Source: a virus (lineage: Duplodnaviria > Heunggongvirae > Uroviricota > Caudoviricetes). From it: a DNA stretch of 64,000 nucleotides. The position numbers were made by a program, and so were the translations under genes. Position 1 is the first letter of the stretch. Each line of letters begins with the position of its first letter. Location: IMG/VR virus record IMGVR_UViG_3300008120_000059, positions 1 through 64,000 of that record. One strand, given 5' to 3'. Shown here one piece after another: positions 1 through 64,000 of this stretch. The notes under the pieces were generated by a model. The model had not been told where the DNA came from. It made no database searches and saw only the letters and a list, made by a program, of their open reading frames with translations.

Positions 1-170
1 GTAGTTGAAACACCCGAAGCAAAATATATTGCAACATGTGTTGGTTGTGGTAAGGTATCCAAAGCCCATCGTTTAAGAAGTAGGTCTTATTCATGTAGCA
101 ATTGTTCGGGTGGTAGTTACAACCCAAAGTACAAATTGGAGTTCAGACCAAACCCCATATTCACAGGGGG

Positions 171-240
171 GATTTAGTTTGGCGACAAAGTTGAAAAAAA
201 ATTTGGTATAAAAGAAAAATTGTTATATCTTTGTAATACA
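171..240 (+). promoter_or_regulatory. Promoter cassette copy 1: GATTTAGTTTGGC motif plus Bacteroidetes-type -33 TTTG (202-205) and -7 TATCTTTG (226-233)
   Basis: Near-identical copies of the ~70 nt unit at 928-995 and 1317-1380; 20 nt spacer between TTTG and TAnnTTTG; ATG of ORF at 257. Confidence 0.55.
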
Positions 241-256
241 ATTAAATTAAAAAAGT

Positions 257-847
257 ATGGGATACACAACCGATTTCGAAGGTGGATTTGAATTCAGTCG
301 TCCACTTACTAGTGATGAAAAGAATTACATCACCAAGTTCAACAACACTCGTAGAATGAAACGAAATGTTGAGAAACTCTATGAGTTATTTAAGGGTGAA
401 CACGGAAACCCTTTTCTACCAAAAGAAGAAACCTACGGAAACGATGGTGAATACTTTGTTGGTGGTAATGGGTTCGCAGGTCAAGACAAGGATGATAGTA
501 TTGTCGATTACAATACACCTCCAGGTCAACTAGATTTTCTAACAACTAACTACAACGAAAGGTGGACACAAAATGATTTGAGAACACGAGAGGGTAAATG
601 TCAACCTGGTTTATGGTGTCAGTGGACTACGGATGAAAATGGAACTCATCTAATATGGGATGGTGGTGAGAAGTTTTACAACTACGTTGAGTGGTTGAAA
701 TATATCATCAATCATTTCTTTGAGAAGTGGGGTGTGAAATTAAATGGTGAGGTTTATTGGAAAGGCGAGGATGGTGAGGACATGGGTAAGATTGTTGTAA
801 AGGACAACTGGGTCACAGTAAAATACGCGAGGATTACTTATGATTGA
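257..847 (+). CDS. hypothetical protein (196 aa)
   Basis: Long ORF directly behind promoter cassette 1, followed by a strong rho-independent terminator; no recognizable domain. Confidence 0.6.
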   Translation: MGYTTDFEGGFEFSRPLTSDEKNYITKFNNTRRMKRNVEKLYELFKGEHGNPFLPKEETYGNDGEYFVGGNGFAGQDKDDSIVDYNTPPGQLDFLTTNYNERWTQNDLRTREGKCQPGLWCQWTTDENGTHLIWDGGEKFYNYVEWLKYIINHFFEKWGVKLNGEVYWKGEDGEDMGKIVVKDNWVTVKYARITYD

Positions 848-861
848 TTGGTTTAAGGAGA

Positions 862-892
862 GAACCCCACAGAAATGTGGGGTTTTTTATTA
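862..892 (+). terminator. rho-independent terminator (AACCCCACA-gaaa-TGTGGGGTT + T-run)
   Basis: Perfect 9 bp GC-rich stem followed by TTTTTTAT, immediately 3' of ORF 257..847. Confidence 0.7.
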
Positions 893-927
893 AAAACCTC
901 GTACACATATATTATGGGATGGACATT

Positions 928-995
928 GATTTAGGTTGGCAACAAAGTTGAAAATAAATTTGGTATAAAAGAAAAATTGTTATATCTTTGTATTA
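928..995 (+). promoter_or_regulatory. Promoter cassette copy 2 (GATTTAGGTTGGC; -33 TTTG 959-962; -7 TATCTTTG 983-990)
   Basis: Sequence repeat of 171-240; precedes ATG at 1011. Confidence 0.55.
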
Positions 996-1010
996 CTAAA
1001 ACATTTTATT

Positions 1011-1322
1011 ATGTACAAGAAAAAAATTCAAGACCTACAAGAGGAAATAATCAAAAAAATTAAAAACAAATGTTCGACCATTATTGGTGAGAACCAACAA
1101 ATCACATTTAGAAATGTGTTTGGAGTTTGGGTTACCGAAGGTATGTACGAAGATGATGGTAGAGTTCAATACGCGGCGTATGGAATATTACCTGATGGTA
1201 CTGTGATGTCGGAAAGTTTTGGTGATAGTATAGAACTCTCGTTAGTTGAATTGGACATATATGAACTCGCACACATCATAGACATCCTTGAGTCGGATGA
1301 CTTTACCGTCGAGGACATTTAG
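1011..1322 (+). CDS. hypothetical protein (103 aa)
   Basis: ORF behind promoter cassette 2; stop codon TAG embedded in the next ATTTAGTTTGGC motif. Confidence 0.55.
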   Translation: MYKKKIQDLQEEIIKKIKNKCSTIIGENQQITFRNVFGVWVTEGMYEDDGRVQYAAYGILPDGTVMSESFGDSIELSLVELDIYELAHIIDILESDDFTVEDI

Positions 1323-1380
1323 TTTGGCAACAAAGTTGAAAATAAATTTGGTATAAAAGAAAAATTGTTATATCTTTGTA
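1317..1380 (+). promoter_or_regulatory. Promoter cassette copy 3 (ATTTAGTTTGGC; -33 TTTG 1347-1350; -7 TATCTTTG 1371-1378)
   Basis: Sequence repeat of 171-240. Confidence 0.55.
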
Positions 1381-1382
1381 TT

Positions 1383-1685
1383 ATGAAAAAAGAAAAAGTA
1401 ATCCACTCGGTATCATCTCACTTGAGAGATAAGTCATATGAGATGAGAATTATTCAAAATGAGAATAATGTCAAATTGAAAATGACCTACGAAGCGTACA
1501 ACGCACAAGAAAGGTTTACAGGTGAACAATTCATCAATGGTAAATGGGAACACACATTTGGAATGTTGGATTTGGGTGTTCTACCTGATAAGTCAATCTA
1601 CGTGTGTAGTGAAGGAAAAAGAGAAGATAAGGCCGAAAAGTTATTTGGTCTTGGTACAAAATTGTTTAACATCTTAAATCAATAA
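1383..1685 (+). CDS. hypothetical protein (about 100 aa; start uncertain)
   Basis: ORF track starts at TTG 1365, which lies inside the promoter -7 box. First ATG is 1383 (near-leaderless); alternative ATG at 1443. Confidence 0.45.
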   Translation: MKKEKVIHSVSSHLRDKSYEMRIIQNENNVKLKMTYEAYNAQERFTGEQFINGKWEHTFGMLDLGVLPDKSIYVCSEGKREDKAEKLFGLGTKLFNILNQ

Positions 1686-1689
1686 TACA

Positions 1690-2235
1690 ATGGGATTAGA
1701 CATGTATCTCAAGAAGAAAACCTATGTGAAAAATTGGTCACATATGGAACCCGAACAACTTCACAAGGTGACAGTTAAGAAGGGTGGGAAAGTAGTTAAG
1801 GAAATTCAACCCGACAGAATTTCATCCATCGAGGAACAGGTGGCGTATTGGAGAAAGGACAACCACATCCACGCATGGTTTGTAAACAATGTACAGGACG
1901 GTGAGGACGATTGTGGTGAGTATTATGTAGACCGCGAAAAACTCAAAGAGTTGGTGGATACCTGTGGGAAAGTTAGAGCAACCCTGAAAAATTCTCCGAC
2001 GAAGAAGGTTCAGGTGAAAGTTGGTTGGCAAGGTGGTAAGGAATTGTATGAGGACATCGATGTCTACACCGACACCGAACTTGCGGAAGAACTACTACCA
2101 ACCCAAGCAGGTTTCTTTTTCGGGGGAACTGAATATGATGAGTGGTATCTAAAAGGTTTAGAAGATACCATCAAACAAATCACTCCCTTATTAGAGGAAA
2201 AGGAAGGAGATTTCTACTACCAATCATCCTGGTAA
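1690..2235 (+). CDS. hypothetical protein (181 aa)
   Basis: ORF 5 nt after the previous stop; followed by a hairpin (AAGAGGAT...ATCCTCTT) at 2245-2278. Confidence 0.6.
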   Translation: MGLDMYLKKKTYVKNWSHMEPEQLHKVTVKKGGKVVKEIQPDRISSIEEQVAYWRKDNHIHAWFVNNVQDGEDDCGEYYVDREKLKELVDTCGKVRATLKNSPTKKVQVKVGWQGGKELYEDIDVYTDTELAEELLPTQAGFFFGGTEYDEWYLKGLEDTIKQITPLLEEKEGDFYYQSSW

Positions 2236-2244
2236 AAAAATAAA

Positions 2245-2280
2245 AAGAGGATATCGTTTGGTAAAATGGTATCCTCTTTA
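2245..2280 (+). terminator. putative hairpin terminator
   Basis: 8 bp inverted repeat AAGAGGAT/ATCCTCTT with 18 nt loop; weak T-tract. Confidence 0.35.
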
Positions 2281-2318
2281 TACCTTTGTATTAATGAACA
2301 GCTTAAAATAGATAGATT

Positions 2319-2450
2319 ATGCCGAACTGGTGTCAAAACTCAATAACAATAACAGGTACTGAAGAGCAGATTGGTTTGCTCACTCGTATCCTTAATGATG
2401 TTCCAAAGTCCGAACCTGAAAAGTGTATCGTGTTTGAGTATTACACAAGA
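2319..2450 (+). CDS. N-terminal segment of a probably frameshifted gene (continues in the 2450..2743 frame)
   Basis: TAcCTTTG -7-like box at 2281-2288 upstream. First ~44 codons look protein-like, then become low-complexity while the overlapping frame 2450..2743 becomes protein-like. Confidence 0.3.
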
Positions 2451-2743
2451 TGTATGGTGTGGATGTGGAGTTGTTCTACTCGGAGGGTGGAAGTGATTTC
2501 TGTGGCAAAACAACCATTAATCAAAACGGAGTGGTTGAGGATGATTATGGTTATCTCGAAGGTAACTATCGTTTTGACGAAGAATACTTTTGGGAATCCC
2601 TTTTCCAAAATGAGATGGAATATGCAATCGATAACGAAACTAGTGTTGATGACTTCGTTGCACAATTCCCTTATGTGGATACGGAAGACGCAAAAGAAAT
2701 CCGTAGAATATACGAAGAAGAACTAAAGGAAAAAGTAAAATAA
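2450..2743 (+). CDS. hypothetical acidic protein (97 aa; possibly C-terminal part of the 2319 gene)
   Basis: Acidic, well-composed ORF overlapping the 3' part of ORF 2319..2726 in another frame. Confidence 0.45.
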   Translation: MYGVDVELFYSEGGSDFCGKTTINQNGVVEDDYGYLEGNYRFDEEYFWESLFQNEMEYAIDNETSVDDFVAQFPYVDTEDAKEIRRIYEEELKEKVK

Positions 2744-2749
2744 ATTCAT

Positions 2750-3010
2750 ATGGAAGATTTGAAAATATTATCGACAGCAGAACCTCAAGAAGAATTAACC
2801 TACCAAGAATGGGTAGACGCATTGAGAACTCAAGAGAATGTCATTGTTTCATCCAAATACCACGCAAGAACCATCGAGCAACGGATTAAAGTTGATGAAG
2901 CAATTCAAATGAAAAGAGAAATGGAAAACTCTGAAGTAAAATTTTCCGACGGGACAGCCGAACCCCGAATTTTGTTTGGCATGTTAAAATCTGTATTAAA
3001 CTTCTTTTAA
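2750..3010 (+). CDS. hypothetical protein (86 aa)
   Basis: ORF in tight plus-strand array. Confidence 0.5.
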   Translation: MEDLKILSTAEPQEELTYQEWVDALRTQENVIVSSKYHARTIEQRIKVDEAIQMKREMENSEVKFSDGTAEPRILFGMLKSVLNFF

Positions 3011-3015
3011 AGATT

Positions 3016-3495
3016 ATGGGACGAGTAAATAAAACAATCGAGGGTGTCTTCATTGACATCGTAGGGTCAAAGAGTGAACTGAGTTCATATGACCAATTCA
3101 TCAACCACGGTGATGGTAAGAAATATTCTAAGGAGCTTAAAGAGCTCACTGGTTTATATAAGAACTTAATCACTGAGAGTAAATTAACATTCGAAAAACT
3201 AGCATCACTCGAGGAGATTATAATCCAAATGAGAATTCGTGAGGACCTCAGTGATATCAAGTTGACTCAAGTTCGTGAGTACATCTACGCAAGGACTCCT
3301 TTCTACCGTAAGGATAAGAAGTCAAAAGATGTCCGTGTTATTGTCGACAAGATTGAGTTTCACCCTGAGGAGGATTTGGAGATTTTGTCTGGCGACAAGG
3401 AGTTCATGACCAAAGCCAAGATGAAGTTAGCTCAGGCTATGGACCTCGAGATTGAGGAAAACATCCGAGTATTCAAATCAACATTTAAAAAGTAG
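3016..3495 (+). CDS. hypothetical protein (159 aa)
   Basis: ORF in tight plus-strand array. Confidence 0.55.
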   Translation: MGRVNKTIEGVFIDIVGSKSELSSYDQFINHGDGKKYSKELKELTGLYKNLITESKLTFEKLASLEEIIIQMRIREDLSDIKLTQVREYIYARTPFYRKDKKSKDVRVIVDKIEFHPEEDLEILSGDKEFMTKAKMKLAQAMDLEIEENIRVFKSTFKK

Positions 3496-3499
3496 AGGT

Positions 3500-3799
3500 A
3501 TGAAAACAGAAACAATTTCAACAGGTATTGGACTCTCAATTTACAAAGGTGATTGGGATGGAGCACAGTGGACACTTACTGGTTTCCCTAAAAAAGAAGC
3601 AATTGGTCACGACTACGACTCTGCCTATGACTTCGAGGACTGTGTCAAGAGAAACATCAATTGTAGTGGAATCGATTTTGACAGTGAGTATTGTCAGTTC
3701 TACGCATACGCAAAGACCAAAGCTCGTTTGGTGAGTTTTGCAAACCAAATCAAGAAACACTTTGAGAAAGCAAAGCAACTGAAGGAGGAGATGTACTGA
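3500..3799 (+). CDS. hypothetical protein (99 aa; start moved to ATG 3500)
   Basis: Track ORF 3452..3799 overlaps the upstream gene; internal ATG at 3500 lies 5 nt after the upstream stop. Confidence 0.5.
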   Translation: MKTETISTGIGLSIYKGDWDGAQWTLTGFPKKEAIGHDYDSAYDFEDCVKRNINCSGIDFDSEYCQFYAYAKTKARLVSFANQIKKHFEKAKQLKEEMY

Positions 3800-3942
3800 A
3801 TTTAGATTGGCAAAAATATTCTAGAAAAATTTGGAATATTCTAGTAAATGTATTAATTTTGAATATAGAACATTAAAAATCAATAGGTGTATGACAAACA
3901 AAATCAAATTAGGAACTGAGGTCGTGGGGTATCCGAAGTTCA

Positions 3943-4386
3943 ATGATACTTGTCATACACGAGGACCATAAAGACGACAAACTGGTTTGGAAAGATTATC
4001 CTGCAACCATCGGTGTCGACTCAGGTCAGTGTGGAATCTTCTCCAAAGAATCTTACCGTGACGACTCTATTACAGAACGAATCGGTTTGGGAGATGGTGA
4101 CATTTCATTCTTTGGTGTAACACCTTGGAAAGAAATGACCGAGGCCCGTGAGGAAGAACAAGGTGAAAAATGGTACATCAGTATGTGTTCTCGTACCTTG
4201 GGTGATAGTCGATACGGTGTGTATGACGAGGGAGTAGTTTCTTCATCTGGTTTTGGTGATGGTTCTTACACATTATATGTTGCAAAGAAAAGAGGAAAGA
4301 TTATTGCAATGTGTGTTGACTTCGCGGTGGAGGAAGACGAAGTAATTGATTTTGAATTTTTTCGTGATATCCATATTGAGAAGTAA
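3943..4386 (+). CDS. hypothetical protein (147 aa)
   Basis: ORF; start region is embedded in the 3' arm of an 11 bp inverted repeat (GTGTATGACAA / TTGTCATACAC). Confidence 0.5.
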   Translation: MILVIHEDHKDDKLVWKDYPATIGVDSGQCGIFSKESYRDDSITERIGLGDGDISFFGVTPWKEMTEAREEEQGEKWYISMCSRTLGDSRYGVYDEGVVSSSGFGDGSYTLYVAKKRGKIIAMCVDFAVEEDEVIDFEFFRDIHIEK

Positions 4387-4410
4387 TAAATTTTATTTAG
4401 ATTTGGAGTT

Positions 4411-4701
4411 ATGAAAAAAATATTATTTATATCAGCACTTGGATTAGTTGGTTGTGGAACCAATCGAACATATATCCAACACGGGGACAAGGCATTAGTA
4501 AGTGGACACAAAGTTTACTTTATCGATTGCAACATAACCCGAGAAGTAATTAAACCCCAATGGGATAAAGGTTCATATGGTGATACCATGAAGGTATACT
4601 TAGTGGATACACTGACATTTATGAATATGTGTAGAAAAGCATCACCATGTGGATGTTCACCAGCAGGAACAACCGCAAATAAAACTGTAACAAAAACTTA
4701 G
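4411..4701 (+). CDS. putative lipoprotein (96 aa)
   Basis: N-terminus MKKILFISALGLVGC: hydrophobic signal then Cys (lipobox-like). Confidence 0.5.
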   Translation: MKKILFISALGLVGCGTNRTYIQHGDKALVSGHKVYFIDCNITREVIKPQWDKGSYGDTMKVYLVDTLTFMNMCRKASPCGCSPAGTTANKTVTKT

Positions 4702-4705
4702 TATT

Positions 4706-5167
4706 ATGTTCAATACACAGAAACCTCAAGAACCGATTCACATATTCACCCCATCTCAGTGGTTGAATATTGGTTGGCTGGCCATGGTACCAGCAACTTA
4801 CTTCGTACACCCATATGCATGTGCATTGGCGGTAGTCATCTATATCTACAAATATTTCGAAGTAGATTGTTGGAGGTATGAATTCTATGATGACTGTGTA
4901 ATTGAACGAAAAGGGGTCTTCAGTGTGACTCGAGAATCTGTGAACTATTTCAGGATTAAATCTGTAATGGTCGACGAACCATTTTGGATGAGATTACTTG
5001 GACTGTCTGTTGTTCGAGTTATTACTTCAGAGCAATTTAAACAGCAACTAATATTTCAAGCCGTACCACACGGTGAAGGTATTCAAGCGTTTTTACAGCA
5101 CAACGCAAGAGTGGAGAGACAAAATATGGGAATTAGGGATTTTGATGTATTCAATACTCACCTGTAG
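4706..5167 (+). CDS. membrane protein with bacterial PH-like (YdbS/YdbT-type) domain (153 aa)
   Basis: Two N-terminal hydrophobic helices followed by a segment resembling bacterial PH domains. Confidence 0.4.
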   Translation: MFNTQKPQEPIHIFTPSQWLNIGWLAMVPATYFVHPYACALAVVIYIYKYFEVDCWRYEFYDDCVIERKGVFSVTRESVNYFRIKSVMVDEPFWMRLLGLSVVRVITSEQFKQQLIFQAVPHGEGIQAFLQHNARVERQNMGIRDFDVFNTHL

Positions 5168-5181
5168 CAATATTTAAAGTC

Positions 5182-5529
5182 ATGATAGTAGTAGAACCAC
5201 GGATTCAGGAACAGTTCATGAGCAGGGACAAGGTATACTTCACGGACCCTACCACAGGTGAAATAATAGAAGACACCATTACCGACGTTAATGACAACGT
5301 AGTGATGGGAAAGAAATTCAACTTGACTGATTTATATTGGAAGGGTGAGTTAAACGTATATAGGTTAGAGTGTCACATATGTGGATTCAGTATACCAGCA
5401 CCTCTATCGCAATTTCAGGTAGATGGAATAAAAGGTAAGCAGCAATTATTACCATCCACATGTGGTGTATGTTTAGAAGAGTCACGGTACCCTGATAACC
5501 CTGAGGAGGGAATCATACTGTGGATTTAG
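5182..5529 (+). CDS. hypothetical protein with CxxC...CxxC cluster (115 aa)
   Basis: ORF; Cys pairs CHIC ... CGVC suggest a zinc ribbon; stop TAG embedded in ATTTAGTTTGGC motif. Confidence 0.5.
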   Translation: MIVVEPRIQEQFMSRDKVYFTDPTTGEIIEDTITDVNDNVVMGKKFNLTDLYWKGELNVYRLECHICGFSIPAPLSQFQVDGIKGKQQLLPSTCGVCLEESRYPDNPEEGIILWI

Positions 5530-5618
5530 TTTGGCATTAGTTCTTTGAAAGATTTTTTTATAGGATTTGGTTTTTAGGATTTTCTTGTGTATATTTTATA
5601 TATCAAAATCAATATATT

Positions 5619-5888
5619 ATGGCAACAAAGAAGTCCACAACTAAAAAACCCGCCAGCAAACCAGCGGCGAAACCAGCTCCAGCCCCCAAAAAGGGTGGGA
5701 AGAAAGCAGTAGCAGCTCCGGCTATGAAAACAACCGTAAGTACTTACGTACCTGTTTCACACCACATCTACTATGATGGTTTCTCTTACCGTGTACGTGC
5801 TAGCGTTAACGGAACCCGTTACTCTCAGAACTTCTCCTCCAAGAAGAAAGCTTTCGAGTTCCGTAAGAGTATCTTGAGTAATATGTAA
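5619..5888 (+). CDS. Lys/Ala-rich DNA-binding protein with AP2-like (integrase Arm-type) DNA-binding fold
   Basis: N-terminal KKPASKPAAKPAPAPKKGGKK histone-H1-like tail. C-terminal YRVRASVNGTRYSQNFSSKKKAFEFRK resembles the AP2 / P4-integrase N-terminal DNA-binding motif. Promoter-like TTTG/TATATTTT upstream. Confidence 0.5.
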   Translation: MATKKSTTKKPASKPAAKPAPAPKKGGKKAVAAPAMKTTVSTYVPVSHHIYYDGFSYRVRASVNGTRYSQNFSSKKKAFEFRKSILSNM

Positions 5889-5913
5889 TAGACGACTCAA
5901 GTCTCTTAACCAA

Positions 5914-5950
5914 ATCCTGTGATTAACGTCACGGGATTTTTTTTTTAATG
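5914..5950 (+). terminator. rho-independent terminator (ATCCTGTGA..TCACGGGAT + T10)
   Basis: 9 bp stem with one G-U pair, followed by ten T residues 3' of ORF 5619..5888. Confidence 0.65.
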
Positions 5951-6165
5951 AGAATCCTGACGACGGGACCTGAGATGGTCAATTTAGTTTGGCGGAAAGG
6001 TTGTTTAGACAATTGATGTTGTAACAATAAATCCACCGATTTAGTTTGGCGGAATCAGAATCCTCAGAATCGTCCGACGGTACCGATTTTGTTTGGCACA
6101 AACTAACTAACACTTGTTAGTTCAGGGACCTGAGGAGGTCGATTTAGTTTGGCGGGGGAATGGTA
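5950..6165. repeat. iteron-like cluster: four copies of GATTTAGTTTGGCGG (5981, 6037, 6082 variant, 6148) plus longer repeats GGGACCTGAGRWGGTCRATTTAGTTTGGCGG and a palindrome AACTAACACTTGTTAGTT
   Basis: Direct repeats at about 45-65 nt spacing seen in sequence. Same core motif also at 171, 928, 1317, 3799 and 5524. Confidence 0.6.
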
Positions 6166-6978
6166 TTTATATGTAAAGTAAATGAGATGATTAAACTAAC
6201 AGAAACTTTAGAAGGTGATGATGTCCAAAAGTTTCACGACGCTTTACCACAAATAGGTGACTCACTTAAAGGACTGACCGATGGGACCATTACAATAAAA
6301 TATGTTGTAGCTGAAGACCCAACCCAAGGAACAATAGATGGTGTCCCTTTTATAAGTGAATGTCTATTGAAACTATTTGTTGATGTTAACAGGGTTTATC
6401 CTGAGATGATTAATGACATCTACATTTTGGTTGGCAGAAAAATTCAAGAGATTGGGTTCGGTGAATTTCCGTTCAAGTTAAGTATAAGGTCACTTCACCT
6501 TATTAACGGACCTTTAATTATTGATTTATTAGAAGAATCGTTTGACAGAAATTATACCAATCACCTCAGGTATGATAATCCAACAATACAGTACATTTTG
6601 TCTGGCCAATATTCCCTTGTATTACCTCAAGATGTATTACCTAAGTTTTTTGACCAAATGGATGAGTGGATAAAAATTTTAATAAAGAGAGCGACGGTGT
6701 ATTACACCGTATATAAAAAAGGAAAGATAGATGACCATGAGTATGAACTCGTAGACAACCCAGTTATTAGAGTTGTGGTACGCGGGAAAAAAGATATAAA
6801 AAATGAAAAAGATTTAATTCCGTTCATTGATTCAAAATTTAAAACCATAGATGGTATCGAAAAAGGTAGTCCCGATTTCCCCTATAACTTACAAGATAAT
6901 ATTATTGATAAGTTAGAAAAAAAGTTCAGGGAGAAACACAACGTAAGAATTTTTATTGACGACACGAGACGTGTATGA
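6160..6978 (+). CDS. hypothetical protein (272 aa; probable start at ATG 6187)
   Basis: Long ORF followed by terminator hairpin 6999-7030. Confidence 0.55.
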   Translation: MVFICKVNEMIKLTETLEGDDVQKFHDALPQIGDSLKGLTDGTITIKYVVAEDPTQGTIDGVPFISECLLKLFVDVNRVYPEMINDIYILVGRKIQEIGFGEFPFKLSIRSLHLINGPLIIDLLEESFDRNYTNHLRYDNPTIQYILSGQYSLVLPQDVLPKFFDQMDEWIKILIKRATVYYTVYKKGKIDDHEYELVDNPVIRVVVRGKKDIKNEKDLIPFIDSKFKTIDGIEKGSPDFPYNLQDNIIDKLEKKFREKHNVRIFIDDTRRV

Positions 6979-6998
6979 CATATATACGTATATACATT

Positions 6999-7030
6999 AA
7001 CCCCCTTGTATGACACTTGGGGGTTTTTTA
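6999..7030 (+). terminator. rho-independent terminator (CCCCC-ttgtatgacactt-GGGGG + TTTTTTAT)
   Basis: GC stem plus T-tract; loop contains the GTATGACA motif. Confidence 0.65.
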
Positions 7031-7229
7031 TTTACATCTGTTTTTCTGAAAATATAAAAATATAACTCTTATTTCGAACAAGGGTCAATCCCCTACTATG
7101 TCCCACAATTTCCCACTTTAATCCACTTTTATGGATTGTAATACGACCAGCGGGATTTCTTGTCATACATTCGTATATATCTGAGAAAAATTCCTTACGA
7201 CAAAAAATGTCTGGATTACAGGGTTAAAA

Positions 7230-7439
7230 TCAAGGGTTTTTTAACTCTTTCTGTATTACATTAGGGGTATCGTGGGTCAAAATCCTATCACTACTGTACA
7301 TCCAAACAGAGGGTAAACCACTATAATGACATACCTGTTTTTCTCTCTCTTCAACCAGTTTCTTCTTAACCGATTCGTCAAAATAAACCCCATCAGATTC
7401 CATATCCGAGAGTGGTCTGTACAGTATAAATTTTTTCAT
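7230..7439 (-). CDS. hypothetical protein (69 aa)
   Basis: ORF at the convergence zone; weak. Confidence 0.3.
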   Translation of the reverse strand: MKKFILYRPLSDMESDGVYFDESVKKKLVEEREKQVCHYSGLPSVWMYSSDRILTHDTPNVIQKELKNP

Positions 7440-7561
7440 ATAGATGTAACAACTATGGTTTCAAATTGTTTAAACCGATGTGGGTCTACCGCAGTAAACC
7501 ATACTTTCTACCTTCTGTTTTTTTAACCACCAAAGGTGGTTCATTAACTTTTTAATATACT

Positions 7562-7813
7562 TCATTTGTTATCCCTTATTATTCTTGTGATGATGTTTAT
7601 GAAACCATTTAGGTTAGACATATTATTAATAACCAAATCCAATTCCCATACATGAACATTCCAGTGTTCATCTTTAACCATGTCACTATCATCTGAAGTT
7701 AGATTAACATTATCTATATCCAAATTATAATAGTACCATGGTTCTGTTTGTCCTTCAAGATTCCCTTCAACCTTTTCAAAACCCAAATCAATTAAATTCT
7801 GTTCTGTAATCAT
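7562..7813 (-). CDS. hypothetical protein (83 aa)
   Basis: First member of a run of minus-strand ORFs with overlapping stop/start codons (7562-9703). Confidence 0.5.
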   Translation of the reverse strand: MITEQNLIDLGFEKVEGNLEGQTEPWYYYNLDIDNVNLTSDDSDMVKDEHWNVHVWELDLVINNMSNLNGFINIITRIIRDNK

Positions 7814-8178
7814 AACGTAATATGTTTTTTTATTATATCCATTATTTCTCTTGTGAGACTACCAGCGGTTTTTGTTCCATCAATATTCCAACGAATAATC
7901 AATTCTTCTATAGAACCATATAGAATGTTCTCTGTGTTCTTAATCCTCGCGTGTGGAACATCTTCCCCGTTTACACATTCTTCACCTTCCTTTTCCACAA
8001 ATACAGGAATGATATCAAAATCAACCATAGTATATTCCTTTAGTATATGACCATGATTCTTTACATCACCAGGGTGTAATGGGATTATTCCAATTTGGGT
8101 TGAATCGGTGGATGAGTTTATTTCATCATACCATCTTACCATCCAATTATTATTTTCTTTATACAGTATTCCTTTCAT
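7810..8178 (-). CDS. hypothetical protein (122 aa)
   Basis: 4 nt start/stop overlap with neighbours. Confidence 0.5.
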   Translation of the reverse strand: MKGILYKENNNWMVRWYDEINSSTDSTQIGIIPLHPGDVKNHGHILKEYTMVDFDIIPVFVEKEGEECVNGEDVPHARIKNTENILYGSIEELIIRWNIDGTKTAGSLTREIMDIIKKHITL

Positions 8179-8429
8179 TTCTTTACATGTATATCTTTAA
8201 ATGAATCTATACTAACAAATTCTTCATTAAGGTAATTTATTACATCCCTCATTGTTTGTGCTTCATTTTCTGAACCTCTTATACTTAGAGATAGTGCTCC
8301 TGATAGTATACTGGTAATTTGATTTAAAGTTATTTGAGGTTGGTCTGTAGGAGTTGAGAGATTATATATACATCTTCCATCTTTTATGGTTGTATCTATT
8401 ATTACTCTATATGTAATTTCGTTATTCAT
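8175..8429 (-). CDS. hypothetical protein (84 aa)
   Basis: Operon-like overlap with neighbours. Confidence 0.5.
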   Translation of the reverse strand: MNNEITYRVIIDTTIKDGRCIYNLSTPTDQPQITLNQITSILSGALSLSIRGSENEAQTMRDVINYLNEEFVSIDSFKDIHVKK

Positions 8430-8459
8430 ATTATTAGTTGGAACCCCAGTTATTGTTTT

Positions 8460-8813
8460 TTAGTTATTTTCATTAATTTCCCCCAGCGATTCGTTAATCA
8501 CTAAAAGTGTACCCAAAAACAAACGAATATAATCGTACATGTTTTCTATGTTACCTTCCACGTATTCATATGTATCCAATATCCTTTTAGCAAAATTAAC
8601 ATAGTCTTCCCTGTTTCCGTTTCTTTTAAAAGTCTCACCTTCCTCAATTACACGGGTTCCGTTATTATGACATATTTCCACGTGGGTATCAAATCGAAAA
8701 TCAGGGGACTCTTCAAAGAATCTTAATATAATAGTCATATCACCACGGCGAAGAATTTCACGGTGATTTTTATAGGTTATTCCCCTTAACAATGTAAAGT
8801 TAATTGTATCCAT
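8460..8813 (-). CDS. hypothetical protein (117 aa)
   Basis: ORF in array. Confidence 0.5.
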   Translation of the reverse strand: MDTINFTLLRGITYKNHREILRRGDMTIILRFFEESPDFRFDTHVEICHNNGTRVIEEGETFKRNGNREDYVNFAKRILDTYEYVEGNIENMYDYIRLFLGTLLVINESLGEINENN

Positions 8814-9295
8814 TAATGATGATGCAATAATTCTTGGTAAACCTTTCCGTTTAATATATCTTTCTTCAACGCTTTATTCTCAGAATCACATATGATGAAT
8901 CCCATATCCGTTCTGAATATTCTTAAGTACTTTAGATACCAACCATCGCGATAGGTTTCCAATGAGAAATACCTCCATTCACCCTCACCACCAGATTCTT
9001 CGTAGTATCTTTCCAGTAATGTGGTTAGTTCATCCTTGGTCCAAAAGAAATGTGGGTATTTGTTTATGGTAGAAATATCAGGATGTCCTTCATCATTCCA
9101 ATGATATCCCACATGGAAATCCCTTGTATCCACATTAAACTTATTGTTCTTTGGACAATCCCAATCAATGTCTTTGAAGAATACCCATTTATCTTGTGGT
9201 TCCATATTATTTATTTTTTCCATTAAAATGAACCTCGGGCACCGGAACCGGGAATTTTTTCCACTATAACGACGTTTTTTGAAAATATTTTCCAC
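8813..9295 (-). CDS. hypothetical protein (160 aa)
   Basis: ORF in array; 1 nt overlap with neighbours. Confidence 0.5.
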   Translation of the reverse strand: MENIFKKRRYSGKNSRFRCPRFILMEKINNMEPQDKWVFFKDIDWDCPKNNKFNVDTRDFHVGYHWNDEGHPDISTINKYPHFFWTKDELTTLLERYYEESGGEGEWRYFSLETYRDGWYLKYLRIFRTDMGFIICDSENKALKKDILNGKVYQELLHHH

Positions 9296-9486
9296 TATCG
9301 GTGGTCTTCTATTTGTTTGATGATTGAAAAGTTTATGGGGAAATAGTTCTCATCACCATCCTCGGTCTGTAAAAAATAATGGTTTCTACCTACCTCGAAT
9401 TTAACCACATCGTATATTGTGTACTCAGCCCAATACTGTGTGGTTGCCGATTGTAATAAAACTTTTATGTTATAGTGTTTAAGCAT
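9295..9486 (-). CDS. hypothetical protein (63 aa)
   Basis: ORF in array. Confidence 0.45.
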   Translation of the reverse strand: MLKHYNIKVLLQSATTQYWAEYTIYDVVKFEVGRNHYFLQTEDGDENYFPINFSIIKQIEDHR

Positions 9487-9487
9487 A

Positions 9488-9703
9488 TTATGATTCGTTT
9501 GTATTTTTTTCCCTTACTTCTATGTACCTGTGTAAAATGATAAGACCGAGTAAACTGATAACGAAAGAAATGGTTGGAATATTTGAAATGATAAGTAAAC
9601 CAAGACATATCCCATAAAGAAAATCATTCCATCTTCTACGCAATAGGGATACTAAGATATAGAATCCGTACATTATTGATATTAAGATGGTGATGATAGC
9701 CAT
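9488..9703 (-). CDS. small membrane protein (71 aa, 2 predicted TM helices)
   Basis: Two long hydrophobic stretches. Confidence 0.45.
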   Translation of the reverse strand: MAIITILISIMYGFYILVSLLRRRWNDFLYGICLGLLIISNIPTISFVISLLGLIILHRYIEVREKNTNES

Positions 9704-9904
9704 GTCCTTTTGTTTTTAACAAAAATAACCAATTAATTTGAATATTCCAAAAAATCTTAATTATTTTCTCGTAAGGTATTGTTTAATTGTTCTAAAGAGT
9801 TGTTCAATTGAATCAAACTGTAATTGTAATTCTCCATGACTCTGGCTAAACTTTCTATGGTCATTCTTAAACTTACCAACGGGTCGGCATATCCCCTTAA
9901 TAAT

Positions 9905-10126
9905 TTAAAATCCTCCATCTTCGTTCTCCATATGTTTGAGATAGTCCTCGATAAAATTATCTACAATTCCCGACGACCTTTTGGTTTCAGGTACTGGTTG
10001 GTTGTTCAATCTTGATTCGTAGTAACGAATGATTTCTGATACACTTACACCAGACCTTACACAACCATCCAACAGATTTGTGAATCGGTTTTTGGTGTCA
10101 TTTAATGCTTGTTCTTTTTGTGTCAT
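9905..10126 (-). CDS. hypothetical protein (73 aa)
   Basis: ORF. Confidence 0.4.
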   Translation of the reverse strand: MTQKEQALNDTKNRFTNLLDGCVRSGVSVSEIIRYYESRLNNQPVPETKRSSGIVDNFIEDYLKHMENEDGGF

Positions 10127-10316
10127 GTTCTATTACTTTTGGTTCCTGTATTCCTTTTTCTTTTAAATGTTGGATTGCCATTTCCACCGTTTCGTGTTTT
10201 CTGTAAGGAGGATTTGGTAATAACCCACAACCTTCCTTATATACAAAAACATTTTTCTGACAACCGAATGTAATAATCTTTTCCATATTGATTTTTATCC
10301 ATTGGTTACACCACAC
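10098..10316 (-). CDS. hypothetical protein (72 aa)
   Basis: ORF overlapping neighbours. Confidence 0.4.
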   Translation of the reverse strand: MWCNQWIKINMEKIITFGCQKNVFVYKEGCGLLPNPPYRKHETVEMAIQHLKEKGIQEPKVIEHDTKRTSIK

Positions 10317-10516
10317 TTGTGTTTGTGTTCAACATACCACATTATTCTAAAAGTACCCAAAACAAAAAAGTATGTATCAAATTCATTTATCTCATCGGTT
10401 GATTTACAAATCCCCGTGTGATATGCCGGTATTTTGGTCTCGATACTTTTAGCCGACTTAGGAAAAGTATTAAACGCAATACTATATCTCTTTGTTAGTT
10501 TGAATGATTTATACAT
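10295..10516 (-). CDS. hypothetical protein (73 aa)
   Basis: ORF. Confidence 0.4.
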   Translation of the reverse strand: MYKSFKLTKRYSIAFNTFPKSAKSIETKIPAYHTGICKSTDEINEFDTYFFVLGTFRIMWYVEHKHKCGVTNG

Positions 10517-10517
10517 A

Positions 10518-10697
10518 TTATTCTAATTTACTGTTAAACAATTCTATGGCCTTCTCTTTATCTTTTTCTTGAAAGATGTTATCAATAATAAACTTGGCTT
10601 CTTCCATTGTGCACTTATCTTCAATGACATCAATGTATGTTTCTACATCAACACCCAATTCCCCCGCCATAAGTTCATCCATCAAATCATGAAACAT
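10518..10697 (-). CDS. small acidic protein (59 aa; below ORF-track cutoff)
   Basis: Read from reverse strand: MFHDLMDELMAGELGVDVETYIDVIEDKCTMEEAKFIIDNIFQEKDKEKAIELFNSKLE; tightly packed between neighbours. Confidence 0.4.
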   Translation of the reverse strand: MFHDLMDELMAGELGVDVETYIDVIEDKCTMEEAKFIIDNIFQEKDKEKAIELFNSKLE

Positions 10698-10698
10698 A

Positions 10699-10887
10699 TT
10701 ACTCTGATTTAGTTTCTATACCGTTTTTCCAATCTTTCCAATTATCAAAATCTTTCAGTTTTTCATAATGGTCATCTTCCATTTTTCTTGCTTCGTTTAG
10801 TATATCGTCATAAATTCCACTATACCTCGTATCCAATTGAAGTTTGGTGATTAACCAATTTACCGGTGTTAGTTTTTCGTTACTCAT
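10699..10887 (-). CDS. hypothetical protein (62 aa)
   Basis: ORF. Confidence 0.4.
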   Translation of the reverse strand: MSNEKLTPVNWLITKLQLDTRYSGIYDDILNEARKMEDDHYEKLKDFDNWKDWKNGIETKSE

Positions 10888-11722
10888 TTGTATTTTTTAA
10901 TCTTTTTATTATATCGGTCATTCTTGTAAACATTTCCATACCCACAGGGATGGATAAGAGGGAAACCAAAAATTGATTTATATAAGAATACATTGCAATG
11001 GCTTCACCTTGTGTTAGTTTCACATTTTCGTGAGTGAAAATGATTAATGATAAAACCAAGAAGATGGTCTTTACCATATTGAGTGAAGTCCAATTCTTTC
11101 CTTGTAGGGTGGATGCTGAAATCCAAATCCTTCTTCTCCTTTTAAAGAATGAATCAATCAAACCTCTATCGTTTGTGTTGAGCACATCCATTTTCTTTTC
11201 GTGTTGGTTGTGACTAATTTTTGTGGACTGAGCAATCTTACCGTAGAACTTCCATACAATAAAACAAATGAACGGAGCACATAACAATACAATAAAACCA
11301 GTAACCACGTGGGACATGAATATAAAAAACAATGTTCCAATTATGGAAAGTATTGACATTATATAATAGTGTATGTGGTGTTCCAAGAAATCCACAATAC
11401 TATGTGCTAAATCCGTTCTACCCAACCTCGTTGAGACATCCGAATCCTCTGAACTATCCAAATAGTTAAACACAATATCATTGTAGATAGATGTGTAAAT
11501 CTTGGTGTCAAATACCATACGTTTATAAATGAAAAAATTGGAGAGAGATTCTATTAAAAGAAAAACCCCAATCCAATAATACTCCTTATTCAATAAACCA
11601 TCTATTGATTTACCCAACACATAGGGTTCAACCAAGAAAATGATTTGTGCAATAAAGATGTAGAAGTATATTAATAATAATGACCTCTTATATTTTTCAA
11701 TAATTTTATAAACGTACCGCAA
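10880..11722 (-). CDS. polytopic membrane protein, ABC-exporter transmembrane-domain-like (280 aa, no ATPase domain)
   Basis: About 5-6 hydrophobic helices; N-terminal region resembles type I ABC exporter TMDs; no Walker motifs present or adjacent. Confidence 0.45.
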   Translation of the reverse strand: MRYVYKIIEKYKRSLLLIYFYIFIAQIIFLVEPYVLGKSIDGLLNKEYYWIGVFLLIESLSNFFIYKRMVFDTKIYTSIYNDIVFNYLDSSEDSDVSTRLGRTDLAHSIVDFLEHHIHYYIMSILSIIGTLFFIFMSHVVTGFIVLLCAPFICFIVWKFYGKIAQSTKISHNQHEKKMDVLNTNDRGLIDSFFKRRRRIWISASTLQGKNWTSLNMVKTIFLVLSLIIFTHENVKLTQGEAIAMYSYINQFLVSLLSIPVGMEMFTRMTDIIKRLKNTNE

Positions 11723-11852
11723 AGTGAAATGAGATTTATTTTATTCTTTATCAAAATAAGTTGTGAATAGTGATAACAACGCAATACAAACGCATAAACC
11801 GATTACGATTATTCCAACTACTTGTGCTACTGGATGTAAATTTTCCATAATA

Positions 11853-12548
11853 TTAACAATTAACTCTTACTTTGTAGGTTTTTTCGACATCGTTAGTCAT
11901 ATTACCCATAATCAAAATATACATTTTTTCATTTGGAATACCAAATAACGATTTAATATCACTATCGGTTGGATAAACTTCCAATTCATCCACACCAATA
12001 AACTTGACATTATCGATGAGTTCTCTCATCTCATATAATGACAAATGAACACCGTGAACAACAATGAAGTGTTTATTGGGATAAGTGTACTCACCATTTT
12101 CTTCTTCACCACATTCTACCTTACCTTCCCCATCACAGTCATCACATTCGGTTTCGTGTCCACAACAATTACACTCAACAGTCCCGTGTCCATCACATTG
12201 ATAACATTCCTTATATTTTTTGTCAAACTCAGGAATCATCTTGATGTCTTCATAAACTTTTTCAAGGTCAGATACTTTAATTCTCCCGAATGGTTTTGAA
12301 TCACCTTCATAAAATTTACGAAACTCAAACATGACAGGTTGGGCGTTGACACCATTACCTTTGCTGTGGTCATGTATGTTTTCATTATTAATGTAGTCGA
12401 CATCATGAAACCACAACGCTTTGTATGAGTTGGTTGAAACTACCCACCCATTTTCATAACAAACAGGTTTCATGATTGGGTCTCTCCAATCATCTTTTGA
12501 CGACCAAGATTCTACGAACCTTACGTAATTTGGATTTTCTTTTATCAT
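11853..12548 (-). CDS. protein with DnaJ-type CxxCxGxG zinc-finger repeats (231 aa)
   Basis: CDGHGTVEC / CCGHETEC / CDGEGKVEC repeats. Confidence 0.5.
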   Translation of the reverse strand: MIKENPNYVRFVESWSSKDDWRDPIMKPVCYENGWVVSTNSYKALWFHDVDYINNENIHDHSKGNGVNAQPVMFEFRKFYEGDSKPFGRIKVSDLEKVYEDIKMIPEFDKKYKECYQCDGHGTVECNCCGHETECDDCDGEGKVECGEEENGEYTYPNKHFIVVHGVHLSLYEMRELIDNVKFIGVDELEVYPTDSDIKSLFGIPNEKMYILIMGNMTNDVEKTYKVRVNC

Positions 12549-12549
12549 A

Positions 12550-13197
12550 TTAATCTAATGAATTTGGTAAATAAAGTAGTGTGGGGTTTTTCTTTTGAAT
12601 ATCTAATTCAGGGTATCTCTCCTTAAACTTCATCACATCAAATTTTTTGGTAATTAAGTGGTGTCCGTTCTTTGTTGGGATTACAGCCTCAACCTTTGGT
12701 CCCACCTTGTAACCAATTGGAACACCGGCTTCATCAAATTCAACTTCAGTAAATGGTTTACATTCATATTCAATAAATGCAACCATCATTGGACTCATCT
12801 CTTTTACATCATCAACATCCACTATCCAACGTTTCTCCTGTGTCTTTAACTGACCAACAACGCTATCAAATAATCCTTTCTGATTATGTTGTCCATTCTG
12901 AATACGTTGAGCGAGGTCAACCATCATATTCAATGAAACATCAAAGTGATTTTGTTTTTGAACGTGGATGTATGCCCTCGCCTTAAACATCTCACACAGT
13001 TGTTTAATCTCATCGTACCTACGTTCAAGATGTTCGATACTTTCAATACAGTAAGTCTTAATTGTTCTCACCGATTGGTGATTATCTCTCTCCCCTTCGG
13101 GTTGGTCTTTCTTTCGTTTGAAAATGTAGAGCATATAGAAGTCACCCTCGTTTTCGAAGTTGAGTAATGACTTAACTAATTCTATATTATCTATCAT
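12550..13197 (-). CDS. hypothetical protein (215 aa)
   Basis: ORF abutting neighbours; no confident domain. Confidence 0.55.
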   Translation of the reverse strand: MIDNIELVKSLLNFENEGDFYMLYIFKRKKDQPEGERDNHQSVRTIKTYCIESIEHLERRYDEIKQLCEMFKARAYIHVQKQNHFDVSLNMMVDLAQRIQNGQHNQKGLFDSVVGQLKTQEKRWIVDVDDVKEMSPMMVAFIEYECKPFTEVEFDEAGVPIGYKVGPKVEAVIPTKNGHHLITKKFDVMKFKERYPELDIQKKNPTLLYLPNSLD

Positions 13198-13466
13198 TAC
13201 AGAGACTGTACTTTTTTCATAATCTCTGTAACTTGTTCAGGTTCTAAATAACCAAGGACATCGCTGGTTATTGGTGTTTCGTAGGTGAGGTCACCATTTT
13301 TATCTAAGACCGCAAGTTCATACAAACCATCCTTACCACCGTAGGAGTATGTGTGAGAAACGACAGATACCCCGTATCCATTATCAAATTGTGTACGTAC
13401 CTTTTTACCAACCATAAATGGGGATTCATCGATTTGTTCGAATTCTAAATCGTTAAATGTTTTCAT
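13197..13466 (-). CDS. hypothetical protein (89 aa)
   Basis: ORF. Confidence 0.5.
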   Translation of the reverse strand: MKTFNDLEFEQIDESPFMVGKKVRTQFDNGYGVSVVSHTYSYGGKDGLYELAVLDKNGDLTYETPITSDVLGYLEPEQVTEIMKKVQSL

Positions 13467-13481
13467 ATAATTAAATTAGTT

Positions 13482-13760
13482 TTATTCTGCAAGAATTGCT
13501 TCGTCAAACATACTACCATCCTCTCTTTGTTTTGTAACAATTTGAGCGTTTACTCTTACACCTGAAGAGTAAAATTCCGACATCCATTTAGATTTTGGAA
13601 TTGATTCCTCATTAACAGGTATTTCTGTATATTCATCGTCGAACATTAAGATGTATCTAAAGAACCATCGGTCTTTAAATTTGTAAATTGTACCAGTGCA
13701 CATAGTTTCTTTCTCTAAGTTGTTTGATTTGTATATTCTCATAGTTTGGTTTTCCTTCAC
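13482..13760 (-). CDS. hypothetical protein (92 aa)
   Basis: ORF. Confidence 0.5.
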   Translation of the reverse strand: MKENQTMRIYKSNNLEKETMCTGTIYKFKDRWFFRYILMFDDEYTEIPVNEESIPKSKWMSEFYSSGVRVNAQIVTKQREDGSMFDEAILAE

Positions 13761-13835
13761 CTATTAAGTATTATCAAAGTCACAATAATTACGATAATAC
13801 CAATTAATGACCAAAAAGCCATTTTTTCACTAAAT

Positions 13836-14102
13836 TCAATTTGTTCCTTCCTCTTTCCTTGGTTGTCCATTGTATGTAGTTTTAGGTGTTTCAATCTCCC
13901 AATACCCCACGATGAAGTATTGATTACGACCAACAGGAGAAACTTCATACTTTTTTCCACGAGCAATGGATGCATTAGTCACAACACAGTCCATTTGTTT
14001 GTATAAAACCCGTTGACCTATATAAAATGTGTTCATAGATACATAAAGATTAAAAATCCAAATCCTATACCTGCTAAGAAGTACACCAAGTTGTTCAACC
14101 AA
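13836..14102 (-). CDS. hypothetical protein (88 aa), possibly continuing by frameshift into the hydrophobic tail of ORF 13757..13975
   Basis: Two overlapping frames both look coding; the downstream frame ends in a TM helix. Confidence 0.4.
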   Translation of the reverse strand: MVEQLGVLLSRYRIWIFNLYVSMNTFYIGQRVLYKQMDCVVTNASIARGKKYEVSPVGRNQYFIVGYWEIETPKTTYNGQPRKEEGTN

Positions 14103-14214
14103 AAGGGATATCTTTCCATAATCACATTTTTCTTCAAATATAAAAATTTTTTTGTGAAATCCAAAAAAATCACAAAAAAAAACACCCTAATTTATCCAAC
14201 TTTCAGGTGTTATG

Positions 14215-14400
14215 GTTGTCCCCGTTGCCGGGTTAGGAATAGACTTACAGGGGCACGTTGTTCTTTATCACCCTTTTGGTATTCCCCGCGGATAGTCAGT
14301 CCGAATAAGACGTTGTCTTATTATCAGTCCTCTACGGTTATCACACCGTTTCTCATCATGTGAGGCACACTATCCGATGATTAATCGGAACGTTTCTTTA
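14215..14400. ncRNA. candidate structured RNA in GC-rich intergenic island (orientation unknown)
   Basis: Local GC well above flanking AT-rich DNA; no ORF; hairpins AATAAGAC-gtt-GTCTTATT (14303-14321) and CCGAT-gatta-ATCGG (14383-14397); SacII palindrome; no canonical tRNA T-loop. Confidence 0.25.
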
Positions 14401-14714
14401 GATATTCTTTTCTTGTTCTATATTCCCCTACTTTGTAACCAGCGAGAAACCAAAGAGAGAATCCTATGTATACTAAAATAACTGTCATAATTAATTTTGA
14501 TACAAATATAATGTATATTTTTTAATATGCAAAAATATTTTAATTTTTTTTGAAGTGTCTTTTACTACCTTCACAAATATTGTCTTTGGAAACGTCCCAT
14601 ATGTTTTTTTGAACCATATGACAAGCGTGTGATTTACCCATTCGTTTAGAAAAATGGATGATGGTGTCATTATTATTATTTCTGACAACCCATGGACATT
14701 CCTTACAAGGTGAA

Positions 14715-15299
14715 CTAGTTTTCTTCAAATTTAAAAATGTCTACCTGAGAGGATTTACCCCAGTTGTCCAAAAAATCAGAGGGTTCCATGGATTCACCCT
14801 TAAAAAATATTCTATCGATGTAATCCCAGTCCCCATCAGGAAAGTCGACAGAACCGTGACAGTAGGTAAAATCTTCAATGGTTGGAACCGTTTCAGATTC
14901 AATTTCATATTCCCAAATACCACCTTTGTTTTCGTCAACACTCACATAGATATTTTCACCCTTTTCCATTGGGAATGCTCGGTGTGAAATATAATCATCC
15001 CAATCCTCATTCACTGAAGAGATTGTTTGAATATCTTCAATACCAAAAGATAGTACGTTGTTACCATTTTCATCTTCAAGTTCAAAGGTCATTGTTTGGT
15101 TATCCAATGCTTTGTTTACGTGAAAGATGTCACCATCGTAAATGTCAATATCTAAACTTTCCAAGTCAAATCTAGTTTCCCAAAGTTCATCGTACTCTTT
15201 TTCTTCTTTTAAGAGTTCAATTTGTTCAACCTGTTCGTCAGTGAGTTTTTTACCGATAAACTCGGCGCTCCATCCATAAGTTTTTAGCGTATACTTCAT
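14715..15299 (-). CDS. hypothetical acidic protein (194 aa)
   Basis: ORF; D/E-rich. Confidence 0.5.
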   Translation of the reverse strand: MKYTLKTYGWSAEFIGKKLTDEQVEQIELLKEEKEYDELWETRFDLESLDIDIYDGDIFHVNKALDNQTMTFELEDENGNNVLSFGIEDIQTISSVNEDWDDYISHRAFPMEKGENIYVSVDENKGGIWEYEIESETVPTIEDFTYCHGSVDFPDGDWDYIDRIFFKGESMEPSDFLDNWGKSSQVDIFKFEEN

Positions 15300-15301
15300 G
15301 T

Positions 15302-15598
15302 TTATCTTATTAATTTTACTGTTGGTATTAAAAAATCATCATAATGTTTATGAGATAAAATATCCCATGAACTTGGATGTCTTTCCTTGAATATTTCTTG
15401 TCTTTCCAAAAGTGACAGTGGTAAGGTACAATCCTCACCGAACATATACCAAAGTTCATAATCATTGATTATCCTTTGTGCAAATTCAGTAAGACTCTTG
15501 ATTTTTACTTCTCTCAGGTATTCCCTATTTATACCTAAGTTATCATACCACTTGATATATTCTTGGTATGCTTCTTTGACTTTTTTGTGTACCACCAT
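15302..15598 (-). CDS. hypothetical protein (98 aa)
   Basis: ORF. Confidence 0.5.
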   Translation of the reverse strand: MVVHKKVKEAYQEYIKWYDNLGINREYLREVKIKSLTEFAQRIINDYELWYMFGEDCTLPLSLLERQEIFKERHPSSWDILSHKHYDDFLIPTVKLIR

Positions 15599-15610
15599 AC
15601 AAAGATAATA

Positions 15611-15919
15611 TTAAAATTGTTGTGTTCTACCGATAAATCTTTTCGCCATCTCAACCCTAACTTCACCATTCTCCCTGTCAAATATTGGAGGTTCTACAAA
15701 TTCACCCGACCTACTTTTTAAACGGTAGTATAGATTAGTTTCTTCATATTCATAGAACTGATTTTTGTTTAGGTATTTTTTTAAATCTAATATCTCCTTA
15801 TCACTACAACCTTTTGAAATCAACACCATCAACATTCTATCACAGAATGCAATAGATACTAAATTCCACTTGTAGTGTGGTTGTAAATACTCGTATACCT
15901 CAATGTTGGTGTGAAGCAT
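15611..15919 (-). CDS. hypothetical protein (102 aa)
   Basis: ORF. Confidence 0.5.
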   Translation of the reverse strand: MLHTNIEVYEYLQPHYKWNLVSIAFCDRMLMVLISKGCSDKEILDLKKYLNKNQFYEYEETNLYYRLKSRSGEFVEPPIFDRENGEVRVEMAKRFIGRTQQF

Positions 15920-16045
15920 AGTGATTTATTTTTTTCGGATGTTTTCATTGATTGCATACAAAAGTATGCAAATGATAAATAATAAAAGTACAATCATGAG
16001 TCAATATTAAGAAGAATATTTTAAATTTCAAAATTTTTTTTGAAA

Positions 16046-16783
16046 TCACCAATAACCAATATCTTTTTTGAAATATTCTTCGTTTTCCCTATTCAAAAAG
16101 GACTTAATGATTAGTTTAATCATTCCCAAATACCCCATTTTCTTGAATCTACGGTCATCTTGACCAACGTAATGTTCGGATATTTTAAACTTTTTTGAAT
16201 TGTATTTCCTACTTAAACCATAGTCTTCACTGTGTTGGTATTCCTCATTAAATTTACCTAATTCTCTAAATTTATCAGTTTTTGTCAAGAAAAAGGTACC
16301 AACAGCGAATGGACTGAATTTACTAATAATATTATTAACGGAATTAAAACAAACGAATACCAATTTGGACTTCCAATTTTTAGATGTTGATTTTATTTTA
16401 CATGTCATCAAATCCAAATCTTCCAAAATCATTTCCTCAATACAGTCGTGAATTGTAATTGAATTGAAGAATTGGATGTCAGCATCCACAAATAAAACAT
16501 ATTCAGTATTAACCAAATCACTCCCTAAATTTCTTGCTTCACCAACTTTACCACCGTCAATCATTTCTATCTTAAGTCTATCAGAGTACATCATAGACAT
16601 ATTATTGATAATCGCCCTTGTTCGGTCTGTTGAATGGTTATCAGCAATGATTACTCTTGTACCATCAATTAAAACTTGTTTGTGTATTGAGTCGAGAGTC
16701 TTCTTAATATACTTGTCTTCATTGTAACATGGAATTACAATGGTTAGTTTGTTTTTTATTTTTGTTGGTTTATAAAGTGGCAT
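16046..16783 (-). CDS. glycosyltransferase family 2 (GT-A fold)
   Basis: IVIPCYNEDKYI...HKQ start, ADNHSTD and FVDADI (DxD-like) motifs typical of GT2. Confidence 0.7.
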   Translation of the reverse strand: MPLYKPTKIKNKLTIVIPCYNEDKYIKKTLDSIHKQVLIDGTRVIIADNHSTDRTRAIINNMSMMYSDRLKIEMIDGGKVGEARNLGSDLVNTEYVLFVDADIQFFNSITIHDCIEEMILEDLDLMTCKIKSTSKNWKSKLVFVCFNSVNNIISKFSPFAVGTFFLTKTDKFRELGKFNEEYQHSEDYGLSRKYNSKKFKISEHYVGQDDRRFKKMGYLGMIKLIIKSFLNRENEEYFKKDIGYW

Positions 16784-17465
16784 ATCTCTGAAGTTTAAAA
16801 TCCCCGTTATGATGTATTATGTAAGTATTGTTTTCTATCCAATCCCCACAATTTAAATACCTCACACCCTCAATAATTTTATCTTCAGGATTGTGTATGT
16901 GACCACATATCACAGTGTCACACTCTCTTTTTTTTGCCTGTCTAACCAGTTCTACCTCAAAACTCGTAATAAATTTAACAGCCTCTTTAACACTGTCCTT
17001 TAAAAATTTAGAAAGGGACCTCTTATGTCCAAATTTTTTTAGAGTCCTATCTATAGAAATCGCAATATCGTAACCAATGGAACCTAAAATACCTAACCAT
17101 TTTAACTTAACCACACCATCATAAAGGTCTCCATGGGTAATAAATACATTACCATATTTGTATTCATTACAAATTTCAATGTTACCAAAAGATAAGTCCG
17201 TATATTGTCTTAAAAATTCATCATGATTACCAGTAACATAAATTACTTGAGTACCTCTTTTGGAATGTGATAATATTTTTCTTATCACATTGGTGTCGTT
17301 TTGTTTCCATCTGAACTTCCTCTGTAACATCCAACCATCTATGATATCACCAACTAAAAACAAATAAGTTGGTTCATATTTTTTTAGGACTTCAAGCACC
17401 ATTTCAGAATTACTACCCTTAGTACCAAGGTGAACATCTGAAATAAAAAGTGCATCTATTTTCAT
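16770..17465 (-). CDS. LpxH-family metallophosphoesterase (UDP-2,3-diacylglucosamine hydrolase-like)
   Basis: ISDVHLG, GDIIDGW, GNHDEF, GHIHNPE, CGDW motifs align with LpxH signature blocks; overlaps GT2 gene. Confidence 0.65.
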   Translation of the reverse strand: MKIDALFISDVHLGTKGSNSEMVLEVLKKYEPTYLFLVGDIIDGWMLQRKFRWKQNDTNVIRKILSHSKRGTQVIYVTGNHDEFLRQYTDLSFGNIEICNEYKYGNVFITHGDLYDGVVKLKWLGILGSIGYDIAISIDRTLKKFGHKRSLSKFLKDSVKEAVKFITSFEVELVRQAKKRECDTVICGHIHNPEDKIIEGVRYLNCGDWIENNTYIIHHNGDFKLQRYATL

Positions 17466-17490
17466 ATCTATAATTATCTCAATTAAATGA

Positions 17491-17955
17491 TTACAAATTT
17501 ATTTCTATGATTTGTCCTTTATCTCTTTTAAACAAAAATCTATAAATTTTTACAAACAAATGTATAATAGACATTTTAAATGCATATGTGAATCCGCTAC
17601 TGACATTTGTCAACCTATAAACGGTAATTAATAGTGAATCGTCAAAATGTCTTTTTAAAATAAAGTACCTATGATAACCATCAAAAATATAATTTTTGTT
17701 TGTTAGATAGATGTGACCCTTATTATAATCAAACCCTCTTTCTATTATATCTAATTCAATTTGTTTATGTATTGGTTTTAAATGAATTGATTTTACTCTT
17801 GTTTTAATTTCGGACATTGGTATTGTCTCTACTTTGACTTTAAAGCACCACCATTTATTACAAAAGAAATCACCGTCGTGCCTTTTTAACAATTCGGAAT
17901 TATATCTTCTATCAACAACTACTTTTATTTTTTCTAAAAAAGTCATATCCACCAT
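17491..17955 (-). CDS. ParB-like nuclease domain protein (154 aa)
   Basis: IFDGYHRY matches the DG(H/Q)HR signature of ParB/Srx-fold nuclease domains. Confidence 0.4.
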   Translation of the reverse strand: MVDMTFLEKIKVVVDRRYNSELLKRHDGDFFCNKWWCFKVKVETIPMSEIKTRVKSIHLKPIHKQIELDIIERGFDYNKGHIYLTNKNYIFDGYHRYFILKRHFDDSLLITVYRLTNVSSGFTYAFKMSIIHLFVKIYRFLFKRDKGQIIEINL

Positions 17956-18159
17956 TTATTCCCCTAACTCAAGATTATTTTTGCGTTTAGTCATTTCGTT
18001 AAAAACCTCAATTGACAAATTCGCCCTAAAATCATCTCTAGCACACTCATGGGGACTTAATTTTAAAAGTCTGTTCGCAACCTCATCTCTCCACTCGTGA
18101 AAGAATCCTTCATTAAAAGCCATCCATCCATAAAATTCGTGAGTTTCTGCGTTGTTCAT
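17956..18159 (-). CDS. hypothetical protein (67 aa)
   Basis: ORF. Confidence 0.35.
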   Translation of the reverse strand: MNNAETHEFYGWMAFNEGFFHEWRDEVANRLLKLSPHECARDDFRANLSIEVFNEMTKRKNNLELGE

Positions 18160-18170
18160 TTATTGTCGAT

Positions 18171-18350
18171 TTAAAATTTTGAGGCAATCATATACCCCAA
18201 ACAAAATGATGAGGTCACAGCAACCCAATAAAATAATGATTTAATTTTAAATGCTGTTCGATTGTGCTCTCCGTTTATGGTTGTTGCAGTTGCAAACAAC
18301 CAGGTTACAATTAGAAACAATATACCAAATGTTAATAAAACTATTTTCAT
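18171..18350 (-). CDS. small membrane protein (59 aa; below ORF-track cutoff)
   Basis: Reverse-strand ORF MKIVLLTFGILFLIVTWLFATATTINGEHNRTAFKIKSLFYWVAVTSSFCLGYMIASKF. Confidence 0.35.
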   Translation of the reverse strand: MKIVLLTFGILFLIVTWLFATATTINGEHNRTAFKIKSLFYWVAVTSSFCLGYMIASKF

Positions 18351-18388
18351 ACGTAAAGTATAAATATTTATCTTTATAAATCAAAATT

Positions 18389-18805
18389 ATGATACAAATA
18401 TCTCAAATCATTCTTCAAAACCCTGAAGGTAAATACTTGGTGTATTTAAGAGACAACAACCCAGATATCCCCTTTCCAAATCATTGGGACCTTATAGGTG
18501 GTCACGTTGAAAAAAGAGAAACACCATTAGAAGCGTTGAAAAGAGAAATGATAGAAGAAATTGAAACTGACTCGAGCAGTTTAGTTAGATTTTCTTTTTG
18601 GAAGAAGTATGTCTGTATTGAGGGTGATGTGTCCCCAAATATTAAATATATATTTCACGGTGTGATTGACAAACCTATTGAAGAAATTCCACTAAATGAG
18701 GGTCAGTATCTTAGATTTGTAACTCAAAGTGAGTTATCTGAATTAAATTTTGCAAACATTATGGGTAAGATAATGCAAGATTTCGTGAGAGAAAGATTTG
18801 GTTAG
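18389..18805 (+). CDS. NUDIX hydrolase
   Basis: Nudix box GGHVEKRETPLEALKREMIEEI (Gx5Ex7REUxEExGU). Confidence 0.7.
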   Translation: MIQISQIILQNPEGKYLVYLRDNNPDIPFPNHWDLIGGHVEKRETPLEALKREMIEEIETDSSSLVRFSFWKKYVCIEGDVSPNIKYIFHGVIDKPIEEIPLNEGQYLRFVTQSELSELNFANIMGKIMQDFVRERFG

Positions 18806-19341
18806 TATTTTAAAACTGTAAAATGAGACTCAAAGTTTTTTCTTGGAATCAAATACATATGTGACCTTTTCTCTTCAGGAATCAATACGTTAGTTCCAGC
18901 ATAAACCTCGTCACCACCTATCTTTACTTTGAAATTATTTTCTGAAATTAATTTTCTTAATTTATTAGTTTTAATCACCCAAATCTCTTTGATGTTCATA
19001 AAAACTATTACCCACAAATCTGATTTGGTTACCATTATTCCACTGTCCTTACCGTGCATCCTAAATTCAATACATAGGTTACCAGTATCTATACCGGGAA
19101 AATAGGCACCGTTTGGTAATGTTCTACCGGGTTGTACCCATTTGTCTTCTGTCTTGACTTCTGCAACCACATGGGTTTTAGTTGGGAAATTGAATATTAA
19201 ATCGAACTCTTTTAAATTACCATTTTCTTTTTCACTCTTCCCAACACAAATAGCATTGTATTCTCTTTCAAATACATCAATGACTACTTGTTCATTAGTT
19301 TGACCGATTTTTATATCTTCATGAAAATTCAGATTCCCCAT
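18802..19341 (-). CDS. hypothetical protein, possible PD-(D/E)xK nuclease (179 aa)
   Basis: FDLIF ... VAEVK arrangement resembles a D...ExK core; weak. Confidence 0.35.
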   Translation of the reverse strand: MGNLNFHEDIKIGQTNEQVVIDVFEREYNAICVGKSEKENGNLKEFDLIFNFPTKTHVVAEVKTEDKWVQPGRTLPNGAYFPGIDTGNLCIEFRMHGKDSGIMVTKSDLWVIVFMNIKEIWVIKTNKLRKLISENNFKVKIGGDEVYAGTNVLIPEEKRSHMYLIPRKNFESHFTVLKY

Positions 19342-19409
19342 CTTCGCTGGTTAAATACATTTTCTCATAGTGTTCCCACCATAAAATCTCTTCTTGTTCA
19401 GAAGTAAGT

Positions 19410-19637
19410 TTATTTTCCACAGGGACAATGTCCTGCGTGTGTGATTCCTGAACCATGACTTCTATCGATTATGAGATAAGTATGTCCCTTATGTTCCCAT
19501 TCAAAAACTCTGTATTCGGATTGATTACTAAGTTTAATAGTTTGGGGGTTATTCCTATCGTTTACAACTTGTTTTGTGTTTGGTTCAGAACATGATGTGA
19601 CGAGTAAAACAAATAAAATAATACTACTTAATCTCAT
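19410..19637 (-). CDS. lipoprotein (75 aa)
   Basis: MRLSSIILFVLLVTSCSEP signal/lipobox. Confidence 0.45.
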   Translation of the reverse strand: MRLSSIILFVLLVTSCSEPNTKQVVNDRNNPQTIKLSNQSEYRVFEWEHKGHTYLIIDRSHGSGITHAGHCPCGK

Positions 19638-20496
19638 CTAATTGAATTTCAATTTCTTGTTGTCCTTCTTTTACAACTTGACTACCGTCAGCCATTCTAT
19701 AATACTTAAACAAAACGTATTTATCGCCTTCGGTTGTTTTAAAATGTGTATGTTTGGTGTAAGGGTTTAGTTGAAAATCATGGTATAAATTTTTCCAAAT
19801 TACTCCATCTCCTTTTACAGGTTTTACACTTCTTTCAATTGAATTAAAAGTTAGATGTCCACCCTCAGTAATGTTATTCAATGATATTTGGACACTCCAC
19901 AATCTATTACCCATGTTTGTAAACAATTTGTCCTCCGATATTTGATTAGGTAGTAGAAAATCGTATTTTTCCTCATAATTGAATTCGGGTGTTATTTTTT
20001 GAATAAAAACATCTTCACCAAATGAATCTCGAATACCAATAACAGAATTGATTCTCTCATTTACTGTTTTATAAATCTCAGACTTTTTATCTAACTTATG
20101 AATCATGGGTGATTGCAAGTCCTTAGATTTTTTCTGTGAGTTTAATTTTTTGTCTGTAATCGATATCAAATCATCACATTCAATTAATGTTAATAATTCA
20201 GGGTAATGATAAATTTCAACTAAATTATTTTCAACTCTATAAGCTCTTGGGTTATCACATAGAGATTTATTGAACGGATAAAGTTCAACTTCGTAAGGTT
20301 GATTAAGGTTTTCCTGTGAATATTGTCTTTGCCAAATTAACGCGTTAGTTGGTTCAATTTCAAGTTCTCTTTTAATTAAATTGTAATCAAATCCATTATT
20401 AAGTAAAACATTAAAAATGGACTCTCTATCATATCCATTCACAATATTAGACCAAATCCATAGTTTCCATTCAGGAGTAAAAATTCTATTAATCAT
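19624..20496 (-). CDS. 2OG-Fe(II) oxygenase-like (prolyl 4-hydroxylase-type) protein
   Basis: C-terminal GGHLTF ... VKPVKGDGVIW ... HFKTTEGDKYVLFKY resembles the P4Hc jelly-roll motifs; HxD not clearly placed. Confidence 0.4.
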   Translation of the reverse strand: MINRIFTPEWKLWIWSNIVNGYDRESIFNVLLNNGFDYNLIKRELEIEPTNALIWQRQYSQENLNQPYEVELYPFNKSLCDNPRAYRVENNLVEIYHYPELLTLIECDDLISITDKKLNSQKKSKDLQSPMIHKLDKKSEIYKTVNERINSVIGIRDSFGEDVFIQKITPEFNYEEKYDFLLPNQISEDKLFTNMGNRLWSVQISLNNITEGGHLTFNSIERSVKPVKGDGVIWKNLYHDFQLNPYTKHTHFKTTEGDKYVLFKYYRMADGSQVVKEGQQEIEIQLDEIK

Positions 20497-20499
20497 ATT

Positions 20500-20754
20500 T
20501 TATTTTTTTATTTTTCTTTCGATTACATACACAGTATCACCTTTTTCATATGACCTGTACGATGTTATTTTCATTTCGGGGTTTTTTAGATACAATTTCC
20601 AATATGGAGTTGTTTGTAAAGTATTGTCACAACCAATTCCATGATATTCAACAGAATCAACAATACATGGGATTTTAGTGTCAGTATATTGTGTCTTGTA
20701 CTTGCAAGACATTAATATTAGACCCAAAAAAATTACAAATGTTAGATTTTTCAT
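20500..20754 (-). CDS. lipoprotein (84 aa)
   Basis: MKNLTFVIFLGLILMSCKYK signal/lipobox. Confidence 0.45.
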   Translation of the reverse strand: MKNLTFVIFLGLILMSCKYKTQYTDTKIPCIVDSVEYHGIGCDNTLQTTPYWKLYLKNPEMKITSYRSYEKGDTVYVIERKIKK

Positions 20755-20790
20755 ATTCTAAATATAAATGATTTTTTTGATAAAACAAAA

Positions 20791-21045
20791 TTAATCTTCA
20801 CAGAAACAATTGTTTCTTGAAAGAGCGATTAACTTGATGTGTTTTAAACATTCATTGTCGGCCCTAACTACCGCACCACACAAATCGTTATTCACAACAG
20901 ATTGAACGAAACTACCCCCAATGGGTCCAACCCCATCTCTTGTTCTCATTACCGATACAATGATGTTGATGATGTGTTCACTAACATCATCTTGTCCATA
21001 CCTCTTTACGAAGTCTTTTGCTGCACTATATAATTTTTCTTCCAT
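20791..21045 (-). CDS. hypothetical protein (84 aa)
   Basis: ORF. Confidence 0.4.
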   Translation of the reverse strand: MEEKLYSAAKDFVKRYGQDDVSEHIINIIVSVMRTRDGVGPIGGSFVQSVVNNDLCGAVVRADNECLKHIKLIALSRNNCFCED

Positions 21046-21048
21046 ATT

Positions 21049-21273
21049 TTAAACATTCCATGATGCCAACATTTGTCCTATATCATCATTCCTGTCCCTA
21101 CCGTCGGCTTTAAAATTATCATCATCCAGTGTAATATTTTTTGTGATTGTAATAATTCCTTTTTTTATCGCATCACATGGTTTTCTGTTACATGGACAAA
21201 TTCTATATTCGAATGAGGTGTTAATACCACATCTCACACATTCATAATAATCTTTTGTGGTTGTTGTTATCAT
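21049..21273 (-). CDS. zinc-ribbon protein (74 aa)
   Basis: CVRCG ... CPCNRKPC cysteine pairs. Confidence 0.4.
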   Translation of the reverse strand: MITTTTKDYYECVRCGINTSFEYRICPCNRKPCDAIKKGIITITKNITLDDDNFKADGRDRNDDIGQMLASWNV

Positions 21274-21281
21274 TATTAGAA

Positions 21282-21767
21282 TTAGTTGTCAAACCAAAAG
21301 ACAACTCTAAAACCATTCTCTTTAATCGTATACCTCTTTTGGTCATCATTTGTTATCCAAAATTCTTCTTTAAACCTATTGTCCATAGAGTCAACAAAAT
21401 ATTTTAAGTTCTCAACGATTTCTTCATTATCTGAATTATTGTACAGATAATCTTTGAGTTCTTTTAAGGTGTAGTAAGAAGCTGTATGGACCATATCACC
21501 TCTTTCATATTCCTTTCTTGTTGTCTCAGTCACATCCTCAGGTAAACCCCTTGGGTCCGCAATCGGGTCCATTGAACCTCTGACCTCCGCAAGAATTGAG
21601 AATAAATCATAATTTCTTCCCCAATAAAAAGCAACGTGGTCGTACTCCCTTTCGGAATCGTTCATTCCAAAATGTGGATTTATTTGCCAATGGTCAACAT
21701 TGACCCATTTATTTTCACCATTTACTGAAGTGTATTTTTCCAAATACACATGAATATCACATCCCAT
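21282..21767 (-). CDS. hypothetical protein (161 aa)
   Basis: ORF downstream of helicase. Confidence 0.5.
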   Translation of the reverse strand: MGCDIHVYLEKYTSVNGENKWVNVDHWQINPHFGMNDSEREYDHVAFYWGRNYDLFSILAEVRGSMDPIADPRGLPEDVTETTRKEYERGDMVHTASYYTLKELKDYLYNNSDNEEIVENLKYFVDSMDNRFKEEFWITNDDQKRYTIKENGFRVVFWFDN

Positions 21768-21803
21768 GATTCAAATATAATTAATAATTTTTAAAATGTC
21801 AAT

Positions 21804-23717
21804 TTAGTACTGAGATATCTTACCCAATTTAGTAACCTTGTTTCCCCTAAATTCTGAGTGTTCCTTTATTATGCCGTAAAAAGACACCTTTGAATTAATT
21901 GAAACGCTCTTATGTAAATTAGTTGTTAGGTATTCAGTATTAATTTCACCAAATTTAGAAAATATGTTACCATTTTTGTCAACCAAATCATAGACAGTTG
22001 TTGGCCCATAAAGACCATTCACGGTTCTAATATCGGTAACAGTTAGTTCAAAATAAATTTTCATACCAGGACTACCGACAAATTTACTCACCTTTAATTT
22101 GGATTCGTCAATGTCCCTTGATTTGTGGTTAACAAATGCATCAAAGTCGGTTACAAATCCTAAAGTGGTTTTGGCTCTTGTGTAAGCAACGTATTCTAAA
22201 TTTTTTTCTTGTTCAATTTGCCATGGTAAGGTTGCAAATTTCGATGGAAATAATTCTGGGTGGATAATAAAAACCCTTTCTGATTCAAGACCTTTAGATT
22301 TATGTACGTTACTCAAGCATATTCCACTTTTTTTATCATCTGAAAAGATATCATCGATTTTCTTTACAACAATTGCGGGGTCATCTATCCCGTGGGATAA
22401 CGCTTCTATTACTTGTATCTTTTCACCAAATAGAATTACTTGGTTATCCTCTAACGCTTCACTTCTTTTCATTGTGTGATTTGTCATTGTTTTTTCAATC
22501 AACTTTTCTTTGTCCTTAAGAAGACAACATATTACGTTTGTCATGTTATATTCTTCATTCTTCTTGTTGCAAGAAAGTATCATGGTTTTCAAAGACTTAC
22601 CAATATCAGAACCAATTATATAAGATTTTTTACCTTCACTTAATAATTTGATACACAATGAGACAACCGGAAATGTATTTCTACACAAAACCATGTCCCC
22701 ATCCATAATATCTTTATAGGAGAAGTTTTCAATTACTCTACCTGACCTATTTTTAGAATGAGCAATGATTGCTGGATTTATGTGTCGAACCAAATTTAAA
22801 ATCTCAGGCGAGACTCTATATGTAAAAGACAATGGTAATTCAACCGTGTTTGGTAGTTCTTTCAATTTTTGATATGACTCATGGTCAGCACCTGCAAAAC
22901 CATATATCGCTTGTTTAGGGTCACCTACAGCAATGAATCTACCACCATCAGGTTTCATTGCTTTTTGCATCAATAAACGGTGACAAGAATTCAAATCTTG
23001 ACATTCGTCTATAAAAACAAAATCGTAATTATCTCCCGAATGGTTCAAAATGATTGGTAAAGAAATCATGTCGGTATAATCGAGAACCTTTAGATAAGAC
23101 ATACCCAATTTAGACAGATACCATGCGGCAGTGGATTCACCATCTTGATTGTTCACAGAATGAAACTCTGCAATTTTATTTATCTCACCAACACCAATTG
23201 GTTTGATATCAAAATTTACTAAATGTTGTCTCGATAAATTACACAGAGTTACAACATCGGTAACAAATTTATACCTGTCAATATTCTCACCTTGAACAGA
23301 ATCATGGATGCCTTGAATGTACTTGTTTTGTTCTTCGTTGAATCCGTATTTGTCTAAACTATCGGGTTTTTCACCACTGTAAAAATTAATGATGTCCCAA
23401 AAAAGATTTCGATACTTTAAACTTTTTTCGTCAACACCACAATCATAGTTATTCCTCATGATTGTGTAACCGAAACCATGGACCGTTTTGACATCAATGT
23501 TCTTATTTTCGGGAATCCTTCTTTTTAATTCATCTCGTATACTAACATTGAATGCCAAAAACAATACTGATTTATCATCAGGTATTAAGTCCAAAGCTTT
23601 TAATAGTGTCGTCGTTTTACCACTACCAGCAACAGCAGAAACTACTGCGTTTCGAGTATCTTTTAAAATAAAATTGAAAATATCTTTTTGATATTTGCTG
23701 GGTGTAAATTTAGACAT
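21804..23717 (-). CDS. UvrD/Rep/PcrA-family superfamily 1 DNA helicase with ~100 aa C-terminal extension
   Basis: Walker A AVAGSGKTTTLLKA near N-terminus, DECQD-like FIDECQDL box, helicase motifs across 540 aa; extra C-terminal domain. Confidence 0.8.
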   Translation of the reverse strand: MSKFTPSKYQKDIFNFILKDTRNAVVSAVAGSGKTTTLLKALDLIPDDKSVLFLAFNVSIRDELKRRIPENKNIDVKTVHGFGYTIMRNNYDCGVDEKSLKYRNLFWDIINFYSGEKPDSLDKYGFNEEQNKYIQGIHDSVQGENIDRYKFVTDVVTLCNLSRQHLVNFDIKPIGVGEINKIAEFHSVNNQDGESTAAWYLSKLGMSYLKVLDYTDMISLPIILNHSGDNYDFVFIDECQDLNSCHRLLMQKAMKPDGGRFIAVGDPKQAIYGFAGADHESYQKLKELPNTVELPLSFTYRVSPEILNLVRHINPAIIAHSKNRSGRVIENFSYKDIMDGDMVLCRNTFPVVSLCIKLLSEGKKSYIIGSDIGKSLKTMILSCNKKNEEYNMTNVICCLLKDKEKLIEKTMTNHTMKRSEALEDNQVILFGEKIQVIEALSHGIDDPAIVVKKIDDIFSDDKKSGICLSNVHKSKGLESERVFIIHPELFPSKFATLPWQIEQEKNLEYVAYTRAKTTLGFVTDFDAFVNHKSRDIDESKLKVSKFVGSPGMKIYFELTVTDIRTVNGLYGPTTVYDLVDKNGNIFSKFGEINTEYLTTNLHKSVSINSKVSFYGIIKEHSEFRGNKVTKLGKISQY

Positions 23718-23718
23718 A

Positions 23719-23937
23719 TTACTTTTCGATAAACATGTTTGTATTTGAAATTGGTACTCTTAAAACAGGAATATTTTTTTCATCTCCATCCAATTTCTTC
23801 ATGACTTCATAGTAACCACTGTCACTTATTCTAACAGTTGGTGCATCTGTAATCATTTCTAATAATTTTGAAGATTCTTTTGGACCTTCGTAAAGCTTAA
23901 CTTCTTTTGTTGTTGTGTTAAAAATTAATGTTTGCAT
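23719..23937 (-). CDS. hypothetical protein (72 aa)
   Basis: ORF. Confidence 0.4.
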   Translation of the reverse strand: MQTLIFNTTTKEVKLYEGPKESSKLLEMITDAPTVRISDSGYYEVMKKLDGDEKNIPVLRVPISNTNMFIEK

Positions 23938-23943
23938 TTTTAT

Positions 23944-25053
23944 TTATTTTATGTTTAGTAAATATTTTTTAAATAATTCGTGCTCAACTGACACGCAGAT
24001 TCTAGAATATGATGACCATAAGTCCTTATCGTGATAAACAAACTTATCAAGACCAACAGCACCGATTCTATGTTGAAATAAGTAATCTTCCGATTTATTT
24101 ATAACCGCGAAGATACCTAATGGTTGACCACCTTGGTAAATTTCTTCAACCAGTAGGTTTTTCTCTTTTAGGTAATTTACATTCTTAAAGATATTATTAG
24201 TTGTTATATTTTTAAATTGTTCTAATGAACTTCTTCCTTCGGGTGTGGTTAAAACTTTCTCAATAATCATTTGAGATGGGGAACATACGGCATTGAATTC
24301 ATAAAGTAAACGAATGTTTAATTCTGAATTAAAATCCTTGTCCTTACAAAAAATGAAACCCATTCTTAAACCCGATAAACCTACCCATTTTGAAAAAGAT
24401 TCGGTGATAATAACATTATCAAGATGGGCAACTTTATCAAAGAAATCATCTTCATAAAATAACTTACGGTATGGTGAATCAAATATTATAATCGCACCTG
24501 TCATCGATATCTCATAAATCTTTCTGAAAAGAATGTTGTCATCTATTTTTACACCTGTAGGATTATTTGGGTCACAAATAAAAATACAAGATGATTCACT
24601 AAAATTGGATGCTTCTAAAGATTCTAATGATTCATAAAATGAAAAAGACTTTTGTCTAATTGTTGCCATTTTAGAATAAGAACCCCAATAAAATTTTGGG
24701 AAATAAATATTTTCTACATTTAATAATTGGATAACCAAATCTAACGCAGGCATACCACCTGGTGTGATTGCAATATTATTGATGAAATTAGGTGAATTTG
24801 CAAATGAAGGAAAATATTCTGAAACGATAGAATGTCTAAATGTTTCAATACCCAAGTTAGGTGCATATACTTGAAACTCTTTTGAGTTAAAATCAATTTG
24901 TTTCATAACTCCCGTCAAATCGATTTCCGTAACAGCGTTTACACCTCTATTTAATTCGAGATATGAATTACCTGATTCTTTTGCCGCCCTTTTAACTTTC
25001 TGACCAATCCCTACTATCGAAGAGAAGGTTGCATTCGATATATTTACTTTCAT
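23944..25053 (-). CDS. PLP-dependent aminotransferase, class I/II fold
   Basis: ITESFSKWVGLSGLRMGF (SFSK Lys motif), FDSPY (DxAY-like) block; 369 aa. Confidence 0.65.
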   Translation of the reverse strand: MKVNISNATFSSIVGIGQKVKRAAKESGNSYLELNRGVNAVTEIDLTGVMKQIDFNSKEFQVYAPNLGIETFRHSIVSEYFPSFANSPNFINNIAITPGGMPALDLVIQLLNVENIYFPKFYWGSYSKMATIRQKSFSFYESLESLEASNFSESSCIFICDPNNPTGVKIDDNILFRKIYEISMTGAIIIFDSPYRKLFYEDDFFDKVAHLDNVIITESFSKWVGLSGLRMGFIFCKDKDFNSELNIRLLYEFNAVCSPSQMIIEKVLTTPEGRSSLEQFKNITTNNIFKNVNYLKEKNLLVEEIYQGGQPLGIFAVINKSEDYLFQHRIGAVGLDKFVYHDKDLWSSYSRICVSVEHELFKKYLLNIK

Positions 25054-25125
25054 TATATTCTAAGTTAGTCTGTACTTACCACTAACAAAATATAATAAAA
25101 AGAAATCGTATTTCCAAAAATTAAT

Positions 25126-25150
25126 AAAAAAAAATCCCCTTTCGGGGATT
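25126..25150 (-). terminator. rho-independent terminator (ATCCCC-tttc-GGGGAT with A/T runs; bidirectional potential)
   Basis: Hairpin flanked by A9 and T-tract immediately 3' of ORF 25154..25510. Confidence 0.6.
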
Positions 25151-25153
25151 AAA

Positions 25154-25510
25154 TTAATATGGATTTTCAAATGTCAACGAGTCTAAGGACTCATCTATTT
25201 TGGAATTATACCACCCATTTATCCAACATTTTGTGGTATCACCAATTTTGGCGGGTTTATTGGTTAGTATTGTGACACCATTTTCAAATGTTATATGATA
25301 TTGATTTTGGAATATTTCTTCACAGGATACTACCGGTACAGGATACCACTCTTTTTCGCTCCTTGGTATAACTTCCTCACTTATTTCTTCCTCAACTATA
25401 TTTTCATCTGTAATATAGTTATGTATCTTTTCTTTATTAAAATGAAGAATACCAGTGAAAATTATGACCGTTATAAACGCCAAAAGAATCCTGACTTGTT
25501 TTATATCCAT
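25154..25510 (-). CDS. membrane-anchored hypothetical protein (118 aa)
   Basis: N-terminal hydrophobic helix. Confidence 0.45.
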   Translation of the reverse strand: MDIKQVRILLAFITVIIFTGILHFNKEKIHNYITDENIVEEEISEEVIPRSEKEWYPVPVVSCEEIFQNQYHITFENGVTILTNKPAKIGDTTKCWINGWYNSKIDESLDSLTFENPY

Positions 25511-25512
25511 GA

Positions 25513-25997
25513 TTAAAATTTTTCTTTTAATTTTTCAGTTTGAATTATGTCTTTCAATAATTTAACATACCCTTCACCCGCTTCGGCGTAGGTATTTGAT
25601 AAATACAAATAGTATTCATTTTCAGTATTAATCTGACCAAGGTATTGTTGATTCTAACTGTCGCCTGTTTCATACCAAACAGATTATTATTTTCCTTGAA
25701 AACTTGACTTTTGTAATGTCCCGTCTCAGCAATGGCTTGAGCCATAACAATATGTGGAAATTTAACGTTTAATCTTTTTAGTTCTGATACAAACTTATCC
25801 TCTGAAAATTTATTTTTTTCTTTTTCTAATGAAATTACGATTAATTCTTTTTCGTAACTGTCCAAACTTTTAAACCGTATAAAACGACCTAAAATAAATG
25901 AAGAGATTACCAAAACAATTACAACCGACAACGCGATTTTTACTTTTTTCCAATCCTTTTTCCAAAGGAGTAGAGAGTTATCATATTTGTAAAACAT
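25513..25997 (-). pseudogene. mannosyl-glycoprotein endo-beta-N-acetylglucosaminidase domain protein, frameshifted (or sequencing error)
   Basis: AQAIAETGHYKSQVFKENNNLFGMK matches the glucosaminidase block. The expected C-terminal block YAEAGEGYVKLLKDII is open in a different frame (25513-25630), which is entered after a TAG stop. Confidence 0.55.
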
Positions 25998-26038
25998 AAT
26001 TTTAGTGTTTGAGTGTTAGACAATTATTGTTCCAAAAT

Positions 26039-26419
26039 TTAACTTTTCGTAAAATGGTCCACGACCATTCTTGCACTTGAGTAGTTTGTAGCTAATGCCA
26101 CTTCGTGCACATCACAAACCCTCATTAACATTTGTACATCAGGTTCGTGCGGGTGTTTATCCAATGGGTCCCTAAAAAATATAACCGCATCGATTTCTTT
26201 TCTCGAGACCATTGCAGCAATTTCCGCGTCTCCACCCATTGGTCCTGAATTGACTTGTTCAACCTTTGTAACACCAGCAAACATTATTCTTTTACCTGTC
26301 GTACCCGTTGCAACAATATCAACATCGGTTCGATTAAAAAAATCTAATCGTTTCATTACAAAGGCAACCATGTCCGCCTTCTTACCGTCGTGTGCTATGA
26401 GTGCTATTTTCATAATCAA
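26039..26419 (-). CDS. mgsA: methylglyoxal synthase
   Basis: IALIAHDGKK, ATGTTG, SGPMGGD, IDAVIFFRDPL, PHEPDV blocks align with bacterial MgsA along the full 126 aa. Confidence 0.8.
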   Translation of the reverse strand: MIMKIALIAHDGKKADMVAFVMKRLDFFNRTDVDIVATGTTGKRIMFAGVTKVEQVNSGPMGGDAEIAAMVSRKEIDAVIFFRDPLDKHPHEPDVQMLMRVCDVHEVALATNYSSARMVVDHFTKS

Positions 26420-26883
26420 AAAATAAACAACCTACCCCCAATCATAAACTGAGGTTTATCGGTTTGATAAAAACTTAAAGTTAAGTACAAGGGATATGAT
26501 AATTTCAAATTTGCAGCGGTCTTCAATATAATTTGATTACCACCATCAACAGATAAACCCGCCCCACCTGTTAAAATTAACCATTTATAATCTTTATTTG
26601 TGTAAACGTAATTTAAAACAACATAAATTTCTTCAGGTCTACCATTGATTGTTAAAGTATTGGGGTTAAATAAATTTAATTCGGCCATCAATTTACCATA
26701 ACCAATTCCAATAAAGGCATTTGTTTTTTCTTTGGAGAATTCGTAACCCGCGGAATAATATGATGAATTACCTCTAGGACCATAAGATAATCCATAATTG
26801 AATATTCTTTGGGGTACTCTTAACCCTTGTGCCCATGTGTTGTTCATCAACAGCATACAAAATATCATTAAGAATTTTTTCAT
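26416..26883 (-). CDS. outer-membrane beta-barrel-like protein with signal peptide (155 aa)
   Basis: Signal peptide ...NNTWAQ; alternating amphipathic strands; C-terminal ...GGRLFIF ending in Phe typical of OMP barrels; 4 nt overlap with mgsA. Confidence 0.45.
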   Translation of the reverse strand: MKKFLMIFCMLLMNNTWAQGLRVPQRIFNYGLSYGPRGNSSYYSAGYEFSKEKTNAFIGIGYGKLMAELNLFNPNTLTINGRPEEIYVVLNYVYTNKDYKWLILTGGAGLSVDGGNQIILKTAANLKLSYPLYLTLSFYQTDKPQFMIGGRLFIF

Positions 26884-26947
26884 TTTTTATGATTTACATA
26901 CAAATATATTACTAGTATTTGAGATATCCAAATTTTTTTTCAAAAAA

Positions 26948-26975
26948 AAGAGGGACCGAAATCCCTCCTTACAAA
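26948..26975 (-). terminator. rho-independent terminator (GAGGGA-ccgaaa-TCCCTC)
   Basis: Hairpin with T-tract on the minus strand directly 3' of ORF 26993..28033. Confidence 0.55.
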
Positions 26976-26992
26976 TTTAGATTTGATTGTAA

Positions 26993-28033
26993 TTAAATTC
27001 TCCTCAAGGTGGCATTTTCATTGTCATAGGTTCCTCGTAAGATTTCTCTCGGTCCTTCCGACATCATTCCACTTGTCTCGTACGCCCTTTCTTCCACAAC
27101 CGCTTCAACATCACGTTCAACTACCCATTCTCTCTCTTCTCTTATATCCACATTTCTCATATCCATATCAGCTTCACCCATTGGGGATTCCATATCCGTT
27201 GGTTCTGGTAGTACCTCCATTTTGGTAAACTCTTTCAGTAACACATCCTCTTTGATTCTATCTTCTTCAGTCAACAAAGAGTTGTTGGTTACTGGGTTTT
27301 CACTAACTTCATTTTTAATGACACCCAATATAAAATCAGGTAAACCACTTTCTAATGAATCGATACGAGAATCAATTTGATTCCAAAAAGAAAATTCAGG
27401 GTCTGAGTCGAGTGATTTAAAGCAACCAACTTTTAATCCTGTTAATTTATTAATCACATAAATAAGGATACCTCTTTTGGAGTATCTTAGGAAATAATCC
27501 GGGTTATTCTCAGACGACGTACACCATTTTGTTGATGACCCATATTTCTTTGAGGCGTAAAACGTTAAAGGTCTTAAAACAATCCACTCATCTGAAGTGA
27601 ACAATGTGTGAATTTGTTTTTCCAAATCTTTCTCGAAAGCTTTAATCTCAGCGAGACTAGTCGCCGTCATTACATCGTCAAAAGATTTAAATTTAGATAA
27701 GTCATTATCTTGAATCAATCCTCTTTCATTGTAATCACAAAATTTTTGGAATGTTTTTAAATCTGAAAAATTAAAACTCTGTTCCAAAAATCTGTAAGAG
27801 CTAAAAATTTGAAATGGGGTCATTCCTTTAAAGTGGTCATCTGTAATTCCAAATTCTCTTTTTAGATTCTCACGAACTTCATTGACGTACATGTCTAAAT
27901 GTTTCGTGTTTTTTGAAAGTCGAATTAAAAATTCGATGTACTTAGATTTACCCTCAGGGCAAAAGATTTGAAAGACATCAACCATATTTATGTTGTTGTC
28001 AGGATTTTGTTTTAGTTCTTTGATTCGTGACAT
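26993..28033 (-). CDS. hypothetical protein with acidic C-terminal region (346 aa)
   Basis: Long ORF, no recognizable domain. Confidence 0.55.
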   Translation of the reverse strand: MSRIKELKQNPDNNINMVDVFQIFCPEGKSKYIEFLIRLSKNTKHLDMYVNEVRENLKREFGITDDHFKGMTPFQIFSSYRFLEQSFNFSDLKTFQKFCDYNERGLIQDNDLSKFKSFDDVMTATSLAEIKAFEKDLEKQIHTLFTSDEWIVLRPLTFYASKKYGSSTKWCTSSENNPDYFLRYSKRGILIYVINKLTGLKVGCFKSLDSDPEFSFWNQIDSRIDSLESGLPDFILGVIKNEVSENPVTNNSLLTEEDRIKEDVLLKEFTKMEVLPEPTDMESPMGEADMDMRNVDIREEREWVVERDVEAVVEERAYETSGMMSEGPREILRGTYDNENATLRRI

Positions 28034-28052
28034 ATTGTTTTAATTTAGTTTA

Positions 28053-28721
28053 TTAATAAAATTTACGTAACATTTGAACCACGTCCCAAGCGTCCTCAAG
28101 AGCGGTGTGAGCGACTTCTCCGTCAATTCCAGCACGTTCTTTACATTTTTTAAGACTTGGAATTGCGTTATCCTCATCCCATATACAATACAAAACGGAA
28201 GGGTCAATAATTCTTTGTCTGATTTTTATGAGTTTTTTCCACCACGGTAATTCTTCCAAGAACAATTTATCAAAGGTTCCAAAATTTTTACCGGCAACAT
28301 TAATTGTAAGTGATGGTGTGTGATTGTTAAAAGCCGGTATCATTGTTCCATTGACATTTCTAACATGATTATTTAGAAATGATGAATTTGGGTAGATACC
28401 ATTTAAGAATAAAAAGTCATAGAATTTTTGTGCCAGTTCATTTTCTTCCAAAAATACATAATCACTATGATGTTCCAAGTTTGCCCTATCCTCTTCGTTA
28501 CCTTCTTTATATTCACCAATTAATGATATGATTTCTTTGTTCATGGAAATCGCTCTCGGTGAACCGGTAATTTGGTTTTGAAGTACGATGGCGTTAAACT
28601 TTGGTAATTTCTCGTATGGTAATTTATTAGTGGTGTCTTCTATGATAGCACCAAAAGACAACACACTATTGTTTAACGGTTCGAGACCTGAAGTCTCAAT
28701 GTCTATTGATACATATATCAT
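28053..28721 (-). CDS. DEDDh-family 3'-5' exonuclease (oligoribonuclease/RNase T-like)
   Basis: Exo I DIETSGLEP, Exo III HTALEDAWDV (H-x4-D) motifs. Confidence 0.65.
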   Translation of the reverse strand: MIYVSIDIETSGLEPLNNSVLSFGAIIEDTTNKLPYEKLPKFNAIVLQNQITGSPRAISMNKEIISLIGEYKEGNEEDRANLEHHSDYVFLEENELAQKFYDFLFLNGIYPNSSFLNNHVRNVNGTMIPAFNNHTPSLTINVAGKNFGTFDKLFLEELPWWKKLIKIRQRIIDPSVLYCIWDEDNAIPSLKKCKERAGIDGEVAHTALEDAWDVVQMLRKFY

Positions 28722-28909
28722 CGGTCAAGTGCTTTTACAACTACAACAATCATGATGACAATAAAGATGAGGGCAAACCCACCCCATAGTGGTGCGGTCA
28801 CCCACCACCACGACCAATCAATAACACCAGTAAGTTTAAGTGTCATAAAAATTAAAAACATCAGACCGAAGAATCCCACTCCTCCTGATGACGAACTATT
28901 TTCTGCCAT
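28718..28909 (-). CDS. small membrane protein (63 aa, 2 TM)
   Basis: Two hydrophobic helices, Trp-rich linker. Confidence 0.4.
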   Translation of the reverse strand: MAENSSSSGGVGFFGLMFLIFMTLKLTGVIDWSWWWVTAPLWGGFALIFIVIMIVVVVKALDR

Positions 28910-29388
28910 TAGTGTAAATTATATTTTTCTTTTAATATTTTGATTGTTTCTTCCGCGGAAGTATGAAGAATACCTTCACCACCGTTTTCATTCCAACCGT
29001 CTATAGTATCTTTCCTATCGTCGATTAATATTGTGTATGGAGCCGCGAAATCTTTTTTATGTTTAGCACTTCTTAATATTAAAGCAACACCGGGTAACTC
29101 CCTGTTTACCCATTCCATTTTCCCAATACGGGATTCAACTTGTCTTGATGGTGCAGATAAAAGGGTTGGATTATACTTGGAAATGTGTTCCCACAAAATG
29201 TGACCGTCAGGTTCAATCCATTTCAAATTGACCCAAAAATCATATCCCGCCTTTTCTATTGGTGCCCAAAATTGTGAGTCGTTACGATGTTCGTCTTTGT
29301 TCAAATCAATACCAGTAAGGTCTTTATAACCTTGGTTGAAATCTATTAAGACCCCATCTAAATCACAAAAAATAGTATACTTTGTCAT
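28909..29388 (-). CDS. 5'(3')-deoxyribonucleotidase (NT5C-family HAD phosphatase)
   Basis: FCDLDGVLIDF (DxDGV) motif and overall similarity to NT5C-type phage nucleotidases. Confidence 0.65.
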   Translation of the reverse strand: MTKYTIFCDLDGVLIDFNQGYKDLTGIDLNKDEHRNDSQFWAPIEKAGYDFWVNLKWIEPDGHILWEHISKYNPTLLSAPSRQVESRIGKMEWVNRELPGVALILRSAKHKKDFAAPYTILIDDRKDTIDGWNENGGEGILHTSAEETIKILKEKYNLH

Positions 29389-29452
29389 TTGAAATACTTC
29401 TATGACAAGTATAAGAATAAATTTTTAAAATAAAAAATTTTAAAGAGTAATT

Positions 29453-29791
29453 TTAATAATCATCATTGTCAGAATCCTCAACAAAATCATTGTAGTAGGT
29501 GTCTTCCTCTTCTTCTGTGAGTTCTTCCCCCTCGAATTCATCTATCTCCAATTCAGCGTACAAGGCCTCGTAGACCATATCTTCTGTTAACCAAGTTGGT
29601 AATTCATCAACTTCGTTGTTTGGTTCATATGATTTAATATCAACCTCATTGTTATCCATAAATAAATTATCATCTTCATCTGAATCATCTTTATTTATGT
29701 ATTCATAGGTTACGAATAATTCAAATTCCTCGTCAGTGTCTGGATGAAAAACAGTAATTACTCGAGTATTTAATCCTTTTTTGTTTGCCAT
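29453..29791 (-). CDS. highly acidic protein (112 aa)
   Basis: About 35% D/E with runs DSDEDDN, EEEED. Confidence 0.5.
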   Translation of the reverse strand: MANKKGLNTRVITVFHPDTDEEFELFVTYEYINKDDSDEDDNLFMDNNEVDIKSYEPNNEVDELPTWLTEDMVYEALYAELEIDEFEGEELTEEEEDTYYNDFVEDSDNDDY

Positions 29792-29817
29792 TTTAATTAT
29801 GAAATATTTATTATTAT

Positions 29818-30318
29818 ATGTTTAAGTATATATCTGAAATATTATCAAAATTCACACAGAGACAAAGAATTGTTGCTCTGTCAATTTTGTTATTTTCAAT
29901 TATAATTATCTCGGTTGGACCCAAAATCACTGAGTCTTTAACATATAATGACGAAGAACTGAAATTAAGGATAGAATCCCAAAACAATCAGATTGTACAA
30001 CTAAACAATAGAATTGATGAGTTAAACAACCAAGTAATAGAAAATCAAAGAGAGTGTACCAATGAAATGGTTAAAAGGGAAAATGAGATATTAACTATTA
30101 TAAGTGATATTGAAAACTATACCAATAAAATGAAAAACGAGACAAGAGTAGTAAACTCAATGTCTCGTAAAACCTATAATATTAATGATGATAGTTCCGT
30201 AAGAGTGATGGCGATGCTTCCTGAATCATCTAACACCACCACTATTATTAATAATAAAAGGGATGAGAAATTAATTGGGATGATAAGGAACTTGAAGAAA
30301 AAAGTTAAGGACCAATAA
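29818..30318 (+). CDS. membrane-anchored coiled-coil protein (166 aa)
   Basis: N-terminal TM helix then heptad-like Q/N/E-rich region. Confidence 0.5.
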   Translation: MFKYISEILSKFTQRQRIVALSILLFSIIIISVGPKITESLTYNDEELKLRIESQNNQIVQLNNRIDELNNQVIENQRECTNEMVKRENEILTIISDIENYTNKMKNETRVVNSMSRKTYNINDDSSVRVMAMLPESSNTTTIINNKRDEKLIGMIRNLKKKVKDQ

Positions 30319-30319
30319 T

Positions 30320-30553
30320 TTACTTGGTTGCAATTATTTCACCGGTTTCAACATCAGTTACGTATATTTTTCCATCGTCACCTTTACCAATAGCCACAGT
30401 TCTTTTTAATTCTTGTTCATCTTCGTACTCCTGAGCACCTGGTAATTCCTCGGGCTGTGCTTGAGTATCGAAATCATCAAACTCAGCTTCGTTGATTGTT
30501 CTTTTTACAATATTTTCTAAATCTTTGATTGATAATTTAACTACTTTTTTCAT
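30320..30553 (-). CDS. small acidic protein (77 aa)
   Basis: D/E rich ORF. Confidence 0.45.
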   Translation of the reverse strand: MKKVVKLSIKDLENIVKRTINEAEFDDFDTQAQPEELPGAQEYEDEQELKRTVAIGKGDDGKIYVTDVETGEIIATK

Positions 30554-30587
30554 TTTTTCTTTTATCTATAAATATCGTATGTAAACA

Positions 30588-30615
30588 AAAAACCCCTCTT
30601 TCGAGGGGTTCTTTT
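30588..30615. terminator. bidirectional rho-independent terminator (CCCCTC-tttcga-GAGGGG)
   Basis: GC stem with A-run 5' and T-run 3'. Confidence 0.6.
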
Positions 30616-31466
30616 TATTTAATACCTATCATCGTATTATTTTTGTCACCTAACATGGTTTCGGGTAACTTCCCATTCCATTTATTAATCCATTCAAGTT
30701 GTAGGAGTAAAGGTGTAATTGTTTGTTGTTTCATCCGATTGGCTTCGGATTCCGCTTTAGCCGCGGTCAACATTGCTTGAGCATTACCATTGGCGGTTGC
30801 AATTTTAATCTTGGCTTGAGCTTCCGCAGTTTTTACCTCATTTTCCGCCCTTAACGCTGCTTGGACCGCATTGTTCTTGGCTTCAATGGACTTCTTAAAT
30901 GTCTCAGGGTAAATCAAATTTGAGGTGAATTGGTTTATCACAAACCCTTCTTTTAAAAGTTGACTTTCCAATAGTTTACGAACCTCAACTTCAAACACCG
31001 CCCTATTCGAGATTAGTTCATCAGCAGTGTACTTATTTGTTGCTAAACGAAACGCGTCATATACTGCGGTCTTTAAAAATCCCTCCTCAATTTCAGGTAA
31101 TGACCTACGATACTTTGAAAATATTGTGGGTACTTTTTCTCTTTGAACCGAATAGTTCATAATTGGGGATACTTGAAACTCAGAACCGTCTTTTGAGTTT
31201 ACAACAAATGAATTATCAGATTCCTCAGTTTTCTTATACTCTTTGTGTTGAATATAGGTTGGGAATTCATAAATCTTTGTTGTGAAGGGGTTGTAGAATA
31301 CCATACCTGTACATTCGGTGACATCATCAACACCCTTTCCATCACCATATAGATTTACTTTTACACCGACGTGACCGGCGTCAATTCTCTCACAAGAGAA
31401 AAACAATAAGGTTAGGATAATGAATCCTAAAATTCCGAAAATTAATCGTTTCAAAAATGGTTCCAT
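30615..31466 (-). CDS. SPFH/band-7 (prohibitin/HflC-like) domain protein, membrane anchored
   Basis: N-terminal TM; GHVGVKVN...; Ala/Glu/Lys-rich coiled region typical of SPFH proteins. Confidence 0.65.
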   Translation of the reverse strand: MEPFLKRLIFGILGFIILTLLFFSCERIDAGHVGVKVNLYGDGKGVDDVTECTGMVFYNPFTTKIYEFPTYIQHKEYKKTEESDNSFVVNSKDGSEFQVSPIMNYSVQREKVPTIFSKYRRSLPEIEEGFLKTAVYDAFRLATNKYTADELISNRAVFEVEVRKLLESQLLKEGFVINQFTSNLIYPETFKKSIEAKNNAVQAALRAENEVKTAEAQAKIKIATANGNAQAMLTAAKAESEANRMKQQTITPLLLQLEWINKWNGKLPETMLGDKNNTMIGIK

Positions 31467-31469
31467 AAT

Positions 31470-31814
31470 TTATTTAGTTTGTTTTTTAATTTTAATTGTT
31501 GTTTTAGATTTTCTTTCTTTTTTGGTAACTTTCTTTGGATTATAATCCAATTCCGTCTCAGGTGTTTTATTTGGGTCCGGTGTGAAGAGTTCAAAAGGTT
31601 CATCATTAAAGTACATAAACCTAATATAAAAAACCGCAAACATTGCCGTACCCACCGAAAAAATCGCTGAGATTATGTTGATTATCGTATTTGCAACGGT
31701 TAATCCAGGAAAGATTAAAAATTGATAAGAAATTCCAATGAAGAAAAATACCAAAAAGGTAATCGTTGTTTTGGATTTTATAATATTGGTGAAGATTTTG
31801 TTTAACATGTTCAT
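31470..31814 (-). CDS. membrane protein (114 aa), possible SPFH partner
   Basis: Two TM helices; abuts SPFH gene. Confidence 0.45.
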   Translation of the reverse strand: MNMLNKIFTNIIKSKTTITFLVFFFIGISYQFLIFPGLTVANTIINIISAIFSVGTAMFAVFYIRFMYFNDEPFELFTPDPNKTPETELDYNPKKVTKKERKSKTTIKIKKQTK

Positions 31815-31852
31815 TAATTAAATTATATGAAATATTTTTTAAAGTAAAAAAT

Positions 31853-32524
31853 TTAACCTACAACATTTTTCATGTCGTCATTGTGATGGTCTATATCCCC
31901 CAATTCAGAACCAATCGGAACCTTCAACATTGGATTTAAAACCTCATGTACAAAGTCATATGGTCTGAACTCAGGGTGTCCATCCATACCAACATCCATT
32001 CTTCTCCCACCACTAACTTTTAAGTGGTTAGGTAAATGACAGTGTCCGTGTAAATGGATTCTACCCTTTCTCAGATTGTTCCACGAACTGATAGGATAAT
32101 GTAACATCTCGAATGAATGCCCTTGGTATTCAAGTCTATTGTAATGACTTACACTGGTAAATAAACTCTGACAATTCTCACGGTTTCTTTCAATGTGATG
32201 GTCATGGTTACCCAATAGGATGTGAATCTCTTGACAAACGATTCTATGTCTGAATTCCGCTATATTATCAAACCCACCGAATGACCAATCACCCAAGTGA
32301 ATCAAAACATCATCCTGTCCAACAACCTCATTGATGTTGTTTACAATCGCGGCGTTCATCTTATCAAGAGTTGCGAAGTCTCTCGTTTGATTAACGGGAA
32401 TACTACCGTCAGGCATTCTCCAATTAGTAATTCCTCTACATATATTAGTATGTGAGTAATGCGTGTCAGACGTTATCCAAACTTTTCTATTGTTATCTAT
32501 TCTTAACATATTAACTAAAATCAA
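31853..32524 (-). CDS. calcineurin-like metallophosphoesterase
   Basis: SDTHYSH, GDWSFGG, GNHDHH, GHCH motifs. Confidence 0.65.
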   Translation of the reverse strand: MILVNMLRIDNNRKVWITSDTHYSHTNICRGITNWRMPDGSIPVNQTRDFATLDKMNAAIVNNINEVVGQDDVLIHLGDWSFGGFDNIAEFRHRIVCQEIHILLGNHDHHIERNRENCQSLFTSVSHYNRLEYQGHSFEMLHYPISSWNNLRKGRIHLHGHCHLPNHLKVSGGRRMDVGMDGHPEFRPYDFVHEVLNPMLKVPIGSELGDIDHHNDDMKNVVG

Positions 32525-33038
32525 CTGATGTACTCACACGAAGTCCATCGATTATTAAATCATCATATTTTTCGTTGTCCATCCAAAACATTCCGTGGCC
32601 TTTCGACCTTTGGTCTCTCCTGTATTCTTCATTTACAACCCAACCATCTGGTTGACCCCACTCAAGAGCCATGGTGATAAACTCTTCAACATTCCATTCT
32701 TCACCATATTCATCCACAATTCTTCCTGAACGAATAAATGAAAGTAGTTCTTCTTTATTTGAATAATGTTTATTATTATGAAAATTCCAACAAAACTTCC
32801 ACCCACCACTTCTTTTACCTAAATGAATTGATGTACCATCTCTGAATATGTCCCAAGGGCTAACTATCTCCCAAGATTCTTTAAATGGGTCAATAAAGGG
32901 AAATCCACGTTCAATATCACTAGGTGACATTGTCATCTTTTCTATATCTCTTTGGAGACGTGATTTACGTGACTCCATTTCCTCTGCGGTCGGTATACGA
33001 TAATAATTTGTACCCATTTTAAAATTAATATGGGCCAA
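32511..33038 (-). CDS. hypothetical protein (175 aa)
   Basis: ORF; conserved-looking HLGKRSGGWKFCW block. Confidence 0.5.
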   Translation of the reverse strand: MAHINFKMGTNYYRIPTAEEMESRKSRLQRDIEKMTMSPSDIERGFPFIDPFKESWEIVSPWDIFRDGTSIHLGKRSGGWKFCWNFHNNKHYSNKEELLSFIRSGRIVDEYGEEWNVEEFITMALEWGQPDGWVVNEEYRRDQRSKGHGMFWMDNEKYDDLIIDGLRVSTSVDFS

Positions 33039-33077
33039 ATATATGAAATAATTTTGGATATACCAAAATATTGCAAA

Positions 33078-33104
33078 AAAAAATCCCGATTTCTCGGGAT
33101 TTAA
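33078..33104 (-). terminator. rho-independent terminator (ATCCCGA-tttc-TCGGGAT)
   Basis: Hairpin with T-tract on minus strand 3' of ORF 33117..34310. Confidence 0.6.
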
Positions 33105-33116
33105 TTTGGTTTTAAT

Positions 33117-34310
33117 TTATTTGACCACTTTTTGAACTATTCGACTCACCAATTTATTTTTTATTGATTCGTTAAGTTCATTTTGGTTTGGACCCCCAAC
33201 TTGGTATCTTTTTACTGTTGCGCTTTTAAGATTGTCTTTTGGATTTAATGATAAAATCTGTGTTTTTAAATCATTAATAACTTCCATTAACGCATCCACA
33301 ACTTGTTTATCGTTCATTACCGTATAATTATCATTGAATGTTGTTCCAGGTCTAAGTTGTGCGGTTGCAGATGATTGAATTAATTTATCATCGAGAAACC
33401 CACCTTTTAATCCACTTTCGCTTTCAAGTTTTTTACCTAACTTGGTTTGAGCTCTAGCGGTCCACGCAAAACTATTTTCACCAATTAATTCTCCTTTAAG
33501 TTCAAAATCCATTCTAACTGTAACGTCTATGTTTTTTTCCTCAAGACCATATGCGTCTAACATATATTTTGGTGTTTTACCAGCATATTGTTTCAACATT
33601 TTTTTGTCTGCTCTCCAGTTATTGTAATTTTTATTGTACTGACGAGCCATATAAAATGTTTTCATTTCATCAGTATCTTTACCCTGAACTCGAGCCACTG
33701 CCGATAATAAAAAATCCCTTACTGTTGGGTAAGCATTATAGTTATGTGTTGAGTATTCAATTAATTGATTTGTAAATTTACCATATTGGTCGACATTCTT
33801 TCTATCTCTAGCAACCACAGCAGGAATACTTCTTTTGTTAAGTTCTTGAACAAACGATTCGTCTTCAAAAGTATTTGCAATGATTGTGAATAGTCTTCTC
33901 TTAATTGTTTCTTGTTCTTTATATGTGTCACCTGTGGGTTTATATCCACCCTCAACATATTTTTCAATAGGTCTATGGTACTTTCCTCTCTTACAAGCGG
34001 CTAATTGTGGTTCTAAATTGTGGAGTTCTTTGATTTTTTCTAAGAATTCTTTGTTTGCATTTTTAAACGCTTCAAGTTCCTGACAATCTAATGGTACCAC
34101 TAATATCTCACCACCCTCTTGTAAGGTGGGGTTTGCAATCCAATAATCAGGGATATCTGTGTCATTATCTTCTTTGAAGAAAGGTTTATATTTTACTAGT
34201 TTACCTTTGTCATCCCTGACACCCTTTTGTTTGTATGCCATTTCCTCCACATCAGAGATATAAGATTCAGAAATGATACGTCTTAAATATTTTTCGGTTA
34301 ATTTATCCAT
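33117..34310 (-). CDS. hypothetical protein (397 aa)
   Basis: Long ORF, no recognizable domain. Confidence 0.55.
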   Translation of the reverse strand: MDKLTEKYLRRIISESYISDVEEMAYKQKGVRDDKGKLVKYKPFFKEDNDTDIPDYWIANPTLQEGGEILVVPLDCQELEAFKNANKEFLEKIKELHNLEPQLAACKRGKYHRPIEKYVEGGYKPTGDTYKEQETIKRRLFTIIANTFEDESFVQELNKRSIPAVVARDRKNVDQYGKFTNQLIEYSTHNYNAYPTVRDFLLSAVARVQGKDTDEMKTFYMARQYNKNYNNWRADKKMLKQYAGKTPKYMLDAYGLEEKNIDVTVRMDFELKGELIGENSFAWTARAQTKLGKKLESESGLKGGFLDDKLIQSSATAQLRPGTTFNDNYTVMNDKQVVDALMEVINDLKTQILSLNPKDNLKSATVKRYQVGGPNQNELNESIKNKLVSRIVQKVVK

Positions 34311-34353
34311 AGAAATAATTCTTTACATATAAATACAACCAAAAACAGAATTG

Positions 34354-34578
34354 TTAATACTTATCGGACAATCTTCTGACTTTTTCACCCAATTCCATAT
34401 CGTTTGGTGTATCCCTAATTAAATCAATTGGAACACATAAGTTTTTAGTCTCATCGGAACGATTACATTTCTCACACAATTGACCTAATCCCTCAACGTA
34501 ACCGTATCTCAAATCAATATGAGTTTCAAATTCATATGGTGTCTCAACACCACAAATTACACAGGTATCTTTTGCCAT
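34354..34578 (-). CDS. zinc-ribbon protein (74 aa)
   Basis: CVICG ... CEKC cysteine pairs. Confidence 0.45.
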   Translation of the reverse strand: MAKDTCVICGVETPYEFETHIDLRYGYVEGLGQLCEKCNRSDETKNLCVPIDLIRDTPNDMELGEKVRRLSDKY

Positions 34579-34633
34579 AACTTTTTGTTTTATGAAAAGA
34601 TATGAAAGAAAAAGAAAAAGTAAAATTAATTTT

Positions 34634-35962
34634 TTACGCTAAAGATTTGATTTTTGGACTGGCACCTCTTTCGTAACCATCTACAACTTTGGCAACCAAA
34701 GTACCAGTACCCCAAGTCTTAAGTGATTCACACTTAGCAATTTCCGCAGCACCAATATCATTTACCAAACCATCAACAATACAAGTATAAAGACCATTTC
34801 TCAATGTTTTGATGGTTGCTTTCATACCGTCTTCTAAAGATTTGTAATTTTTAACACCAACACTATTTGCGTTAGTGGAACCCGGTAAATCCCATGTGGT
34901 ATTAAATGGATTATATTTTCCACCCGAACCTTCTGACTGTCTCCAAGCGTATAAGAATTTTAAGTTTTCCTCACTTTCGGGTGCACCTAAATTTTCAAGT
35001 AGTTTTTTATAAAAATTGATGTCCGTTAAACCGTCAACATTGATTTGTGAATTTTTAGCCGCTTGGTCAAGGTATTGTTTTAACTCTTCGGATTTAACAC
35101 CTTTAGCTTTTAATAATTCCAATAACTTATTTAACATTTCAGGTGTGGCATTTTCAGAAGTACCACTACTAGAAGATGATTTACCACCATATTGTAAATG
35201 AAAATGACCACCAGTTGCGGCTTTGGTTGGATTGGTGTATTCATCTATGTATGAAAAATTACCATCACTACTTTTTGTTGAGTTGAGTAATTTTATAAAA
35301 TCGGAAGCGTTTTTTGAATTATATGGATTTAAAACCAAATCAATTGCATTTCCTTTGGTGTGTTGACTTACGTAATTTAAATTATGGTGGAATTTATCGT
35401 TACCTGCGGTTATGGTAACCTCAACATCAGGATTACTTTGACTGTACTTGTCAAGAATTTGACTAACAATATCTGTGAGTTTGTCATTAATAGAACCACC
35501 ACTGGTTAACTCATTACCTTTTTCGGTGTAACCTAAATCATCTAATTTATCTCTTAATGAATCGGCACTTTCTTTGATTACAGAATTATCTGATTTGAAT
35601 TTTCTAACAGCACTTGCGGTTTCAGGACCAAATAAACCATCAACACCAAATTTAGGTAACTCATAACCCAAGAGTATTAAACCAATTTGCATAGTTTCGA
35701 CACCTTTTTGATATTCCATAGAACCTCTTGGTTGTTCTGATAACCCACCCTGAGCTGCGGTATCTTCTAATGTCTTATAAAATTCTGCAACGTCAGGTGA
35801 AACTAAGTCCGCCTTTTTGGGGTCGTCTATTTTTTTTTCGTCTTTTTTACCTAACCCAATTTTACCCAATAAATCATCGATAAAATTTTCATTTACCATT
35901 GATTTACCGTAGGTAATTTCATGGATTCGTTGTAATTCTTCTTGTAGTGTGGGTTTTTTCAT
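34634..35962 (-). CDS. peptidoglycan hydrolase: PG-binding domain plus peptidase M15 (VanY/D-Ala-D-Ala carboxypeptidase-like)
   Basis: LGYELPKFGVDGLFGPETASAVRKFK (PG_binding_1-like); H..GNAIDLV and GGHFHLQYGG metal-binding blocks. Confidence 0.65.
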   Translation of the reverse strand: MKKPTLQEELQRIHEITYGKSMVNENFIDDLLGKIGLGKKDEKKIDDPKKADLVSPDVAEFYKTLEDTAAQGGLSEQPRGSMEYQKGVETMQIGLILLGYELPKFGVDGLFGPETASAVRKFKSDNSVIKESADSLRDKLDDLGYTEKGNELTSGGSINDKLTDIVSQILDKYSQSNPDVEVTITAGNDKFHHNLNYVSQHTKGNAIDLVLNPYNSKNASDFIKLLNSTKSSDGNFSYIDEYTNPTKAATGGHFHLQYGGKSSSSSGTSENATPEMLNKLLELLKAKGVKSEELKQYLDQAAKNSQINVDGLTDINFYKKLLENLGAPESEENLKFLYAWRQSEGSGGKYNPFNTTWDLPGSTNANSVGVKNYKSLEDGMKATIKTLRNGLYTCIVDGLVNDIGAAEIAKCESLKTWGTGTLVAKVVDGYERGASPKIKSLA

Positions 35963-36013
35963 TAAAACAATTCTATACTTAAATAAATATCCCTACGTTT
36001 AGAAACGGTGTAA

Positions 36014-36586
36014 TTAAGTAAGGTAATCGATAATCTTTTGTTTTATACCAGATTGTTTGATACCTAAAGTAGATGATGGAGTTAATACAAAATTATCTAA
36101 ACCCCAATCTTTCCAGTCCTCTCCATTTTTACCCATATCCAAATCATCAACAGAAACCCAATGAGTAACTTCAGGGTGGTCGTGTAAAAATTGTTTAATC
36201 TCGATAACGCGAGTCATCTCCAAATCCCATCTCGGTGACCAAACCCATACTTTATCATTATACCAATTACACTGACCTAAATTAGGTGTGAGAGCGATTG
36301 GTTTTTTAGAGATACCTTTTGATTCGTAGTATTCACCCATTTCTTCGAGATTTGCCCACCTCTTCCAATCAGATGACGTTACAATTTCCGCACCTGTTTT
36401 TTCGATGATTTGGTTTAATACCTTAACCGCTTTTTGATTGAAATTATCAAATCGGTATTCTAGTGGCATTTCTGATGTTGTCATAGATAATTTACGACCA
36501 CCCCATTTTTCTTGTTTCTTGAATCGACCACCCCATTCTGACGACAAACAAATTACACCGTCGTGGTCTAAAAATATAACTTTCAT
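36014..36586 (-). CDS. HAD-superfamily hydrolase-like protein
   Basis: N-terminal VIFLDHDGVI (DxDGV) motif. Confidence 0.5.
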   Translation of the reverse strand: MKVIFLDHDGVICLSSEWGGRFKKQEKWGGRKLSMTTSEMPLEYRFDNFNQKAVKVLNQIIEKTGAEIVTSSDWKRWANLEEMGEYYESKGISKKPIALTPNLGQCNWYNDKVWVWSPRWDLEMTRVIEIKQFLHDHPEVTHWVSVDDLDMGKNGEDWKDWGLDNFVLTPSSTLGIKQSGIKQKIIDYLT

Positions 36587-37269
36587 TTATTGAATCTTTT
36601 AAATATTTTAATAAAGTCTGACGAATATTTTTCATAGACAGAATCTTTCCATTCATGATGTTTACCTGTTGACATGTATGCTTGAATCTCGTCATCAATA
36701 ATCGTTTTGTCGTCAGAATATCCACCTTTAATTAAAACTTTTTTCAAATGTTCATAATCTCTATGATTAATATCTCCAATTAAATAATCGACCTCAACTT
36801 TGTATTGTGGGTTTGTATAATAAAATCCGTGAGCTATTTCATGATTCATTACACCACTTTTTACTTTATCAGCGCCGATAAGATACCAAGAATGTTGTTC
36901 ACCACGATTCTTTATTCTACACTCTCTTTCACAGTATTCAATAATTTCATACATAGTATAATCATATTGGGTTCGAGGTAAACCAAACGTATTTTTTGCC
37001 TCTAAAAGAACTTTCGAGGGTATATTATAACCAGTCCAATCGCTTGGATACGTAAAATGAGGTTTTTTATTTGTATCAATGTACAACTTCATGTATTGTT
37101 CTAAAGTGAAAAACTTACCTCTAATCTGTGGGTATGGAGATTCGTAAAATTCTTGGTATCTACAAAACAAGCTAGACCTATCATATTGGTTTTTAACGAT
37201 AACAGCAAATATGAAAGGTTTTATTTCTCTCACTTCACCTTCAATTAATGAATTTGAAATACGCATCAT
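36583..37269 (-). CDS. hypothetical protein with HExxH motif (possible zinc metallopeptidase)
   Basis: VMNHEIAHGFYY. Confidence 0.4.
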   Translation of the reverse strand: MMRISNSLIEGEVREIKPFIFAVIVKNQYDRSSLFCRYQEFYESPYPQIRGKFFTLEQYMKLYIDTNKKPHFTYPSDWTGYNIPSKVLLEAKNTFGLPRTQYDYTMYEIIEYCERECRIKNRGEQHSWYLIGADKVKSGVMNHEIAHGFYYTNPQYKVEVDYLIGDINHRDYEHLKKVLIKGGYSDDKTIIDDEIQAYMSTGKHHEWKDSVYEKYSSDFIKIFKRFNK

Positions 37270-37327
37270 TTTAAGATTTTTTAGTAAATATAACTATTTT
37301 TTTTCAAATTATCACTATATTTGACTT

Positions 37328-37795
37328 GTGAATATATTCTTTCTTGATAAAGATGTAAAAAAATGTGCCGAATATCATTGCGACAAACACGTTGTGAAAA
37401 TGATATTGGAAACTGCACAACTTTTGTGTGGGGCTCATCACATGACCGAACAAGTAACCGGTCAAGTACCGTACAAGTTGTCACATAAAAATCACCCGTG
37501 TTCAATATGGGTAAGAGAATCCTTGACAAACTATCTAATACTCTGTGAATTGGGTTTAGAACTTTGTAAAGAGTACACTTACCGTTATGGTAAACGTCAT
37601 AAATCTCAAGAAGTTATTGAGTGGTGTGTCACAAATAAATTAAAAATTTGTGACAAAGGTTTGACTACACCACCAAAAGCAATGCCAATAGAGTATAAAA
37701 CAGATTGTGTGATTGAATCTTACAGAAACTACTACAGGGGTGCAAAATCAAAATTCACAACATGGAAAAATAGAGATGTACCTCCTTGGTTTTAG
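37328..37795 (+). CDS. hypothetical protein (155 aa)
   Basis: Lone plus-strand ORF in the minus block. Confidence 0.45.
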   Translation: MNIFFLDKDVKKCAEYHCDKHVVKMILETAQLLCGAHHMTEQVTGQVPYKLSHKNHPCSIWVRESLTNYLILCELGLELCKEYTYRYGKRHKSQEVIEWCVTNKLKICDKGLTTPPKAMPIEYKTDCVIESYRNYYRGAKSKFTTWKNRDVPPWF

Positions 37796-37992
37796 TAGAA
37801 ATTTTGTTCGGTATGTTGTTTATTATCGTCCCAAGTATAATCATTATCTGATTCATAATTCTCCTGAATTATTTCATCATTTACAATTGGGTTATCTTCT
37901 TTAATGACCTGATTATTAATTTCTTTTGGACTTTTCATGAAAATAAATATTAAGGTCCGACAAAATATTTTGACCTCCAAAATTGATACCAT
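37792..37992 (-). CDS. hypothetical protein (66 aa)
   Basis: ORF. Confidence 0.3.
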   Translation of the reverse strand: MVSILEVKIFCRTLIFIFMKSPKEINNQVIKEDNPIVNDEIIQENYESDNDYTWDDNKQHTEQNFY

Positions 37993-38417
37993 TTTCTCTT
38001 TTGGATTGGTTTACATTTTGAGAACGGATTGTCCCCAAAATTTACTCTTCCTTGATATCTTGAAGATAAAACATTTAAAAATATTTCATGGTATTCAGGT
38101 GGTATAGTATTAAAGTCTGCCTTTATTTCAACTCGTAAAGAAACTGGTCCCTCATCGTGTTGAACTACCAAATAATCATTTAGGGTGATTATTGTTGATT
38201 TTCTAATATTAATCCATTCACCACTAATACCAATATCCTGATTGTTTTCATTTGATGGGTCAACAACTATCATCTCTTCTTCTTTTTGTGGTTCGACTTT
38301 TTGTTTTGTCTTATTCTGTCTCATTTGATAATATGTGGTCAAATTCTTCGGCAGCTTTTGGGTTTCTTTCATAGAACATATCATACGCCATCGCGAACCT
38401 ATTATATTCAGTTTCAA
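37950..38417 (-). CDS. hypothetical protein (155 aa)
   Basis: ORF. Confidence 0.45.
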   Translation of the reverse strand: MKLNIIGSRWRMICSMKETQKLPKNLTTYYQMRQNKTKQKVEPQKEEEMIVVDPSNENNQDIGISGEWINIRKSTIITLNDYLVVQHDEGPVSLRVEIKADFNTIPPEYHEIFLNVLSSRYQGRVNFGDNPFSKCKPIQKRKWYQFWRSKYFVGP

Positions 38418-38583
38418 ATAAAAATAGATAGGTTTGTAAACTATCCATTTCCTGTTTGGTTCTTGATAGTTCCGTTTTTAATTTATTTTCTCTATGTATG
38501 GATTTTTGGAGAAGAATACCCATAGAGATGGCAAACAACATGGTGAGTACCAAATAAAATTTGATATCTTGAATGAATTTCAT
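38311..38583 (-). CDS. small membrane-anchored protein (90 aa)
   Basis: N-terminal TM helix. Confidence 0.4.
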   Translation of the reverse strand: MKFIQDIKFYLVLTMLFAISMGILLQKSIHRENKLKTELSRTKQEMDSLQTYLFLFETEYNRFAMAYDMFYERNPKAAEEFDHILSNETE

Positions 38584-38824
38584 GGTTAATACAATTTAAA
38601 AGATTTCTTCCGCGATACCGAGTATCTCCGCCACAAAAAATAAAATTGCCGCAGTTTCTAAATTGGTAAAAAATAAGAAATAACAAGCCACGATTCTCAA
38701 ACCTGACTTGGCCAAACTTATATTGAAGTGAGAATTAGATTTTGATTCTTTTGGTTCCATGATTAAGGGGTTTTACCAACCAAATATAGAAAAGAAAAAT
38801 TTGATTTCCAAAAAAATCCTAAAA

Positions 38825-40228
38825 TTATTTTGAAATATATTCATATTTTTCTTTAGTCCATGTCATATTGGAATATTTCATCATTTTTTTTGATATTTCA
38901 TTTATTGCGGGATTGAAATAAGACTCAACAGGACTATTGGCCTTACCAAAAGACATTATCAAACTACCTTTTTTATATTCTAAATTAATCTTTGTTCGAT
39001 TACATTTCATGGAAAGATAGATATAGACCACACCTTTGCTGAATTGTTTAGACATACAATTTTTCATCATAAATCCTTCAGTGAAAAAATCCTCTTCGGT
39101 TTTGAGTATTTTGGTTTGAAAAACTTTATTGTCAATTATAATGTCAGATTCTATTTCATTTATGAACTCCTCATTAAATGAATATCTTGTTTTGTAACCC
39201 CTTTTAAAATGATTTTTTATGTTTTCAAATTTATTTAAAAGTAATTCTACAGAGTCGGAATCGCTCGCATTAAATTTACAGGGGATATTTTTGGATTCTA
39301 TGAATTCTCGAAGATTCATTAATTTGTTCACCAACTCAACAAAATTATCTTTATATAGGTTTGTGGTTTCCCAATCATTAATAACCTTGACCATCATGGA
39401 TTTTTCTTTATCATTTTTCAAAGTGTGGAATTTTCTGAAATTAGAATTACGTTTTACAATGTCGTGCCACTTAGTTTGTCTTAAATAATCAACGTAACCA
39501 TCACCAAAAAGTTTACATAGAAAGCTTAGACTTTTAATATTCACATCAAAGTTTTGTGGTTTATTTAATTCAGCAATCAAGTACTTTGATTTAATTCCAT
39601 ACGAATCTAAAATAGAAGGTAAAAATTTATTATCATTTAATTTTAACCATTTTTTCTGTGGATACTCTTGTTGAATTGTGGTGTAAACAGTATCATGGTA
39701 TTTTATATTTTTCTTTGATAAATGAAAATCAACTAACAAATCATATAGTGGATTAATATAGCATTTCTCTTGATAATTCTTTTCAATATTAAAATTTGAC
39801 TCAGATTGTATTTTGGATATTAAAATATTAATAATGTCCTGAATTGATTTATTATACCTTTTACCCCAATAATCTTTTCTCTTTTCACCCTTGTACATGC
39901 CGTTTTCTATTAGTGCAAGTATTGAATCAAAATTATTCTTCTTTCTATTATTTTTACTTCTACCTTTATCACCTTCACTCACTGAATAGTTTGATAATTG
40001 GTAGTAAGTATTTATGTCCCCGTTTTTTAAATTAACCGTGAACCCGTGATGGATGGTAAGGATGTTTTTTATTCCGTATCGTAAATAATCGAAAGAAAAA
40101 TCCGCGATATAGTGTATCAAACTATCATATTGATACAACTGTAATTCACAAATCGAAACCGAATTGTTCGTTTTGGATTTTTTGTTTTGATAATGTCTAA
40201 GTAACAAATCCATGTATAAAATATACAT
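38825..40228 (-). CDS. large Lys/Asn-rich protein, paralog A (467 aa)
   Basis: Shares SILDSYGI(K/N)SK, Cx-CxLxG-Y-YL and ILKxEE-EG-M-C blocks with adjacent ORF 40252..42087. Confidence 0.55.
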   Translation of the reverse strand: MYILYMDLLLRHYQNKKSKTNNSVSICELQLYQYDSLIHYIADFSFDYLRYGIKNILTIHHGFTVNLKNGDINTYYQLSNYSVSEGDKGRSKNNRKKNNFDSILALIENGMYKGEKRKDYWGKRYNKSIQDIINILISKIQSESNFNIEKNYQEKCYINPLYDLLVDFHLSKKNIKYHDTVYTTIQQEYPQKKWLKLNDNKFLPSILDSYGIKSKYLIAELNKPQNFDVNIKSLSFLCKLFGDGYVDYLRQTKWHDIVKRNSNFRKFHTLKNDKEKSMMVKVINDWETTNLYKDNFVELVNKLMNLREFIESKNIPCKFNASDSDSVELLLNKFENIKNHFKRGYKTRYSFNEEFINEIESDIIIDNKVFQTKILKTEEDFFTEGFMMKNCMSKQFSKGVVYIYLSMKCNRTKINLEYKKGSLIMSFGKANSPVESYFNPAINEISKKMMKYSNMTWTKEKYEYISK

Positions 40229-40251
40229 GGACTAAATTTAATTATGTAGTA

Positions 40252-42087
40252 TTAAAACTCTATGTCACCATTCATCAGTTGTTCAAATAAATCAGGTTCT
40301 CTTTGGTTGACTTCCTTCCCATTTATTTTAACTTTCACCTTTTTAATATCAATGTGGTTCAATAATCTTTGTGACGCAAATTTTCTAACTCTTTGTTTTA
40401 ATATTTCTAATGATTCACCAAAATACTCAGGTGGTAACTTATTACAAAAATGTCTCTCCTGAATACAGTCACCTGTTTTTTTGTTAAACTCACATGTTAC
40501 TCTATCTGAACCACCGTTGGTCCTCAATGAAATTATCATTGATGATTCTTTGTTTGCGTAACTGGCAACACAGTGGTGCATAAATGTACCCTCTTCCGAA
40601 TATTCTTCTTCTCTCTTTAATATCACAGGAGAAAAAATATGATTGTCGTTCTCAAATCGAGTCTTTATTTGTTCCTCCACTAATCTCACCATTCTGTTGT
40701 CATATTGATATTCGATTGACCAACCCTTTTTGATTAATGAACATGTCTTGGATAGTTCAATGTGCTCTGTATGAAAGTCCGTGTAATTTGTTGCCCTCAT
40801 TTTTATGTTAGGGTCAAATTCACGAATCTTTTCAATCATATCGAAGTGGTCTTTTATCAAAGTGTATATACCTCGAGTAACCGACGATACTGAATGGTCT
40901 CCTGCCGGTTTGGGAATCAGGGAATTTAAAATTTTAATGATATTTTCCCTATCAACATTATCAATAAACAGGTGTCGGTGGTGATTTTTAGCACCTCTCA
41001 ATTCAAGCGGTACCATAGAATGTGCATTACCATTATCTACCATAAAAAGATTAAAACATTCACTTTTCAAAGAACCGAGGTATTTTGGATAATCCTTTCC
41101 AAGTAAATCACACATACATGAAAACTCTTGTAAATTTAATTTTGGATTTTCATGGAAAAGTTTCAAGGTAAATTTTGAATTTATTCCGTAACTATCCAAA
41201 ATAGATTGCATTAATTTTCTCTGATTCTTTTTAAGGTATTTTTCAGTTGGGTAATGTATTTTAATAAGTGGTACAAAGTCGTTTGGTGTTTTTATTTTTT
41301 TCTTTTCCGCAAAGAATTCAATAAAACTAGTTATAAAAAAATGTTTATCAAATAAGTTTCCAACGTTAGTAGGTAAGTTTGGAATGTGATTTTTAATAAC
41401 ATTTACAAATTCGTGTTCATTAAATGTGTCATCAAATTCCTTAGCGATTTTAAGATTGTTACTAAACTCTTTTTTTAAATTGAAAAGACTGTTTGAACCC
41501 AACAAGATTTCTAACGTAGTAAATGAATTTTTTCTAAATCTTTTGGATTTTATCTTTCCAAAATTCATATCCCCAATCGTAAAATCTCCCTTCTGTAAAT
41601 CAATTGTTAACGTCATTACCTTGGAAGATTTACGGAAATATTTCCAATTAAAATCACGATATCTGGTATTCTTGTAACACCTTATGTAAAGTTTACCTTC
41701 TCTAAGTTCTATTGTTCTTTCAAATGTTACAATTTGTATTGATGAGAAAGGATTCCCATAATGTCTTTTTAAATGTTTTTCACTTGTTGTGTAACAAGGT
41801 TCTTTTGTCAATTTTATGAAAGAAACGTATTCTTTTTCTTTTTCACCATAAAAATATTTTGTCCTCGCACCCTTTGATGGTCTTGGTTCCAATTTTATGG
41901 TTTCAAATTTGGTATCCCTATTTACAACGGGCTCAAGTGTCTTAACCTGTTCAGTAAATAAAAAATCATCATCCAGTTCTTTACCATCAGATACAACAAT
42001 TGGTATTGGTCTATCTTCAGACAACATACAATTATCCCTAACTAAATCTATTCTGAAATAAGAAAATCTTTGTTTGATGAGTTGCAT
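40252..42087 (-). CDS. large Lys/Asn-rich protein, paralog B (611 aa)
   Basis: Paralog of 38825..40228; C-terminal EGTFMHHCVASY block. Confidence 0.55.
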   Translation of the reverse strand: MQLIKQRFSYFRIDLVRDNCMLSEDRPIPIVVSDGKELDDDFLFTEQVKTLEPVVNRDTKFETIKLEPRPSKGARTKYFYGEKEKEYVSFIKLTKEPCYTTSEKHLKRHYGNPFSSIQIVTFERTIELREGKLYIRCYKNTRYRDFNWKYFRKSSKVMTLTIDLQKGDFTIGDMNFGKIKSKRFRKNSFTTLEILLGSNSLFNLKKEFSNNLKIAKEFDDTFNEHEFVNVIKNHIPNLPTNVGNLFDKHFFITSFIEFFAEKKKIKTPNDFVPLIKIHYPTEKYLKKNQRKLMQSILDSYGINSKFTLKLFHENPKLNLQEFSCMCDLLGKDYPKYLGSLKSECFNLFMVDNGNAHSMVPLELRGAKNHHRHLFIDNVDRENIIKILNSLIPKPAGDHSVSSVTRGIYTLIKDHFDMIEKIREFDPNIKMRATNYTDFHTEHIELSKTCSLIKKGWSIEYQYDNRMVRLVEEQIKTRFENDNHIFSPVILKREEEYSEEGTFMHHCVASYANKESSMIISLRTNGGSDRVTCEFNKKTGDCIQERHFCNKLPPEYFGESLEILKQRVRKFASQRLLNHIDIKKVKVKINGKEVNQREPDLFEQLMNGDIEF

Positions 42088-42305
42088 TTTTGATATTTTT
42101 TACAAATATACCACTTTTTTAATGATATCCATATTTATTTTTATAAAATTATTAACATGGCAGCAGGAAAAAGTTCAAAAGGTAAATCATCAAACGCATC
42201 TATAAAGGTGAATTTTGGTAAAAGAAGATTAGGTAAAGCTAAAAAATCTTTTAATAAACACGATAAAAGTGAGAAAAACTACCGTGGACAGGGTAGGAGA
42301 ACTAA

Positions 42306-42617
42306 TTAAAAAATACTCCCCAATAACCCAATTAAAGTATAAGATAACTTATACCCTGTGAACGCACCCAATGCCGAAGGGATTGGGAAAACTATCAACT
42401 TACCTAAATCTGTAACGTACTTTGGTCGATTAACTATCCGACCCATGTAATAATAGTAGACAATATAACCGATAAGAACAGCAAAGTCGGTTCTTGTTGC
42501 AATAAAAACAACAAGTGTCGCTCCGATGAAACCGAAAGTAAAATTGTCTCTAATTCCTTCCCATATCTCATAAGTTGTAGCATTTTTATATTCTTTTACG
42601 ATTTTACGGAGCTTCAC
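42306..42617 (-). CDS. membrane protein (103 aa)
   Basis: Three hydrophobic helices. Confidence 0.45.
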   Translation of the reverse strand: MKLRKIVKEYKNATTYEIWEGIRDNFTFGFIGATLVVFIATRTDFAVLIGYIVYYYYMGRIVNRPKYVTDLGKLIVFPIPSALGAFTGYKLSYTLIGLLGSIF

Positions 42618-42636
42618 TTGTTGTTATTTTATGTTA

Positions 42637-44013
42637 TTACTTATCAGAATTCAAGTTACCTTGAATTGACCATGTGAAATCTAATTTAACATCATTCTTA
42701 AATAACGATGTGTCCATCATATCAATGTATTGATTTGTGGTGTATCCATTCTTACCCGTCATAGTCGACAATGCGTGACATGACATACAGTTTGTTTGCA
42801 TTCCATACACAAAATCAGGTCTGAATTTGTTTTGTAAACTGAAAACTTTTGGACCAAATCCACCCTCTAAATAAGGATTGAAAGCAAGTATCGGTCTAGC
42901 GTTGTTGTCAGAACCGCCACTCACAGGTTGATTCGGCCAAACCATTGCGTATGCTGTACTAACTGCGTAGTGTGAAGCGGCGCCTTTAAGTTCTTTAGGT
43001 CTAAGACCTGCTTCAAATTTAGAACTTGGTGAAGGAGGGTTAGACGGGTCAGGGCACCAAAAATAAGTTTGCCATGTCCAATTTTTAAATTCTTTTGTTG
43101 TTACGTGCATGGCTACCAACAACACATAGTCACCTTCGATAAATTGTCTACTTGGTGTAGTTCCAACGTCTTGGTGACTATTGAGATAGTCCGCACCTAC
43201 TCTATCAATTTTATAATTAATAAAATCATTTACGTTACAGGTCGCATCTTTAATTTGTTCCTCTGTGGGATTTGATGTTGTTACAGGTACTAACTTTTTA
43301 TTCGGTTCCTGTTTATTATTAACATCGGCGTAAACCCATTGTTGCCATTCATTATATCTATACGCTTTGGCCGGATTTGGTGATACCCAAACAGGTACTC
43401 TAATCAAACCGTTTTTACTTGGTACACCAGCATAATATGTTGGTTTGGTGGTGATTGAAGTATTAGGAAATTCAGGTACCGCACCAATTCCATCTTTTAC
43501 CAAATATTTGTTCAATGACGATTGATTAAATAATTTGTTTGATGTTGCAAAATGTGCCGCAGATGGGTCATAAGAAACTGTTTCCAACACAGTGAAGTTT
43601 GTGTCAATCTTTTGTCCCGCGAAAAGTTTACCATGTACAAATTGTTTCGGGATGTTAAGTTCAGTTCTGTTTGATTTTTCCATTGAACTTGAAACTTGAC
43701 CCTGTGCAGACATTGCAGATAGTTCTTGAACACCCATCCAAGTTTCAAAAACCAACAATGTTTGACCATTGTATTTTTGTTTTGTTGGTTGAGTAAGTCC
43801 AGCCCAAATACCCCACGCGTGATTTACAATACTGGTTGTATCTTGATTCTCTAACCATCCGTAAATTTTCGTAGAGTCTTCAGGAAAATTGAATCCCGAA
43901 ATACCTAAGTCCGTTGGGAACTCTTGTGGTTTAATTGTTTTACTCGTGTCAGAACATGAGTATACGATTGTAAACAATCCTAAAATTAATAATAGTGTTT
44001 TTGTAATTTTCAT
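42637..44013 (-). CDS. secreted lipoprotein with single CxxCH motif (458 aa)
   Basis: MKITKTLLLILGLFTIVYSCSD lipobox; NCMSCHA near C-terminus (heme c attachment consensus). Confidence 0.5.
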   Translation of the reverse strand: MKITKTLLLILGLFTIVYSCSDTSKTIKPQEFPTDLGISGFNFPEDSTKIYGWLENQDTTSIVNHAWGIWAGLTQPTKQKYNGQTLLVFETWMGVQELSAMSAQGQVSSSMEKSNRTELNIPKQFVHGKLFAGQKIDTNFTVLETVSYDPSAAHFATSNKLFNQSSLNKYLVKDGIGAVPEFPNTSITTKPTYYAGVPSKNGLIRVPVWVSPNPAKAYRYNEWQQWVYADVNNKQEPNKKLVPVTTSNPTEEQIKDATCNVNDFINYKIDRVGADYLNSHQDVGTTPSRQFIEGDYVLLVAMHVTTKEFKNWTWQTYFWCPDPSNPPSPSSKFEAGLRPKELKGAASHYAVSTAYAMVWPNQPVSGGSDNNARPILAFNPYLEGGFGPKVFSLQNKFRPDFVYGMQTNCMSCHALSTMTGKNGYTTNQYIDMMDTSLFKNDVKLDFTWSIQGNLNSDK

Positions 44014-44017
44014 TTTT

Positions 44018-44266
44018 TTATTTGTTTTTATTTTTATTTTCTATAACTATGAACTTATTTATTTCGTGAAGAACTTCGGCAGTATCATATCTTACACTAT
44101 AAACCACGTCCCATATTGTTCTATCATTATAAGAAGGGTGTAATCTTGATTGGGCCCATTTTTTGGCTTTATTAAAATCCTCTACTGACCATTTTACTGG
44201 TTCAACTATTGTTGGGGAATTTAAACGCCTAAGTTTCATCAATAGCAGTTTTAAAAATTTAATCAT
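44018..44266 (-). CDS. hypothetical protein (82 aa)
   Basis: ORF. Confidence 0.4.
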   Translation of the reverse strand: MIKFLKLLLMKLRRLNSPTIVEPVKWSVEDFNKAKKWAQSRLHPSYNDRTIWDVVYSVRYDTAEVLHEINKFIVIENKNKNK

Positions 44267-44438
44267 CTATATTTTTCAATTATCTGTTATGTTTTGGTGT
44301 ATAACCAATAACCAATTGATAACTAAACCAACCAATTATTAATTCATAATCACCATTTAACCAACTGTTATATGTTATTTTAACATATGGTAAAATATAA
44401 GATTGATATACAACTTTGTCAATACTTATTTTCATAGT

Positions 44439-45764
44439 TTAATTACTTAAGGGTGCTTTAATCGATGGGTGTGATTGATAATTTTCGATTTGAAAATCCT
44501 TATTTTCCAAATGAGTTATTAAAGATGAGTCTTCAGATAATGATTTATAAAATTCATCGGTCTTCATATGTTTTAGTTTGGGTAATTTATAAGGTTCTCT
44601 TGTGTATCGTGGTATTTTATATATCTCATAATATTCAGACATACCTCCACCAAATGGTGCTAAGTCTTTCAACGCACTTTTATAACCATTAGGACCCATC
44701 GCCTCTTTTAACATACCTTCTCTCTCTTCATGTGTATACTTTCTACCGATTTGTTCTCTTGCTTGTTCAACATGGTTACTATACAAATGAGTATCACCTA
44801 AATTACCAATCAACTCATCAGGTACCATATTTACTTCTTTAGCAATAATCTCAAGTAACAAACCGTAAGAAGCAATATTGAATGGTAGACCTAAGAATGT
44901 GTCTACTGAGCGTTGATTCCACATTAAAGAGATTGCTCGTTTAGGAACTCTTAAACTATCCATGTGAACATCGTGATAATCACTACTTTGATTTAAAGGG
45001 TCTTTTGTTGAGTTATAATAATTAATCCTTTCATCTAAACTCAACTCTCTCGTATAAACTTGAAATCCATAATGACAAGGTGGAAGAACCATTTGGTCCA
45101 GCTCTCCAACATTCCAAGCATTGACCATTAATCGTCTTGAGTCTGGATTTGTTTTAAGGTCGTTGATTAGGTTTGTGATTTGGTCTATTGAATTGTTTTG
45201 GTATTCTATTTTGACACCATACTTGGTAACATCTTCACCGATTTCAATTGCTTTTAGTACTCTGTGTTGGTCAGAACCTTTTACATCCTTTAAGTCGTAA
45301 TTAGTCACATTCTTTCTACCCCATCTTCTCCATTGCTTACCATACACAGGTCCGAGGTCACCCCACTTCTTAGCAAACTCATCATCGGTTTTTATTTTGT
45401 TGATGAATTCTTCTTTTGTTAATCGAAATCCTAACTCTAACATTTTTTCTTTTGACATATTAGGTAAGATTTTGGCATCTTCAATTAGATAGTTCTTATA
45501 CGCATCACCATCCCAAATATGACAATTGTTATCAACAAGGAACTTGATGTTTGTATCACCACGAAGGAACCATAACAATTCGGTTACCATCGTCTTCCAC
45601 GCCATTTTCTTGGTTGTAAGTAATGGAAACCCATCGGACATTTTATGACGGATTGTATAACCAAAAATAGATTTGGTTCCTGTACCTGTACGGTCTTTCT
45701 TTTCTACCCCATAATCTATAATAGTTTGGAGTAAGTCTGTGTATTGTTTATCTAATTTGTTCAT
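44439..45764 (-). CDS. thyA: thymidylate synthase (ThyA-type; or related dUMP hydroxymethylase) with three ~35 aa insertions and C-terminal extension
   Basis: DLGPVYGKQWR, SRRLMVNAWN, LPPCHYGFQVY, PFNIASYGLLLEIIA, GDTHLYSNH signature blocks; 441 aa vs about 265-320 typical. Confidence 0.8.
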   Translation of the reverse strand: MNKLDKQYTDLLQTIIDYGVEKKDRTGTGTKSIFGYTIRHKMSDGFPLLTTKKMAWKTMVTELLWFLRGDTNIKFLVDNNCHIWDGDAYKNYLIEDAKILPNMSKEKMLELGFRLTKEEFINKIKTDDEFAKKWGDLGPVYGKQWRRWGRKNVTNYDLKDVKGSDQHRVLKAIEIGEDVTKYGVKIEYQNNSIDQITNLINDLKTNPDSRRLMVNAWNVGELDQMVLPPCHYGFQVYTRELSLDERINYYNSTKDPLNQSSDYHDVHMDSLRVPKRAISLMWNQRSVDTFLGLPFNIASYGLLLEIIAKEVNMVPDELIGNLGDTHLYSNHVEQAREQIGRKYTHEEREGMLKEAMGPNGYKSALKDLAPFGGGMSEYYEIYKIPRYTREPYKLPKLKHMKTDEFYKSLSEDSSLITHLENKDFQIENYQSHPSIKAPLSN

Positions 45765-46378
45765 TACTCAAATGTTTGAATTTTTGCGTCTACTTCTTTT
45801 AATTCAGACCACGTTCCAAGATACGTAATCGCTCTGACTTTTCTATTATCAATCCACACATATTCTTGGTCATCTTTGATTCTTGGTTTGTCCATAACCA
45901 ATCCGTGATATTTAAAACCTTTTTCTTTTAACCATGTTTCGGTTACTTCACGGTCTTTACTTTCACGAGCGGTAAAAAATGTAATTACATTTCCCTCATC
46001 GTACCATTTGTTGATGATACCCAACGCGTTTGGGTAATGGTTAGCTGTCGGATAAAGATGTGAATCTTCATTTTTAATGTCGTCACAAATTGTCCCATCA
46101 ATATCAATCAGAAAAACCCGACTAACCATTTTTTGCGTTATTATGATGTCAGCAATTGTACTATGAAAAATATCATCGTACATTACTTGACAATTTGTTT
46201 TTAAAACATACTCGACTTCATCACCGTCTTTTACATCATATTTTCCGCTTTTTATTTTTTCTAAAGTTTCTTTTGATGCTTCAAAATTCTTTGATGAATC
46301 TTCAGAAACAATAAACCATCCTTCGACACTGTTAATAAGTTCGTCAGATTTTTTTTGATATATTAATTTACCTTTCAT
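45764..46378 (-). CDS. HAD-like phosphatase domain protein (204 aa)
   Basis: VFLIDIDGTICDD (DxDGT) motif in C-terminal half. Confidence 0.5.
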   Translation of the reverse strand: MKGKLIYQKKSDELINSVEGWFIVSEDSSKNFEASKETLEKIKSGKYDVKDGDEVEYVLKTNCQVMYDDIFHSTIADIIITQKMVSRVFLIDIDGTICDDIKNEDSHLYPTANHYPNALGIINKWYDEGNVITFFTARESKDREVTETWLKEKGFKYHGLVMDKPRIKDDQEYVWIDNRKVRAITYLGTWSELKEVDAKIQTFE

Positions 46379-46772
46379 TTCTAACCCATTTTCTATCTGA
46401 ATTTAATGTAAAAGCACCAATAAAATCGTCACCCCGATTCCAATCTTTTGGTGATAATAATGATAATGTATTTACACCATTAAAATTATATAAGTAATAT
46501 GTTTCACCAACAATTGGGTCAAAAGAAATTTTTGATTCCCAAACCATTATTGAATCCACATACTCTCTTTGAAGTTTTTCTATTGATTGAATGATTTCTT
46601 CTCTTTGACGATTAAAGACATCAATCATTTTTTTTGAGGACTCTTTTTTTACGAGACCCACATTAGGTAATTCAAATTTTGGCGAACCGATACTGGTAGG
46701 ATAATGCTTTCTATTAGCGTCGTACCCATTTGTTTCATCCCAAACAACAATATCAGGTTTCTTTTTATTCAT
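46368..46772 (-). CDS. hypothetical protein (134 aa)
   Basis: ORF. Confidence 0.45.
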   Translation of the reverse strand: MNKKKPDIVVWDETNGYDANRKHYPTSIGSPKFELPNVGLVKKESSKKMIDVFNRQREEIIQSIEKLQREYVDSIMVWESKISFDPIVGETYYLYNFNGVNTLSLLSPKDWNRGDDFIGAFTLNSDRKWVRNER

Positions 46773-46924
46773 CCTCCAAACCGTCCATTAAAGTTACGTC
46801 CCAATCTGAAAAATCGTCACCTAATTCCATACCCAATTTCAAATTTTCCAAAAAATTTTTTTCCCATTCCTCATAAGAAAGATTTGAGTTGGGATTTTGT
46901 TTAATGTAAATTTTATATTGTCTT

Positions 46925-47353
46925 TTAAGGGTTGACATCGTTTTGTTCAGAATCTCTTATGTCAATTAATTTTTGAATTCTACTCCTACCTTTTTCACCA
47001 ATTGGTACCGGATTACCTTCTTCATCAATCCTAACAAACCTTATGTTTGTTTTCAAGATGACAATTTGGTTACCTGTGTAAACATTATGTGCTCTTGCTT
47101 CCATATACAAGGTAACTGAAGTATTCCCTAATTTACTTGGTGACCCGTAAATTTTAATCAACTGACCCTCTTTGGCTGGTTTTTCAAAAAAACATTTATC
47201 AATTGATACGGTAACTAATCTTGGTGAATCACACAATTGCATGGAGTATCCCGCAGCCGCCGCGTCAATCCACGCTAAAAGTTTTCCACCGAATAAATTT
47301 CCGTGGAATCCTAAATCCGACTTTTTTATGGGGTGTGAATTCAAAAATTCCAT
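46925..47353 (-). CDS. hotdog-fold acyl-CoA thioesterase (YciA-like)
   Basis: GNLFGGKLLAWIDAAAAGYSM block. Confidence 0.6.
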   Translation of the reverse strand: MEFLNSHPIKKSDLGFHGNLFGGKLLAWIDAAAAGYSMQLCDSPRLVTVSIDKCFFEKPAKEGQLIKIYGSPSKLGNTSVTLYMEARAHNVYTGNQIVILKTNIRFVRIDEEGNPVPIGEKGRSRIQKLIDIRDSEQNDVNP

Positions 47354-47523
47354 TACTCAAAAGTTATTTGTTCTCTAATAATGTATTCTTTTAATGCGTT
47401 TTCCGCTTCTATTTTAGTTGCAAAAACCCCAATAGTTTGGTCAAATTCTGTTGGGTCGGACACACCAAATTGTCCGTTTAATGTTTCATAAATGAACGTA
47501 TCTAAAATTTGTTGACTTACCAT
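47353..47523 (-). CDS. small protein (56 aa; below ORF-track cutoff)
   Basis: Reverse-strand ORF MVSQQILDTFIYETLNGQFGVSDPTEFDQTIGVFATKIEAENALKEYIIREQITFE; TAATG overlap with thioesterase start. Confidence 0.4.
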   Translation of the reverse strand: MVSQQILDTFIYETLNGQFGVSDPTEFDQTIGVFATKIEAENALKEYIIREQITFE

Positions 47524-47530
47524 AATTAAT

Positions 47531-47695
47531 TTATATTTCTTGATTTTTATTTGATTCCGATTCTTGATTTATTGATTCAGAATTTTTAGTCTCTTGCATT
47601 TTCTTAAATAAATTCATCAATGTGGACTCTTCTCTCTTTAATCTTTGATTACGAGCTTGAACTTTTTTTCTATGTTCTTTGTCTTTTTTTCCCAT
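47531..47695 (-). CDS. small basic protein (54 aa; below ORF-track cutoff)
   Basis: Reverse-strand ORF MGKKDKEHRKKVQARNQRLKREESTLMNLFKKMQETKNSESINQESESNKNQEI. Confidence 0.35.
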   Translation of the reverse strand: MGKKDKEHRKKVQARNQRLKREESTLMNLFKKMQETKNSESINQESESNKNQEI

Positions 47696-47701
47696 GGTAT
47701 T

Positions 47702-48826
47702 TTATTCTTCTTCATCTTTTCGATAACTTTCCAAGAGTTCCTCCCCTGAAAGTGTACCGTATTTATTTACAATTTTTTCGGTGTCTATTTCAACATTCAT
47801 CATGTGATGAACATTATTTAATTCTTCGGCTAATGATAAACTATCACTAATCACTTTAACGATTTTATATGGGTCCGCGTGTGATGCTGGTCTCCTGTCT
47901 TCAAGATAACCCTTCCATGTCTCACCAACGGATTTTGGTACACGGATAGATGCACCTCTGTCTGAGACACCCCAACTAAATTTATCAATAGATTGTGTCT
48001 CAAAATGACCTGTTAATCTCAAATGGTTATCAGAACCATAAGAGTCAATATGTTCTTGTGTTCTTGATTCAAAAGACCTAAAAATTGCATTGAAGTATTG
48101 TTCACCACCCTCTTCTCTCATTTTTTGATTTGAGAAATTTGTATGTAAACCTGAACCGTTCCATTCTCCGTGGGTCATCGGTTTGGGATGTAACTCAATA
48201 GAACGACCATATTTCTCAGCAATTTTATGTAAAAAATATCTACTCATCCATAAATCATCAGAAGCGGCAATTTTACCTGTTGCAAAAATTTGGTATTCCC
48301 ATTGACCTAATGCAACCTCTGAATTGGTTCCCTCCACATTGATGTCATATTTTAAACACATGTTCAAATGTTCATCAGAAATATTTCGACCAACAATATG
48401 TCCACCTACACCACAATAATAAATTCCTTGACCGTCAATGATACCATTTCTTTCAAATCCAAGAATTGGATTATTATGTGAAGAACGAATAAAATATTCC
48501 TGTTCAAATCCAACCCAAAAATTTACATCTTCCTCACCTACTTTTGCTCTATGATTTGATGGATGAATTTCATTATTACCATCTAAAACCTCACATAATA
48601 CATATACTGTATCAAGTGAACTATTTGTATGATATAATTTTACTGGCTTAAGATAACAATCTGAAAAGTTACCTTCCGCTTGTTTAGTTGAGCTTCCGTC
48701 AAACCCCCAATTGGGGATGTGTTTCAATTCAAATGGTGCCGGTAGGTCCACAATTTTTATTTTACTTCTGAGATTTGGCTCAGGGGAATACCCATCAAGC
48801 CATACGTATTCTACTTTTGTTTTCAT
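47702..48826 (-). CDS. glutamine synthetase type II (eukaryote-like GSII)
   Basis: EYVWLDG, NWGFDGSST, GFEQEY, YYCGVG, TNSEVALGQWEYQI, WNGSGLHTNFS, GASIRVP blocks align along the full 374 aa. Confidence 0.8.
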   Translation of the reverse strand: MKTKVEYVWLDGYSPEPNLRSKIKIVDLPAPFELKHIPNWGFDGSSTKQAEGNFSDCYLKPVKLYHTNSSLDTVYVLCEVLDGNNEIHPSNHRAKVGEEDVNFWVGFEQEYFIRSSHNNPILGFERNGIIDGQGIYYCGVGGHIVGRNISDEHLNMCLKYDINVEGTNSEVALGQWEYQIFATGKIAASDDLWMSRYFLHKIAEKYGRSIELHPKPMTHGEWNGSGLHTNFSNQKMREEGGEQYFNAIFRSFESRTQEHIDSYGSDNHLRLTGHFETQSIDKFSWGVSDRGASIRVPKSVGETWKGYLEDRRPASHADPYKIVKVISDSLSLAEELNNVHHMMNVEIDTEKIVNKYGTLSGEELLESYRKDEEE

Positions 48827-49142
48827 TTTTTATAATATATGTTTTTCTGTATCTGAATACCGACCATAAAAATTAAGAATCTCAAAGCCAAACCCCAGCT
48901 TGGTGAGGTTGCACCGGTTTCAAAAAACGTGTCTTTACGGTAGTAAAATATGGGAGTTGGTAAAAGAAACCAATGGTATTTCTTTCTTATTACAAAAAAA
49001 TCCGTGATGTATTTCTTTTCTTTATTTGACATTTTTTTTCTTTTTTAAATAATCTAAAACTATATTGAATGAACCAAGAGAAATTATACCAAATCCAAAA
49101 TATTTTTCAATCTCGGGATTACTGGTGTTCATTCCGTATTTT

Positions 49143-49388
49143 TCAATTATGATTCCCGTCAGAATCATCAGTACGTAAATTATTGTCCTTATATTCATAT
49201 GTTTTTAAGTATTGAATTGTTTTATATAACGTGTGTGTTTCCCTCATGTTAAAAACACCGGAATAATGACCATGTTGTAAACCCATTTCAATAATTTGAA
49301 TTGCCATCTGTGGGTTTAAATTATCTAAAACCATTTCCAATTCATCATTATTGTCAAAATTTAATTGGTCGTTGAATAGTCCTTTCAT
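49143..49388 (-). CDS. hypothetical protein (81 aa)
   Basis: ORF. Confidence 0.4.
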   Translation of the reverse strand: MKGLFNDQLNFDNNDELEMVLDNLNPQMAIQIIEMGLQHGHYSGVFNMRETHTLYKTIQYLKTYEYKDNNLRTDDSDGNHN

Positions 49389-49412
49389 GATATTAAAATA
49401 TAGTAAACAAAT

Positions 49413-49808
49413 ATGATAAAGTCAAATATTTATAAAAATATGTCAGTGATTATTAATAATACAAAGTTCCCTGCGGAATACCTATCCGAACCTGAAGAAA
49501 TTAGTCAAGGTATGATGGGTAGAGATAATTTAAATGGTTGTATGGTTTTTAATATGGGTGGTGTTGGTCACCATTCTTTTTGGATGAAAAACTGTTTAAT
49601 ACCTTTGGATATTGTTTTTGTATTGAAAAATAGAATCAGTAAAATACATAGAAATTGTGAACCCGCTGGTCAAAATGAATTGAACCCAAAAAGATACACC
49701 GGCATAGGTGACCATGTTATTGAGTTTCCCGCCGGTGTTACTGATAAATTTAAAGAAGGTGACCGAGTTAATATGTATTTGGGAACACCTATGAATCCTG
49801 TCCGTTAA
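49413..49808 (+). CDS. DUF192-like protein (131 aa)
   Basis: IPLDIVFV ... block resembles DUF192/COG1430. Confidence 0.45.
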   Translation: MIKSNIYKNMSVIINNTKFPAEYLSEPEEISQGMMGRDNLNGCMVFNMGGVGHHSFWMKNCLIPLDIVFVLKNRISKIHRNCEPAGQNELNPKRYTGIGDHVIEFPAGVTDKFKEGDRVNMYLGTPMNPVR

Positions 49809-49810
49809 TT

Positions 49811-50665
49811 TTATTCTTCAAACATTACCAGTTGTTTCTTTTGGTTATCATAATCAATCAATCTCTGTTGAGATATCTTTGTGTAAGATTCTGATAACTC
49901 AAAACCAATATAATTTCTATTCAGCTTCTTAGCTGACAAAGCGGTGGTTCCACTTCCTGAAAAACAATCAACAATCAGGTCATTTTGATAGGAAAGTATT
50001 TTTATTGCTTTCATTGGGATGTCCATGGAGAATGTGGCTTTAGTTAAAGATTTTGTGTCGTTGAAGTATTTCCATTGACCAAAGACTAATTCCATGAATT
50101 CGTTTTTGTCTTTATCTGAATAAACCCTTTTGTTTTTAAAATTACCTTCCTCGTTTTCGACCTCAATCTGATTATAAGACCATTGAGATATACCTTTTTC
50201 TTTCTTTTTGTAATCTTTCTTATATGCAAGAATTACACATTCTTTTGGATTGTATATGTATGGTGATGATGGTGACATCCAAGAACCCCAAGCGGTTGTT
50301 TTAGAACGGTGTGGAGAATCCTCCTCTAAGTCCACAACACCAAAGAATCCAAAACCAATCTCTTTCATCATCTGCCAATATTCAGATACTAAGAAAATTC
50401 TCCCACCTCTTTCTCTAACGTTTATTTCATATGGTATATTCAAGGCAATTCTACCATCATCTTTTAATGTACGGTAAACTTCGGATAACCATTTCTTACA
50501 CCACTCAAAATACTCATCCATCGGAGCATCGTCTTTGTGCACATCATAACTAATACCGACATTGTACGGTGGACTCGTAACAAAGAGGTCTACAGTACCG
50601 TCATTTAACTCCTTAAACAGTTCTAAGCAGTCACCCTGATAAATTTTATTCATTTCCATTGACAA
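49811..50665 (-). CDS. DNA methyltransferase, beta-class amino-MTase (N4-cytosine/N6-adenine), SPPY motif
   Basis: Motif IV DLFVTSPPYN near N-terminus and motif I VDCFSGSGTT near C-terminus (beta permutation); no adjacent restriction endonuclease. Confidence 0.8.
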   Translation of the reverse strand: MSMEMNKIYQGDCLELFKELNDGTVDLFVTSPPYNVGISYDVHKDDAPMDEYFEWCKKWLSEVYRTLKDDGRIALNIPYEINVRERGGRIFLVSEYWQMMKEIGFGFFGVVDLEEDSPHRSKTTAWGSWMSPSSPYIYNPKECVILAYKKDYKKKEKGISQWSYNQIEVENEEGNFKNKRVYSDKDKNEFMELVFGQWKYFNDTKSLTKATFSMDIPMKAIKILSYQNDLIVDCFSGSGTTALSAKKLNRNYIGFELSESYTKISQQRLIDYDNQKKQLVMFEE

Positions 50666-50746
50666 ATTGTTTTCTATTTATTATTATTACAAAAGATAAC
50701 GAATAAAAAACAATAAACCAAAATATTTATAAAAAAACTTAAAATC

Positions 50747-50932
50747 ATGGGATGCGGATGTAAAAAAAGAAACCAACCTGTTAGTAATCAAACGGTAAAC
50801 ATTCAACTAACCGAAGGTGGTTCAACACCTCCACAGGAGATTACAATTATGGAACAACAACTTGACCAAATCATAAAAAAGGTTGAGGAGATTAACAATC
50901 AAACTAACGAAGAAAACACAGAAGGACAATAA
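50747..50932 (+). CDS. hypothetical protein (61 aa)
   Basis: ORF; first plus-strand gene after divergent region. Confidence 0.35.
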   Translation: MGCGCKKRNQPVSNQTVNIQLTEGGSTPPQEITIMEQQLDQIIKKVEEINNQTNEENTEGQ

Positions 50933-51008
50933 ATTGTATCGGACAGTCTAATAAATTGTCCGATATTTTTTGTCTTTTATAATATATATAAATTTATATA
51001 CTTATATT

Positions 51009-51209
51009 ATGCCTAAACAACAAACAAAACTAACCAGCGTTAACATCATAGATGATGTTTATAAAAGATTTAAGATAAAAAGTGTAGATGGTTCAATCAA
51101 TCTACAAAAATTAGTAAACCGAGCTCTTGACCTATATAACACTAGAGAAGATTTTAGAAAACAAATTGATAATCACAACGGTCTTGCACCAAACGGTTCC
51201 AAATTTTAA
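51009..51209 (+). CDS. hypothetical protein (66 aa; start moved to ATG 51009)
   Basis: Internal ATG gives MPKQQTKLTS... Confidence 0.4.
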   Translation: MPKQQTKLTSVNIIDDVYKRFKIKSVDGSINLQKLVNRALDLYNTREDFRKQIDNHNGLAPNGSKF

Positions 51210-51258
51210 GTTGTGAATTTTATTTCTTATATTATCATCAATATTTTAAAACAAAAAA

Positions 51259-52716
51259 ATGATTACAATAGGTTACAGTACAAGAGAGTCCAACCCAAAA
51301 TTTCAAGAATATTTAAAAAAAACTTGTGGACACCCCAAAGTTCAAGTTATTGAAAAAGTAAACAATGGTGAAAAAAGTCTTTCACAAACTTACAATGAAA
51401 TTATTCAAGAGTCGATTCATGATATTGTCGTACTTTGTCATGATGACATTTACTTTAATACGACTTCGTGGGGTAGAAAATTAGTCAAACATTTTGAAGA
51501 ATCTGACTACGGGATTCTCGGTGTTGCCGGTACAACCAATATTCATGAGAGTGGTAGGTGGTGGACAGATAATACCAAAATGGTTGGTATTGTTAATCAT
51601 GAAAATGAGGGTAAAAAATGGGAATCGAGATATGCAAATGGAATCCCAAATTCAATTCACGAAGTTTGTTTAGTGGATGGTTTATTCATTGGAATCCACA
51701 AAAACAGAATAAAACACACTTTTGATGAGTCAGTACCGGGTTTTCATTTTTATGATATGGTATTCTGTACTAGCAATCACTTAAGTGAGGTAAACATCGG
51801 TGTTATATACAACATAAGAATCACTCACAAATCAATCGGAATGACCAATGATTCTTGGGAAAAGAATAGGGAATTTTACATTGAAAAATTTAAAGAGAAC
51901 CTACCAATTAATATAACACCAAAAATTGATTATGACATAACCAAACCAAAACAGTTTAAAGATAAATTTAATTTAATAGTTCAAACATCAAACGATAATG
52001 AAAATTTAATTCAGTTTTTTGAAAACATAAAAAAATTACCAGTGTTTGATAGTTTACAGATTTCACTCATCTCGACGGATACCAATATAGACAATATTAG
52101 AGAATTTGAATCTGAAAATATTAAAATTTACGAGGGTTTTTTTGATACATTAAATAAAAACTTATCAGTACTGAAATGGGATGAATCGTTTATGGAATCA
52201 AAAACAGATTTGTTATTTTTCAGTAATGATACTGTTACCGTATTGAACGACGTTTTCTCAAGTATGTATTCAATATTTAAGAGTGAAAAAAATACTTTTG
52301 GGTGCGTCTTTCCTACAGTATTAGAAAACGACCGAACAATTTTTTCAAATGGATTGGATATAGTTCAAAACAACGAACAGTTCAATTTAATTTTTAAAAA
52401 CAAATCATCTTTTTTCAATATTTTACACGGACACTTTCCAAACAATTTTGGTAGTATTAGTGACTTTTTTGCCACTACATCTACAAATTTAAAAATGATT
52501 GATTGGTTTGATATTAATTTAGAAACATCAATTTATAACTTAGATTTTGCGTTGAAAACTTTACTTAAAAAACGTAAAACATTCATTGACACAAACAGTG
52601 TGGTAATGATTGATATGGCATCAAAATTTGAAAAGGTTGATGTTGAATTAAAACAAGTCTTAGGTCAGTACATAAACTCACCTGAAATTAGAAAAAATAT
52701 CAAACAATTAAGATGA
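51259..52716 (+). CDS. two-domain putative glycosyltransferase (485 aa); N-terminal GT-A-like
   Basis: N-terminal Rossmann-like region with VVLCHDD (DxD-like); first gene of glycan island. Confidence 0.5.
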   Translation: MITIGYSTRESNPKFQEYLKKTCGHPKVQVIEKVNNGEKSLSQTYNEIIQESIHDIVVLCHDDIYFNTTSWGRKLVKHFEESDYGILGVAGTTNIHESGRWWTDNTKMVGIVNHENEGKKWESRYANGIPNSIHEVCLVDGLFIGIHKNRIKHTFDESVPGFHFYDMVFCTSNHLSEVNIGVIYNIRITHKSIGMTNDSWEKNREFYIEKFKENLPINITPKIDYDITKPKQFKDKFNLIVQTSNDNENLIQFFENIKKLPVFDSLQISLISTDTNIDNIREFESENIKIYEGFFDTLNKNLSVLKWDESFMESKTDLLFFSNDTVTVLNDVFSSMYSIFKSEKNTFGCVFPTVLENDRTIFSNGLDIVQNNEQFNLIFKNKSSFFNILHGHFPNNFGSISDFFATTSTNLKMIDWFDINLETSIYNLDFALKTLLKKRKTFIDTNSVVMIDMASKFEKVDVELKQVLGQYINSPEIRKNIKQLR

Positions 52717-53492
52717 TAAAAATTGTATCGGGATTTACAGAAAAAGGTGGTTCTACCACTTTTTTTATAAACTTAACAAATTTCTTAAATGAAAATGGTA
52801 TTGATTGCACATTTTACGGTAATCAGAATTACCATTTAGACAAATGTAAATCAGGGAACATTGAAAAAGATTTAAAGTATGAATCTGATGATATTGTAAT
52901 TACCCATTTTTTACAACTACAGGAAAGACCACCTGTTAAAAAAGTTATTTTGTCTTGTCATGAAAAATGGTGGTTCCCTGTTGGTAAAATTAAACAGTAT
53001 TGGGACCTGTGCGTGTTTTTACATGAAGAGCATCGAAAATATCACTCGGATTACAGGGGTGATTATGTAATAATACCAAACATCAAAGAAAATTTAATTA
53101 TTTCAAATAAAGAGCTGGTAAGAAATATTGCAGGAATTATTGGTACAATTGAAGACAGAAAACAGACCCATGTGTCAATACAAAGAGCATTAAAAGACAG
53201 GTGTGAAAAAATCTATTTGTTCGGTCACATCGGTGACCAAAACTATTTTGACAAATTGGTAAAACCTTTAATGAATCCAAGAGTAATTCATTACGGTCAC
53301 ACCACCAATAAACAAGAAATGTACGATATGATTGGTAAGGTATATCACTCATCAAAGGGTGAGGTTGCTTGTTTGGTTAAAGATGAATGTTATTTAACCG
53401 GTACAGAGTTTTATGGTAATGAAGAGACTATGAATGAAGTTTCTAAATTAAGTAACGAAGAGATATTAACACTTTGGAAAAACATATTTTAA
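52713..53492 (+). CDS. compact GT-B-like putative glycosyltransferase (259 aa)
   Basis: GGSTTFFINLTNFLNENG N-terminal and ...YHSSKGE... C-terminal blocks; weak. Confidence 0.4.
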   Translation: MIKIVSGFTEKGGSTTFFINLTNFLNENGIDCTFYGNQNYHLDKCKSGNIEKDLKYESDDIVITHFLQLQERPPVKKVILSCHEKWWFPVGKIKQYWDLCVFLHEEHRKYHSDYRGDYVIIPNIKENLIISNKELVRNIAGIIGTIEDRKQTHVSIQRALKDRCEKIYLFGHIGDQNYFDKLVKPLMNPRVIHYGHTTNKQEMYDMIGKVYHSSKGEVACLVKDECYLTGTEFYGNEETMNEVSKLSNEEILTLWKNIF

Positions 53493-53493
53493 A

Positions 53494-54216
53494 ATGAAGA
53501 TACACGCACATATACTGTCATGGAATGAAGAAAAAATATTACCATTCACATTGGATTACTATAGTACAATCTGTGAAAAAATATTCATATACGATAATAT
53601 GTCAACGGACTCCTCTGATGAGATTTATAAGAGGTACCCAAAAGTTGAGGTTATTAAATGGGATAGTGGTAATGAAATAAATGAAATTAATTACGTAAAC
53701 ATTAAATCCGAAGAGTATAAAAAAAGAAGTAGAGGTCAGGGTGTTGATTGGGTTATAGTTTGTGACTGTGATGAGTTTATATACCATGAAAATCTTATGG
53801 ATAAACTTCAAGAGTACAAAGAAATGGGTATAACCGTCCCAAGAATAGACGGTCACGACATGGTTAGTACTGAATTTCCAATATACGACGGTGAATTCAT
53901 TACAACAAAAATTAAAACAGGTTCACAAACGTATGAACCAATGTGTAAAAATATAATTTTTCATCCTGATTTAGATATAAAATACGGCATTGGTGGTCAC
54001 AGTTTTAATTCTGTTGATGGTAAATTTTCGGATGAGCGGGAAATAAAACTTCTTCACTATAAATTCTTGGGTAAAGACTACGTGAAGAACATTTACATTT
54101 CAAGAGCAAAGAGATTGTCATCGTTCAATAAACAACATAAATTCGGTGAACATTATTTTAATTTACCATTCAATTACATGGACAGCATGTTAAAAGAAAA
54201 TTATCAAGTTATATGA
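53494..54216 (+). CDS. GT-A-fold glycosyltransferase (Glyco_tranf_2_4-like)
   Basis: ILSWNEEKILPFTLDYY ... IYDNMSTDSSDEI ... CDCDEF. Confidence 0.5.
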   Translation: MKIHAHILSWNEEKILPFTLDYYSTICEKIFIYDNMSTDSSDEIYKRYPKVEVIKWDSGNEINEINYVNIKSEEYKKRSRGQGVDWVIVCDCDEFIYHENLMDKLQEYKEMGITVPRIDGHDMVSTEFPIYDGEFITTKIKTGSQTYEPMCKNIIFHPDLDIKYGIGGHSFNSVDGKFSDEREIKLLHYKFLGKDYVKNIYISRAKRLSSFNKQHKFGEHYFNLPFNYMDSMLKENYQVI

Positions 54217-55034
54217 GGAAAATACTTATATCGGATTTTACCATTAAAGAAGTACCTCACGGTGGTTCTGAATGGGTGAATCAAGTTTTAATTGATAGAT
54301 TTAATCTTGAGTTTGAATATTCAAACCAAGTCAAGTCATTTGATTACAACGCCCTGTATATTATATCAAATATTTCTTTGATGAACCCAAACTTGGTTAA
54401 TCAAATACAAAATTTGAACTACGTCATTATTGAAAACGATTATAAAATATGTGCAAGTAGACACCCATGGAGATATACCGACAACATAATTCCGATTGAG
54501 GAAAGAACCAACTATTCTCTTTACCGGAATGCAAAAGCGGTATTTGTTCAAACAACCGACCACATGAACGTTTATCTTAAAAACGATGTTGTTGCTAATT
54601 TTATAAATCTGAATAGTTCGATATGGTCAAATGAGGACTTAGAATTATTGAGGAATTTAAATAAATCCAACAATGTTAAAAACGACAAATATTCTGTTTA
54701 CTATACAAATAATTGGATAAAGAACACCCAAGGTAGTCTGAAGTATTGTTCTGAAAATAAATTACCGGTCCATATTCTTAAAGAATCTAAAGACAGAGTT
54801 GAATTTTTAAGTAATATGGCCAAATGTAAAGGTATTGTGTTTTTCCCGATAGCAAGAGAAACTTTTTGTAGACTGGTTGTTGAGGCAAAATGTTTAGGTT
54901 TGGAAGTAATAACGACACAAAATTATGGTGCAAGTTTAGAAGAATGGTTTAATAGGTTATCAGGTGATGAATTAATTGATTTCTTAGAAACTAACACTTT
55001 AAAAAATTTAGAAATCATTTCAACTTATATATGA
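54213..55034 (+). CDS. GT-B-like (GT4-type) putative glycosyltransferase (273 aa)
   Basis: C-terminal ETFCRLVVEAKCLGLEVITT resembles the GT4 E-x7-E region. Confidence 0.4.
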   Translation: MRKILISDFTIKEVPHGGSEWVNQVLIDRFNLEFEYSNQVKSFDYNALYIISNISLMNPNLVNQIQNLNYVIIENDYKICASRHPWRYTDNIIPIEERTNYSLYRNAKAVFVQTTDHMNVYLKNDVVANFINLNSSIWSNEDLELLRNLNKSNNVKNDKYSVYYTNNWIKNTQGSLKYCSENKLPVHILKESKDRVEFLSNMAKCKGIVFFPIARETFCRLVVEAKCLGLEVITTQNYGASLEEWFNRLSGDELIDFLETNTLKNLEIISTYI

Positions 55035-56023
55035 TATTATTTTGTTACGGCACAAGACCTGAGTATATTAAAATAAAAAAATTAATAGAAATGTGTGGGG
55101 AAAGTATTCCCCATAAAATTTTATATGTTACCCAACACAAAGATATTGTATTGGGTGATTTTGATTATAAATTATCCATTGATGATACGTGTGAAAATAG
55201 ATTGGATAGTATTATGTCATCCGTATTTTTAAATTTTAAAAAAGAATTTTTGGAAGGGGTTACACATATACTTATCCAAGGGGACACCGCAACCGCTCTT
55301 TCATTATCCCTAATAGGATTACACCATAAAAAAGAAGTGATTCATTTAGAAGCGGGATTACGGACATATGACTACAATCACCCTTACCCCGAAGAAATGT
55401 ATCGGCAGTTAATTAGTAGAATTTCAAACTATAATCTTTGCCCAACAGAAAGTAACAAGATGAACTTAGAAAATGAAAAAGTTCAGGGTAAAAATTTTGT
55501 AGTTGGCAATACCGTATTAGATAATCTTAATAAAGAAAATATTACATACGAAAATAAAGTCTTAATCACTTTACATAGAAGAGAGAATCATGAGATGATG
55601 TCGGAGTGGTTTGATGTTATCAATCGATTAGCAAAGAATAATCCTGAATTAAAATTCATTCTTCCAATACACCCAAACCCAAACGTCATAAAACACAAAC
55701 ATATATTGACACATGTTGATGTTATTGAACCATTAACCCATGATAAATTTATTGAGGAATTCAAATCCTGTAAATTACTAATTTCAGATAGTGGGGGTGT
55801 TCAAGAAGAGGCGTCGTTCCTAAATAAGAAAGTTATTGTATGTAGAGAAAAAACTGAGAGACCTGAGTCCTTGGGTAAAACGTCTTTTATATGTAAAAAA
55901 CCCATTGACTTAGAAGGTATTTTTTACGATATTATTAACGATTTCCAAACAGAATATGATTGTCCTTTTGGTGATGGTAATTCTTGTGAAAGAATCATTG
56001 AAATATTTAGAAAAATTGTATGA
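55031..56023 (+). CDS. UDP-N-acetylglucosamine 2-epimerase (non-hydrolysing, WecB/MnaA-like)
   Basis: GTRPEYIK, HLEAGLRTYD, ITLHRREN, HPNPNV, SDSGGVQEEA, PFGDGNSCERI blocks align with WecB along the full length. Confidence 0.75.
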   Translation: MILFCYGTRPEYIKIKKLIEMCGESIPHKILYVTQHKDIVLGDFDYKLSIDDTCENRLDSIMSSVFLNFKKEFLEGVTHILIQGDTATALSLSLIGLHHKKEVIHLEAGLRTYDYNHPYPEEMYRQLISRISNYNLCPTESNKMNLENEKVQGKNFVVGNTVLDNLNKENITYENKVLITLHRRENHEMMSEWFDVINRLAKNNPELKFILPIHPNPNVIKHKHILTHVDVIEPLTHDKFIEEFKSCKLLISDSGGVQEEASFLNKKVIVCREKTERPESLGKTSFICKKPIDLEGIFYDIINDFQTEYDCPFGDGNSCERIIEIFRKIV

Positions 56024-56748
56024 GTATAACGGTAATATTAAATGGGTATAAAAGACCACATGTTCTCCAAAAACAATTGGAATCAATTAGAAATCAAAGT
56101 GTCCAACCCGAATCAATTTTATTTTGGCAAAATTCTGGTTCTCAATTTGATGAGGGACTAACCAAAGATTTAATTCACGCATCTTGTAATAGTAATTTAG
56201 GTGTGTGGGCAAGATTTGCATTTGCTTTAAATGCCAACACAGAATATATTTGTGTTTTTGATGATGACACAATACCGGGTAAACTATGGTTAGAAAACTG
56301 TCTAAACACCATGAAAATTCAAGAAGGTTTATTAGGAACTATCGGTGTAAAATTTCACACAAAAAACTCTTATTGGCCAGCAACAAGAGTCGGTTGGGAC
56401 CAACCTAACGAAGAAATTGAAAAGGTCGACATTGTTGGTCACTCGTGGTTCTTTAAAAGAGAATGGTTATCGATATTTTGGAGAGAATTACCTGAAATCA
56501 ATCAGAGTAAATTAGTTGGTGAGGATATGCACTTTTCATATACATTACAGAAATACGCAAATATCGGAACTTACGTTCCTCCCCATCCTAAAGAAAATAG
56601 AGAAATGTGGGGTAGTATACCAGAATATGCATGGGAACATGGAACTGATTCCAACGCAATTTCCGTAAATCATTCAAATATGAATTTAATGGGTGAAGTT
56701 TACCGTGGGTATGTAAATAAAGGATTTAAGACAATATTAAATGATTGA
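56020..56748 (+). CDS. GT-A-fold glycosyltransferase (242 aa)
   Basis: ITVILNGYKRPHVLQKQLESIRNQ ... VFDDDTIPG (DxD). Confidence 0.5.
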   Translation: MSITVILNGYKRPHVLQKQLESIRNQSVQPESILFWQNSGSQFDEGLTKDLIHASCNSNLGVWARFAFALNANTEYICVFDDDTIPGKLWLENCLNTMKIQEGLLGTIGVKFHTKNSYWPATRVGWDQPNEEIEKVDIVGHSWFFKREWLSIFWRELPEINQSKLVGEDMHFSYTLQKYANIGTYVPPHPKENREMWGSIPEYAWEHGTDSNAISVNHSNMNLMGEVYRGYVNKGFKTILND

Positions 56749-57460
56749 AAAGTATATTGAAGATTTTAATTCGTTTTGGGAAAAGATAGATAGTCGAACT
56801 AACTTTTCTTTTGTTAGATATGCCGATGGTGAAGTGATGTTAATGAATAATTCACCGATAGAAAAGAATACACAAGCGTATCAAAACGATAAATGGTTTT
56901 CGAGTGGGGGACAAACCAAATTAGGTGTGGATTTAAATGAATGTATAGGGTTGAACGACCCAAATTTTTATTTTGCAATATCCTCCAAAACTGATAGTAT
57001 TAGAGACTATAATTTTTTATATGATAGAATACAAAATAAATCAAACATTACATTTGCTAACCTATGGATTAACGCAAATTACAAAGAAAATATATCAAGA
57101 ATAAGAAATATAAATCGAGATGTTGTTTTAATTTGTAATGAAAATTGTGATTTAAAAAACATACCATTTAGTGTATCAGAATTTGTACCGTTCCCTAATG
57201 ATTGTGTAAACTATTGGGAAGAACATAGAGATTCGTTTTTAGAAAAAATATACAATGTTTCTTCAAAATATAAAGATACTTTATTTATCGTATGTTGTGG
57301 ACCAACATCTGCTGTTATCATAAAACATATGTTTACAAATAATAGTAATAACACTTATATTGATTTTGGTTCCGCATTAGATGTATTCATACATAATAAA
57401 ATAACTAGACCATACATGTATGAAGGGTCACAATATCATAATCACATATCAAAATTTTAA
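56741..57460 (+). CDS. hypothetical protein in glycan island (239 aa)
   Basis: ORF with overlapping start. Confidence 0.45.
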   Translation: MIEKYIEDFNSFWEKIDSRTNFSFVRYADGEVMLMNNSPIEKNTQAYQNDKWFSSGGQTKLGVDLNECIGLNDPNFYFAISSKTDSIRDYNFLYDRIQNKSNITFANLWINANYKENISRIRNINRDVVLICNENCDLKNIPFSVSEFVPFPNDCVNYWEEHRDSFLEKIYNVSSKYKDTLFIVCCGPTSAVIIKHMFTNNSNNTYIDFGSALDVFIHNKITRPYMYEGSQYHNHISKF

Positions 57461-57466
57461 TTCAGT

Positions 57467-58057
57467 ATGAATAATGATTTTTGTGTCATAGTACAAGGAC
57501 CTTCAGACTACGTTAAAGAATTAAAAAACGCTTGGACTGGTTATGATTTGATTTGGTCAACATGGCAAGGTGAAGAATCAAAATACGATACTAATGATGT
57601 TGTCTTATTCAACAGTATTCCACACGATAGGGGTGTACAAAATATAGCACTACAAAAAATATCAACTTTGAATGGAATAATGAAAGCCAAAGAAATAGGT
57701 TACAACAGAGTCCTTAAATGGAGAAGTGATTTACTACCATCTAATGCAAATAGATTAGTTTCCACATTTAAAAAAGAGTGTGTAAATTTTTTGACTTGGC
57801 ATAATGAAGGAAAATATTTTGTTGATTATTTTGTGGAGGGTGAAATAGATACGGTGTTTGATATTTGGAATGTATCTACCATACACGATGAGTATTCGGA
57901 AAAAATAATCACGGAAAATATAATATCACTTAACTATAAAAATATAAACTTTATGGGTGGCGAATTAAGTAATGATAATGAAATTTTTTGGTTAAAACGA
58001 AATATTAATTTGTCCACATATAAAGACGCACCATGTTATAGTATGGTGGTGATTTAA
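57467..58057 (+). CDS. hypothetical protein in glycan island (196 aa)
   Basis: ORF. Confidence 0.45.
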   Translation: MNNDFCVIVQGPSDYVKELKNAWTGYDLIWSTWQGEESKYDTNDVVLFNSIPHDRGVQNIALQKISTLNGIMKAKEIGYNRVLKWRSDLLPSNANRLVSTFKKECVNFLTWHNEGKYFVDYFVEGEIDTVFDIWNVSTIHDEYSEKIITENIISLNYKNINFMGGELSNDNEIFWLKRNINLSTYKDAPCYSMVVI

Positions 58058-58068
58058 AAATTATAAAA

Positions 58069-58803
58069 ATGATAGATAATTCAAAATTTATTGACGACGC
58101 ATTTACTCAAGATGAATTAAATAGGGGTGCCTTTACCGATTTGAATGGTAGATGTCCATTATGGACAACAAAAATGATTAATGTTATAAAAGATAAAATT
58201 GACTTTAATGATGTCAACACAATATTAGATATTGGGTCAAGAGATGGTTGCCAAAGTTTAGAGTTAAATAGATGGTTTCCACATGCTAAAATATATGCGT
58301 TTGAACCAGTAAAAGAAAACTACGAATTTACAGTTAAGAACGTTGAGAAAATTAATAACATAAAAGTTTACCAATACGCAATAAACAATTACAACGGTAA
58401 AACTAAATTTTACGAAGTTTATAATGGAAATGTGGGTGCCAGTTCTTTATTACAGACAACAAACCACTGGCGTTCATCTCAGTGGGCCCAAAAGGAAACT
58501 GAGGTTGACTGTATTGTTCTTAGTGATTGGTTAAAAGAAAATGATATTAAAAGTGTTGATTTGATTTGGATGGATGTTCAAGGTGCAGAAAATATCGTAT
58601 TAGACTCTCTAAAAGAATATTTAAATGATGTAAAAATAATAACCACCGAAGTAGGGTTACAGGAATTATATCGTGGTTCTACAAGTAAATCTGAACTAGA
58701 TGAAAAACTAAATAGGTTTATACCAATAGACGAGTCGCCAGAATCTTCAAACACAGAAATGGATGTGGTTTATATCAACAAAAATTTAACACCTTATGGA
58801 TAA
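58069..58803 (+). CDS. FkbM-family SAM-dependent methyltransferase
   Basis: ILDIGSRDGCQSLEL ... AFEP ... IWMDVQGAE blocks. Confidence 0.6.
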   Translation: MIDNSKFIDDAFTQDELNRGAFTDLNGRCPLWTTKMINVIKDKIDFNDVNTILDIGSRDGCQSLELNRWFPHAKIYAFEPVKENYEFTVKNVEKINNIKVYQYAINNYNGKTKFYEVYNGNVGASSLLQTTNHWRSSQWAQKETEVDCIVLSDWLKENDIKSVDLIWMDVQGAENIVLDSLKEYLNDVKIITTEVGLQELYRGSTSKSELDEKLNRFIPIDESPESSNTEMDVVYINKNLTPYG

Positions 58804-59497
58804 TAAAATTTGTTACGTTACTTATACAAATTCAAAATGTTCAGATATTTTGGATATGTTCTTGTTAGAACAAAAAAAGTACACAAACTTACCGATGTAT
58901 TTTATTACAGATGTAATGATACCCGAGCAAATTTGTTTTTTATATGAAAATCAAGAACCTTATTATGAATCATGGTTAAAGTGTTTATCTTCAATACCAT
59001 ATGACTATTTTATATACTTACAAGAAGACTTTATTCTTTATAACAATGTCAGTCATGATAAAATTTTTAATTACCTCGATTTTTTACATGATAACCAAGA
59101 ATATTCGTTCATTAGATTGTTAAAATCGGGGTCTGTTAAAGATAAAAAAATTTATGAGACCTTATATGAAATAGAATCCGACAATAAAGATATATTTTCT
59201 ATGCAACCAACTATTTGGAAAAAAGATGATTACATTAAAATCATGAAAGGTACCAAAAATAATATGTGGTTAGAGAATGAAACATATAGAAATTTTATGA
59301 TAGAAAACAACATCAAAGGTTTATATCATTACGATGGTGAAAACAAAAGGGGGTTGAATCATTTTGATAGTTCTGTTTATCCATATATAGCAACGGCTTT
59401 AGTTAGAGGTAAATGGAATTTATCTGAATACCCTAATGAACTCTCTCCATTAATAAATGAATATGAAATAAACGTAAATGTTCGGGGGATACATTAA
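58796..59497 (+). CDS. hypothetical protein in glycan island (233 aa)
   Basis: ORF. Confidence 0.45.
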   Translation: MDNKICYVTYTNSKCSDILDMFLLEQKKYTNLPMYFITDVMIPEQICFLYENQEPYYESWLKCLSSIPYDYFIYLQEDFILYNNVSHDKIFNYLDFLHDNQEYSFIRLLKSGSVKDKKIYETLYEIESDNKDIFSMQPTIWKKDDYIKIMKGTKNNMWLENETYRNFMIENNIKGLYHYDGENKRGLNHFDSSVYPYIATALVRGKWNLSEYPNELSPLINEYEINVNVRGIH

Positions 59498-59499
59498 TA

Positions 59500-60174
59500 A
59501 TGAAAATTGTTCTATCTTTTTACACCAACAATAAATTTAGTAACACCGTTCAAAAATTAATCGGATATTATAATTCACGTGGTTTCAATGATATCCGAGG
59601 ATTTAAATCTGAAGATGTTAAGAAAGGTATTTTTTATGAAAACCATAAAGAAATATTAGATTGTGAAACGGGTGATGGATTTTGGTTGTGGAAACCAAAA
59701 ATTATTTTAGATATTTTGAATGAATTAGAAGATGGGGATGCATTAATTTATACCGATGCCGGTGATTTAGTTGATGTTGATTATAATACGATTGCAAATT
59801 ATTTGAAAGATAATGATTATTATTTTACAAATTGGAATGGAAATCGTTGGCCTCAAAAAATATGTACAAAAAGAGACTGTTTTATCTTGATGGATTGTGA
59901 TGAAGAAAAGTTTCATGAAACACCACAGATGGAAGCAGGATTTATCATCATTAAAAAAACCAAACAAATGATGGAATTTGTTCACGATTATTTTAAGTAT
60001 TGTAGTATTAAACAGATAGTTGACAATGAACCAAATCAAATTGGTGAGAATTTTCCAAATTGGCAATTCCATAGAAATGACCAAAGTATATTAACTAACT
60101 TGGTTGTGAAACATAATTTAAAATTTGATTATTGTCTCGATTATAGAATAAAATACAACGTATATATACCATGA
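59500..60174 (+). CDS. hypothetical protein in glycan island (224 aa)
   Basis: ORF. Confidence 0.45.
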   Translation: MKIVLSFYTNNKFSNTVQKLIGYYNSRGFNDIRGFKSEDVKKGIFYENHKEILDCETGDGFWLWKPKIILDILNELEDGDALIYTDAGDLVDVDYNTIANYLKDNDYYFTNWNGNRWPQKICTKRDCFILMDCDEEKFHETPQMEAGFIIIKKTKQMMEFVHDYFKYCSIKQIVDNEPNQIGENFPNWQFHRNDQSILTNLVVKHNLKFDYCLDYRIKYNVYIP

Positions 60175-60932
60175 AATTTATTGCATTAAATTATAATTAT
60201 GACTTAAATAAAATGTCCCAAATCGGTCGGAAATGGGCGTTTGATGTCTACAAAAATAAAGAGTTTATATCTGATTATTCATCAGCATCTTATGCTTCAT
60301 TTATTGATAAGAATAGAAAAAGTATTTTACATCTTTATACTGATGATGTTGAGGGTATGAAAGAAAAAATGAACAAGTATAACATTGACCAAGACAGAAT
60401 TATTTATATTGATTACACGGAACAACTTACCAAATACAATGAAAGTCTTAATTATAGTTTTACAGTTTTAAATGATTTTATTAATTATGCAAAATCAGAA
60501 ACTGAGTACACTGTAAAAATCGATAATGATTTATTTTTTCATTCGGAATTACCACAAATTGATGATAATTCTATTATGGTTTGGAAGTATGAAAGAATCG
60601 TTAGGAATGGTGACCCGAGATGGGGTGAAATAAAAATATGTAAACAGGTTACAAATGATTTAGATTTTAAAATTTATAATTTAGGTATTTTTGGGTTGCC
60701 CGCGGATTACAATATTCACCAAGCAAAAAAAATTATGGAAGATATGATATCGGTAGACATTTCAGATGTGACTGATACAGACTCGAAGATTTATCATTGT
60801 TGTGAGCAAACGGCAAATAATTGGATTTTTCACAAAGAAAATTATAACGTGATTGAAACGTATAATTATGTTGACCACCTGTTTGATAGAAAAGGTGATT
60901 GTATAGAATTATCAAAATATCTTTTAAAATGA
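60171..60932 (+). CDS. hypothetical protein in glycan island (253 aa)
   Basis: ORF. Confidence 0.45.
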   Translation: MKFIALNYNYDLNKMSQIGRKWAFDVYKNKEFISDYSSASYASFIDKNRKSILHLYTDDVEGMKEKMNKYNIDQDRIIYIDYTEQLTKYNESLNYSFTVLNDFINYAKSETEYTVKIDNDLFFHSELPQIDDNSIMVWKYERIVRNGDPRWGEIKICKQVTNDLDFKIYNLGIFGLPADYNIHQAKKIMEDMISVDISDVTDTDSKIYHCCEQTANNWIFHKENYNVIETYNYVDHLFDRKGDCIELSKYLLK

Positions 60933-61696
60933 AAACATCAGTAGTATTGACAATTCACAACAAGGAATTCTTAATGAACCAAGTGGTGAGTAACTTGGTA
61001 AATAATTTATCAGAACTGAATGACCAGATTGTAATAGTTTTTGATGGTTGTACAGATAATAGTGAAGGTATTGTTCGTGACAATTTAAAGAGAGTTAGTA
61101 ATAAAAAAATTGATTACCTGTATGCCGACAATGTTTTTGAAACCAAAGCAAATAATATTGGTCTAAAGTCTGTTATAAATGATTATGTGGTCTTAATCCA
61201 AGATGATATGGTTGTCACAGAAAAAGATTTTGATAAGAGGATGTTGGAACCGTTCATAAAATATAGTGATGTGTTCGCTGTAACATCTTTTGTTGCTCAC
61301 AATAACATCTATAATGAACAAACAAAACAAATAAATTACATCGATATTGCACATAAAGATAACTCATCAAGAGATATTTTTTATGCTAGAGAATATGGTA
61401 ACAGAGGTCCACTAATGTACAACTATAATGACGTGGTCAAATTAAATTTTTTAGACGAATATTTTTCACCCCAAAATTATGATGATATGGATATGTCCAT
61501 GAGAGCATTCAAAGAACTCGGAAAAGTGTCAGGTTTATATACGATAGATTATATTTCCGAACCTGGATGGGGGACCACTAGACAAAAAAATCAATCATTA
61601 CATAATAATTTAGTTTACGTAAACGCAGCAAAAATACTTGAAAAACACAGGGATTTATTGTATAATAAAGACAAATATAAAGAGGATAGAGAATGA
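60929..61696 (+). CDS. glycosyltransferase family 2 (start moved to ATG 60929, ATGA overlap)
   Basis: MKTSVVLTIHNKE ... VFDGCTDNS ... IQDDM. Confidence 0.6.
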   Translation: MKTSVVLTIHNKEFLMNQVVSNLVNNLSELNDQIVIVFDGCTDNSEGIVRDNLKRVSNKKIDYLYADNVFETKANNIGLKSVINDYVVLIQDDMVVTEKDFDKRMLEPFIKYSDVFAVTSFVAHNNIYNEQTKQINYIDIAHKDNSSRDIFYAREYGNRGPLMYNYNDVVKLNFLDEYFSPQNYDDMDMSMRAFKELGKVSGLYTIDYISEPGWGTTRQKNQSLHNNLVYVNAAKILEKHRDLLYNKDKYKEDRE

Positions 61697-62310
61697 ATAA
61701 TATAGAGCTAAAGACATTTATGATTAATCATAATGTTAATATCCATGGTGTGATTCACGTTGGTGCACATTTTGGTCAAGAAGATGAAGTTTATAAGGAA
61801 TTGGGTATTTCAAACAGAATATACTTTGAACCTCTATCGTCTAATTTTGAGACCTTAAAAGAAAAAATAGATGATGACGCAATTTTAGTTAAACTGGCGT
61901 TAGGTAATGAAAAGAGAAAAGTTTCTATGTTTGTAGAATCCTTTAATAAAGGTATGTCATCCTCAATATTAGAACCGAAATTACATTCTGTTCAATTTCC
62001 TCATATCGTTTTTGATTCTGTAGAAGAAGTTGAAATGGATAGATTGGATGATTTAAATTACGATTTTTCAAAATACAACATGATGAATATCGATGTTCAA
62101 GGTTTTGAATTAGAGGTTCTCAAAGGTTCCGTGAATACATTAATCAACATTGACTACGTTATTGTAGAAATAAACAGAGCCGAATTATATAAAGGTTGTC
62201 CACACTTTGATGAAATAAACAATTGGATGACACATCATGGGTTTACCTGTGTTGAACAATTTTGGTGGGGTAATAATTTTGGTGAGGGATTTTTTAAAAA
62301 AATAAAATGA
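61693..62310 (+). CDS. FkbM-family SAM-dependent methyltransferase (second copy)
   Basis: HVGAHFGQE ... YFEP ... NIDVQGFELEVLKG. Confidence 0.6.
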   Translation: MNNIELKTFMINHNVNIHGVIHVGAHFGQEDEVYKELGISNRIYFEPLSSNFETLKEKIDDDAILVKLALGNEKRKVSMFVESFNKGMSSSILEPKLHSVQFPHIVFDSVEEVEMDRLDDLNYDFSKYNMMNIDVQGFELEVLKGSVNTLINIDYVIVEINRAELYKGCPHFDEINNWMTHHGFTCVEQFWWGNNFGEGFFKKIK

Positions 62311-63368
62311 AACGAGTATTAGTATTGGGTGGTGGCGGATTTATTGGTGGTCACCTAGCAAAAAGATTAAAAAATGAAGGAAACTACGTAAGAGTAGTTG
62401 ATATAAAAAGACACGAATATTTTGATGAGAAAGACTTTTGTGACGAATTCTTAATATATGACCTTACGGACCCAAAAAACGTATCATCAGTAATGAGATT
62501 AGAAGAATTAAATGGTACGATATTACCGTTTAATTATTACAAACAACCATATTCAACTGAGGTCCCATTTGATGAGGTTTATCAATTAGCTGCCGATATG
62601 GGTGGTGCTGGTTACATCTTCACTGGTGAAAATGACGCGAATGTTATGCACAATTCTGCAATGATAAATTTAAATGTTGTAAATGAATCAGTGAAGACAA
62701 AAGTTAAGAAGATTTTTTATTCATCATCGGCATGTATGTATCCTGAACACAATCAATTAGACCCTAACAACCCAAATTGTGAAGAATCATCAGCATATCC
62801 CGCGAATCCTGATTCAGAATATGGTTGGGAAAAACTTTTTTCGGAAAGGTTGTACTTGGCTTTTCACAGAAATCACGGTTTGGATGTTCGAATTGCTAGA
62901 TTTCATAACATATTTGGTCCATATGGTACGTGGAAAGGTGGTAAAGAAAAAGCACCAGCAGCTATGTGTAGAAAAGTTGCCGAAATGTTAGACGGTGGAG
63001 AAATTGAAGTTTGGGGTGATGGTCAACAGACTCGTTCATTCTTATATGTGGATGAATGTGTTGAAGCGGTTTTAAGACTAATGAGACAAGACTCTTTTTT
63101 GGGTCCTGTAAACATTGGTTCTGAAGAGAAAGTAACAATTAATGATTTGGCTCAAATGGCTATAGATATTTCAGGTAAAGAAATTTATATCAGAAATATT
63201 GGTGGGGAAGAATTTAAACAGAAGTATGGATATAAATGTCCTGTTGGTGTGAGGGGAAGAAATTCAGACAATAAATTATACCACGAAAAAATAGGTTGGG
63301 TTGTTAGTGAACCTCTGTTCTATGGAATGGAAAAAACCTATAAATGGATTAATAGTTTAGTTAAATAA
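62307..63368 (+). CDS. GDP-mannose 3,5-epimerase (GME)-like NAD-dependent epimerase
   Basis: VLGGGGFIGGHLAKRLK (GxxGxxG); LAADMGG; FYSSSACMYPE; RFHNIFGPYGTWKGGKEKAPAAMCRK; WGDGQQTRSF; VRGRNSDN; near full-length collinearity with plant GME. Confidence 0.75.
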   Translation: MKRVLVLGGGGFIGGHLAKRLKNEGNYVRVVDIKRHEYFDEKDFCDEFLIYDLTDPKNVSSVMRLEELNGTILPFNYYKQPYSTEVPFDEVYQLAADMGGAGYIFTGENDANVMHNSAMINLNVVNESVKTKVKKIFYSSSACMYPEHNQLDPNNPNCEESSAYPANPDSEYGWEKLFSERLYLAFHRNHGLDVRIARFHNIFGPYGTWKGGKEKAPAAMCRKVAEMLDGGEIEVWGDGQQTRSFLYVDECVEAVLRLMRQDSFLGPVNIGSEEKVTINDLAQMAIDISGKEIYIRNIGGEEFKQKYGYKCPVGVRGRNSDNKLYHEKIGWVVSEPLFYGMEKTYKWINSLVK

Positions 63369-63400
63369 AAAAGGGGGTTATTGACCCCCTTCTTTTTTTT
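63368..63400. terminator. bidirectional rho-independent terminator (AAGGGGG-ttattga-CCCCCTT)
   Basis: GC stem flanked by A6 and T8 between convergent genes. Confidence 0.7.
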
Positions 63401-63671
63401 CAATGTATTTTAATATAATTGCTAACGCCTCGTCGTCCCCATTAAAATCTTTTTCGGGACAAAAAAAGGGTCCTTTACCAGTGTCGTCTTTTTTAATGTA
63501 AAAGGCGGGTAAATATTCATTACCCGTTTGTTCAATTACTTTATTCCAAATCTCTTTATTCTTACCAACTTCAACTTCTCGGTAAGGTAATGATTCTTTT
63601 TGGAGTCTCTCTTTTAATCTTTTACAACCTCCACAACCCTCAAGTGTAAATAGAAGTAATTCATTCGCCAT
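63378..63671 (-). CDS. glutaredoxin-like thioredoxin-fold protein (CGGC active site)
   Basis: LFTLEGCGGCKRLKERL N-terminal CxxC in a ~97 aa Grx-like frame. Confidence 0.55.
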   Translation of the reverse strand: MANELLLFTLEGCGGCKRLKERLQKESLPYREVEVGKNKEIWNKVIEQTGNEYLPAFYIKKDDTGKGPFFCPEKDFNGDDEALAIILKYIEKKEGGQ

Positions 63672-63672
63672 A

Positions 63673-63978
63673 TTATAAAGTGTTTAATATTTCTTTGTAA
63701 AAAGAATCGGGTCTAACACCTGATGTTCTTGATACTTCGTTATTACCATTAAATATCATTACCGTTGGTACTGAACGTACCCCATATTCTTGAGAACCTG
63801 ACATTTCAGAATCAACATTAACCTTGACGAATTTAACATCAGGGTATTCGTGTTGTAGTAAATCTAATTTTGGTAATAACATTTTACATGGTCCACACCA
63901 TTCAGCGTAAAAGTCGGCAAGAACTTTCTCACCGTTTTGTTTCATTTCATTTAGTTTTTCAACTGTTACTAATTCCAT
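63673..63978 (-). CDS. thioredoxin
   Basis: WCGPCK active site, 101 aa. Confidence 0.8.
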   Translation of the reverse strand: MELVTVEKLNEMKQNGEKVLADFYAEWCGPCKMLLPKLDLLQHEYPDVKFVKVNVDSEMSGSQEYGVRSVPTVMIFNGNNEVSRTSGVRPDSFYKEILNTL

Positions 63979-64000
63979 TTTTCTTTAATTTTAAAATCCT

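Follow-up and report, generated by a model that had tools for sequence, protein, structure and literature searches.

The window analysed here is a 64-kb stretch of DNA that carries, near its 3' end, an island of glycan genes (Table 1). Overlapping starts and stops (4 or 8 nt at most of the ORF junctions) together with terminators at both ends establish that the island is a single transcription unit encoding 15 soluble proteins, none of which contains a hydrophobic or membrane segment. The initial annotation had counted 13 co-oriented genes over the same interval; its coordinates and orientation hold, but the number of ORFs is 15. The small gene before the unit ends in a terminator-like hairpin, downstream of which the unit starts, and the promoter-like site is followed by a TATAAATT box located approximately 15 nt upstream of the next ATG. 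The putative 66-aa ORF has no PDB match and is kept at the equivalent position in the related loci L001-L003, L168, L169 and L170. At the 3' end, the terminator reads AAGGGGGTTATTGACCCCCTT and then CTTTTTTTTC, its 9-bp stem including 5 GC pairs, and genes beyond it lie on the opposite strand.

Table 1. Features of the glycan island and its borders (window positions).
Feature	Position	Strand	Description
Terminator-like hairpin	50936..50966	+	12-bp stem, then T-run; closes preceding small gene
Promoter-like site	50956-50983	+	TTGTCC-16-TATAAT, after upstream hairpin
66-aa ORF, putative	51009..51209	+	Immediately 5' of island
Glycan operon	51259-63368	+	15 ORFs in one direction, tightly packed, terminator on either side
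O1, lead enzyme	51259..52716	+	485 aa, tandem GT-A + GT-A glycosyltransferase
O2	52713..53492	+	259 aa, compact GT-B, GT4-like, E217-x7-E225; conserved core
O3	53494..54216	+	GT-A glycosyltransferase, Glyco_tranf_2_4 (Pfam 3.2e-15, 57 bits); conserved core
O4	54213..55034	+	Probable compact GT-B glycosyltransferase, E216-x7-E224; conserved core
O5	55031..56023	+	WecB-like non-hydrolysing UDP-GlcNAc 2-epimerase (Pfam Epimerase_2 4e-60, 204 bits)
O6	56020..56748	+	GT-A glycosyltransferase, GT2 (Glycos_transf_2, 1e-6, 29.2 bits; cut-off 23.3)
O7	56741..57460	+	Candidate GT-D-like glycosyltransferase, D29-G30-E31 invariant
O8	57467..58057	+	196-aa orphan; no Pfam or PHROG match
O9	58069..58803	+	FkbM-family SAM methyltransferase (Pfam Methyltransf_21 1e-19, 72 bits)
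O10	58796..59497	+	233-aa orphan, phage-only family
O11	59500..60174	+	224-aa orphan; Pfam, PHROG and other family matches not significant
O12	60171..60932	+	253-aa orphan; family matches not significant
O13	60929..61696	+	GT-A glycosyltransferase, GT2 (Pfam Glycos_transf_2 1.9e-12)
O14	61693..62310	+	Second FkbM-family methyltransferase (Pfam 1.3e-16, 62 bits)
O15	62307..63368	+	GDP-mannose 3,5-epimerase homolog; SDR epimerase by Pfam
Intrinsic terminator, strong	63371..63391	+	Operon end, 3 nt past O15 stop codon

Glycosyltransferase-like products number at least seven (GT-A, compact GT-B and GT-D-like) and contain eight GT domains. Alongside them are one WecB-like 2-epimerase, one GME-like epimerase and two FkbM methyltransferases; in four further products, the orphans O8, O10, O11 and O12, Pfam, PHROG and further family searches found no recognisable domain. 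The enzyme inventory given in the initial annotation is borne out by Pfam, PDB and fold evidence, with Pfam matches above curated cut-offs for O1, O3, O5, O6, O9, O13, O14 and O15. However, its description of a 'self-contained' pathway was too strong, because the 15 ORFs include no gene for making GDP-mannose or UDP-GlcNAc and no initiating polyprenyl-phosphate transferase, flippase, polymerase or transporter.

The N-terminal domain of O1 belongs to Glyco_tranf_2_5 (Pfam, 2.9e-24, 86 bits, above the curated cut-off) and has an invariant H61-D62-D63 motif, one part of an O1 alignment with 51 invariant columns; the catalytic status of the C-terminal domain is uncertain. Foldseek analysis of the O1 AF2 model (pLDDT 92.5) places protein glycosyltransferases (LH3, COLGALT1, ppGalNAc-T) and, equally, polysaccharide polymerases (K4CP, PmHS2, LARGE1) among the top matches. 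O2, which has no match in Pfam or PHROG, is modelled as a compact GT-B/GT4 fold (pLDDT 91.9) whose top Foldseek matches are BshA, HepE, TarM and PimA. It is more conserved than any other gene of the island, and since the best 120 of its 760 homologs are 62-99% identical, the core genes are considered to be under strong purifying selection. Mean column identity is 73-74% in the O2 and O4 alignments. For O4 (73%), a PDB sequence search gave no match and the GT1 Pfam match is sub-threshold (2.5e-3), while the E-x7-E motif is invariant. The O3 family (cluster 26) is found in 15-16 loci.

Among the downstream genes, O5 scores 209.9 against TIGR00236 (cut-off 210.15) and would be a source of UDP-ManNAc. 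O6 is the final gene of the block held constant among close relatives. The GT-D-like Pfam match of O7 (1.2e-4) is below the cut-off and covers profile positions 10-209 of 210; its top PDB match, GalT1 (4phr), reaches an E-value of only 0.19. The position of O7 is a cassette-swap site, occupied in L169 by an MBL-fold gene and a divergent allele. O9 and O14 align to each other in hhalign with 100% probability, and O9 is predicted to O-methylate sugars. Homologs of O8 occur in 3 loci only and those of O12 in 4-5 loci, and O11 is missing from the relatives L001 and L170. O10 has no Pfam, PHROG or PDB match, and none of its 464 homologs carries a Pfam domain; 'HEDD' in its alignment consensus may represent a GT-A-like motif. 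O13 probably starts at the ATG at 60929 (255 aa) rather than at the TTG at 60899, since its L169 ortholog is called at 255 aa and the ATG forms an ATGA overlap with O12. O15 matches the Arabidopsis GDP-mannose 3,5-epimerase (2c59) with E=1.3e-87 (next family 1e-21), aligns at all of the catalytic residues (Ser143, Cys145, Tyr174, Lys178 and Lys217) and shares 56-58% identity with the 'nucleotide-sugar epimerases' of cyanomyoviruses; it would supply GDP-L-galactose or GDP-L-gulose. Judged by enzyme families only, the glycan may contain ManNAc, an L-hexose and O-methyl groups.

The surroundings of the island are phage-like and AT-rich, in agreement with the initial annotation: GC content is 0.29-0.34, GC and strand architecture run on unbroken between the island and its flanks, and 38 PHROG families, including helicase, thymidylate synthase and DNA methylases, match the 50 non-island ORFs (E<=1e-5). 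No virion structural genes, and no TerL, MCP or PolB, are present within the 64-kb window, which is part of a phage genome probably longer than 200 kb. The best helicase matches are to Bacteroides, Chryseobacterium and Flavobacterium phages (33-36%). The suggested host, a member of the Bacteroidota, is thus plausible, although the -7 promoter motif of that phylum shows no enrichment. A distant GT2 gene (16046-16783), earlier paired with an LpxH-like neighbour as a hint of lipid chemistry, is real and soluble; the neighbour has no PDB match and carries at best a generic metallophosphoesterase domain, so that the hint of lipid chemistry is not supported.

In metagenomic data O1 has 2729 homologs; the IMG/VR viral contigs that carry one number at least 569, the largest of 321 kb. 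The O1-type gene opens a series of 1-12 glycan genes, flanked as a rule by dUTPase and PhoH, and in most loci it is translationally coupled to the dUTPase/dCTP-deaminase gene of a replication/nucleotide module. Among the 85 loci compared, the genes occur in 70 different orders and their proteins fall into 165 clusters. Polytopic membrane proteins (at least two hydrophobic segments) are encoded by 0 of the 921 island genes, and none of the 85 loci has an initiating phosphoglycosyl transferase, flippase, polymerase, chain-length regulator, ligase or ABC transporter. Close relatives (88-94% nt) retain the first six genes and exchange the downstream cassettes at gene boundaries; L001, L169 and L170 are colinear with the window up to about 56.74 kb (80-91% nt). 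Even against a sister sub-family whose C-terminus differs, the O1 N-domain retains 59-67% identity, and sister islands encode GT11, GT10, GT6, GLF, DegT, rhamnosyl O-methyltransferase, GNAT and carbamoyltransferase. The island is therefore one allele of a widespread, fast-shuffling phage locus, in which a conserved tandem GT-A lead is followed by shuffling outer glycan genes, with a conserved GT-B, GT-A, GT-B trio between them in the sub-family of the window. To call it unusual, as was done initially, overstates the case, related islands having also been described (PMC7029224, PMC12619734).

No O1 homolog was found by tblastn in cultured phages, cyanophages included, and full-length O1 is absent from isolate bacterial genomes (185,579 species). 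Nothing there looks like a standard O-antigen locus of a host, the outcome that the initial annotation had set against its own reading, so that this objection falls away. This absence and the viral contigs together argue for a viral origin. Homologs of the N-domain occur in Bacteroidota isolates (27-32% identity), and full-length homologs in some MAGs (30-41%). In Nitrospirota MAGs the latter lie amid TPR-GT41 and TPR-GT9 proteins and FliK; bacterial O1 homologs elsewhere have neighbours without a consistent protein-glycosylation signal.

The locus probably builds a complex sugar chain within the infected cell. Integral-membrane components are a feature of the known phage converters of host surfaces and of O-antigen/capsule loci in bacteria, and because export and lipid-carrier machinery is absent from the 15 window proteins and the 921 island genes, we favour, tentatively, a cytoplasmic pathway with a conserved core and a variable outer part acting on a phage-made acceptor, probably a virion protein. 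The core/outer division follows from conservation of the O1 N-domain, O2 and O4 while gene orders and cassettes vary. During infection, the enzymes would take host UDP-GlcNAc and GDP-mannose, turn part of them into UDP-ManNAc and GDP-L-Gal/L-Gul, and assemble an oligosaccharide of roughly 8-12 residues wholly on the cytoplasmic side. A conserved acceptor would receive its conserved inner core from O1-O4; strain-specific outer residues would be added by O6, O7 and O13, perhaps together with O8 and O10-O12, and O-methylated by O9 and O14. The acceptor would be a phage-encoded protein, probably on the virion surface. A protein acceptor is hinted at by the likeness of O7 to the GT-D fold, which to our knowledge is characterised solely in cytoplasmic protein O-glycosylation, by the Nitrospirota neighbourhoods and by the LH3, COLGALT1 and ppGalNAc-T matches of O1. 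Against a virion protein stand the equally good polymerase matches of O1, the position of the island amid nucleotide-metabolism/replication genes rather than late structural genes, the neighbours of bacterial O1 homologs outside Nitrospirota, and the use of GT4-like folds such as that of O2 as DNA glycosyltransferases (PMC13326640).

It is conceivable, though less likely, that the soluble transferases instead hijack a host lipid-linked intermediate (e.g. Und-PP-GlcNAc) at the cytoplasmic face, and that a host flippase and ligase, or an oligosaccharyltransferase, export the altered glycan. The result would be altered LPS or capsule, or altered protein O-glycans if the host is one of the Bacteroidota, blocking superinfection or re-adsorption of progeny to lysing cells, which is the usual explanation for the glycosyltransferase islands of pelagimyophages and cyanomyophages (PMC7029224). 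Since soluble transferases can extend host undecaprenyl-PP-linked intermediates cytoplasmically, a host target is compatible with the lack of membrane proteins. The enzyme families (GT2, GT4, GT11, GT10, GT25, WecB, DegT, FkbM) are those of O-antigen/LOS loci, the early/metabolic neighbourhood suits host takeover, Bacteroidota isolates carry O1 N-domain homologs, and acceptors of the Und-PP-GlcNAc type are conserved, so that a conserved lead enzyme fits here too. However, host flippase and ligase would have to tolerate at least 70 or so different glycans, a chain of about 10 sugars is costly on a soon-to-lyse cell, and no lysogeny genes are seen within the window. Moreover, characterised phage serotype converters depend on polytopic membrane proteins, of which the island genes encode none.

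Glycosylation of a hydroxylated pyrimidine in the phage DNA against restriction, as in T-even phages, RB69, DLP3 and RL38J1, appears improbable; the islands would then vary because of an arms race between the phages and type IV restriction enzymes. Phage DNA-glycosylation clusters resemble the island in their GT4-like compact GT-B enzymes, dedicated nucleotide-sugar genes, nucleotide-metabolism neighbours (the lead gene being mostly coupled to dUTPase/dCTP deaminase) and between-phage diversity. O2 shares the PDB templates 3mbo, 2gej, 7fg9 and 7qsg with proven or proposed DNA glycosyltransferases, and sister islands have UDP-galactopyranose mutase in common with the RL38J1 cluster (PMC13326640). 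However, the RB69, DLP3 and RL38J1 clusters centre on a base-hydroxylating ThyA-family/dioxygenase enzyme with dCTPase and dNMP kinase (PMC13326640), whereas the only ThyA homolog of the window aligns with true thymidylate synthases at E=3.6e-68, the canonical residues L143, C146, D169 and N177 being retained. Because N177 is kept, it is not a dCMP hydroxymethylase (N177D); because D169 is kept, it is not a 5-hydroxy-dCMP synthase either, for which D169N is diagnostic (PMC13326640). No dCTPase or TET/JBP-like gene is seen within the window, and 10-15 genes including fucosyl-, methyl-, acetyl- and carbamoyltransferases far exceed known phage DNA glycans, which reach three sugars (PMC13326640; for glycans on 5hmC, bioRxiv 10.1101/2023.12.21.572611). 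DNA hypermodification is thus weakened for the 64 kb covered. It is highly improbable that the island is a commonplace bacterial O-antigen/capsule locus, whether as host sequence, as a product of mis-assembly or as a recent, passive acquisition that does nothing for the phage. Its enzymes belong to families typically found in surface-polysaccharide loci of bacteria, with which the island also shares operon layout and extreme between-strain variability by cassette exchange, and some MAGs carry full-length O1 homologs; but this reading is contradicted by the continuous phage context, the dUTPase-PhoH-flanked locus on hundreds of viral contigs, the purifying selection, the lack of full-length O1 in isolates and the absence of Wzx, Wzy, ABC transporter and initiating transferase from the window and the 85 loci.

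Hypervariable glycosyltransferase or 'LPS-gene' islands have already been described in T4-like pelagimyophages and cyanomyophages (PMC7029224). These are, like the phage analysed here, large aquatic myovirus-type phages with islands rich in glycosyltransferases and sugar-nucleotide enzymes of putative function. Their islands are, however, mixed with tail-fibre genes in a structural module ('host recognition cluster') (PMC7029224), whereas that of the window is a pure glycan operon with a conserved lead enzyme in a nucleotide/replication region; O15 is similar to epimerases of cyanomyoviruses, and tblastn found no O1 homolog in cultured cyanophages. The lineage of the window resembles, by description, the recently named 'moraphages', freshwater jumbo phages with predicted Flavobacteriia hosts, genomes of 200-307 kb, PhoH as a core gene and glutamine synthetase in some members (PMC12619734). 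Four of their core orthologous groups, a number equal to O1-O4, are annotated as glycosyltransferases without analysis, and variable islands are flagged as unexplored; that paper gives no account of the operon, lead enzyme, hypervariability or absent membrane components (PMC12619734).

Giant eukaryotic viruses possess autonomous glycosylation machinery for chlorovirus capsid N-glycans and mimivirus fibril glycans (PMC9614988). The likeness drawn to them in the initial annotation is apt, the enzymes being soluble only: virus-encoded glycosyltransferases, some multi-domain, sugar methyltransferases and nucleotide-sugar enzymes occur in both, assembly is cytoplasmic without membrane export machinery (for the island, as read from its genes), and the island probably shares their plan of an inner core that is conserved and an outer part that varies. 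Their genes are scattered, whereas the island is a single compact operon with a bacterial host, and no sequence orthology was detected, BFVD matches of O1 being at the fold level only (9-12% identity). In mycobacteriophages, as Freeman et al. reportedly found in 2023, a phage-encoded cluster of soluble enzymes, glycosyltransferases joined in some phages by an O-methyltransferase, acts in the cytoplasm on capsid and tail-tube proteins. There virion glycosylation is said to be demonstrated, while for the island it is proposed; those clusters have few genes and an actinobacterial host, against 10-15 genes in the island type, and a hypervariable dUTPase-PhoH-flanked locus with a conserved tandem GT-A lead is not described for them. 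If the acceptor is a virion surface protein, the locus would be a virion 'serotype' locus, parallel to the glycosylation of chlorovirus and mimivirus capsids and of mycobacteriophage capsids and tail tubes.

The glycan gene island spans positions 51259 to 63368, as the initial annotation had proposed, but comprises 15 consecutive ORFs on the plus strand (O1 to O15) rather than 13, with ATGA-type overlaps at most of the junctions. A Pfam run on the ORFs placed O1, O3, O5, O6, O9, O13, O14 and O15 above curated thresholds, which bears out the annotated inventory of glycosyltransferases, a WecB-like epimerase, two FkbM-family methyltransferases and a GDP-mannose 3,5-epimerase homolog. In full, the ORFs encode seven glycosyltransferase-like proteins with eight such domains between them, two epimerases and two methyltransferases, and the other four are orphans. 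As in O-antigen and capsule loci, glycosyltransferases and nucleotide-sugar modifying enzymes share one operon. This operon of soluble enzymes is conserved in its core and variable at its periphery. Megablast of the island against cultured phages gave no match, and no family was matched in a PHROG search of 10 island ORFs. No recorded protein was identical to O5, and an exact 45-mer search was likewise negative in IMG/VR and in the JGI metagenome collection.

Features of the island and of the surrounding window
Feature	Position	Strand	Properties
GT2 glycosyltransferase	16046-16783		soluble; PDB matches up to 7.8e-12
Neighbour of the GT2	16770-17465		no PDB match
Class I/II aminotransferase	23944-25053	-	369 aa; phrog_5879; adjoins helicase
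PcfJ-like protein	40252-42087	-	611 aa
ThyA homolog	44439-45764	-	441 aa; active site L143, C146, D169, N177
Glutamine-synthetase-like protein	47702-48826	-	374 aa; Gln-synt_N + Gln-synt_C; kept in close relatives L001-L003
Small ORF	50747-50932	+	61 aa; starts MGCGCKKRNQ...; acidic C-terminal half; own terminator after; kept upstream of the island in close relatives L001-L003, L168 and L169
Terminator-like hairpin	50936-50966	+	before start of island unit
Conserved small ORF	51009-51209	+	66 aa; upstream of O1; no match in PDB search
O1 (lead gene)	51259-52716	+	Glyco_tranf_2_5, above curated Pfam threshold
O3			Glyco_tranf_2_4, above curated Pfam threshold
O6, O13			GT2, above curated Pfam threshold
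O15	62307-63368	+	extended SDR, GME (GDP-mannose 3,5-epimerase) homolog, above curated Pfam threshold
Strong intrinsic terminator	63371-63391	+	3 nt past island end; opposite-strand genes beyond

The model of the lead enzyme O1 (pLDDT 92.5) has two tandem GT-A domains. Its nearest structures are the chondroitin polymerase K4CP, which is matched across both domains, LH3, heparosan synthase 2 (PmHS2), LARGE1 and COLGALT1. The H-D-D residues of the N-domain are invariant, while the DxD position of the C-domain is occupied by a single, partly conserved Asp. O2 has no Pfam or PHROG match, and its family of 760 members is without a Pfam domain. Its model, built from a 33-sequence alignment (pLDDT 91.9), is a compact GT-B fold nearest to the GT4 retaining transferases BshA, HepE, TarM and PimA, with an invariant E217-x7-E225. 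O4 gives a sub-threshold GT1 match and has an invariant E216-x7-E224. O7 scores 21.9 bits against the Pfam GT-D-like profile, under the cut-off of 27, with profile positions 10-209 of 210 covered; D29-G30-E31, the counterpart of the GT-D D-x-E motif, does not vary across 9 homologs, and a PDB profile search returned GalT1 weakly (E=0.19). For O13, the ATG at 60929 is most likely the true start, because the ortholog in the close relative L169 is 255 aa long.

The initial annotation had described five ORFs as domainless; O8, O10, O11 and O12 stay unassigned. Relaxed Pfam searches (E up to 10) returned nothing for O2, O8, O10 and O12 and chance-level matches for O11, and PDB profile searches with the O2, O4 and O10 families gave no match. 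The O10 family has 464 metagenomic members, none with a Pfam domain. All-against-all hhalign of the 15 island families detected O9 and O14 as the sole pair, so the orphans are not assignable by this means.

O5 scores 204 bits against Pfam Epimerase_2 (cut-off 30.6); it reaches 209.9 bits against the WecB equivalog TIGR00236, just under the cut-off of 210.15, and 37.7 bits against NeuC. O9 and O14 match Methyltransf_21 (FkbM) with 71.8 and 61.6 bits against a gathering cut-off of 22.7, and we infer that their substrate is a sugar hydroxyl. O15 matches the plant GDP-mannose 3,5-epimerase 2c59 with E=1.3e-87, the next SDR family following at E ~1e-21 to 2e-21, and it aligns all five of Ser143, Cys145, Tyr174, Lys178 and Lys217 (A. 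thaliana numbering). With the extended-SDR fold and these residues, O15 is a GDP-mannose 3,5-epimerase homolog and is predicted to have this activity. It is also 56-58% identical to genes labelled 'UDP-glucose 4-epimerase / nucleotide-sugar epimerase' in many marine cyanomyoviruses (S-SSM7, S-SCSM2R, S-B05 and others). These labels are probably wrong, as the encoded enzymes look like GDP-mannose 3,5-epimerases.

Homologs of O1 number 2,729 in the metagenomic protein collection (E<=1e-3), most of them 485-488 aa long, and an O1 alignment scan located the lead gene on at least 569 IMG/VR viral contigs of up to 321 kb. A tblastn search with O1 against 50,697 cultured-phage records found no homolog, and a scan of IMG/VR with O5 for close relatives returned none. 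We analysed 85 lead-gene loci, 7 from contigs encoding homologs and 78 of 80 taken from IMG/VR, the 80 being a best-scoring subset that includes near-duplicates. Genes were called by longest-ORF heuristics, proteins were clustered by single-linkage BLAST and membrane segments were screened by a simple hydropathy scan. The lead gene falls into two sub-families of ~486 aa (the type in the window) and ~541-547 aa; the N-terminal GT2_5 domain of the longer type is 59-67% identical to O1 and its C-terminus is different. In the ~486-aa sub-family, O2 almost always comes next after the lead gene and O3 and O4 usually follow. O2 and O4 have a mean column identity of 73-74%, above that of O1.

The usual upstream flank is a block whose last gene, a dUTPase/dCTP-deaminase gene, overlaps the start of the locus at the lead gene, and the usual downstream flank is PhoH. 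Between these flanks lie 1-12 genes, with a mode of 10 (36 closed islands), and the 85 loci contain 70 gene orders and 165 protein clusters. The commonest of these clusters are a GT11 fucosyltransferase-like protein (47 of the 85 loci), an SDR epimerase/dehydratase (43), an FkbM methyltransferase (41), GT2 (38), GT10 (37), a hexapeptide acetyltransferase (27) and a DegT aminotransferase (22); GT6, UDP-galactopyranose mutase, rhamnosyl O-methyltransferase, GNAT acetyltransferase and carbamoyltransferase also appear in the Pfam census of cluster representatives. At the lower extreme, the viral contig L081 has a lead glycosyltransferase of 499 aa (10001-11500) followed directly by PhoH and no further glycan genes, a one-gene minimal locus. 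Upstream of the conserved flank, locus L006 carries an APS-kinase-like gene, a sulfotransferase and a SET-domain gene (1-1545, minus strand), which hints that certain phages of the lineage may sulfate some substrate. On a 270-kb phage contig, locus L004 has a gene (1601-2641, minus strand) for a 346-aa LCIB_C_CA (limiting-CO2-inducible / beta-carbonic-anhydrase-like) protein, which adjoins the DNA polymerase B gene.

The variation was mapped at finer scale from four close relatives. L169 is 90.6% identical in nucleotide sequence over 50018-56746 and 94.5% over 57451-62834; the O7 position holds a divergent O7 allele and an extra gene for a 396-aa metallo-beta-lactamase-fold protein (Lactamase_B_3; L169 6733-7923), which sits exactly at the O7 cassette position. 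L170 is 87.7% identical through O7 and has a different distal half. L001 is ~80% identical and colinear from position 42.4 kb through O6 and mosaic beyond: O7, O10 and O14 retain 43%, 48% and 42% amino acid identity, O11 and O13 are missing, and two other genes occur. The breakpoints coincide with gene boundaries. The island is a stable proximal block (O1 to O6) with distal cassette exchange, like bacterial surface-polysaccharide loci.

In its lack of membrane proteins, however, the locus departs from such systems. Wzx/Wzy and ABC-transporter O-antigen or capsule loci have an initiating integral-membrane transferase of WecA/WbaP type, for which the island has no candidate: none of its 15 proteins has a transmembrane-like segment (Kyte-Doolittle, 19-residue window >=1.6), and in the 85 loci not one of the 921 island genes is predicted to encode more than a single membrane segment. 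Likewise, no Wzx, Wzy, Wzm or Wzt Pfam family occurs in the island or among the 25 most frequent of the 67 families matched in the census of 85 island clusters, and the hydropathy screen is negative too. Phage serotype conversion (gtrABC/Oac) employs a GtrA flippase, a GtrB bactoprenol transferase, a serotype-specific membrane Gtr or a membrane O-acetyltransferase, whereas the island is without membrane proteins. The sole PHROG 'GtrB-like' match in the window (8.4e-10) lies outside the island, among the 50 other ORFs. The initial annotation had also pointed to a distant GT2 and LpxH-like pair as a hint of lipid-linked chemistry. The GT2 is real, with PDB matches to K4CP and the 572-residue 'Glycosyl transferase' 5tz8, but its neighbour has no specific LpxH similarity, and the hint is thus not supported.

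The remainder of the window is AT-rich (GC ~0.29-0.39) and phage-like, with matches to 38 PHROG families among the 50 non-island ORFs (E<=1e-5). It encodes a UvrD-type helicase nearest to those of Bacteroides, Chryseobacterium and Flavobacterium phages (33-36%), thymidylate synthase, aminotransferase, glutamine-synthetase-like and PcfJ-like proteins, and DNA methylases, thioredoxin, NUDIX, polynucleotide-kinase-like and other accessory proteins. The PcfJ-like protein and the phrog_5879 aminotransferase are unusual accessory genes. The ThyA homolog, which reads '...LPPCH...QRSVDTFLGLPFNIASY', is longer than bacterial ThyA by three insertions: ~38 aa after residue ~152, ~35 aa after residue ~243 and ~67 aa after residue ~342; its counterpart in L001 is 452 aa long. 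No TerL, MCP or PolB marker is present in the window. It has no tRNAs and no virion genes, which marks it as part of the accessory or replication side of a larger genome.

A Bacteroidota host is plausible from the best phage matches of the helicase, the Bacteroidota homologs of the O1 N-domain and the moraphage study (PMC12619734). The Bacteroidota -7 motif TAnnTTTG is not enriched (107 sites against 89 +/- 10 expected) and is therefore uninformative; the T4 late-promoter box TATAAATA occurs at 10 sites against 10.4 expected, and sigma-70-like sites are at chance level. The window matches the description of the moraphages, jumbo phages reported in 2025 from freshwater, with genomes of 200-307 kb and Flavobacteriia as the predicted hosts, which have PhoH as a core gene, glutamine synthetase in 9 of 25 and four core orthologous groups annotated as glycosyltransferases (PMC12619734). 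It shares with them GlnA and four conserved transferases, and its relatives come from JGI, ENA and Logan metagenome assemblies.

The initial annotation had allowed that the island might be an ordinary O-antigen locus of a host chromosome. A scan of 185,579 prokaryotic species, with one genome each, found full-length O1 relatives (29-41% identity) on MAG contigs only, mostly of Nitrospirota and large sulfur bacteria, with one 11-kb contig binned as Methanobacterium. Isolates of Hymenobacter, Formosa, Pontibacter, Spirosoma, Salinimicrobium, Limnohabitans and Phytopseudomonas gave N-domain matches only (24-32%). The island is therefore not such a host locus, and passive carriage of bacterial DNA is effectively excluded. 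In two Nitrospirota MAG contigs (L101 1928-15010 and L102 3467-13743), full-length O1 homologs (32-33% identity) lie in a conserved bacterial cluster with GT2+GT9 fusion, TPR-GT9 and TPR-GT41 proteins, joined in L101 by a FliK-like gene. Such a cluster points to a cellular system of protein glycosylation, possibly flagellar, that is related to the phage lead enzyme. The neighbourhoods of bacterial full-length O1 are protein-glycosylation-like in Nitrospirota and inconsistent elsewhere, which makes them weak evidence for protein glycosylation.

Judged from their families, the island enzymes would be able to turn host precursors into donors of the UDP-ManNAc and GDP-L-hexose types, and they could transfer many sugars and add methyl groups. 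An oligosaccharide of ~8-12 residues would then be built at the cytoplasmic side on a conserved acceptor. We tentatively take this acceptor to be a phage-made protein, probably on the virion, a reading to which we give nearly an even chance. Four reasons favour it, none of them decisive. The fold that O7 resembles, GT-D, is known from O-glycosylation of proteins in the cytoplasm. A Nitrospirota O1 homolog lies among TPR-GT41, TPR-GT9 and FliK genes, an arrangement typical of protein glycosylation. Membrane components, on which the characterised systems of phage surface conversion and the export pathways of bacteria depend, are absent throughout the 85 loci. The protein acceptor is favoured, finally, by the known all-soluble viral glycosyltransferase sets, which modify virion proteins in chloroviruses and mimiviruses (PMC9614988), as soluble glycosyltransferases do in mycobacteriophages (PMC10527164, as cited in PMC12619734). 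These machineries combine several soluble glycosyltransferases with sugar-modifying enzymes and have no membrane or export part; the same is seen here.

Remodelling of the host envelope is, in our judgement, unlikely. Soluble transferases can work on Und-PP-linked intermediates of the host, and such remodelling is what is commonly proposed for the glycosyltransferase islands of marine myophages (PMC7029224).

Glycosylation of DNA appears very improbable. In its favour, the lead gene shows coupling to dUTPase/DCD, and GT4 folds also occur in DNA glycosyltransferases; documented DNA glycans range up to three sugars and include a galactofuranose-linked cluster (PMC13326640; bioRxiv 10.1101/2023.12.21.572611). 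The GT4-like GT-B fold of O2 shares generic PDB templates with DNA glycosyltransferases, but a fold by itself is silent on the acceptor. Against this reading, the enzymatic complexity of the island is far above that of known DNA glycans. N177D is diagnostic of dCMP hydroxymethylase and D169N of 5-hydroxy-dCMP synthase (PMC13326640); the ThyA homolog retains all four active-site residues and is therefore a canonical thymidylate synthase rather than either of these. Neither such a ThyA variant nor a TET/JBP-type dioxygenase was found within the 64-kb window.

A small ORF of 116-118 aa matching Pfam Gp23 (T4 major capsid protein) precedes the lead gene in several close relatives (L001 9654-10004; L002 3943-4293; L003 9187-9537; L170 256-612), with a 4-nt overlap with the lead-gene start in some. 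Either a fragment of a capsid gene or a small paralog could account for it. It looked like a candidate acceptor, and as a conserved partner it was rejected because it is missing from the window, L168 and L169.

Returning to the virion protein as acceptor, it is possible, with the balance somewhat against it, that in large uncultured phages of aquatic habitats the island acts as an O-antigen-like 'serotype locus' for the phage's own particles. A wholly cytoplasmic, membrane-independent pathway led by the conserved tandem GT-A enzyme would place a complex, methylated, strain-variable heteroglycan on virion proteins, and cassettes would be exchanged under selection by host defence, grazers or adsorption specificity. 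Bacterial viruses would then have their own equivalent of the autonomous glycosylation of giant viruses. The general idea has prior art in the hypervariable glycosyltransferase-rich islands of pelagi- and cyanomyophages (PMC7029224). The moraphage authors left 'genomic islands with variable composition' for later study, and neither the operon and its lead enzyme nor the missing membrane proteins and the cassette shuffling are described in their paper (PMC12619734).

The locus described here gives concrete content to the 'variable islands' left open by the moraphage study. To our knowledge, phage-encoded glycosylation takes three forms: DNA sugars, small virion-glycan clusters of actinophages and the untested 'LPS genes' of marine myophages. 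The locus exceeds all three in size, with 10-15 genes (12 kb here), and is organised differently, a conserved lead and core being followed by shuffled outer cassettes with membrane machinery absent throughout. It is also abundant (at least 569 IMG/VR contigs and ~2,700 lead-gene homologs). Whatever its target, the island is a rich source of orphan families and compact glycosyltransferases, and should the host envelope or DNA be that target, no other case of either kind would be as elaborate. Should it be the virion, bacteriophages would join giant eukaryotic viruses in making complex glycan coats of their own, and phage 'glycotypes' would be a variable trait of ecological relevance in adsorption, defence evasion and particle stickiness.

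Follow-up and report, generated by a model that had tools for sequence, protein, structure and literature searches.

Five open reading frames (O1–O5) in a 64,000-nt stretch of phage DNA, here called the window, appear to encode soluble, very divergent glycosyltransferase-type enzymes of known kinds that are part of one phage glycan operon. We put the probability of this reading at about 0.6. It draws on the folds of O4 and O5, on family ties and motifs, and on operon structure and synteny; catalytic activity, the donors, the order of action and the acceptor are what we infer. Four of the ORFs are very divergent glycosyltransferases of known folds or families, and O2 is loosely tied to the WavE LPS family. 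O4 and O5 represent at most sequence families without a Pfam model as yet, and there is a small chance that O2 and O3 may hold something new. The value of the five ORFs is as a useful annotation of a large uncultured phage, not as new enzyme folds.

The ORFs are on the plus strand and encode proteins of 239, 196, 233, 224 and 253 aa, exactly at the positions given in a preliminary description of this DNA. They are real genes, since each exact protein is present on 32–36 public contigs (up to 288 kb), where it is named only “hypothetical protein,” and there are many full-length homologues. The preliminary description considered the ORFs unannotatable. Indeed, single-sequence searches at curated thresholds (Pfam, PHROGs, NCBIfam and PDB) came back empty, but profile and structure methods tie the ORFs to known kinds. 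It further proposed them as candidates for new glycosyltransferase or sugar-modifying families, with new folds from giant-virus clusters as its precedent. The matches are glycan-related, as this would suggest, but the models of O4 and O5 are GT-A, O1 is a GT-D relative, and O2 and O3 weakly join WavE and TIGR04440. Nothing matched a non-glycan function with confidence; the informative matches of four ORFs are all to glycosyltransferases, and that of O2 is to WavE only. The statement that the ORFs have no DxD fails for O4 and O5, which have four literal DxD strings apiece, and the statement that no motif can be placed fails for O1, O3, O4 and O5, as described below.

All five ORFs lie within a tightly packed glycan operon of 15 plus-strand genes (51259–63368). 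The tight coupling to neighboring genes noted earlier is evident from the junctions flanking O1–O5, which are, in order, −8, +6, +11, −8, +2, −4 and −4 nt; overlaps make up 11 of the 14 junctions in the operon. Terminator-like hairpins, each a consensus match only, are found on the plus strand upstream of the operon (50936..50966; 12-bp stem, then a T run) and 3 nt past its last gene (63371..63391; 9-bp stem with five GC pairs, then CTTTTTTTT). The proposed setting among glycan genes was borne out by Pfam and PDB searches of the neighbors, which point to glycan synthesis. Specifically, the first gene (51259..52716; 485 aa) has an N-terminal GT2-like domain (Pfam Glyco_tranf_2_5, E=2.9e-24, residues 34–210), and a GT2-family glycosyltransferase of 240 aa is encoded at 53494..54216 (Pfam Glyco_tranf_2_4, E=3.2e-15). 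A UDP-N-acetylglucosamine 2-epimerase homologue (55031..56023; Pfam Epimerase_2, E=4e-60), likely the source of UDP-ManNAc, precedes a GT2-family (GT-A) glycosyltransferase of 242 aa (56020..56748; Pfam Glycos_transf_2, E=1e-6) that overlaps O1 by 8 nt. Between O2 and O3 is an FkbM-family SAM methyltransferase (58069..58803; Pfam Methyltransf_21, E=1e-19), a candidate for sugar O-methylation. Downstream of O5 is another GT2-family glycosyltransferase (60929..61696; Pfam Glycos_transf_2, E=1.9e-12), whose start ATG shares bases with the O5 stop codon (ATGA) and is the start used in public gene calls. It is followed by a second FkbM-family methyltransferase (61693..62310; Pfam Methyltransf_21, E=1.3e-16), 26% identical to the first. 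The last gene encodes a GDP-mannose 3,5-epimerase homologue (62307..63368; Pfam Epimerase, E=1.1e-40), likely the source of GDP-L-galactose or GDP-L-gulose; its best PDB match is GDP-mannose 3',5'-epimerase (2c59, E=1.3e-87), with the next family only at E=2e-21 (phmmer).

O4 (59500..60174, plus strand) is predicted to be a GT-A-fold glycosyltransferase, based on an AlphaFold model with pLDDT of 96.5 and pTM of 0.92, and its nearest known structure is domain 1 of the chlorovirus protein A064R (PDB 2p6w). O4 belongs to a large, virus-rich family without a Pfam model: HMMER searches of 1.84 billion representatives found 3858 homologues at E<=1e-3 and 1653 at E<=1e-10, and relatives in BFVD include proteins of Hyperionvirus, uncultured Caudovirales and Synechococcus phage S-SRM01, with TM of 0.79–0.86 among those named. 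In multi-domain relatives, the O4 domain is joined to GT25, GT11, GT15 or GT2 domains, while its own region has no Pfam match. Conserved motifs are G60/W64-K65-P66, Y84-x-D86-x-G88 after a beta-strand, and H191-R192-x-D194-Q195-S196. D86, directly after strand 81–85, is the sole invariant acidic residue (93/93); the canonical second Asp is absent, with Gly at position 88 in 68/93. In PBCV-1, A064R domain 1 is a beta-L-rhamnosyltransferase of the capsid N-glycan pathway, and A064R also has a sugar methyltransferase domain (PMC9614988). Both O4 and domain 1 are small, soluble GT-A domains of viral origin; as in A064R, where domain 1 is fused to a methyltransferase, relatives of O4 in Hyperionvirus are joined to a SAM methyltransferase, and O4 itself lies between FkbM genes. 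However, the two are only 11% identical, and O4 has Y-x-D-x-G rather than a canonical DxD.

O5 (60171..60932, plus strand) is also modeled with high confidence (pLDDT 96.4, pTM 0.92), and its predicted structure is an ordinary GT-A fold resembling the retaining GT8 type. K116, D118-N119-D120 and H209 are invariant in 72/72 homologues, with the DxD right after strand 114–117, and Q213 is also invariant. O5 would be metal-dependent, with D118 and D120 acting as the DxD and H209 as a possible third ligand. The position of the DxD after the central strand and the invariant C-terminal His recall GT8-type enzymes such as Neisseria LgtC (1g9r), glycogenin (3u2t), WbbM (6u4b) and Dictyostelium Skp1 alpha-galactosyltransferase (6mw8), although identity to these is only 12–13%; H209 may correspond to the GT8 metal-binding His. 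Unlike GT8-type enzymes, O5 has a narrow detectable family. There are 130 homologue clusters; the 120 matches listed all share at least 50% identity, none of them has a Pfam domain, and the sole name they bear is “hypothetical protein.” O5 has no match to Pfam Glyco_transf_8, none in a PDB sequence search even with a 72-sequence profile, and none by tblastn in 50,697 GenBank phage records.

O1 (56741..57460, plus strand) is a candidate glycosyltransferase of the GT-D fold (DUF1792-like), to which both sequence and motif relate it. The protein matches Pfam GT-D-like PF22882 across almost the whole model (E=1.2e-4, 21.9 bits against a cut-off of 27; profile positions 10–209 of 210) and NCBIfam GT-D_rel (E=1.4e-4). 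Of its 27 orthologues, seven match GT-D-like and three match GT-D PF08759, with a best E=9.7e-8, and a profile of all 27 has GalT1 (DUF1792; 4phr/4pfx) as its top PDB match (E=6.9e-4), the HMMER alignment placing RyaDGE on RFGDGE and including an xGP segment. D29-G30-E31 is invariant (27/27); other conserved residues are R26, D208, G210 and R223. Asp-X-Glu is the metal motif of GT-D enzymes and coordinates Mn2+ in DUF1792 (PMC6493773). D29-G30-E31 is a putative Mn2+ motif, and O1, as an enzyme of this type, would use D29-x-E31 to bind both Mn2+ and a nucleotide sugar. The characterized GT-D enzyme, Streptococcus parasanguinis dGT1 (GalT1), in which GT-D and GT-A domains are fused, extends a protein O-glycan (PMC5063993). 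O1 resembles dGT1 in its N-terminal R-x-x-D-G-E and later xGP, its size is about that of the Pfam GT-D-like model, and, in a parallel to the fusion, it is paired with the GT2 (GT-A) gene in 31/31 loci. Unlike in dGT1, GT2 and O1 are separate proteins, and their order is reversed, with GT-A first. The sequences are only marginally similar (E about 1e-4 to 1e-3), and O1 comes from a phage whose predicted host is Gram-negative, with no serine-rich-repeat adhesin context.

The order GT2 (56020..56748), O1, O3, and their strand, are kept in all 31 IMG/VR loci, with GT2 directly abutting O1 in 18 of them. No related locus lacks O3, and the 2-epimerase is found with O1 and O3 in 27 of 35. The same module occurs on three MAG contigs, and a core of it is kept across phages at 22–55% protein identity. 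The phage is predicted to infect Bacteroidota. In the moraphage lineage, four core orthologous groups are predicted glycosyltransferases (PMC12619734), and the phage has several features described for moraphages: it encodes a glutamine synthetase, its helicase is closest to helicases of Bacteroidota phages, its contigs reach 288 kb, and the window lacks tRNA genes. We infer from these common features, as opposed to a sequence comparison, that it may belong to this lineage. More broadly, the operon resembles viral glycan clusters (chlorovirus, mimivirus, cyanophage, and those for mycobacteriophage virion glycosylation) in that the virus carries nucleotide-sugar enzymes of its own along with numerous soluble transferases and with sugar methyltransferases (PMC9614988).

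O3 (58796..59497, plus strand) is probably a GT-A-like glycosyltransferase, distantly related to TIGR04440, an NCBIfam family described as glycosyltransferase. None of its 320 full-length homologues has a Pfam domain, and a Pfam scan of 70 family members gave no credible recurring family. TIGR04440 is matched by 19 of 35 members (best E=5.9e-6), with all scores far under the 70-bit cut-off; the window protein itself scores 13.8 bits (E=0.035) over residues 49–106, across the QEDF motif. E77-D78 is invariant (35/35) within a [QH]-E-D motif, as are Y10, Q137, P196, G205 and W207, and the acidic pair would sit where GT-A enzymes have DxD. O2 (57467..58057, plus strand) is the least certain of the five. 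The window protein has no family match in Pfam, PHROGs or NCBIfam searches, and its tie to WavE (PF07507; Vibrio cholerae LPS core, wav cluster) is a loose one through homologues, of which there are 44 full-length clusters. WavE is matched by 17 of 45 (best E=3.4e-5), and a single orthologue exceeds the Pfam cut-off (29.9 bits against 27, E=4.4e-7). All of these matches are confined to about positions 26–120 of the 305-position model. The similarity covers the N-terminal 90–100 residues of the O2 family, including Q-G-P and S-T-W segments; O2 has only 196 aa and resembles WavE over no more than the N-terminal third of that family. Residues Q10-G11, S31, W33, K84-W85-R86, D88, D120 and E145 are invariant. 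Could O2, O3 or both be something other than known-fold glycosyltransferases, either a new transferase fold or a different sugar-modifying or accessory protein, such as an acyl- or phospho-transferase or a scaffold or chaperone for the neighbors? Consistent with this, nothing significant was found for either at the curated Pfam threshold, in PDB profile searches or in profile–profile comparison with the GT-A genes of the operon. Moreover, a literature search found no characterized TIGR04440 member, and no characterized WavE member or demonstrated WavE activity. We nonetheless consider it improbable. The weak matches are highly non-random, with one family recurring in each case and any other in at most two members; invariant acidic residues follow hydrophobic strand-like segments in both (K-W-R-S-D88 in O2, Y-L-Q-E77-D78 in O3); and O3 stays behind GT2 and O1 in every one of the 31 loci.

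What might the operon make, and on what acceptor? It would make its own donors, UDP-ManNAc through the 2-epimerase and GDP-L-galactose or GDP-L-gulose through the 3,5-epimerase. Up to about 11 transferases would add sugars singly, and the two FkbM methyltransferases would O-methylate some of them. The conserved core (2-epimerase, GT2, O1 and O3) probably makes the inner glycan, with O2, O4, O5 and the remaining transferases as variable decorators. By analogy, and at somewhat less than even odds, we tentatively favor a glycan built in the cytoplasm on a phage protein, probably of the virion, because the 15 products all lack membrane segments (no hydrophobic 19-residue stretch reaches a score of 1.6), no Wzx, Wzy or priming transferase is found among the Pfam-annotated genes of the window, the GT-D relative acts on a protein O-glycan and its GT-D/GT-A fusion mirrors the GT2–O1 pair (PMC5063993), and A064R domain 1 builds a capsid N-glycan (PMC9614988). 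There is cited precedent for phage virion glycosylation (PMC12619734). The window contains no virion genes, so no acceptor can be proposed from it. A host lipid-linked envelope glycan is the alternative and only slightly less probable. Many transferases that act on undecaprenyl-linked intermediates are peripheral, so the absence of membrane segments is compatible with such host intermediates. In the fuller form of that proposal, the same enzymes would remodel the host envelope by extending undecaprenyl-linked LPS, capsule or S-layer precursors, using host priming, flippase and ligase functions, to block superinfection or alter receptor display. In line with this, the sole family tie of O2 is to a family named for LPS core synthesis; O-antigen and capsule loci typically carry GT2, GT8-like, FkbM and nucleotide-sugar epimerase genes; GC content of the island (0.285–0.306) is under that of the remaining window (mostly 0.31–0.39); and cyanophage P-TIM68 has a similar, unannotated glycosyltransferase cluster, including an O4-like domain. 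We regard envelope remodeling as less likely: the operon lacks a priming phosphoglycosyl transferase and likewise a flippase, a polymerase and a ligase; conservation of the core at the identities given above points to a target intrinsic to the phage and not to a glycan specific to a host strain; and the GT-D and A064R relatives that have been characterized work on glycans of proteins. Glycosylation of phage DNA, as hypermodified bases, is hardly credible. A preprint indicates that phage transferases can hypermodify DNA with glycans (bioRxiv 10.1101/2023.12.21.572611), and the window does encode a thymidylate-synthase-family protein of unusual length (441 aa) as well as a DNA N6/N4 methyltransferase. 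Against this, up to 11 transferases, two sugar methyltransferases and two nucleotide-sugar epimerases suggest a complex heteroglycan, and no TET/JBP-type dioxygenase or base-modifying kinase is found among the Pfam-annotated window genes.

Two other genes of the operon were omitted from the list in the preliminary description. The plus-strand ORF at 54213..55034 (273 aa), without a Pfam family, has a below-threshold match to the C-terminal domain of GT-B (GT1/4-type) enzymes (Pfam Glycos_transf_1, E=0.0025, 17.8 bits against a cut-off of 26.4). The plus-strand ORF at 52713..53492 (259 aa), which has no match in Pfam, PHROGs or NCBIfam and is without an assigned family, is kept in 7 of 35 related loci.

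Predicted structures and sequence comparisons assign two GT-A folds with conserved acidic motifs, one GT-D signature and two weaker family ties to the five ORFs of the glycan island: O1 (56741-57460, 239 aa), O2 (57467-58057, 196 aa), O3 (58796-59497, 233 aa), O4 (59500-60174, 224 aa) and O5 (60171-60932, 253 aa), all on the + strand. All five are present at exactly the coordinates that had been listed for them. They are real genes, because public data contain exact copies of each protein, on 32-36 contigs that reach 288 kb, where the sole name is “hypothetical protein”, and because full-length homologues of each are numerous. They belong to a series of 15 genes that all point the same way (51259-63368), in which 11 of the 14 junctions are 4- or 8-nt overlaps and the remaining junctions are gaps of 1-11 nt. 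Terminator-like hairpins bracket the run on the + strand, one just upstream (50936-50966) and one starting 3 nt downstream (63371-63391). The preliminary description had proposed translational coupling; the tight packing this entails is supported by the overlapping or short-gap junctions and by the hairpins at both ends. The bracketing hairpins and the overlapping junctions also suggest that the block is a single transcription unit. The recognised genes of this operon encode four GT2-type transferases, a UDP-GlcNAc 2-epimerase, two FkbM methyltransferases and a GDP-mannose 3,5-epimerase, and the five ORFs had rightly been placed in glycan synthesis. The island has the lowest GC content of the window (0.285-0.306 over 52001-62000 vs mostly 0.31-0.39 elsewhere). 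Its start adjoins a switch of coding strand and of GC-skew sign at ~50-52 kb.

Single-sequence scans of O1-O5 against Pfam, PHROGs, NCBIfam and PDB gave no match over curated cut-offs. The earlier statement that these ORFs have no recognisable motif stands to that extent only. The more specific claim that DxD is absent is incorrect: DxD occurs four times in O4 and four times in O5, and D-G-E is present in O1. None of the five shows the marks of a GT-B fold (two Rossmann domains or a GT1/GT4 family match): no ORF matches Glycos_transf_1 or GT4 in Pfam or NCBIfam, and the models of O4 and O5 are single-domain GT-A. Literal E-x7-E strings are present in O1-O3. The five ORFs are not paralogues of one another, given that the two FkbM methyltransferases are the sole pair linked by BLASTP among the 15 operon proteins. 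Profile-profile alignment with hhalign of O2, O3, O4 and O5 against each other and against the GT2 genes of the operon gave no significant match, the best result being O3 vs the GT2 gene at 60929 (E=0.021 over 135 columns, a non-significant probability of 2%).

The fold is clearest for O5 and O4. The AlphaFold model of O5 is very confident (pLDDT 96.4, pTM 0.92) and has the GT-A (nucleotide-diphospho-sugar transferase) fold, with a resemblance to GT8-like retaining transferases. GT-A enzymes bind metal and nucleotide sugar at a DxD site past the central strand, and in the GT8 enzymes LgtC and glycogenin, a C-terminal His is the third metal ligand. In O5, D118-N-D120 is found in 72 of 72 aligned sequences and directly follows strand 114-117 of the model; the invariant residues of this alignment are K116, D118, N119, D120, H209 and Q213. 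Sequence identity to GT8-type GT-A enzymes is 12-13%, and by sequence O5 does not fall within the CAZy GT8 / Pfam PF01501 model, having no Pfam match at E<=1. A homologue search returned 130 clusters; among the 120 that were listed, identity is nowhere under 50%, no Pfam domain is present and the name is at most “hypothetical protein”. Thus, as judged from its model, O5 is a new sequence family inside a well-known fold: the GT-A model is confident, but identity to GT8-type enzymes is low and the 72-sequence profile found no relative among PDB sequences.

O4 also has a GT-A fold, with a model pLDDT of 96.5 and Foldseek matches in BFVD with E-values down to 2e-19. Its close neighbours there are Hyperionvirus (a SAM methyltransferase fusion), uncultured Caudovirales, Synechococcus phage S-SRM01 and several nameless entries. 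A canonical DxD is not conserved in the family: only D86 is kept in all 93 sequences, 68 of which have G at position 88 and 44 of which have D89. The family motifs are G-x-x-x-W-K-P, Y-x-D-x-G (which includes D86) and H-R-x-D-Q-S. The window protein has no credible match to a Pfam GT family, and scans of the 93 homologues gave sporadic weak matches only (Nucleotid_trans in three, GT34 in two, GT8 in one). A HMMER search of 1.84 billion representatives recovered 3858 relatives at E<=1e-3, 1653 of them at E<=1e-10, and many are portions of proteins of 400-1000 aa. For example, in ten multi-domain relatives the other domains are GT25, GT11, GT15 and GT2, and the O4-like stretch is blank in Pfam. 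O4 is one of thousands of members of a family that recurs as a module in multi-domain viral and cellular transferases, and both O4 and O5 represent sequence families for which Pfam has no model. Searching GenBank phage records with O4 by tblastn gave matches only in Prochlorococcus phage P-TIM68 and uncultured phages. In P-TIM68 (162993-164594), the O4-like domain (39% identity) makes up the N-terminal portion of a “hypothetical protein” of 533 aa, whose gene belongs to a transferase cluster that also holds two genes annotated “putative glycosyltransferase”, so the annotation gap extends to a cultured cyanophage. Domain 1 of chlorovirus A064R, a structural comparator of O4, acts as a beta-L-rhamnosyltransferase in making the capsid N-glycan of chloroviruses (PMC9614988).

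The assignment of O1 comes from sequence profiles. The window protein aligns to nearly the whole Pfam GT-D-like model PF22882 (positions 10-209 of 210; E=1.2e-4), scoring 21.9 bits where the cut-off is 27, and reaches 21.6 of the 75 bits that NCBIfam GT-D_rel requires. Among 27 orthologues from related loci, 22-48% identical, seven match GT-D-like and three match GT-D (PF08759), with a best E-value of 9.7e-8. The profile built from these orthologues finds the DUF1792 crystal structures 4phr/4pfx as its top match in PDB (E=6.9e-4), the only meaningful match among the corresponding searches with O1, O2, O3 and O5. The GT-D class was founded on DUF1792, which binds Mn2+ via an Asp-X-Glu motif (PMC6493773). 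O1 has such a motif near its N terminus, D29-G30-E31, found in 27 of 27 orthologues, and HMMER aligns R-x-x-D29-G-E31 to RFGDGE of 4phr/4pfx. We infer that O1 has a GT-D fold.

The ties of O2 and O3 are weaker. O2 has 44 homologues (41-94% identity), none annotated, with invariant positions that include Q10-G11, S31, W33, K84-W85-R86, D88, D120 and E145. The window protein has no match to WavE (PF07507) in Pfam. When 45 proteins of the O2 family were scanned singly, 17 matched WavE weakly, and no other family recurred in more than two. One orthologue exceeds the Pfam cut-off (29.9 bits vs 27), but only along positions 26-108 of the 305-position profile; matches from the family are confined to the opening third of that profile. 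WavE is, as a profile-level tie, the weakest assignment among the five. O3 has 320 homologues, none with a Pfam domain, and a Pfam scan of 70 of them gave scattered chance-level matches with no recurrent family. The NCBIfam glycosyltransferase model TIGR04440 is matched weakly by 19 of 35 diverse O3 members (best E=5.9e-6), all scoring far under the 70-bit cut-off. The window protein itself scores 13.8 bits (E=0.035) over residues 49-106, a region that spans the invariant [Q/H]-E77-D78. Profile searches with O2 and O3 found no credible relative among PDB sequences, and a literature search for WavE, PF07507 and TIGR04440 found no characterised WavE activity and no usable account of TIGR04440. 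The suggestion that the five ORFs represent novel families of glycosyltransferases or sugar-modifying enzymes over-reaches on novelty: the fold is GT-A in both ORFs modelled, O4 and O5, and the others are tied to known families. A residual chance of novelty lies with O2 and O3. Current knowledge is not overturned, and the fold-level outcome is as expected. Nonetheless, five public “hypothetical protein” records can now be labelled as GT-D-like, WavE-like, TIGR04440-like and, in two cases, GT-A, each with candidate catalytic residues.

How stable is the island across related phages? Among 35 related IMG/VR loci found with O3 as the anchor, O1 and the GT2 gene upstream of it (56020..56748) are each present in 31, the UDP-GlcNAc 2-epimerase gene (55031..56023) in 27, O2 in 14, O5 in 13 and O4 in three. 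Two further + strand ORFs that the preliminary description did not list are also kept with the island: one with no family over threshold (52713-53492; 7 of 35 loci) and one with only a weak Glycos_transf_1 tail (54213-55034, E=0.0025; 9 of 35). The order and strand of the GT2 gene, O1 and O3 are constant in 31 of 31 loci. Constant direct adjacency of the GT2 gene and O1 is ruled out, as they abut in only 18 of the 31; O1 and O3 abut in 16. This combination of a GT-A gene and a GT-D gene is reminiscent of Streptococcus parasanguinis dGT1, whose fused GT-A and GT-D domains carry out consecutive steps in the synthesis of a protein O-glycan (PMC5063993). O3 homologues also occur on metagenome-assembled genome (MAG) contigs labelled Rickettsiales, Vampirovibrionales, Sericytochromatia, Promethearchaeota and Balneolaceae, and three of these contigs, with Rickettsiales or Balneolaceae labels, carry the GT2 gene with O1 and/or the 2-epimerase gene as well. 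These MAG contigs are either mis-binned phage contigs or cases of gene transfer.

What might the island make, and on what acceptor? The operon is compact, with a conserved core that is common to many related phages and with variable accessories, and it carries its own donor-sugar enzymes and methyltransferases. Its last gene (62307-63368, + strand) encodes a clear homologue of GDP-mannose 3,5-epimerase (Arabidopsis GME 2c59, E=1.3e-87; next family, E=2e-21), so the phage may make GDP-L-galactose or GDP-L-gulose. These donor sugars would be unexpected in a phage. The product would be a methylated heteroglycan, assembled stepwise in the cytoplasm, with ManNAc and L-galactose or L-gulose among its probable constituents.

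A phage protein is the tentative choice of acceptor. It is slightly favoured over host envelope glycans because none of the 15 operon proteins has a membrane-spanning segment, because the Pfam-annotated genes of the window include no flippase, polymerase or priming transferase, and because the nearest characterised relatives, dGT1 (PMC5063993) and A064R domain 1 (PMC9614988), have protein-glycan roles. Host envelope glycans are only a little less likely as the acceptor, and DNA glycosylation is highly improbable. In a more far-reaching and less probable version, the island would be a cytoplasmic protein glycosylation system in the style of giant viruses, self-contained and carried by a Bacteroidota-infecting jumbo phage. 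Virion proteins would receive a methylated glycan containing ManNAc and L-galactose or L-gulose, with the 2-epimerase, GT2, the GT-D enzyme O1 and O3 as the core of the system, and with O2 and/or O3 as transferase families, possibly folds, that have no characterised relative. The probability that this whole combination is correct is roughly 0.15. If the virion is the target, the viruses that make complex protein glycans would include Bacteroidota jumbo phages as well as giant viruses and actinophages.

The phage, large, uncultured and aquatic, is very fully equipped for glycan synthesis, with ~11 transferases, two sugar methyltransferases, a UDP-GlcNAc 2-epimerase and a GDP-mannose 3,5-epimerase. 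Megablast of the island against 50,697 GenBank phage records found no nucleotide-level match, and tblastn of O1, O2, O3 and O5 against GenBank phage records gave no match. In IMG/VR, contigs that carry relatives of the island are as long as 366 kb, and the parent contigs reach 288 kb. The nearest isolate relatives of a UvrD-type helicase in the window are from Bacteroides, Chryseobacterium and Flavobacterium phages (33-36% identity). The window also encodes a glutamine synthetase (47702-48826, - strand), a thioredoxin, a glutaredoxin, a DNA methyltransferase and a thymidylate-synthase-family protein, and it contains no tRNA genes. Moraphages are aquatic phages of 200-307 kb with predicted Bacteroidota hosts; some encode glutamine synthetase, and four of their core orthologous groups are predicted glycosyltransferases (PMC12619734). 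The glutamine synthetase, the lack of tRNA genes in the 64-kb window, the helicase resembling those of Bacteroidota phages and the contigs of up to 288 kb all fit this group, and by shared features alone the phage would be placed in the moraphage lineage. Far from the island, a further GT2-family glycosyltransferase gene (16046-16783, - strand) lies beside a metallophosphoesterase gene. The thymidylate-synthase-family protein (44439-45764, - strand) is 441 aa long; typical ThyA enzymes are markedly shorter, and this protein may be a fusion, or else a pyrimidine hydroxymethylase.

Follow-up and report, generated by a model that had tools for sequence, protein, structure and literature searches.

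The stretch of viral DNA analysed in the present study (64,000 nt, referred to below as the window) carries a + strand block of 15 genes between positions 51259 and 63368, approximately 12 kb in length, which is closed by an intact ATG-to-stop frame of 353 aa at 62307..63368 (+) in the list of open reading frames. The predicted product of this last gene is a member of the GDP-mannose 3,5-epimerase (GM35E, or GME; EC 5.1.3.18) family. Besides it, the operon encodes, among others, a UDP-GlcNAc 2-epimerase homologue, two methyltransferases of the FkbM family and at least four clear glycosyltransferases; further ORFs weakly resemble GT1 and GT-D enzymes.

The operon starts (51259..55034, +) with genes for a GT2_5-like glycosyltransferase (485 aa), an unassigned ORF (259 aa), a GT2_4 glycosyltransferase (240 aa) and a weak GT1-like ORF (273 aa), and the Pfam matches in this part are PF13712 (2.9e-24), PF13704 (3.2e-15) and a weak PF00534 (0.0025). 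The second nucleotide-sugar enzyme of the module, the UDP-N-acetylglucosamine 2-epimerase homologue, follows at 55031..56023 (+; Pfam PF02350, 4e-60; PHROG 29538, 9e-52). After it come a GT2 glycosyltransferase (56020-56748, +; PF00535, 1e-06), a weak GT-D-like protein (56741-57460, +; PF22882, 1.2e-4, under the cutoff of that model), a 196-aa ORF with no assigned function (57467-58057, +) and one of the FkbM-family methyltransferases (58069..58803, +; PF05050, 1e-19). Three ORFs of 233, 224 and 253 aa (58796..60932, +) have no known function, no Pfam or PHROG match and no predicted transmembrane helix. The last two genes before the epimerase encode a GT2-family glycosyltransferase (60899..61696, +; PF00535, 1.9e-12; the JGI gene call starts later and gives 240 aa) and the other FkbM-family methyltransferase (61693..62310, +; PF05050, 1.3e-16), the stop codon of which overlaps the GME start codon as ATGA. 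The GC3 value of the GME gene (0.246) equals that of the operon, and in 25 of 80 IMG/VR loci an FkbM homologue lies no more than 6 kb from GME.

Upstream of the block, an intergenic region of 593 nt (50666..51258) separates the first glycosyltransferase gene from a divergent DNA methylase gene and is the expected site of the operon promoter. It holds a terminator-like hairpin (50936-50966) and sigma-70-like matches at 50956-50983 and 51211-51238; promoter-like matches showed no enrichment over shuffled sequences, and the promoter assignment in this region is weak. At the other end, a hairpin resembling an intrinsic terminator (AAGGGGGTTATTGACCCCCTT, then a run of T; 63371..63391, +; 9-bp stem with 5 GC pairs) starts 3 nt past the GME stop codon and reaches into the 3′ end of the glutaredoxin gene, which is convergent with GME, and this putative terminator marks the end of the + strand unit. 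Terminator-like sites are frequent in this part of the window, with 16 found in 50-64 kb against 4.7 ± 2.1 in shuffles. The genes for glutaredoxin (63378-63671) and thioredoxin (63673-63978) lie on the minus strand. Their adjacency to GME, to which the original prediction had drawn attention, is real, but its significance did not hold up: the two units are convergent, the hairpin stands between them, and the same adjacency occurs in only one of 80 related viral loci. A functional link between the epimerase and these redox proteins was rejected on these grounds, and from the gene arrangement the adjacency looks incidental.

When the 353-aa protein was compared with PDB sequences by phmmer, Arabidopsis GME (2c59) was the top match (E 1.3e-87, query positions 4-350), and the next family, UDP-xylose synthase, reached only 2e-21; a profile search against the PDB gave 1.6e-125 for GME versus 5e-44 for the next family. 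The protein also matches Pfam PF01370 (1.1e-40) and PHROG 540 (1.3e-77). It scored 103.4 bits against the Fcl model NF047922, for which the cutoff is 500, and 57 bits against the GalE model TIGR01179 (cutoff 262.3), so that neither of these identities applies. The glycine motif of the extended-SDR Rossmann fold is present as GxxGxxG (G8, G11 and G14 in GGGGFIGG), the corresponding AtGME motif being GxxGxxA. The predicted structural model (pTM 0.82) had GME structures as its top Foldseek matches, and an extended-SDR fold shared with the enzymes of Arabidopsis (AtGM35E; 2C59/2C54/2C5A/2C5E) and Myrciaria dubia (8SG0) is predicted (E ~3e-31, TM 0.75); the AlphaFold model is of poor confidence at the active-site loops 96-107 and 142-172. 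All six motifs quoted in the original prediction (GGGGFIGGH, LAADMGG, SSACMYPE, RFHNIFGPYGTWKGGKEKAPAAMCRK, WGDGQQTRSF and VRGRNSDN) are found in the translation. The collinearity with plant GME noted there was likewise recovered (303 aligned columns, 50% identical), with interruptions where the window protein carries two insertions, at approximately aa 60-87 (~28 aa) and at 299-309 (11 aa). Compared with AtGM35E, the window protein also lacks the plant N- and C-terminal extensions.

The residues that serve as the GM35E signature (PMC8787198) are all present as S141, C143, Y172, K176, N201, K215, R243 and R318, and they are identical to the AtGM35E equivalents S143, C145, Y174, K178, N203, K217, R243 and R306. 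They comprise the [ST]...Yx3K triad for C4 oxidation and reduction (S141, Y172, K176), the Cys-Lys acid/base pair for the epimerisations (C143, K215), the Cys-acidifying Arg (R318), and the diphosphate-binding Arg (R243) with the conserved Asn (N201). They are invariant in 34 homologues with 74-91% identity. Outside the family, E. coli Fcl (GMER) is comparable in that this extended SDR also has a catalytic Cys and epimerises a GDP-sugar at C3 and C5. GM35E enzymes are separated from GMER by a Lys in place of His at the base position (PMC8787198), and in GMER a Lys rather than an Arg tunes the Cys; the window protein has Lys215 and Arg318. In the three discriminating columns it therefore reads C/K/R, compared to C/H/K in E. 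coli GMER, T/G/Y in GalE and E/gap/Y in RfbB. The catalytic Cys, Lys and Tyr, the conservation of which the original prediction had proposed as a check, are thus intact, and the assignment to the GME family is supported by the agreement of sequence, fold, phylogeny (94% bootstrap) and the eight signature residues.

The neighbour-joining tree, in which the backbone is weakly supported and a few key nodes are strong, was built without the sequence of the Methylacidiphilum fumariolicum enzyme (MfGM35E). In this tree all GME-like sequences, including those of plants, were separated with 94% bootstrap from E. coli Fcl, which served as outgroup, RfbB and GalE, so the phylogeny agrees with the proposed family. 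The window protein falls in a viral/Bacteroidota subclade of 29 IMG/VR and 5 bacterial sequences (86% bootstrap), and the 11-aa insertion is the mark of this subclade. Together with sequence P0192, the plant GMEs group in a separate clade (100% bootstrap). Identity to Arabidopsis GME is 48.9-50% for the window protein and 50-54% for ordinary bacterial GMEs, so the description of the gene as plant-type had to be abandoned. Among the matches listed, the closest cellular homologues are from Bacteroidota (up to ~74-77% identity), and hundreds of viral contigs encode proteins with 67-95% identity. Nor is the family rare outside photosynthetic eukaryotes, as had been stated: relatives were counted in the genomes of at least 597 bacterial species (GTDB) and on at least 596 viral contigs (IMG/VR), and 800 sequence clusters (50% identity) have E values <= 1e-30. 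The gene is of a common bacterial/phage GME type and is not plant-derived; its lineage is that of Bacteroidota cellular surface-polysaccharide loci rather than that of plants.

Characterised GMEs are limited to plant enzymes and the Methylacidiphilum enzyme (PMC6678494, PMC8787198). The latter is ~50% identical to plant enzymes, has the same catalytic Ser, Tyr, Lys, Cys, Lys and Arg set by the description in the paper, and has been proposed to serve LPS/glycan synthesis, not vitamin C (PMC6678494). The window protein differs from it in being phage-encoded, mesophilic and AT-rich and in belonging to the insertion-bearing subclade. GME-family proteins with 56-58% identity to the window protein are encoded by cyanomyoviruses (S-SSM7 gp253, S-SCSM2R gp236, S-B05, S-CAM9 and others, as well as S-SCSM1 ORF123), and their genes also lie inside clusters for glycosyltransferases and sugar nucleotides. 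These genes are labelled "nucleotide-sugar epimerase/UDP-glucose 4-epimerase", except that S-SCSM1 ORF123 was reported earlier as a GME (PMC9602691). The cyanophage proteins lack the 11-aa insertion, and their clusters, unlike the window operon, carry GT10/GT11 fucosyltransferase-family and UDP-glucose dehydrogenase genes. One cyanophage GME gene has an annotated wcaG RNA motif upstream, whereas neither a wcaG-type nor any other RNA element was matched by Rfam in the window at the gathering threshold.

The 11-aa insertion is carried by 79 of 80 IMG/VR matches and by 8 of 77 bacterial matches and is missing in plants and cyanophages. It ends about 8 residues before the Cys-tuning Arg318, and either this or the 28-aa insertion could alter specificity or product ratio. 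A protein of the same family with another chemistry, that is, with a different substrate (GDP-mannuronic acid or GDP-glucose) or with mainly a single-epimerisation product (GDP-L-gulose or GDP-altrose), would be compatible with this subclade-specific change so close to Arg318. Such diversity is also suggested by family members fused to UDP-glucose/GDP-mannose dehydrogenase domains (P0140, P0187), by the presence of such dehydrogenases next to GME in 20 viral, 7 bacterial and 2 cyanophage loci, and by the several GM35E products, including GDP-altrose, attributed to Gevaert 2020 in PMC8787198. We regard such a deviation as unlikely, because the signature residues for catalysis and for diphosphate binding are all conserved, the window operon has no dehydrogenase gene, and MfGM35E, which is equally far from AtGME (50.5%), has canonical activity (PMC6678494).

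As judged from its gene content, the window comes from a large, uncultured tailed phage of the type that infects Bacteroidota, and the host is probably a member of Bacteroidota, Flavobacteriia-like. The helicase is nearest to proteins of Bacteroides and Chryseobacterium phages, and several window ORFs match PHROG families. In megablast searches against isolated phages, nothing was found for 1-25 kb, and for 40-64 kb the sole match was a patch of 150 bp in thymidylate synthase, which Flavobacterium phage immuto shares; the phage therefore has no close cultured relative. Shared traits suggest that it may belong to the "moraphage" lineage (PMC12619734). A eukaryotic or giant-virus origin was considered and rejected in view of the phage-like helicase, the PHROG matches, the enrichment of terminator-like sites, the overlapping starts and stops, and the relatives on IMG/VR phage contigs.

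These data also bear on the proposal that a plant or algal GME was acquired from a photosynthetic eukaryote within a eukaryote-derived gene set, possibly acting in ascorbate or redox metabolism via thioredoxin and glutaredoxin. Plant GMEs are indeed the top solved-structure matches, yet they are the sole GMEs with solved structures. The glutamine synthetase of the window (47702-48826) is of type II, as had been pointed out, and could fit such a set; its best solved-structure match is 4bax, which we take to be the bacterial GSII of Streptomyces, and the eukaryotic flavour ascribed to the whole element disagrees with a tailed-phage genome of Bacteroidota-phage affinities. Bacterial and viral homologues are 58-95% identical to the epimerase versus 49-50% for plants, which form a separate clade, and the redox genes are convergent and located past the terminator-like hairpin. 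The suggested role in vitamin C synthesis finds no counterpart in the gene context, which is a glycosyltransferase/methyltransferase operon and not the ascorbate/cell-wall pathway of plant GME. In a general scan with Pfam or PHROGs of ~55 of the 85 window ORFs, none reads as one of the later enzymes of the Smirnoff-Wheeler ascorbate pathway (GDP-L-galactose phosphorylase, L-Gal-1-P phosphatase, L-Gal dehydrogenase or GLDH). In view of the homologues, the position of the redox genes, the glycan operon and the prokaryotic-virus features of the genome, the plant/algal origin is extremely improbable.

The gene thus probably encodes a functional NAD-dependent GME of bacterial/phage type that, as the last member of a glycan operon in a Bacteroidota-type tailed phage, feeds an L-hexose donor to a phage glycan. 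From the conserved residues and the mechanism of AtGM35E, a three-step reaction may be outlined. Tyr172, Lys176 and Ser141 would oxidise C4 of GDP-D-mannose with bound NAD+; Cys143 and Lys215 would epimerise C5 and C3, with Arg318 tuning the Cys; and C4 would be re-reduced by NADH to give GDP-L-galactose, GDP-L-gulose being the C5-only product. During infection, the operon would consume host GDP-mannose and provide an L-hexose donor, from which a glycan specified by the phage, and probably O-methylated, would be made. Supply of GDP-L-galactose/L-gulose to a phage-directed glycan is the most likely role of the epimerase on present sequence evidence.

The acceptor of this glycan may be considered in the light of the membrane-associated functions. 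Transmembrane helices are predicted in none of the 15 proteins of the operon, and the module was found to contain no gene for an initiating phosphoglycosyl transferase, a flippase or a polymerase. Additionally, tblastn with E. coli queries detected no ManB, ManC, Gmm, WcaJ or WzxC homologue in the window; these searches for supply, export and membrane genes cover 64 kb of a genome of at least 157 kb. A cytoplasmic acceptor, e.g., virion proteins, is slightly favoured over autonomous synthesis of a surface polysaccharide, because the module is without an initiating transferase, a flippase, a polymerase and any predicted transmembrane protein. The 74%-identical orthologue of Flavobacterium endophyticum DSM 29537 (L084), which shares the 11-aa insertion and the 86% clade, belongs in contrast to a polysaccharide locus of Wzx/Wzy type that is complete, with genes for Bac_transf, a flippase and Wzy_C.

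The main alternative is the decoration of host lipid-linked glycans via the host machinery. In this reading, host intermediates of O-antigen or capsule, linked to undecaprenyl, would receive L-Gal/L-Gul and methyl groups from the soluble glycosyltransferases of the phage, and the host Wzx/Wzy system would export them, so that, for example, superinfection or grazing is blocked. This remodelling of the host envelope is a serious contender, although its odds are somewhat below even. The cellular orthologues sit in Wzx/Wzy surface-polysaccharide loci, epimerase and glycosyltransferase genes of cyanophages have been read as LPS/cell-wall modifiers (PMC9602691), and the PHROGs matched by another window ORF, 16046-16783, bear the annotation GtrB-like O-antigen conversion protein. 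At the same time, the module lacks all of the membrane functions named above, Bac_transf is found near GME in none of 80 viral loci versus 18 of 80 bacterial loci, and at least four clear glycosyltransferases with weaker candidates and two methyltransferases make a large set for mere decoration. A bolder form of the favoured cytoplasmic reading, to which we give a rather low probability, is that the soluble 15-gene module performs autonomous, host-membrane-independent glycosylation, placing an O-methylated oligosaccharide with L-galactose/L-gulose directly on virion proteins in the cytoplasm, and that the insertion-bearing GME subclade is a virus-adapted enzyme for donor supply; a parallel would be found in giant viruses, which encode the glycosylation of their own capsids.

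Since all the module enzymes are soluble, the phage DNA itself could also be imagined as the acceptor, with GME giving an unusual sugar donor for glycosylation of hypermodified bases, and phage glycosyltransferases that hypermodify DNA with diverse glycans are cited in PMC12619734. This is most doubtful: the only ThyA-family gene of the window is a canonical thymidylate synthase, in which GDTHLYSNH is kept and the best matches of which are true thymidylate synthases, no hydroxymethylase was seen in the window, and the family-annotated module genes are typical of polysaccharide/glycan biosynthesis loci.

An identical protein has already been deposited in public databases under the correct name, GDP-mannose 3,5-epimerase, and the finding is ordinary in kind. 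Its wider meaning is that the GME family is abundant in aquatic phages and Bacteroidota, which corrects the notion that GME serves chiefly in the synthesis of vitamin C by plants. In many phage genomes on deposit, GME genes are labelled just "UDP-glucose 4-epimerase" or "nucleotide-sugar epimerase", and the phage and Bacteroidota GMEs form a large untapped pool of candidate enzymes. Moreover, glycans with the rare sugars L-galactose or L-gulose may commonly come from phage-encoded glycan modules. With respect to the enzymes that could consume the donor, HMMs built from the neighbour clusters, as well as PHROGs, revealed no GT10/GT11-like protein among the unannotated ORFs of the operon. In related viral loci, GME is accompanied by GT2, FkbM, GT11, GT10 and UDP-sugar dehydrogenase genes. 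GDP-L-Gal is reportedly accepted by fucosyltransferases (PMC8787198), and one GME-family member is fused to a NodZ-like fucosyltransferase domain.

The ATG-started open reading frame at 62307..63368 (+ strand) encodes a protein of 353 aa, exactly as positioned in the original prediction, and all six motifs quoted there (6/6) were found in its translation. A phmmer search of all PDB chain sequences gave the Arabidopsis thaliana GDP-mannose 3,5-epimerase (GME, or GM35E; PDB 2c59) as the top match (E = 1.3e-87), with an alignment collinear across query residues 4-350, and UDP-xylose synthase (UXS) as the second-ranked family (2e-21). A 22-homologue profile likewise separated plant GME (1.6e-125) from the next family (5e-44). 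The AlphaFold2 model (pLDDT 79.8, pTM 0.82; unreliable at loops 96-107 and 142-172) retrieved plant GME structures first in Foldseek (E ≈ 3e-31, TM 0.75), followed by UXS, GalE and GDP-L-fucose synthase (GMER, Fcl) at 1e-21 to 1e-18. Pfam assigned the protein to the generic Epimerase family only, and no NCBIfam equivalog reached its cutoff (Fcl, 103 against the 500 needed; GalE, 57 against 262).

The residues defining GM35E are the S143/Y174/K178 triad, the Cys145/Lys217 acid/base pair, Arg306, which acidifies the Cys, Arg243 and Asn203; GMER has His as the base in place of Lys217 and Lys in place of Arg306 (PMC8787198). Transfer via HMMER alignment (2c59 chain numbering is UniProt +2) placed 8/8 of them in the window protein, as S141, C143, Y172, K176, N201, K215, R243 and R318, so that the catalytic Cys, Lys and Tyr positions singled out for checking in the original prediction are kept (C143, K215, Y172 and K176). 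In a 252-sequence alignment, from which the Methylacidiphilum fumariolicum enzyme (MfGM35E) was left out, the discriminating Cys, Lys and Arg columns read C/K/R in the window protein versus C/H/K in E. coli Fcl, T/G/Y in GalE and E/gap/Y in RfbB, and these readings agree with the contrast drawn in the GM35E review (PMC8787198). The signature residues are invariant across 34 homologues of 74-91% identity. In a tree built by neighbour joining (163 taxa, 320 columns, 100 bootstraps), which is distance-based and has a weak backbone, all GME-like sequences, including two plant enzymes, were split from the E. coli outgroups at 94% bootstrap, and the window protein fell on the GME side of this phylogenetic check. 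Every GM35E hallmark that could be examined at the sequence level is present; judged in this way, it truly belongs to the GME family, and the identity first proposed is borne out by the PDB search, profile, Foldseek ranking, signature residues and tree.

The description of this enzyme as plant-type did not hold. Its identity to the Arabidopsis enzyme is 48.9-50%, against up to 77% for Bacteroidota and 95% for viral relatives, and the plant GMEs formed a clade of their own in the tree. Typical bacterial homologues are 50-54% identical to the Arabidopsis enzyme in the 252-sequence alignment, and the characterised MfGM35E is 50.5% identical to plants (PMC6678494). The sister of the window protein (100% bootstrap) is an IMG/VR relative of 95% identity, and both lie inside a clade made up of 29 viral sequences and 5 bacterial ones (86% support), the latter including Flavobacterium, Saprospiraceae, Sediminibacterium and Cephaloticoccus. 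Among the matches listed, the best GTDB relatives were Bacteroidota (a Chitinophagaceae MAG, 77%; Saprospiraceae, 71%), and a 74% relative is carried by Flavobacterium endophyticum DSM 29537 on a 2.1-Mb contig.

The supposed rarity of the family was likewise contradicted: relatives were found on at least 596 IMG/VR viral contigs (67-95% identity; 21 of the best 80 of these matches on contigs >100 kb), in at least 597 GTDB species genomes of many phyla, and in 800 clusters (50% identity, E <= 1e-30) of a 1.84-billion-protein library. The identical protein occurs on 34 contigs in public collections, the longest of 288 kb, under the JGI label 'GDP-D-mannose 3',5'-epimerase'. Matches to the protein were present in 216 deposited phage genomes, the best being in T4-like cyanomyoviruses (56-58% identity). 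The window enzyme is of bacterial/phage type, and its family is both widespread and annotated before now.

The protein belongs to a viral/Bacteroidota subclade, an uncharacterised group sharing an 11-residue insertion (window aa 299-309, GEEFKQKYGYK). This insertion, which lies about 8 residues ahead of Arg318, was found in 79/80 viral and 8/77 bacterial hits and is missing from plants, cyanophages and most bacteria in the alignment. Another insertion (window ~60-87) is more variable and was modelled as a confident beta-hairpin.

Cyanophage GME-family genes (e.g., GU071098, S-SSM7 gp253; MK799832, S-B05; KU686204-6, S-CAM9) are often labelled generically or wrongly, for instance as 'UDP-glucose 4-epimerase', a misannotation warned of in the GM35E review (PMC8787198), and ORF123 of cyanophage S-SCSM1 has already been named GME (PMC9602691). 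The record of Synechococcus phage S-SCSM2R annotates a 'wcaG' ncRNA motif (7214-7311 of locus L082) upstream of a 2OG-Fe(II) oxygenase and GME pair; the window contains no Rfam matches, nor any tRNAs. Some metagenomic GME-family genes (library representatives P0159 and P0169) are split by inteins: the epimerase sequence encloses Hint, Intein_splicing and LAGLIDADG domains.

The GME is gene 15, the final one, of a + strand block at 51259-63368, whose products were assigned by Pfam and PHROG scans. The block begins with a GT2_5-like glycosyltransferase (51259-52716), an unknown ORF (52713-53492), a GT2_4 glycosyltransferase (53494-54216), a weak GT1-like protein (54213-55034) and a UDP-GlcNAc 2-epimerase homologue (55031-56023; 4e-60), continues with a GT2 glycosyltransferase (56020-56748), a weak GT-D-like protein (56741-57460), an unknown ORF (57467-58057), an FkbM methyltransferase (58069-58803) and three unknown ORFs (58796-60932), and ends with a GT2 glycosyltransferase (60899-61696), a second FkbM methyltransferase (61693-62310) and GME (62307-63368). 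The start codon of GME overlaps the stop codon of this upstream methyltransferase gene (ATGA), and the GC3 of GME (0.246) is within the operon range of 0.20-0.30, which marks it as an old, integrated member. The window's FkbM neighbour recurs near GME in 25/80 related viral loci. The glutaredoxin and thioredoxin genes do adjoin GME, as originally noted, but the implied linkage fell away: they lie on the opposite strand, beyond a hairpin (63371-63391; 9-bp stem, then a T run) that starts 3 nt past the GME stop, and they adjoin GME in 1/80 related viral loci, namely the 95% relative, so their proximity looks incidental. The window GME is a bacterial/phage-type enzyme within a phage glycan operon. 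A second glycosyltransferase locus, distant from this operon, consists of overlapping ORFs at 16046-16783 (-), matching PHROGs annotated as GtrB-like O-antigen conversion or GT2 (8e-10), and 16770-17465 (-).

For 80 viral and 80 bacterial loci, plus 2 cyanophage loci, every ORF lying up to 6 kb from GME was clustered into families. PhoH (54/80) and GT2 (50/80) were found at viral loci and at none of the bacterial (0/80) or cyanophage (0/2) ones; GT4 (29/80), WecG/TagA (21/80) and the initiating transferase Bac_transf (18/80) were found at bacterial loci, with 0/80 viral and 0/2 cyanophage occurrences. The FkbM family was present at 35/80 viral, 9/80 bacterial and 0/2 cyanophage loci, and a second NDP-sugar epimerase/dehydratase at 26/80, 16/80 and 2/2, respectively. 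The fucosyltransferase families GT11 (31/80, 5/80 and 2/2) and GT10 (23/80, 0/80 and 2/2) also recurred; no GT10/GT11-like protein was detected with HMMs in the window operon. The F. endophyticum orthologue lies inside a classic Wzx/Wzy locus that also holds genes for Bac_transf, a flippase, Wzy_C, GT1 and GT2, and one family member (P0136) carries a fused NodZ-like fucosyltransferase domain. Together with the GT10/GT11 neighbours and the reported acceptance of GDP-L-galactose by fucosyltransferases (PMC8787198), these contexts support the feeding of GME products to L-hexosyl transferases. Fusions of GME to UDP-glucose/GDP-mannose dehydrogenase domains (P0140, P0187), together with this dehydrogenase family near GME at 20/80 viral loci (7/80 bacterial, 2/2 cyanophage), hint that the chemistry of some lineages involves GDP-uronic acid or L-hexuronate.

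From its sequence, the window GME is predicted to convert host GDP-D-mannose into GDP-L-galactose/GDP-L-gulose, in what would be the canonical order of oxidation, double epimerisation and reduction. At least one operon glycosyltransferase would use the GDP-L-galactose/GDP-L-gulose donor in building a phage-specified glycan, to which the FkbM enzymes probably add methyl groups. With transmembrane helices predicted in 0/15 operon proteins, the module is wholly soluble, and virion proteins or another cytoplasmic acceptor are therefore slightly favoured over the main alternative, the decoration of host lipid-linked glycans with the use of host export machinery. No homologues of ManB, ManC, Gmm, WcaJ or Wzx were found in the 64-kb window. 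DNA glycosylation is without support; the ThyA-like gene (44439-45764, -) encodes a canonical thymidylate synthase. This enzyme is unusually long (440 aa), keeps GDTHLYSNH and carries insertions relative to solved enzymes at about aa 152-189, 243-277 and 342-408.

The window is part of a large uncultured tailed phage, probably with a Bacteroidota host, as indicated by several features taken together: the SF1 helicase (21804-23717), whose nearest relatives are Bacteroides phage DAC and Chryseobacterium phage proteins; PHROG matches of several ORFs; the sole nucleotide-level match to an isolated phage (megablast), a 150-bp thymidylate synthase stretch (45041-45193) 92% identical to Flavobacterium phage vB_FspM_immuto; enrichment of terminator-like hairpins at 50-64 kb (16 versus 4.7 +/- 2.1 in shuffles); tight gene packing with overlapping start/stop codons; and recovery of the same genome in many assemblies as contigs of 50 kb to >200 kb. 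The GC content is 32.6%. The type II glutamine synthetase (GSII; 47702-48826, -; 373 aa) best matched PDB 4bax (1e-81), the Streptomyces GSII, so that a eukaryotic source is not required; GSII enzymes of yeast, plants and animals ranked next, and type I enzymes reached only ~1e-7. The window GME likewise gives no sign of eukaryotic gene flow. Large freshwater 'moraphages', with predicted Flavobacteriia hosts, carry glutamine synthetase in 9/25 cases (PMC12619734); the GSII, an Hc1 gene and the many glycosyltransferases correspond to traits described for this group, to which the phage may belong.

The 60-aa Hc1 gene (chlamydial histone H1-like, PF07432) lies past the window end, ~5 kb beyond GME, on a contig of the same genome (L001, 15966-16148), near genes for a Dam-type methylase, an AAA protein and an Amidase_2 protein. 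The coding strand is + at 0-6 kb, - at 7-50 kb and + at 51-63 kb, and cumulative GC skew turns at ~6 kb and ~51 kb, matching these switches; the divergent intergenic region at 50666-51258 is a 593-nt gap. Unusual cargo of the window includes genes for a PcfJ-like protein (40252-42087, -; 610 aa), an SPFH/Band 7 protein (30615-31466, -), a class I/II aminotransferase (23944-25053, -), an ABC_membrane_3 protein (10880-11722, -), a 4HBT thioesterase (46925-47353, -) and a DUF192 protein (49413-49808, +).
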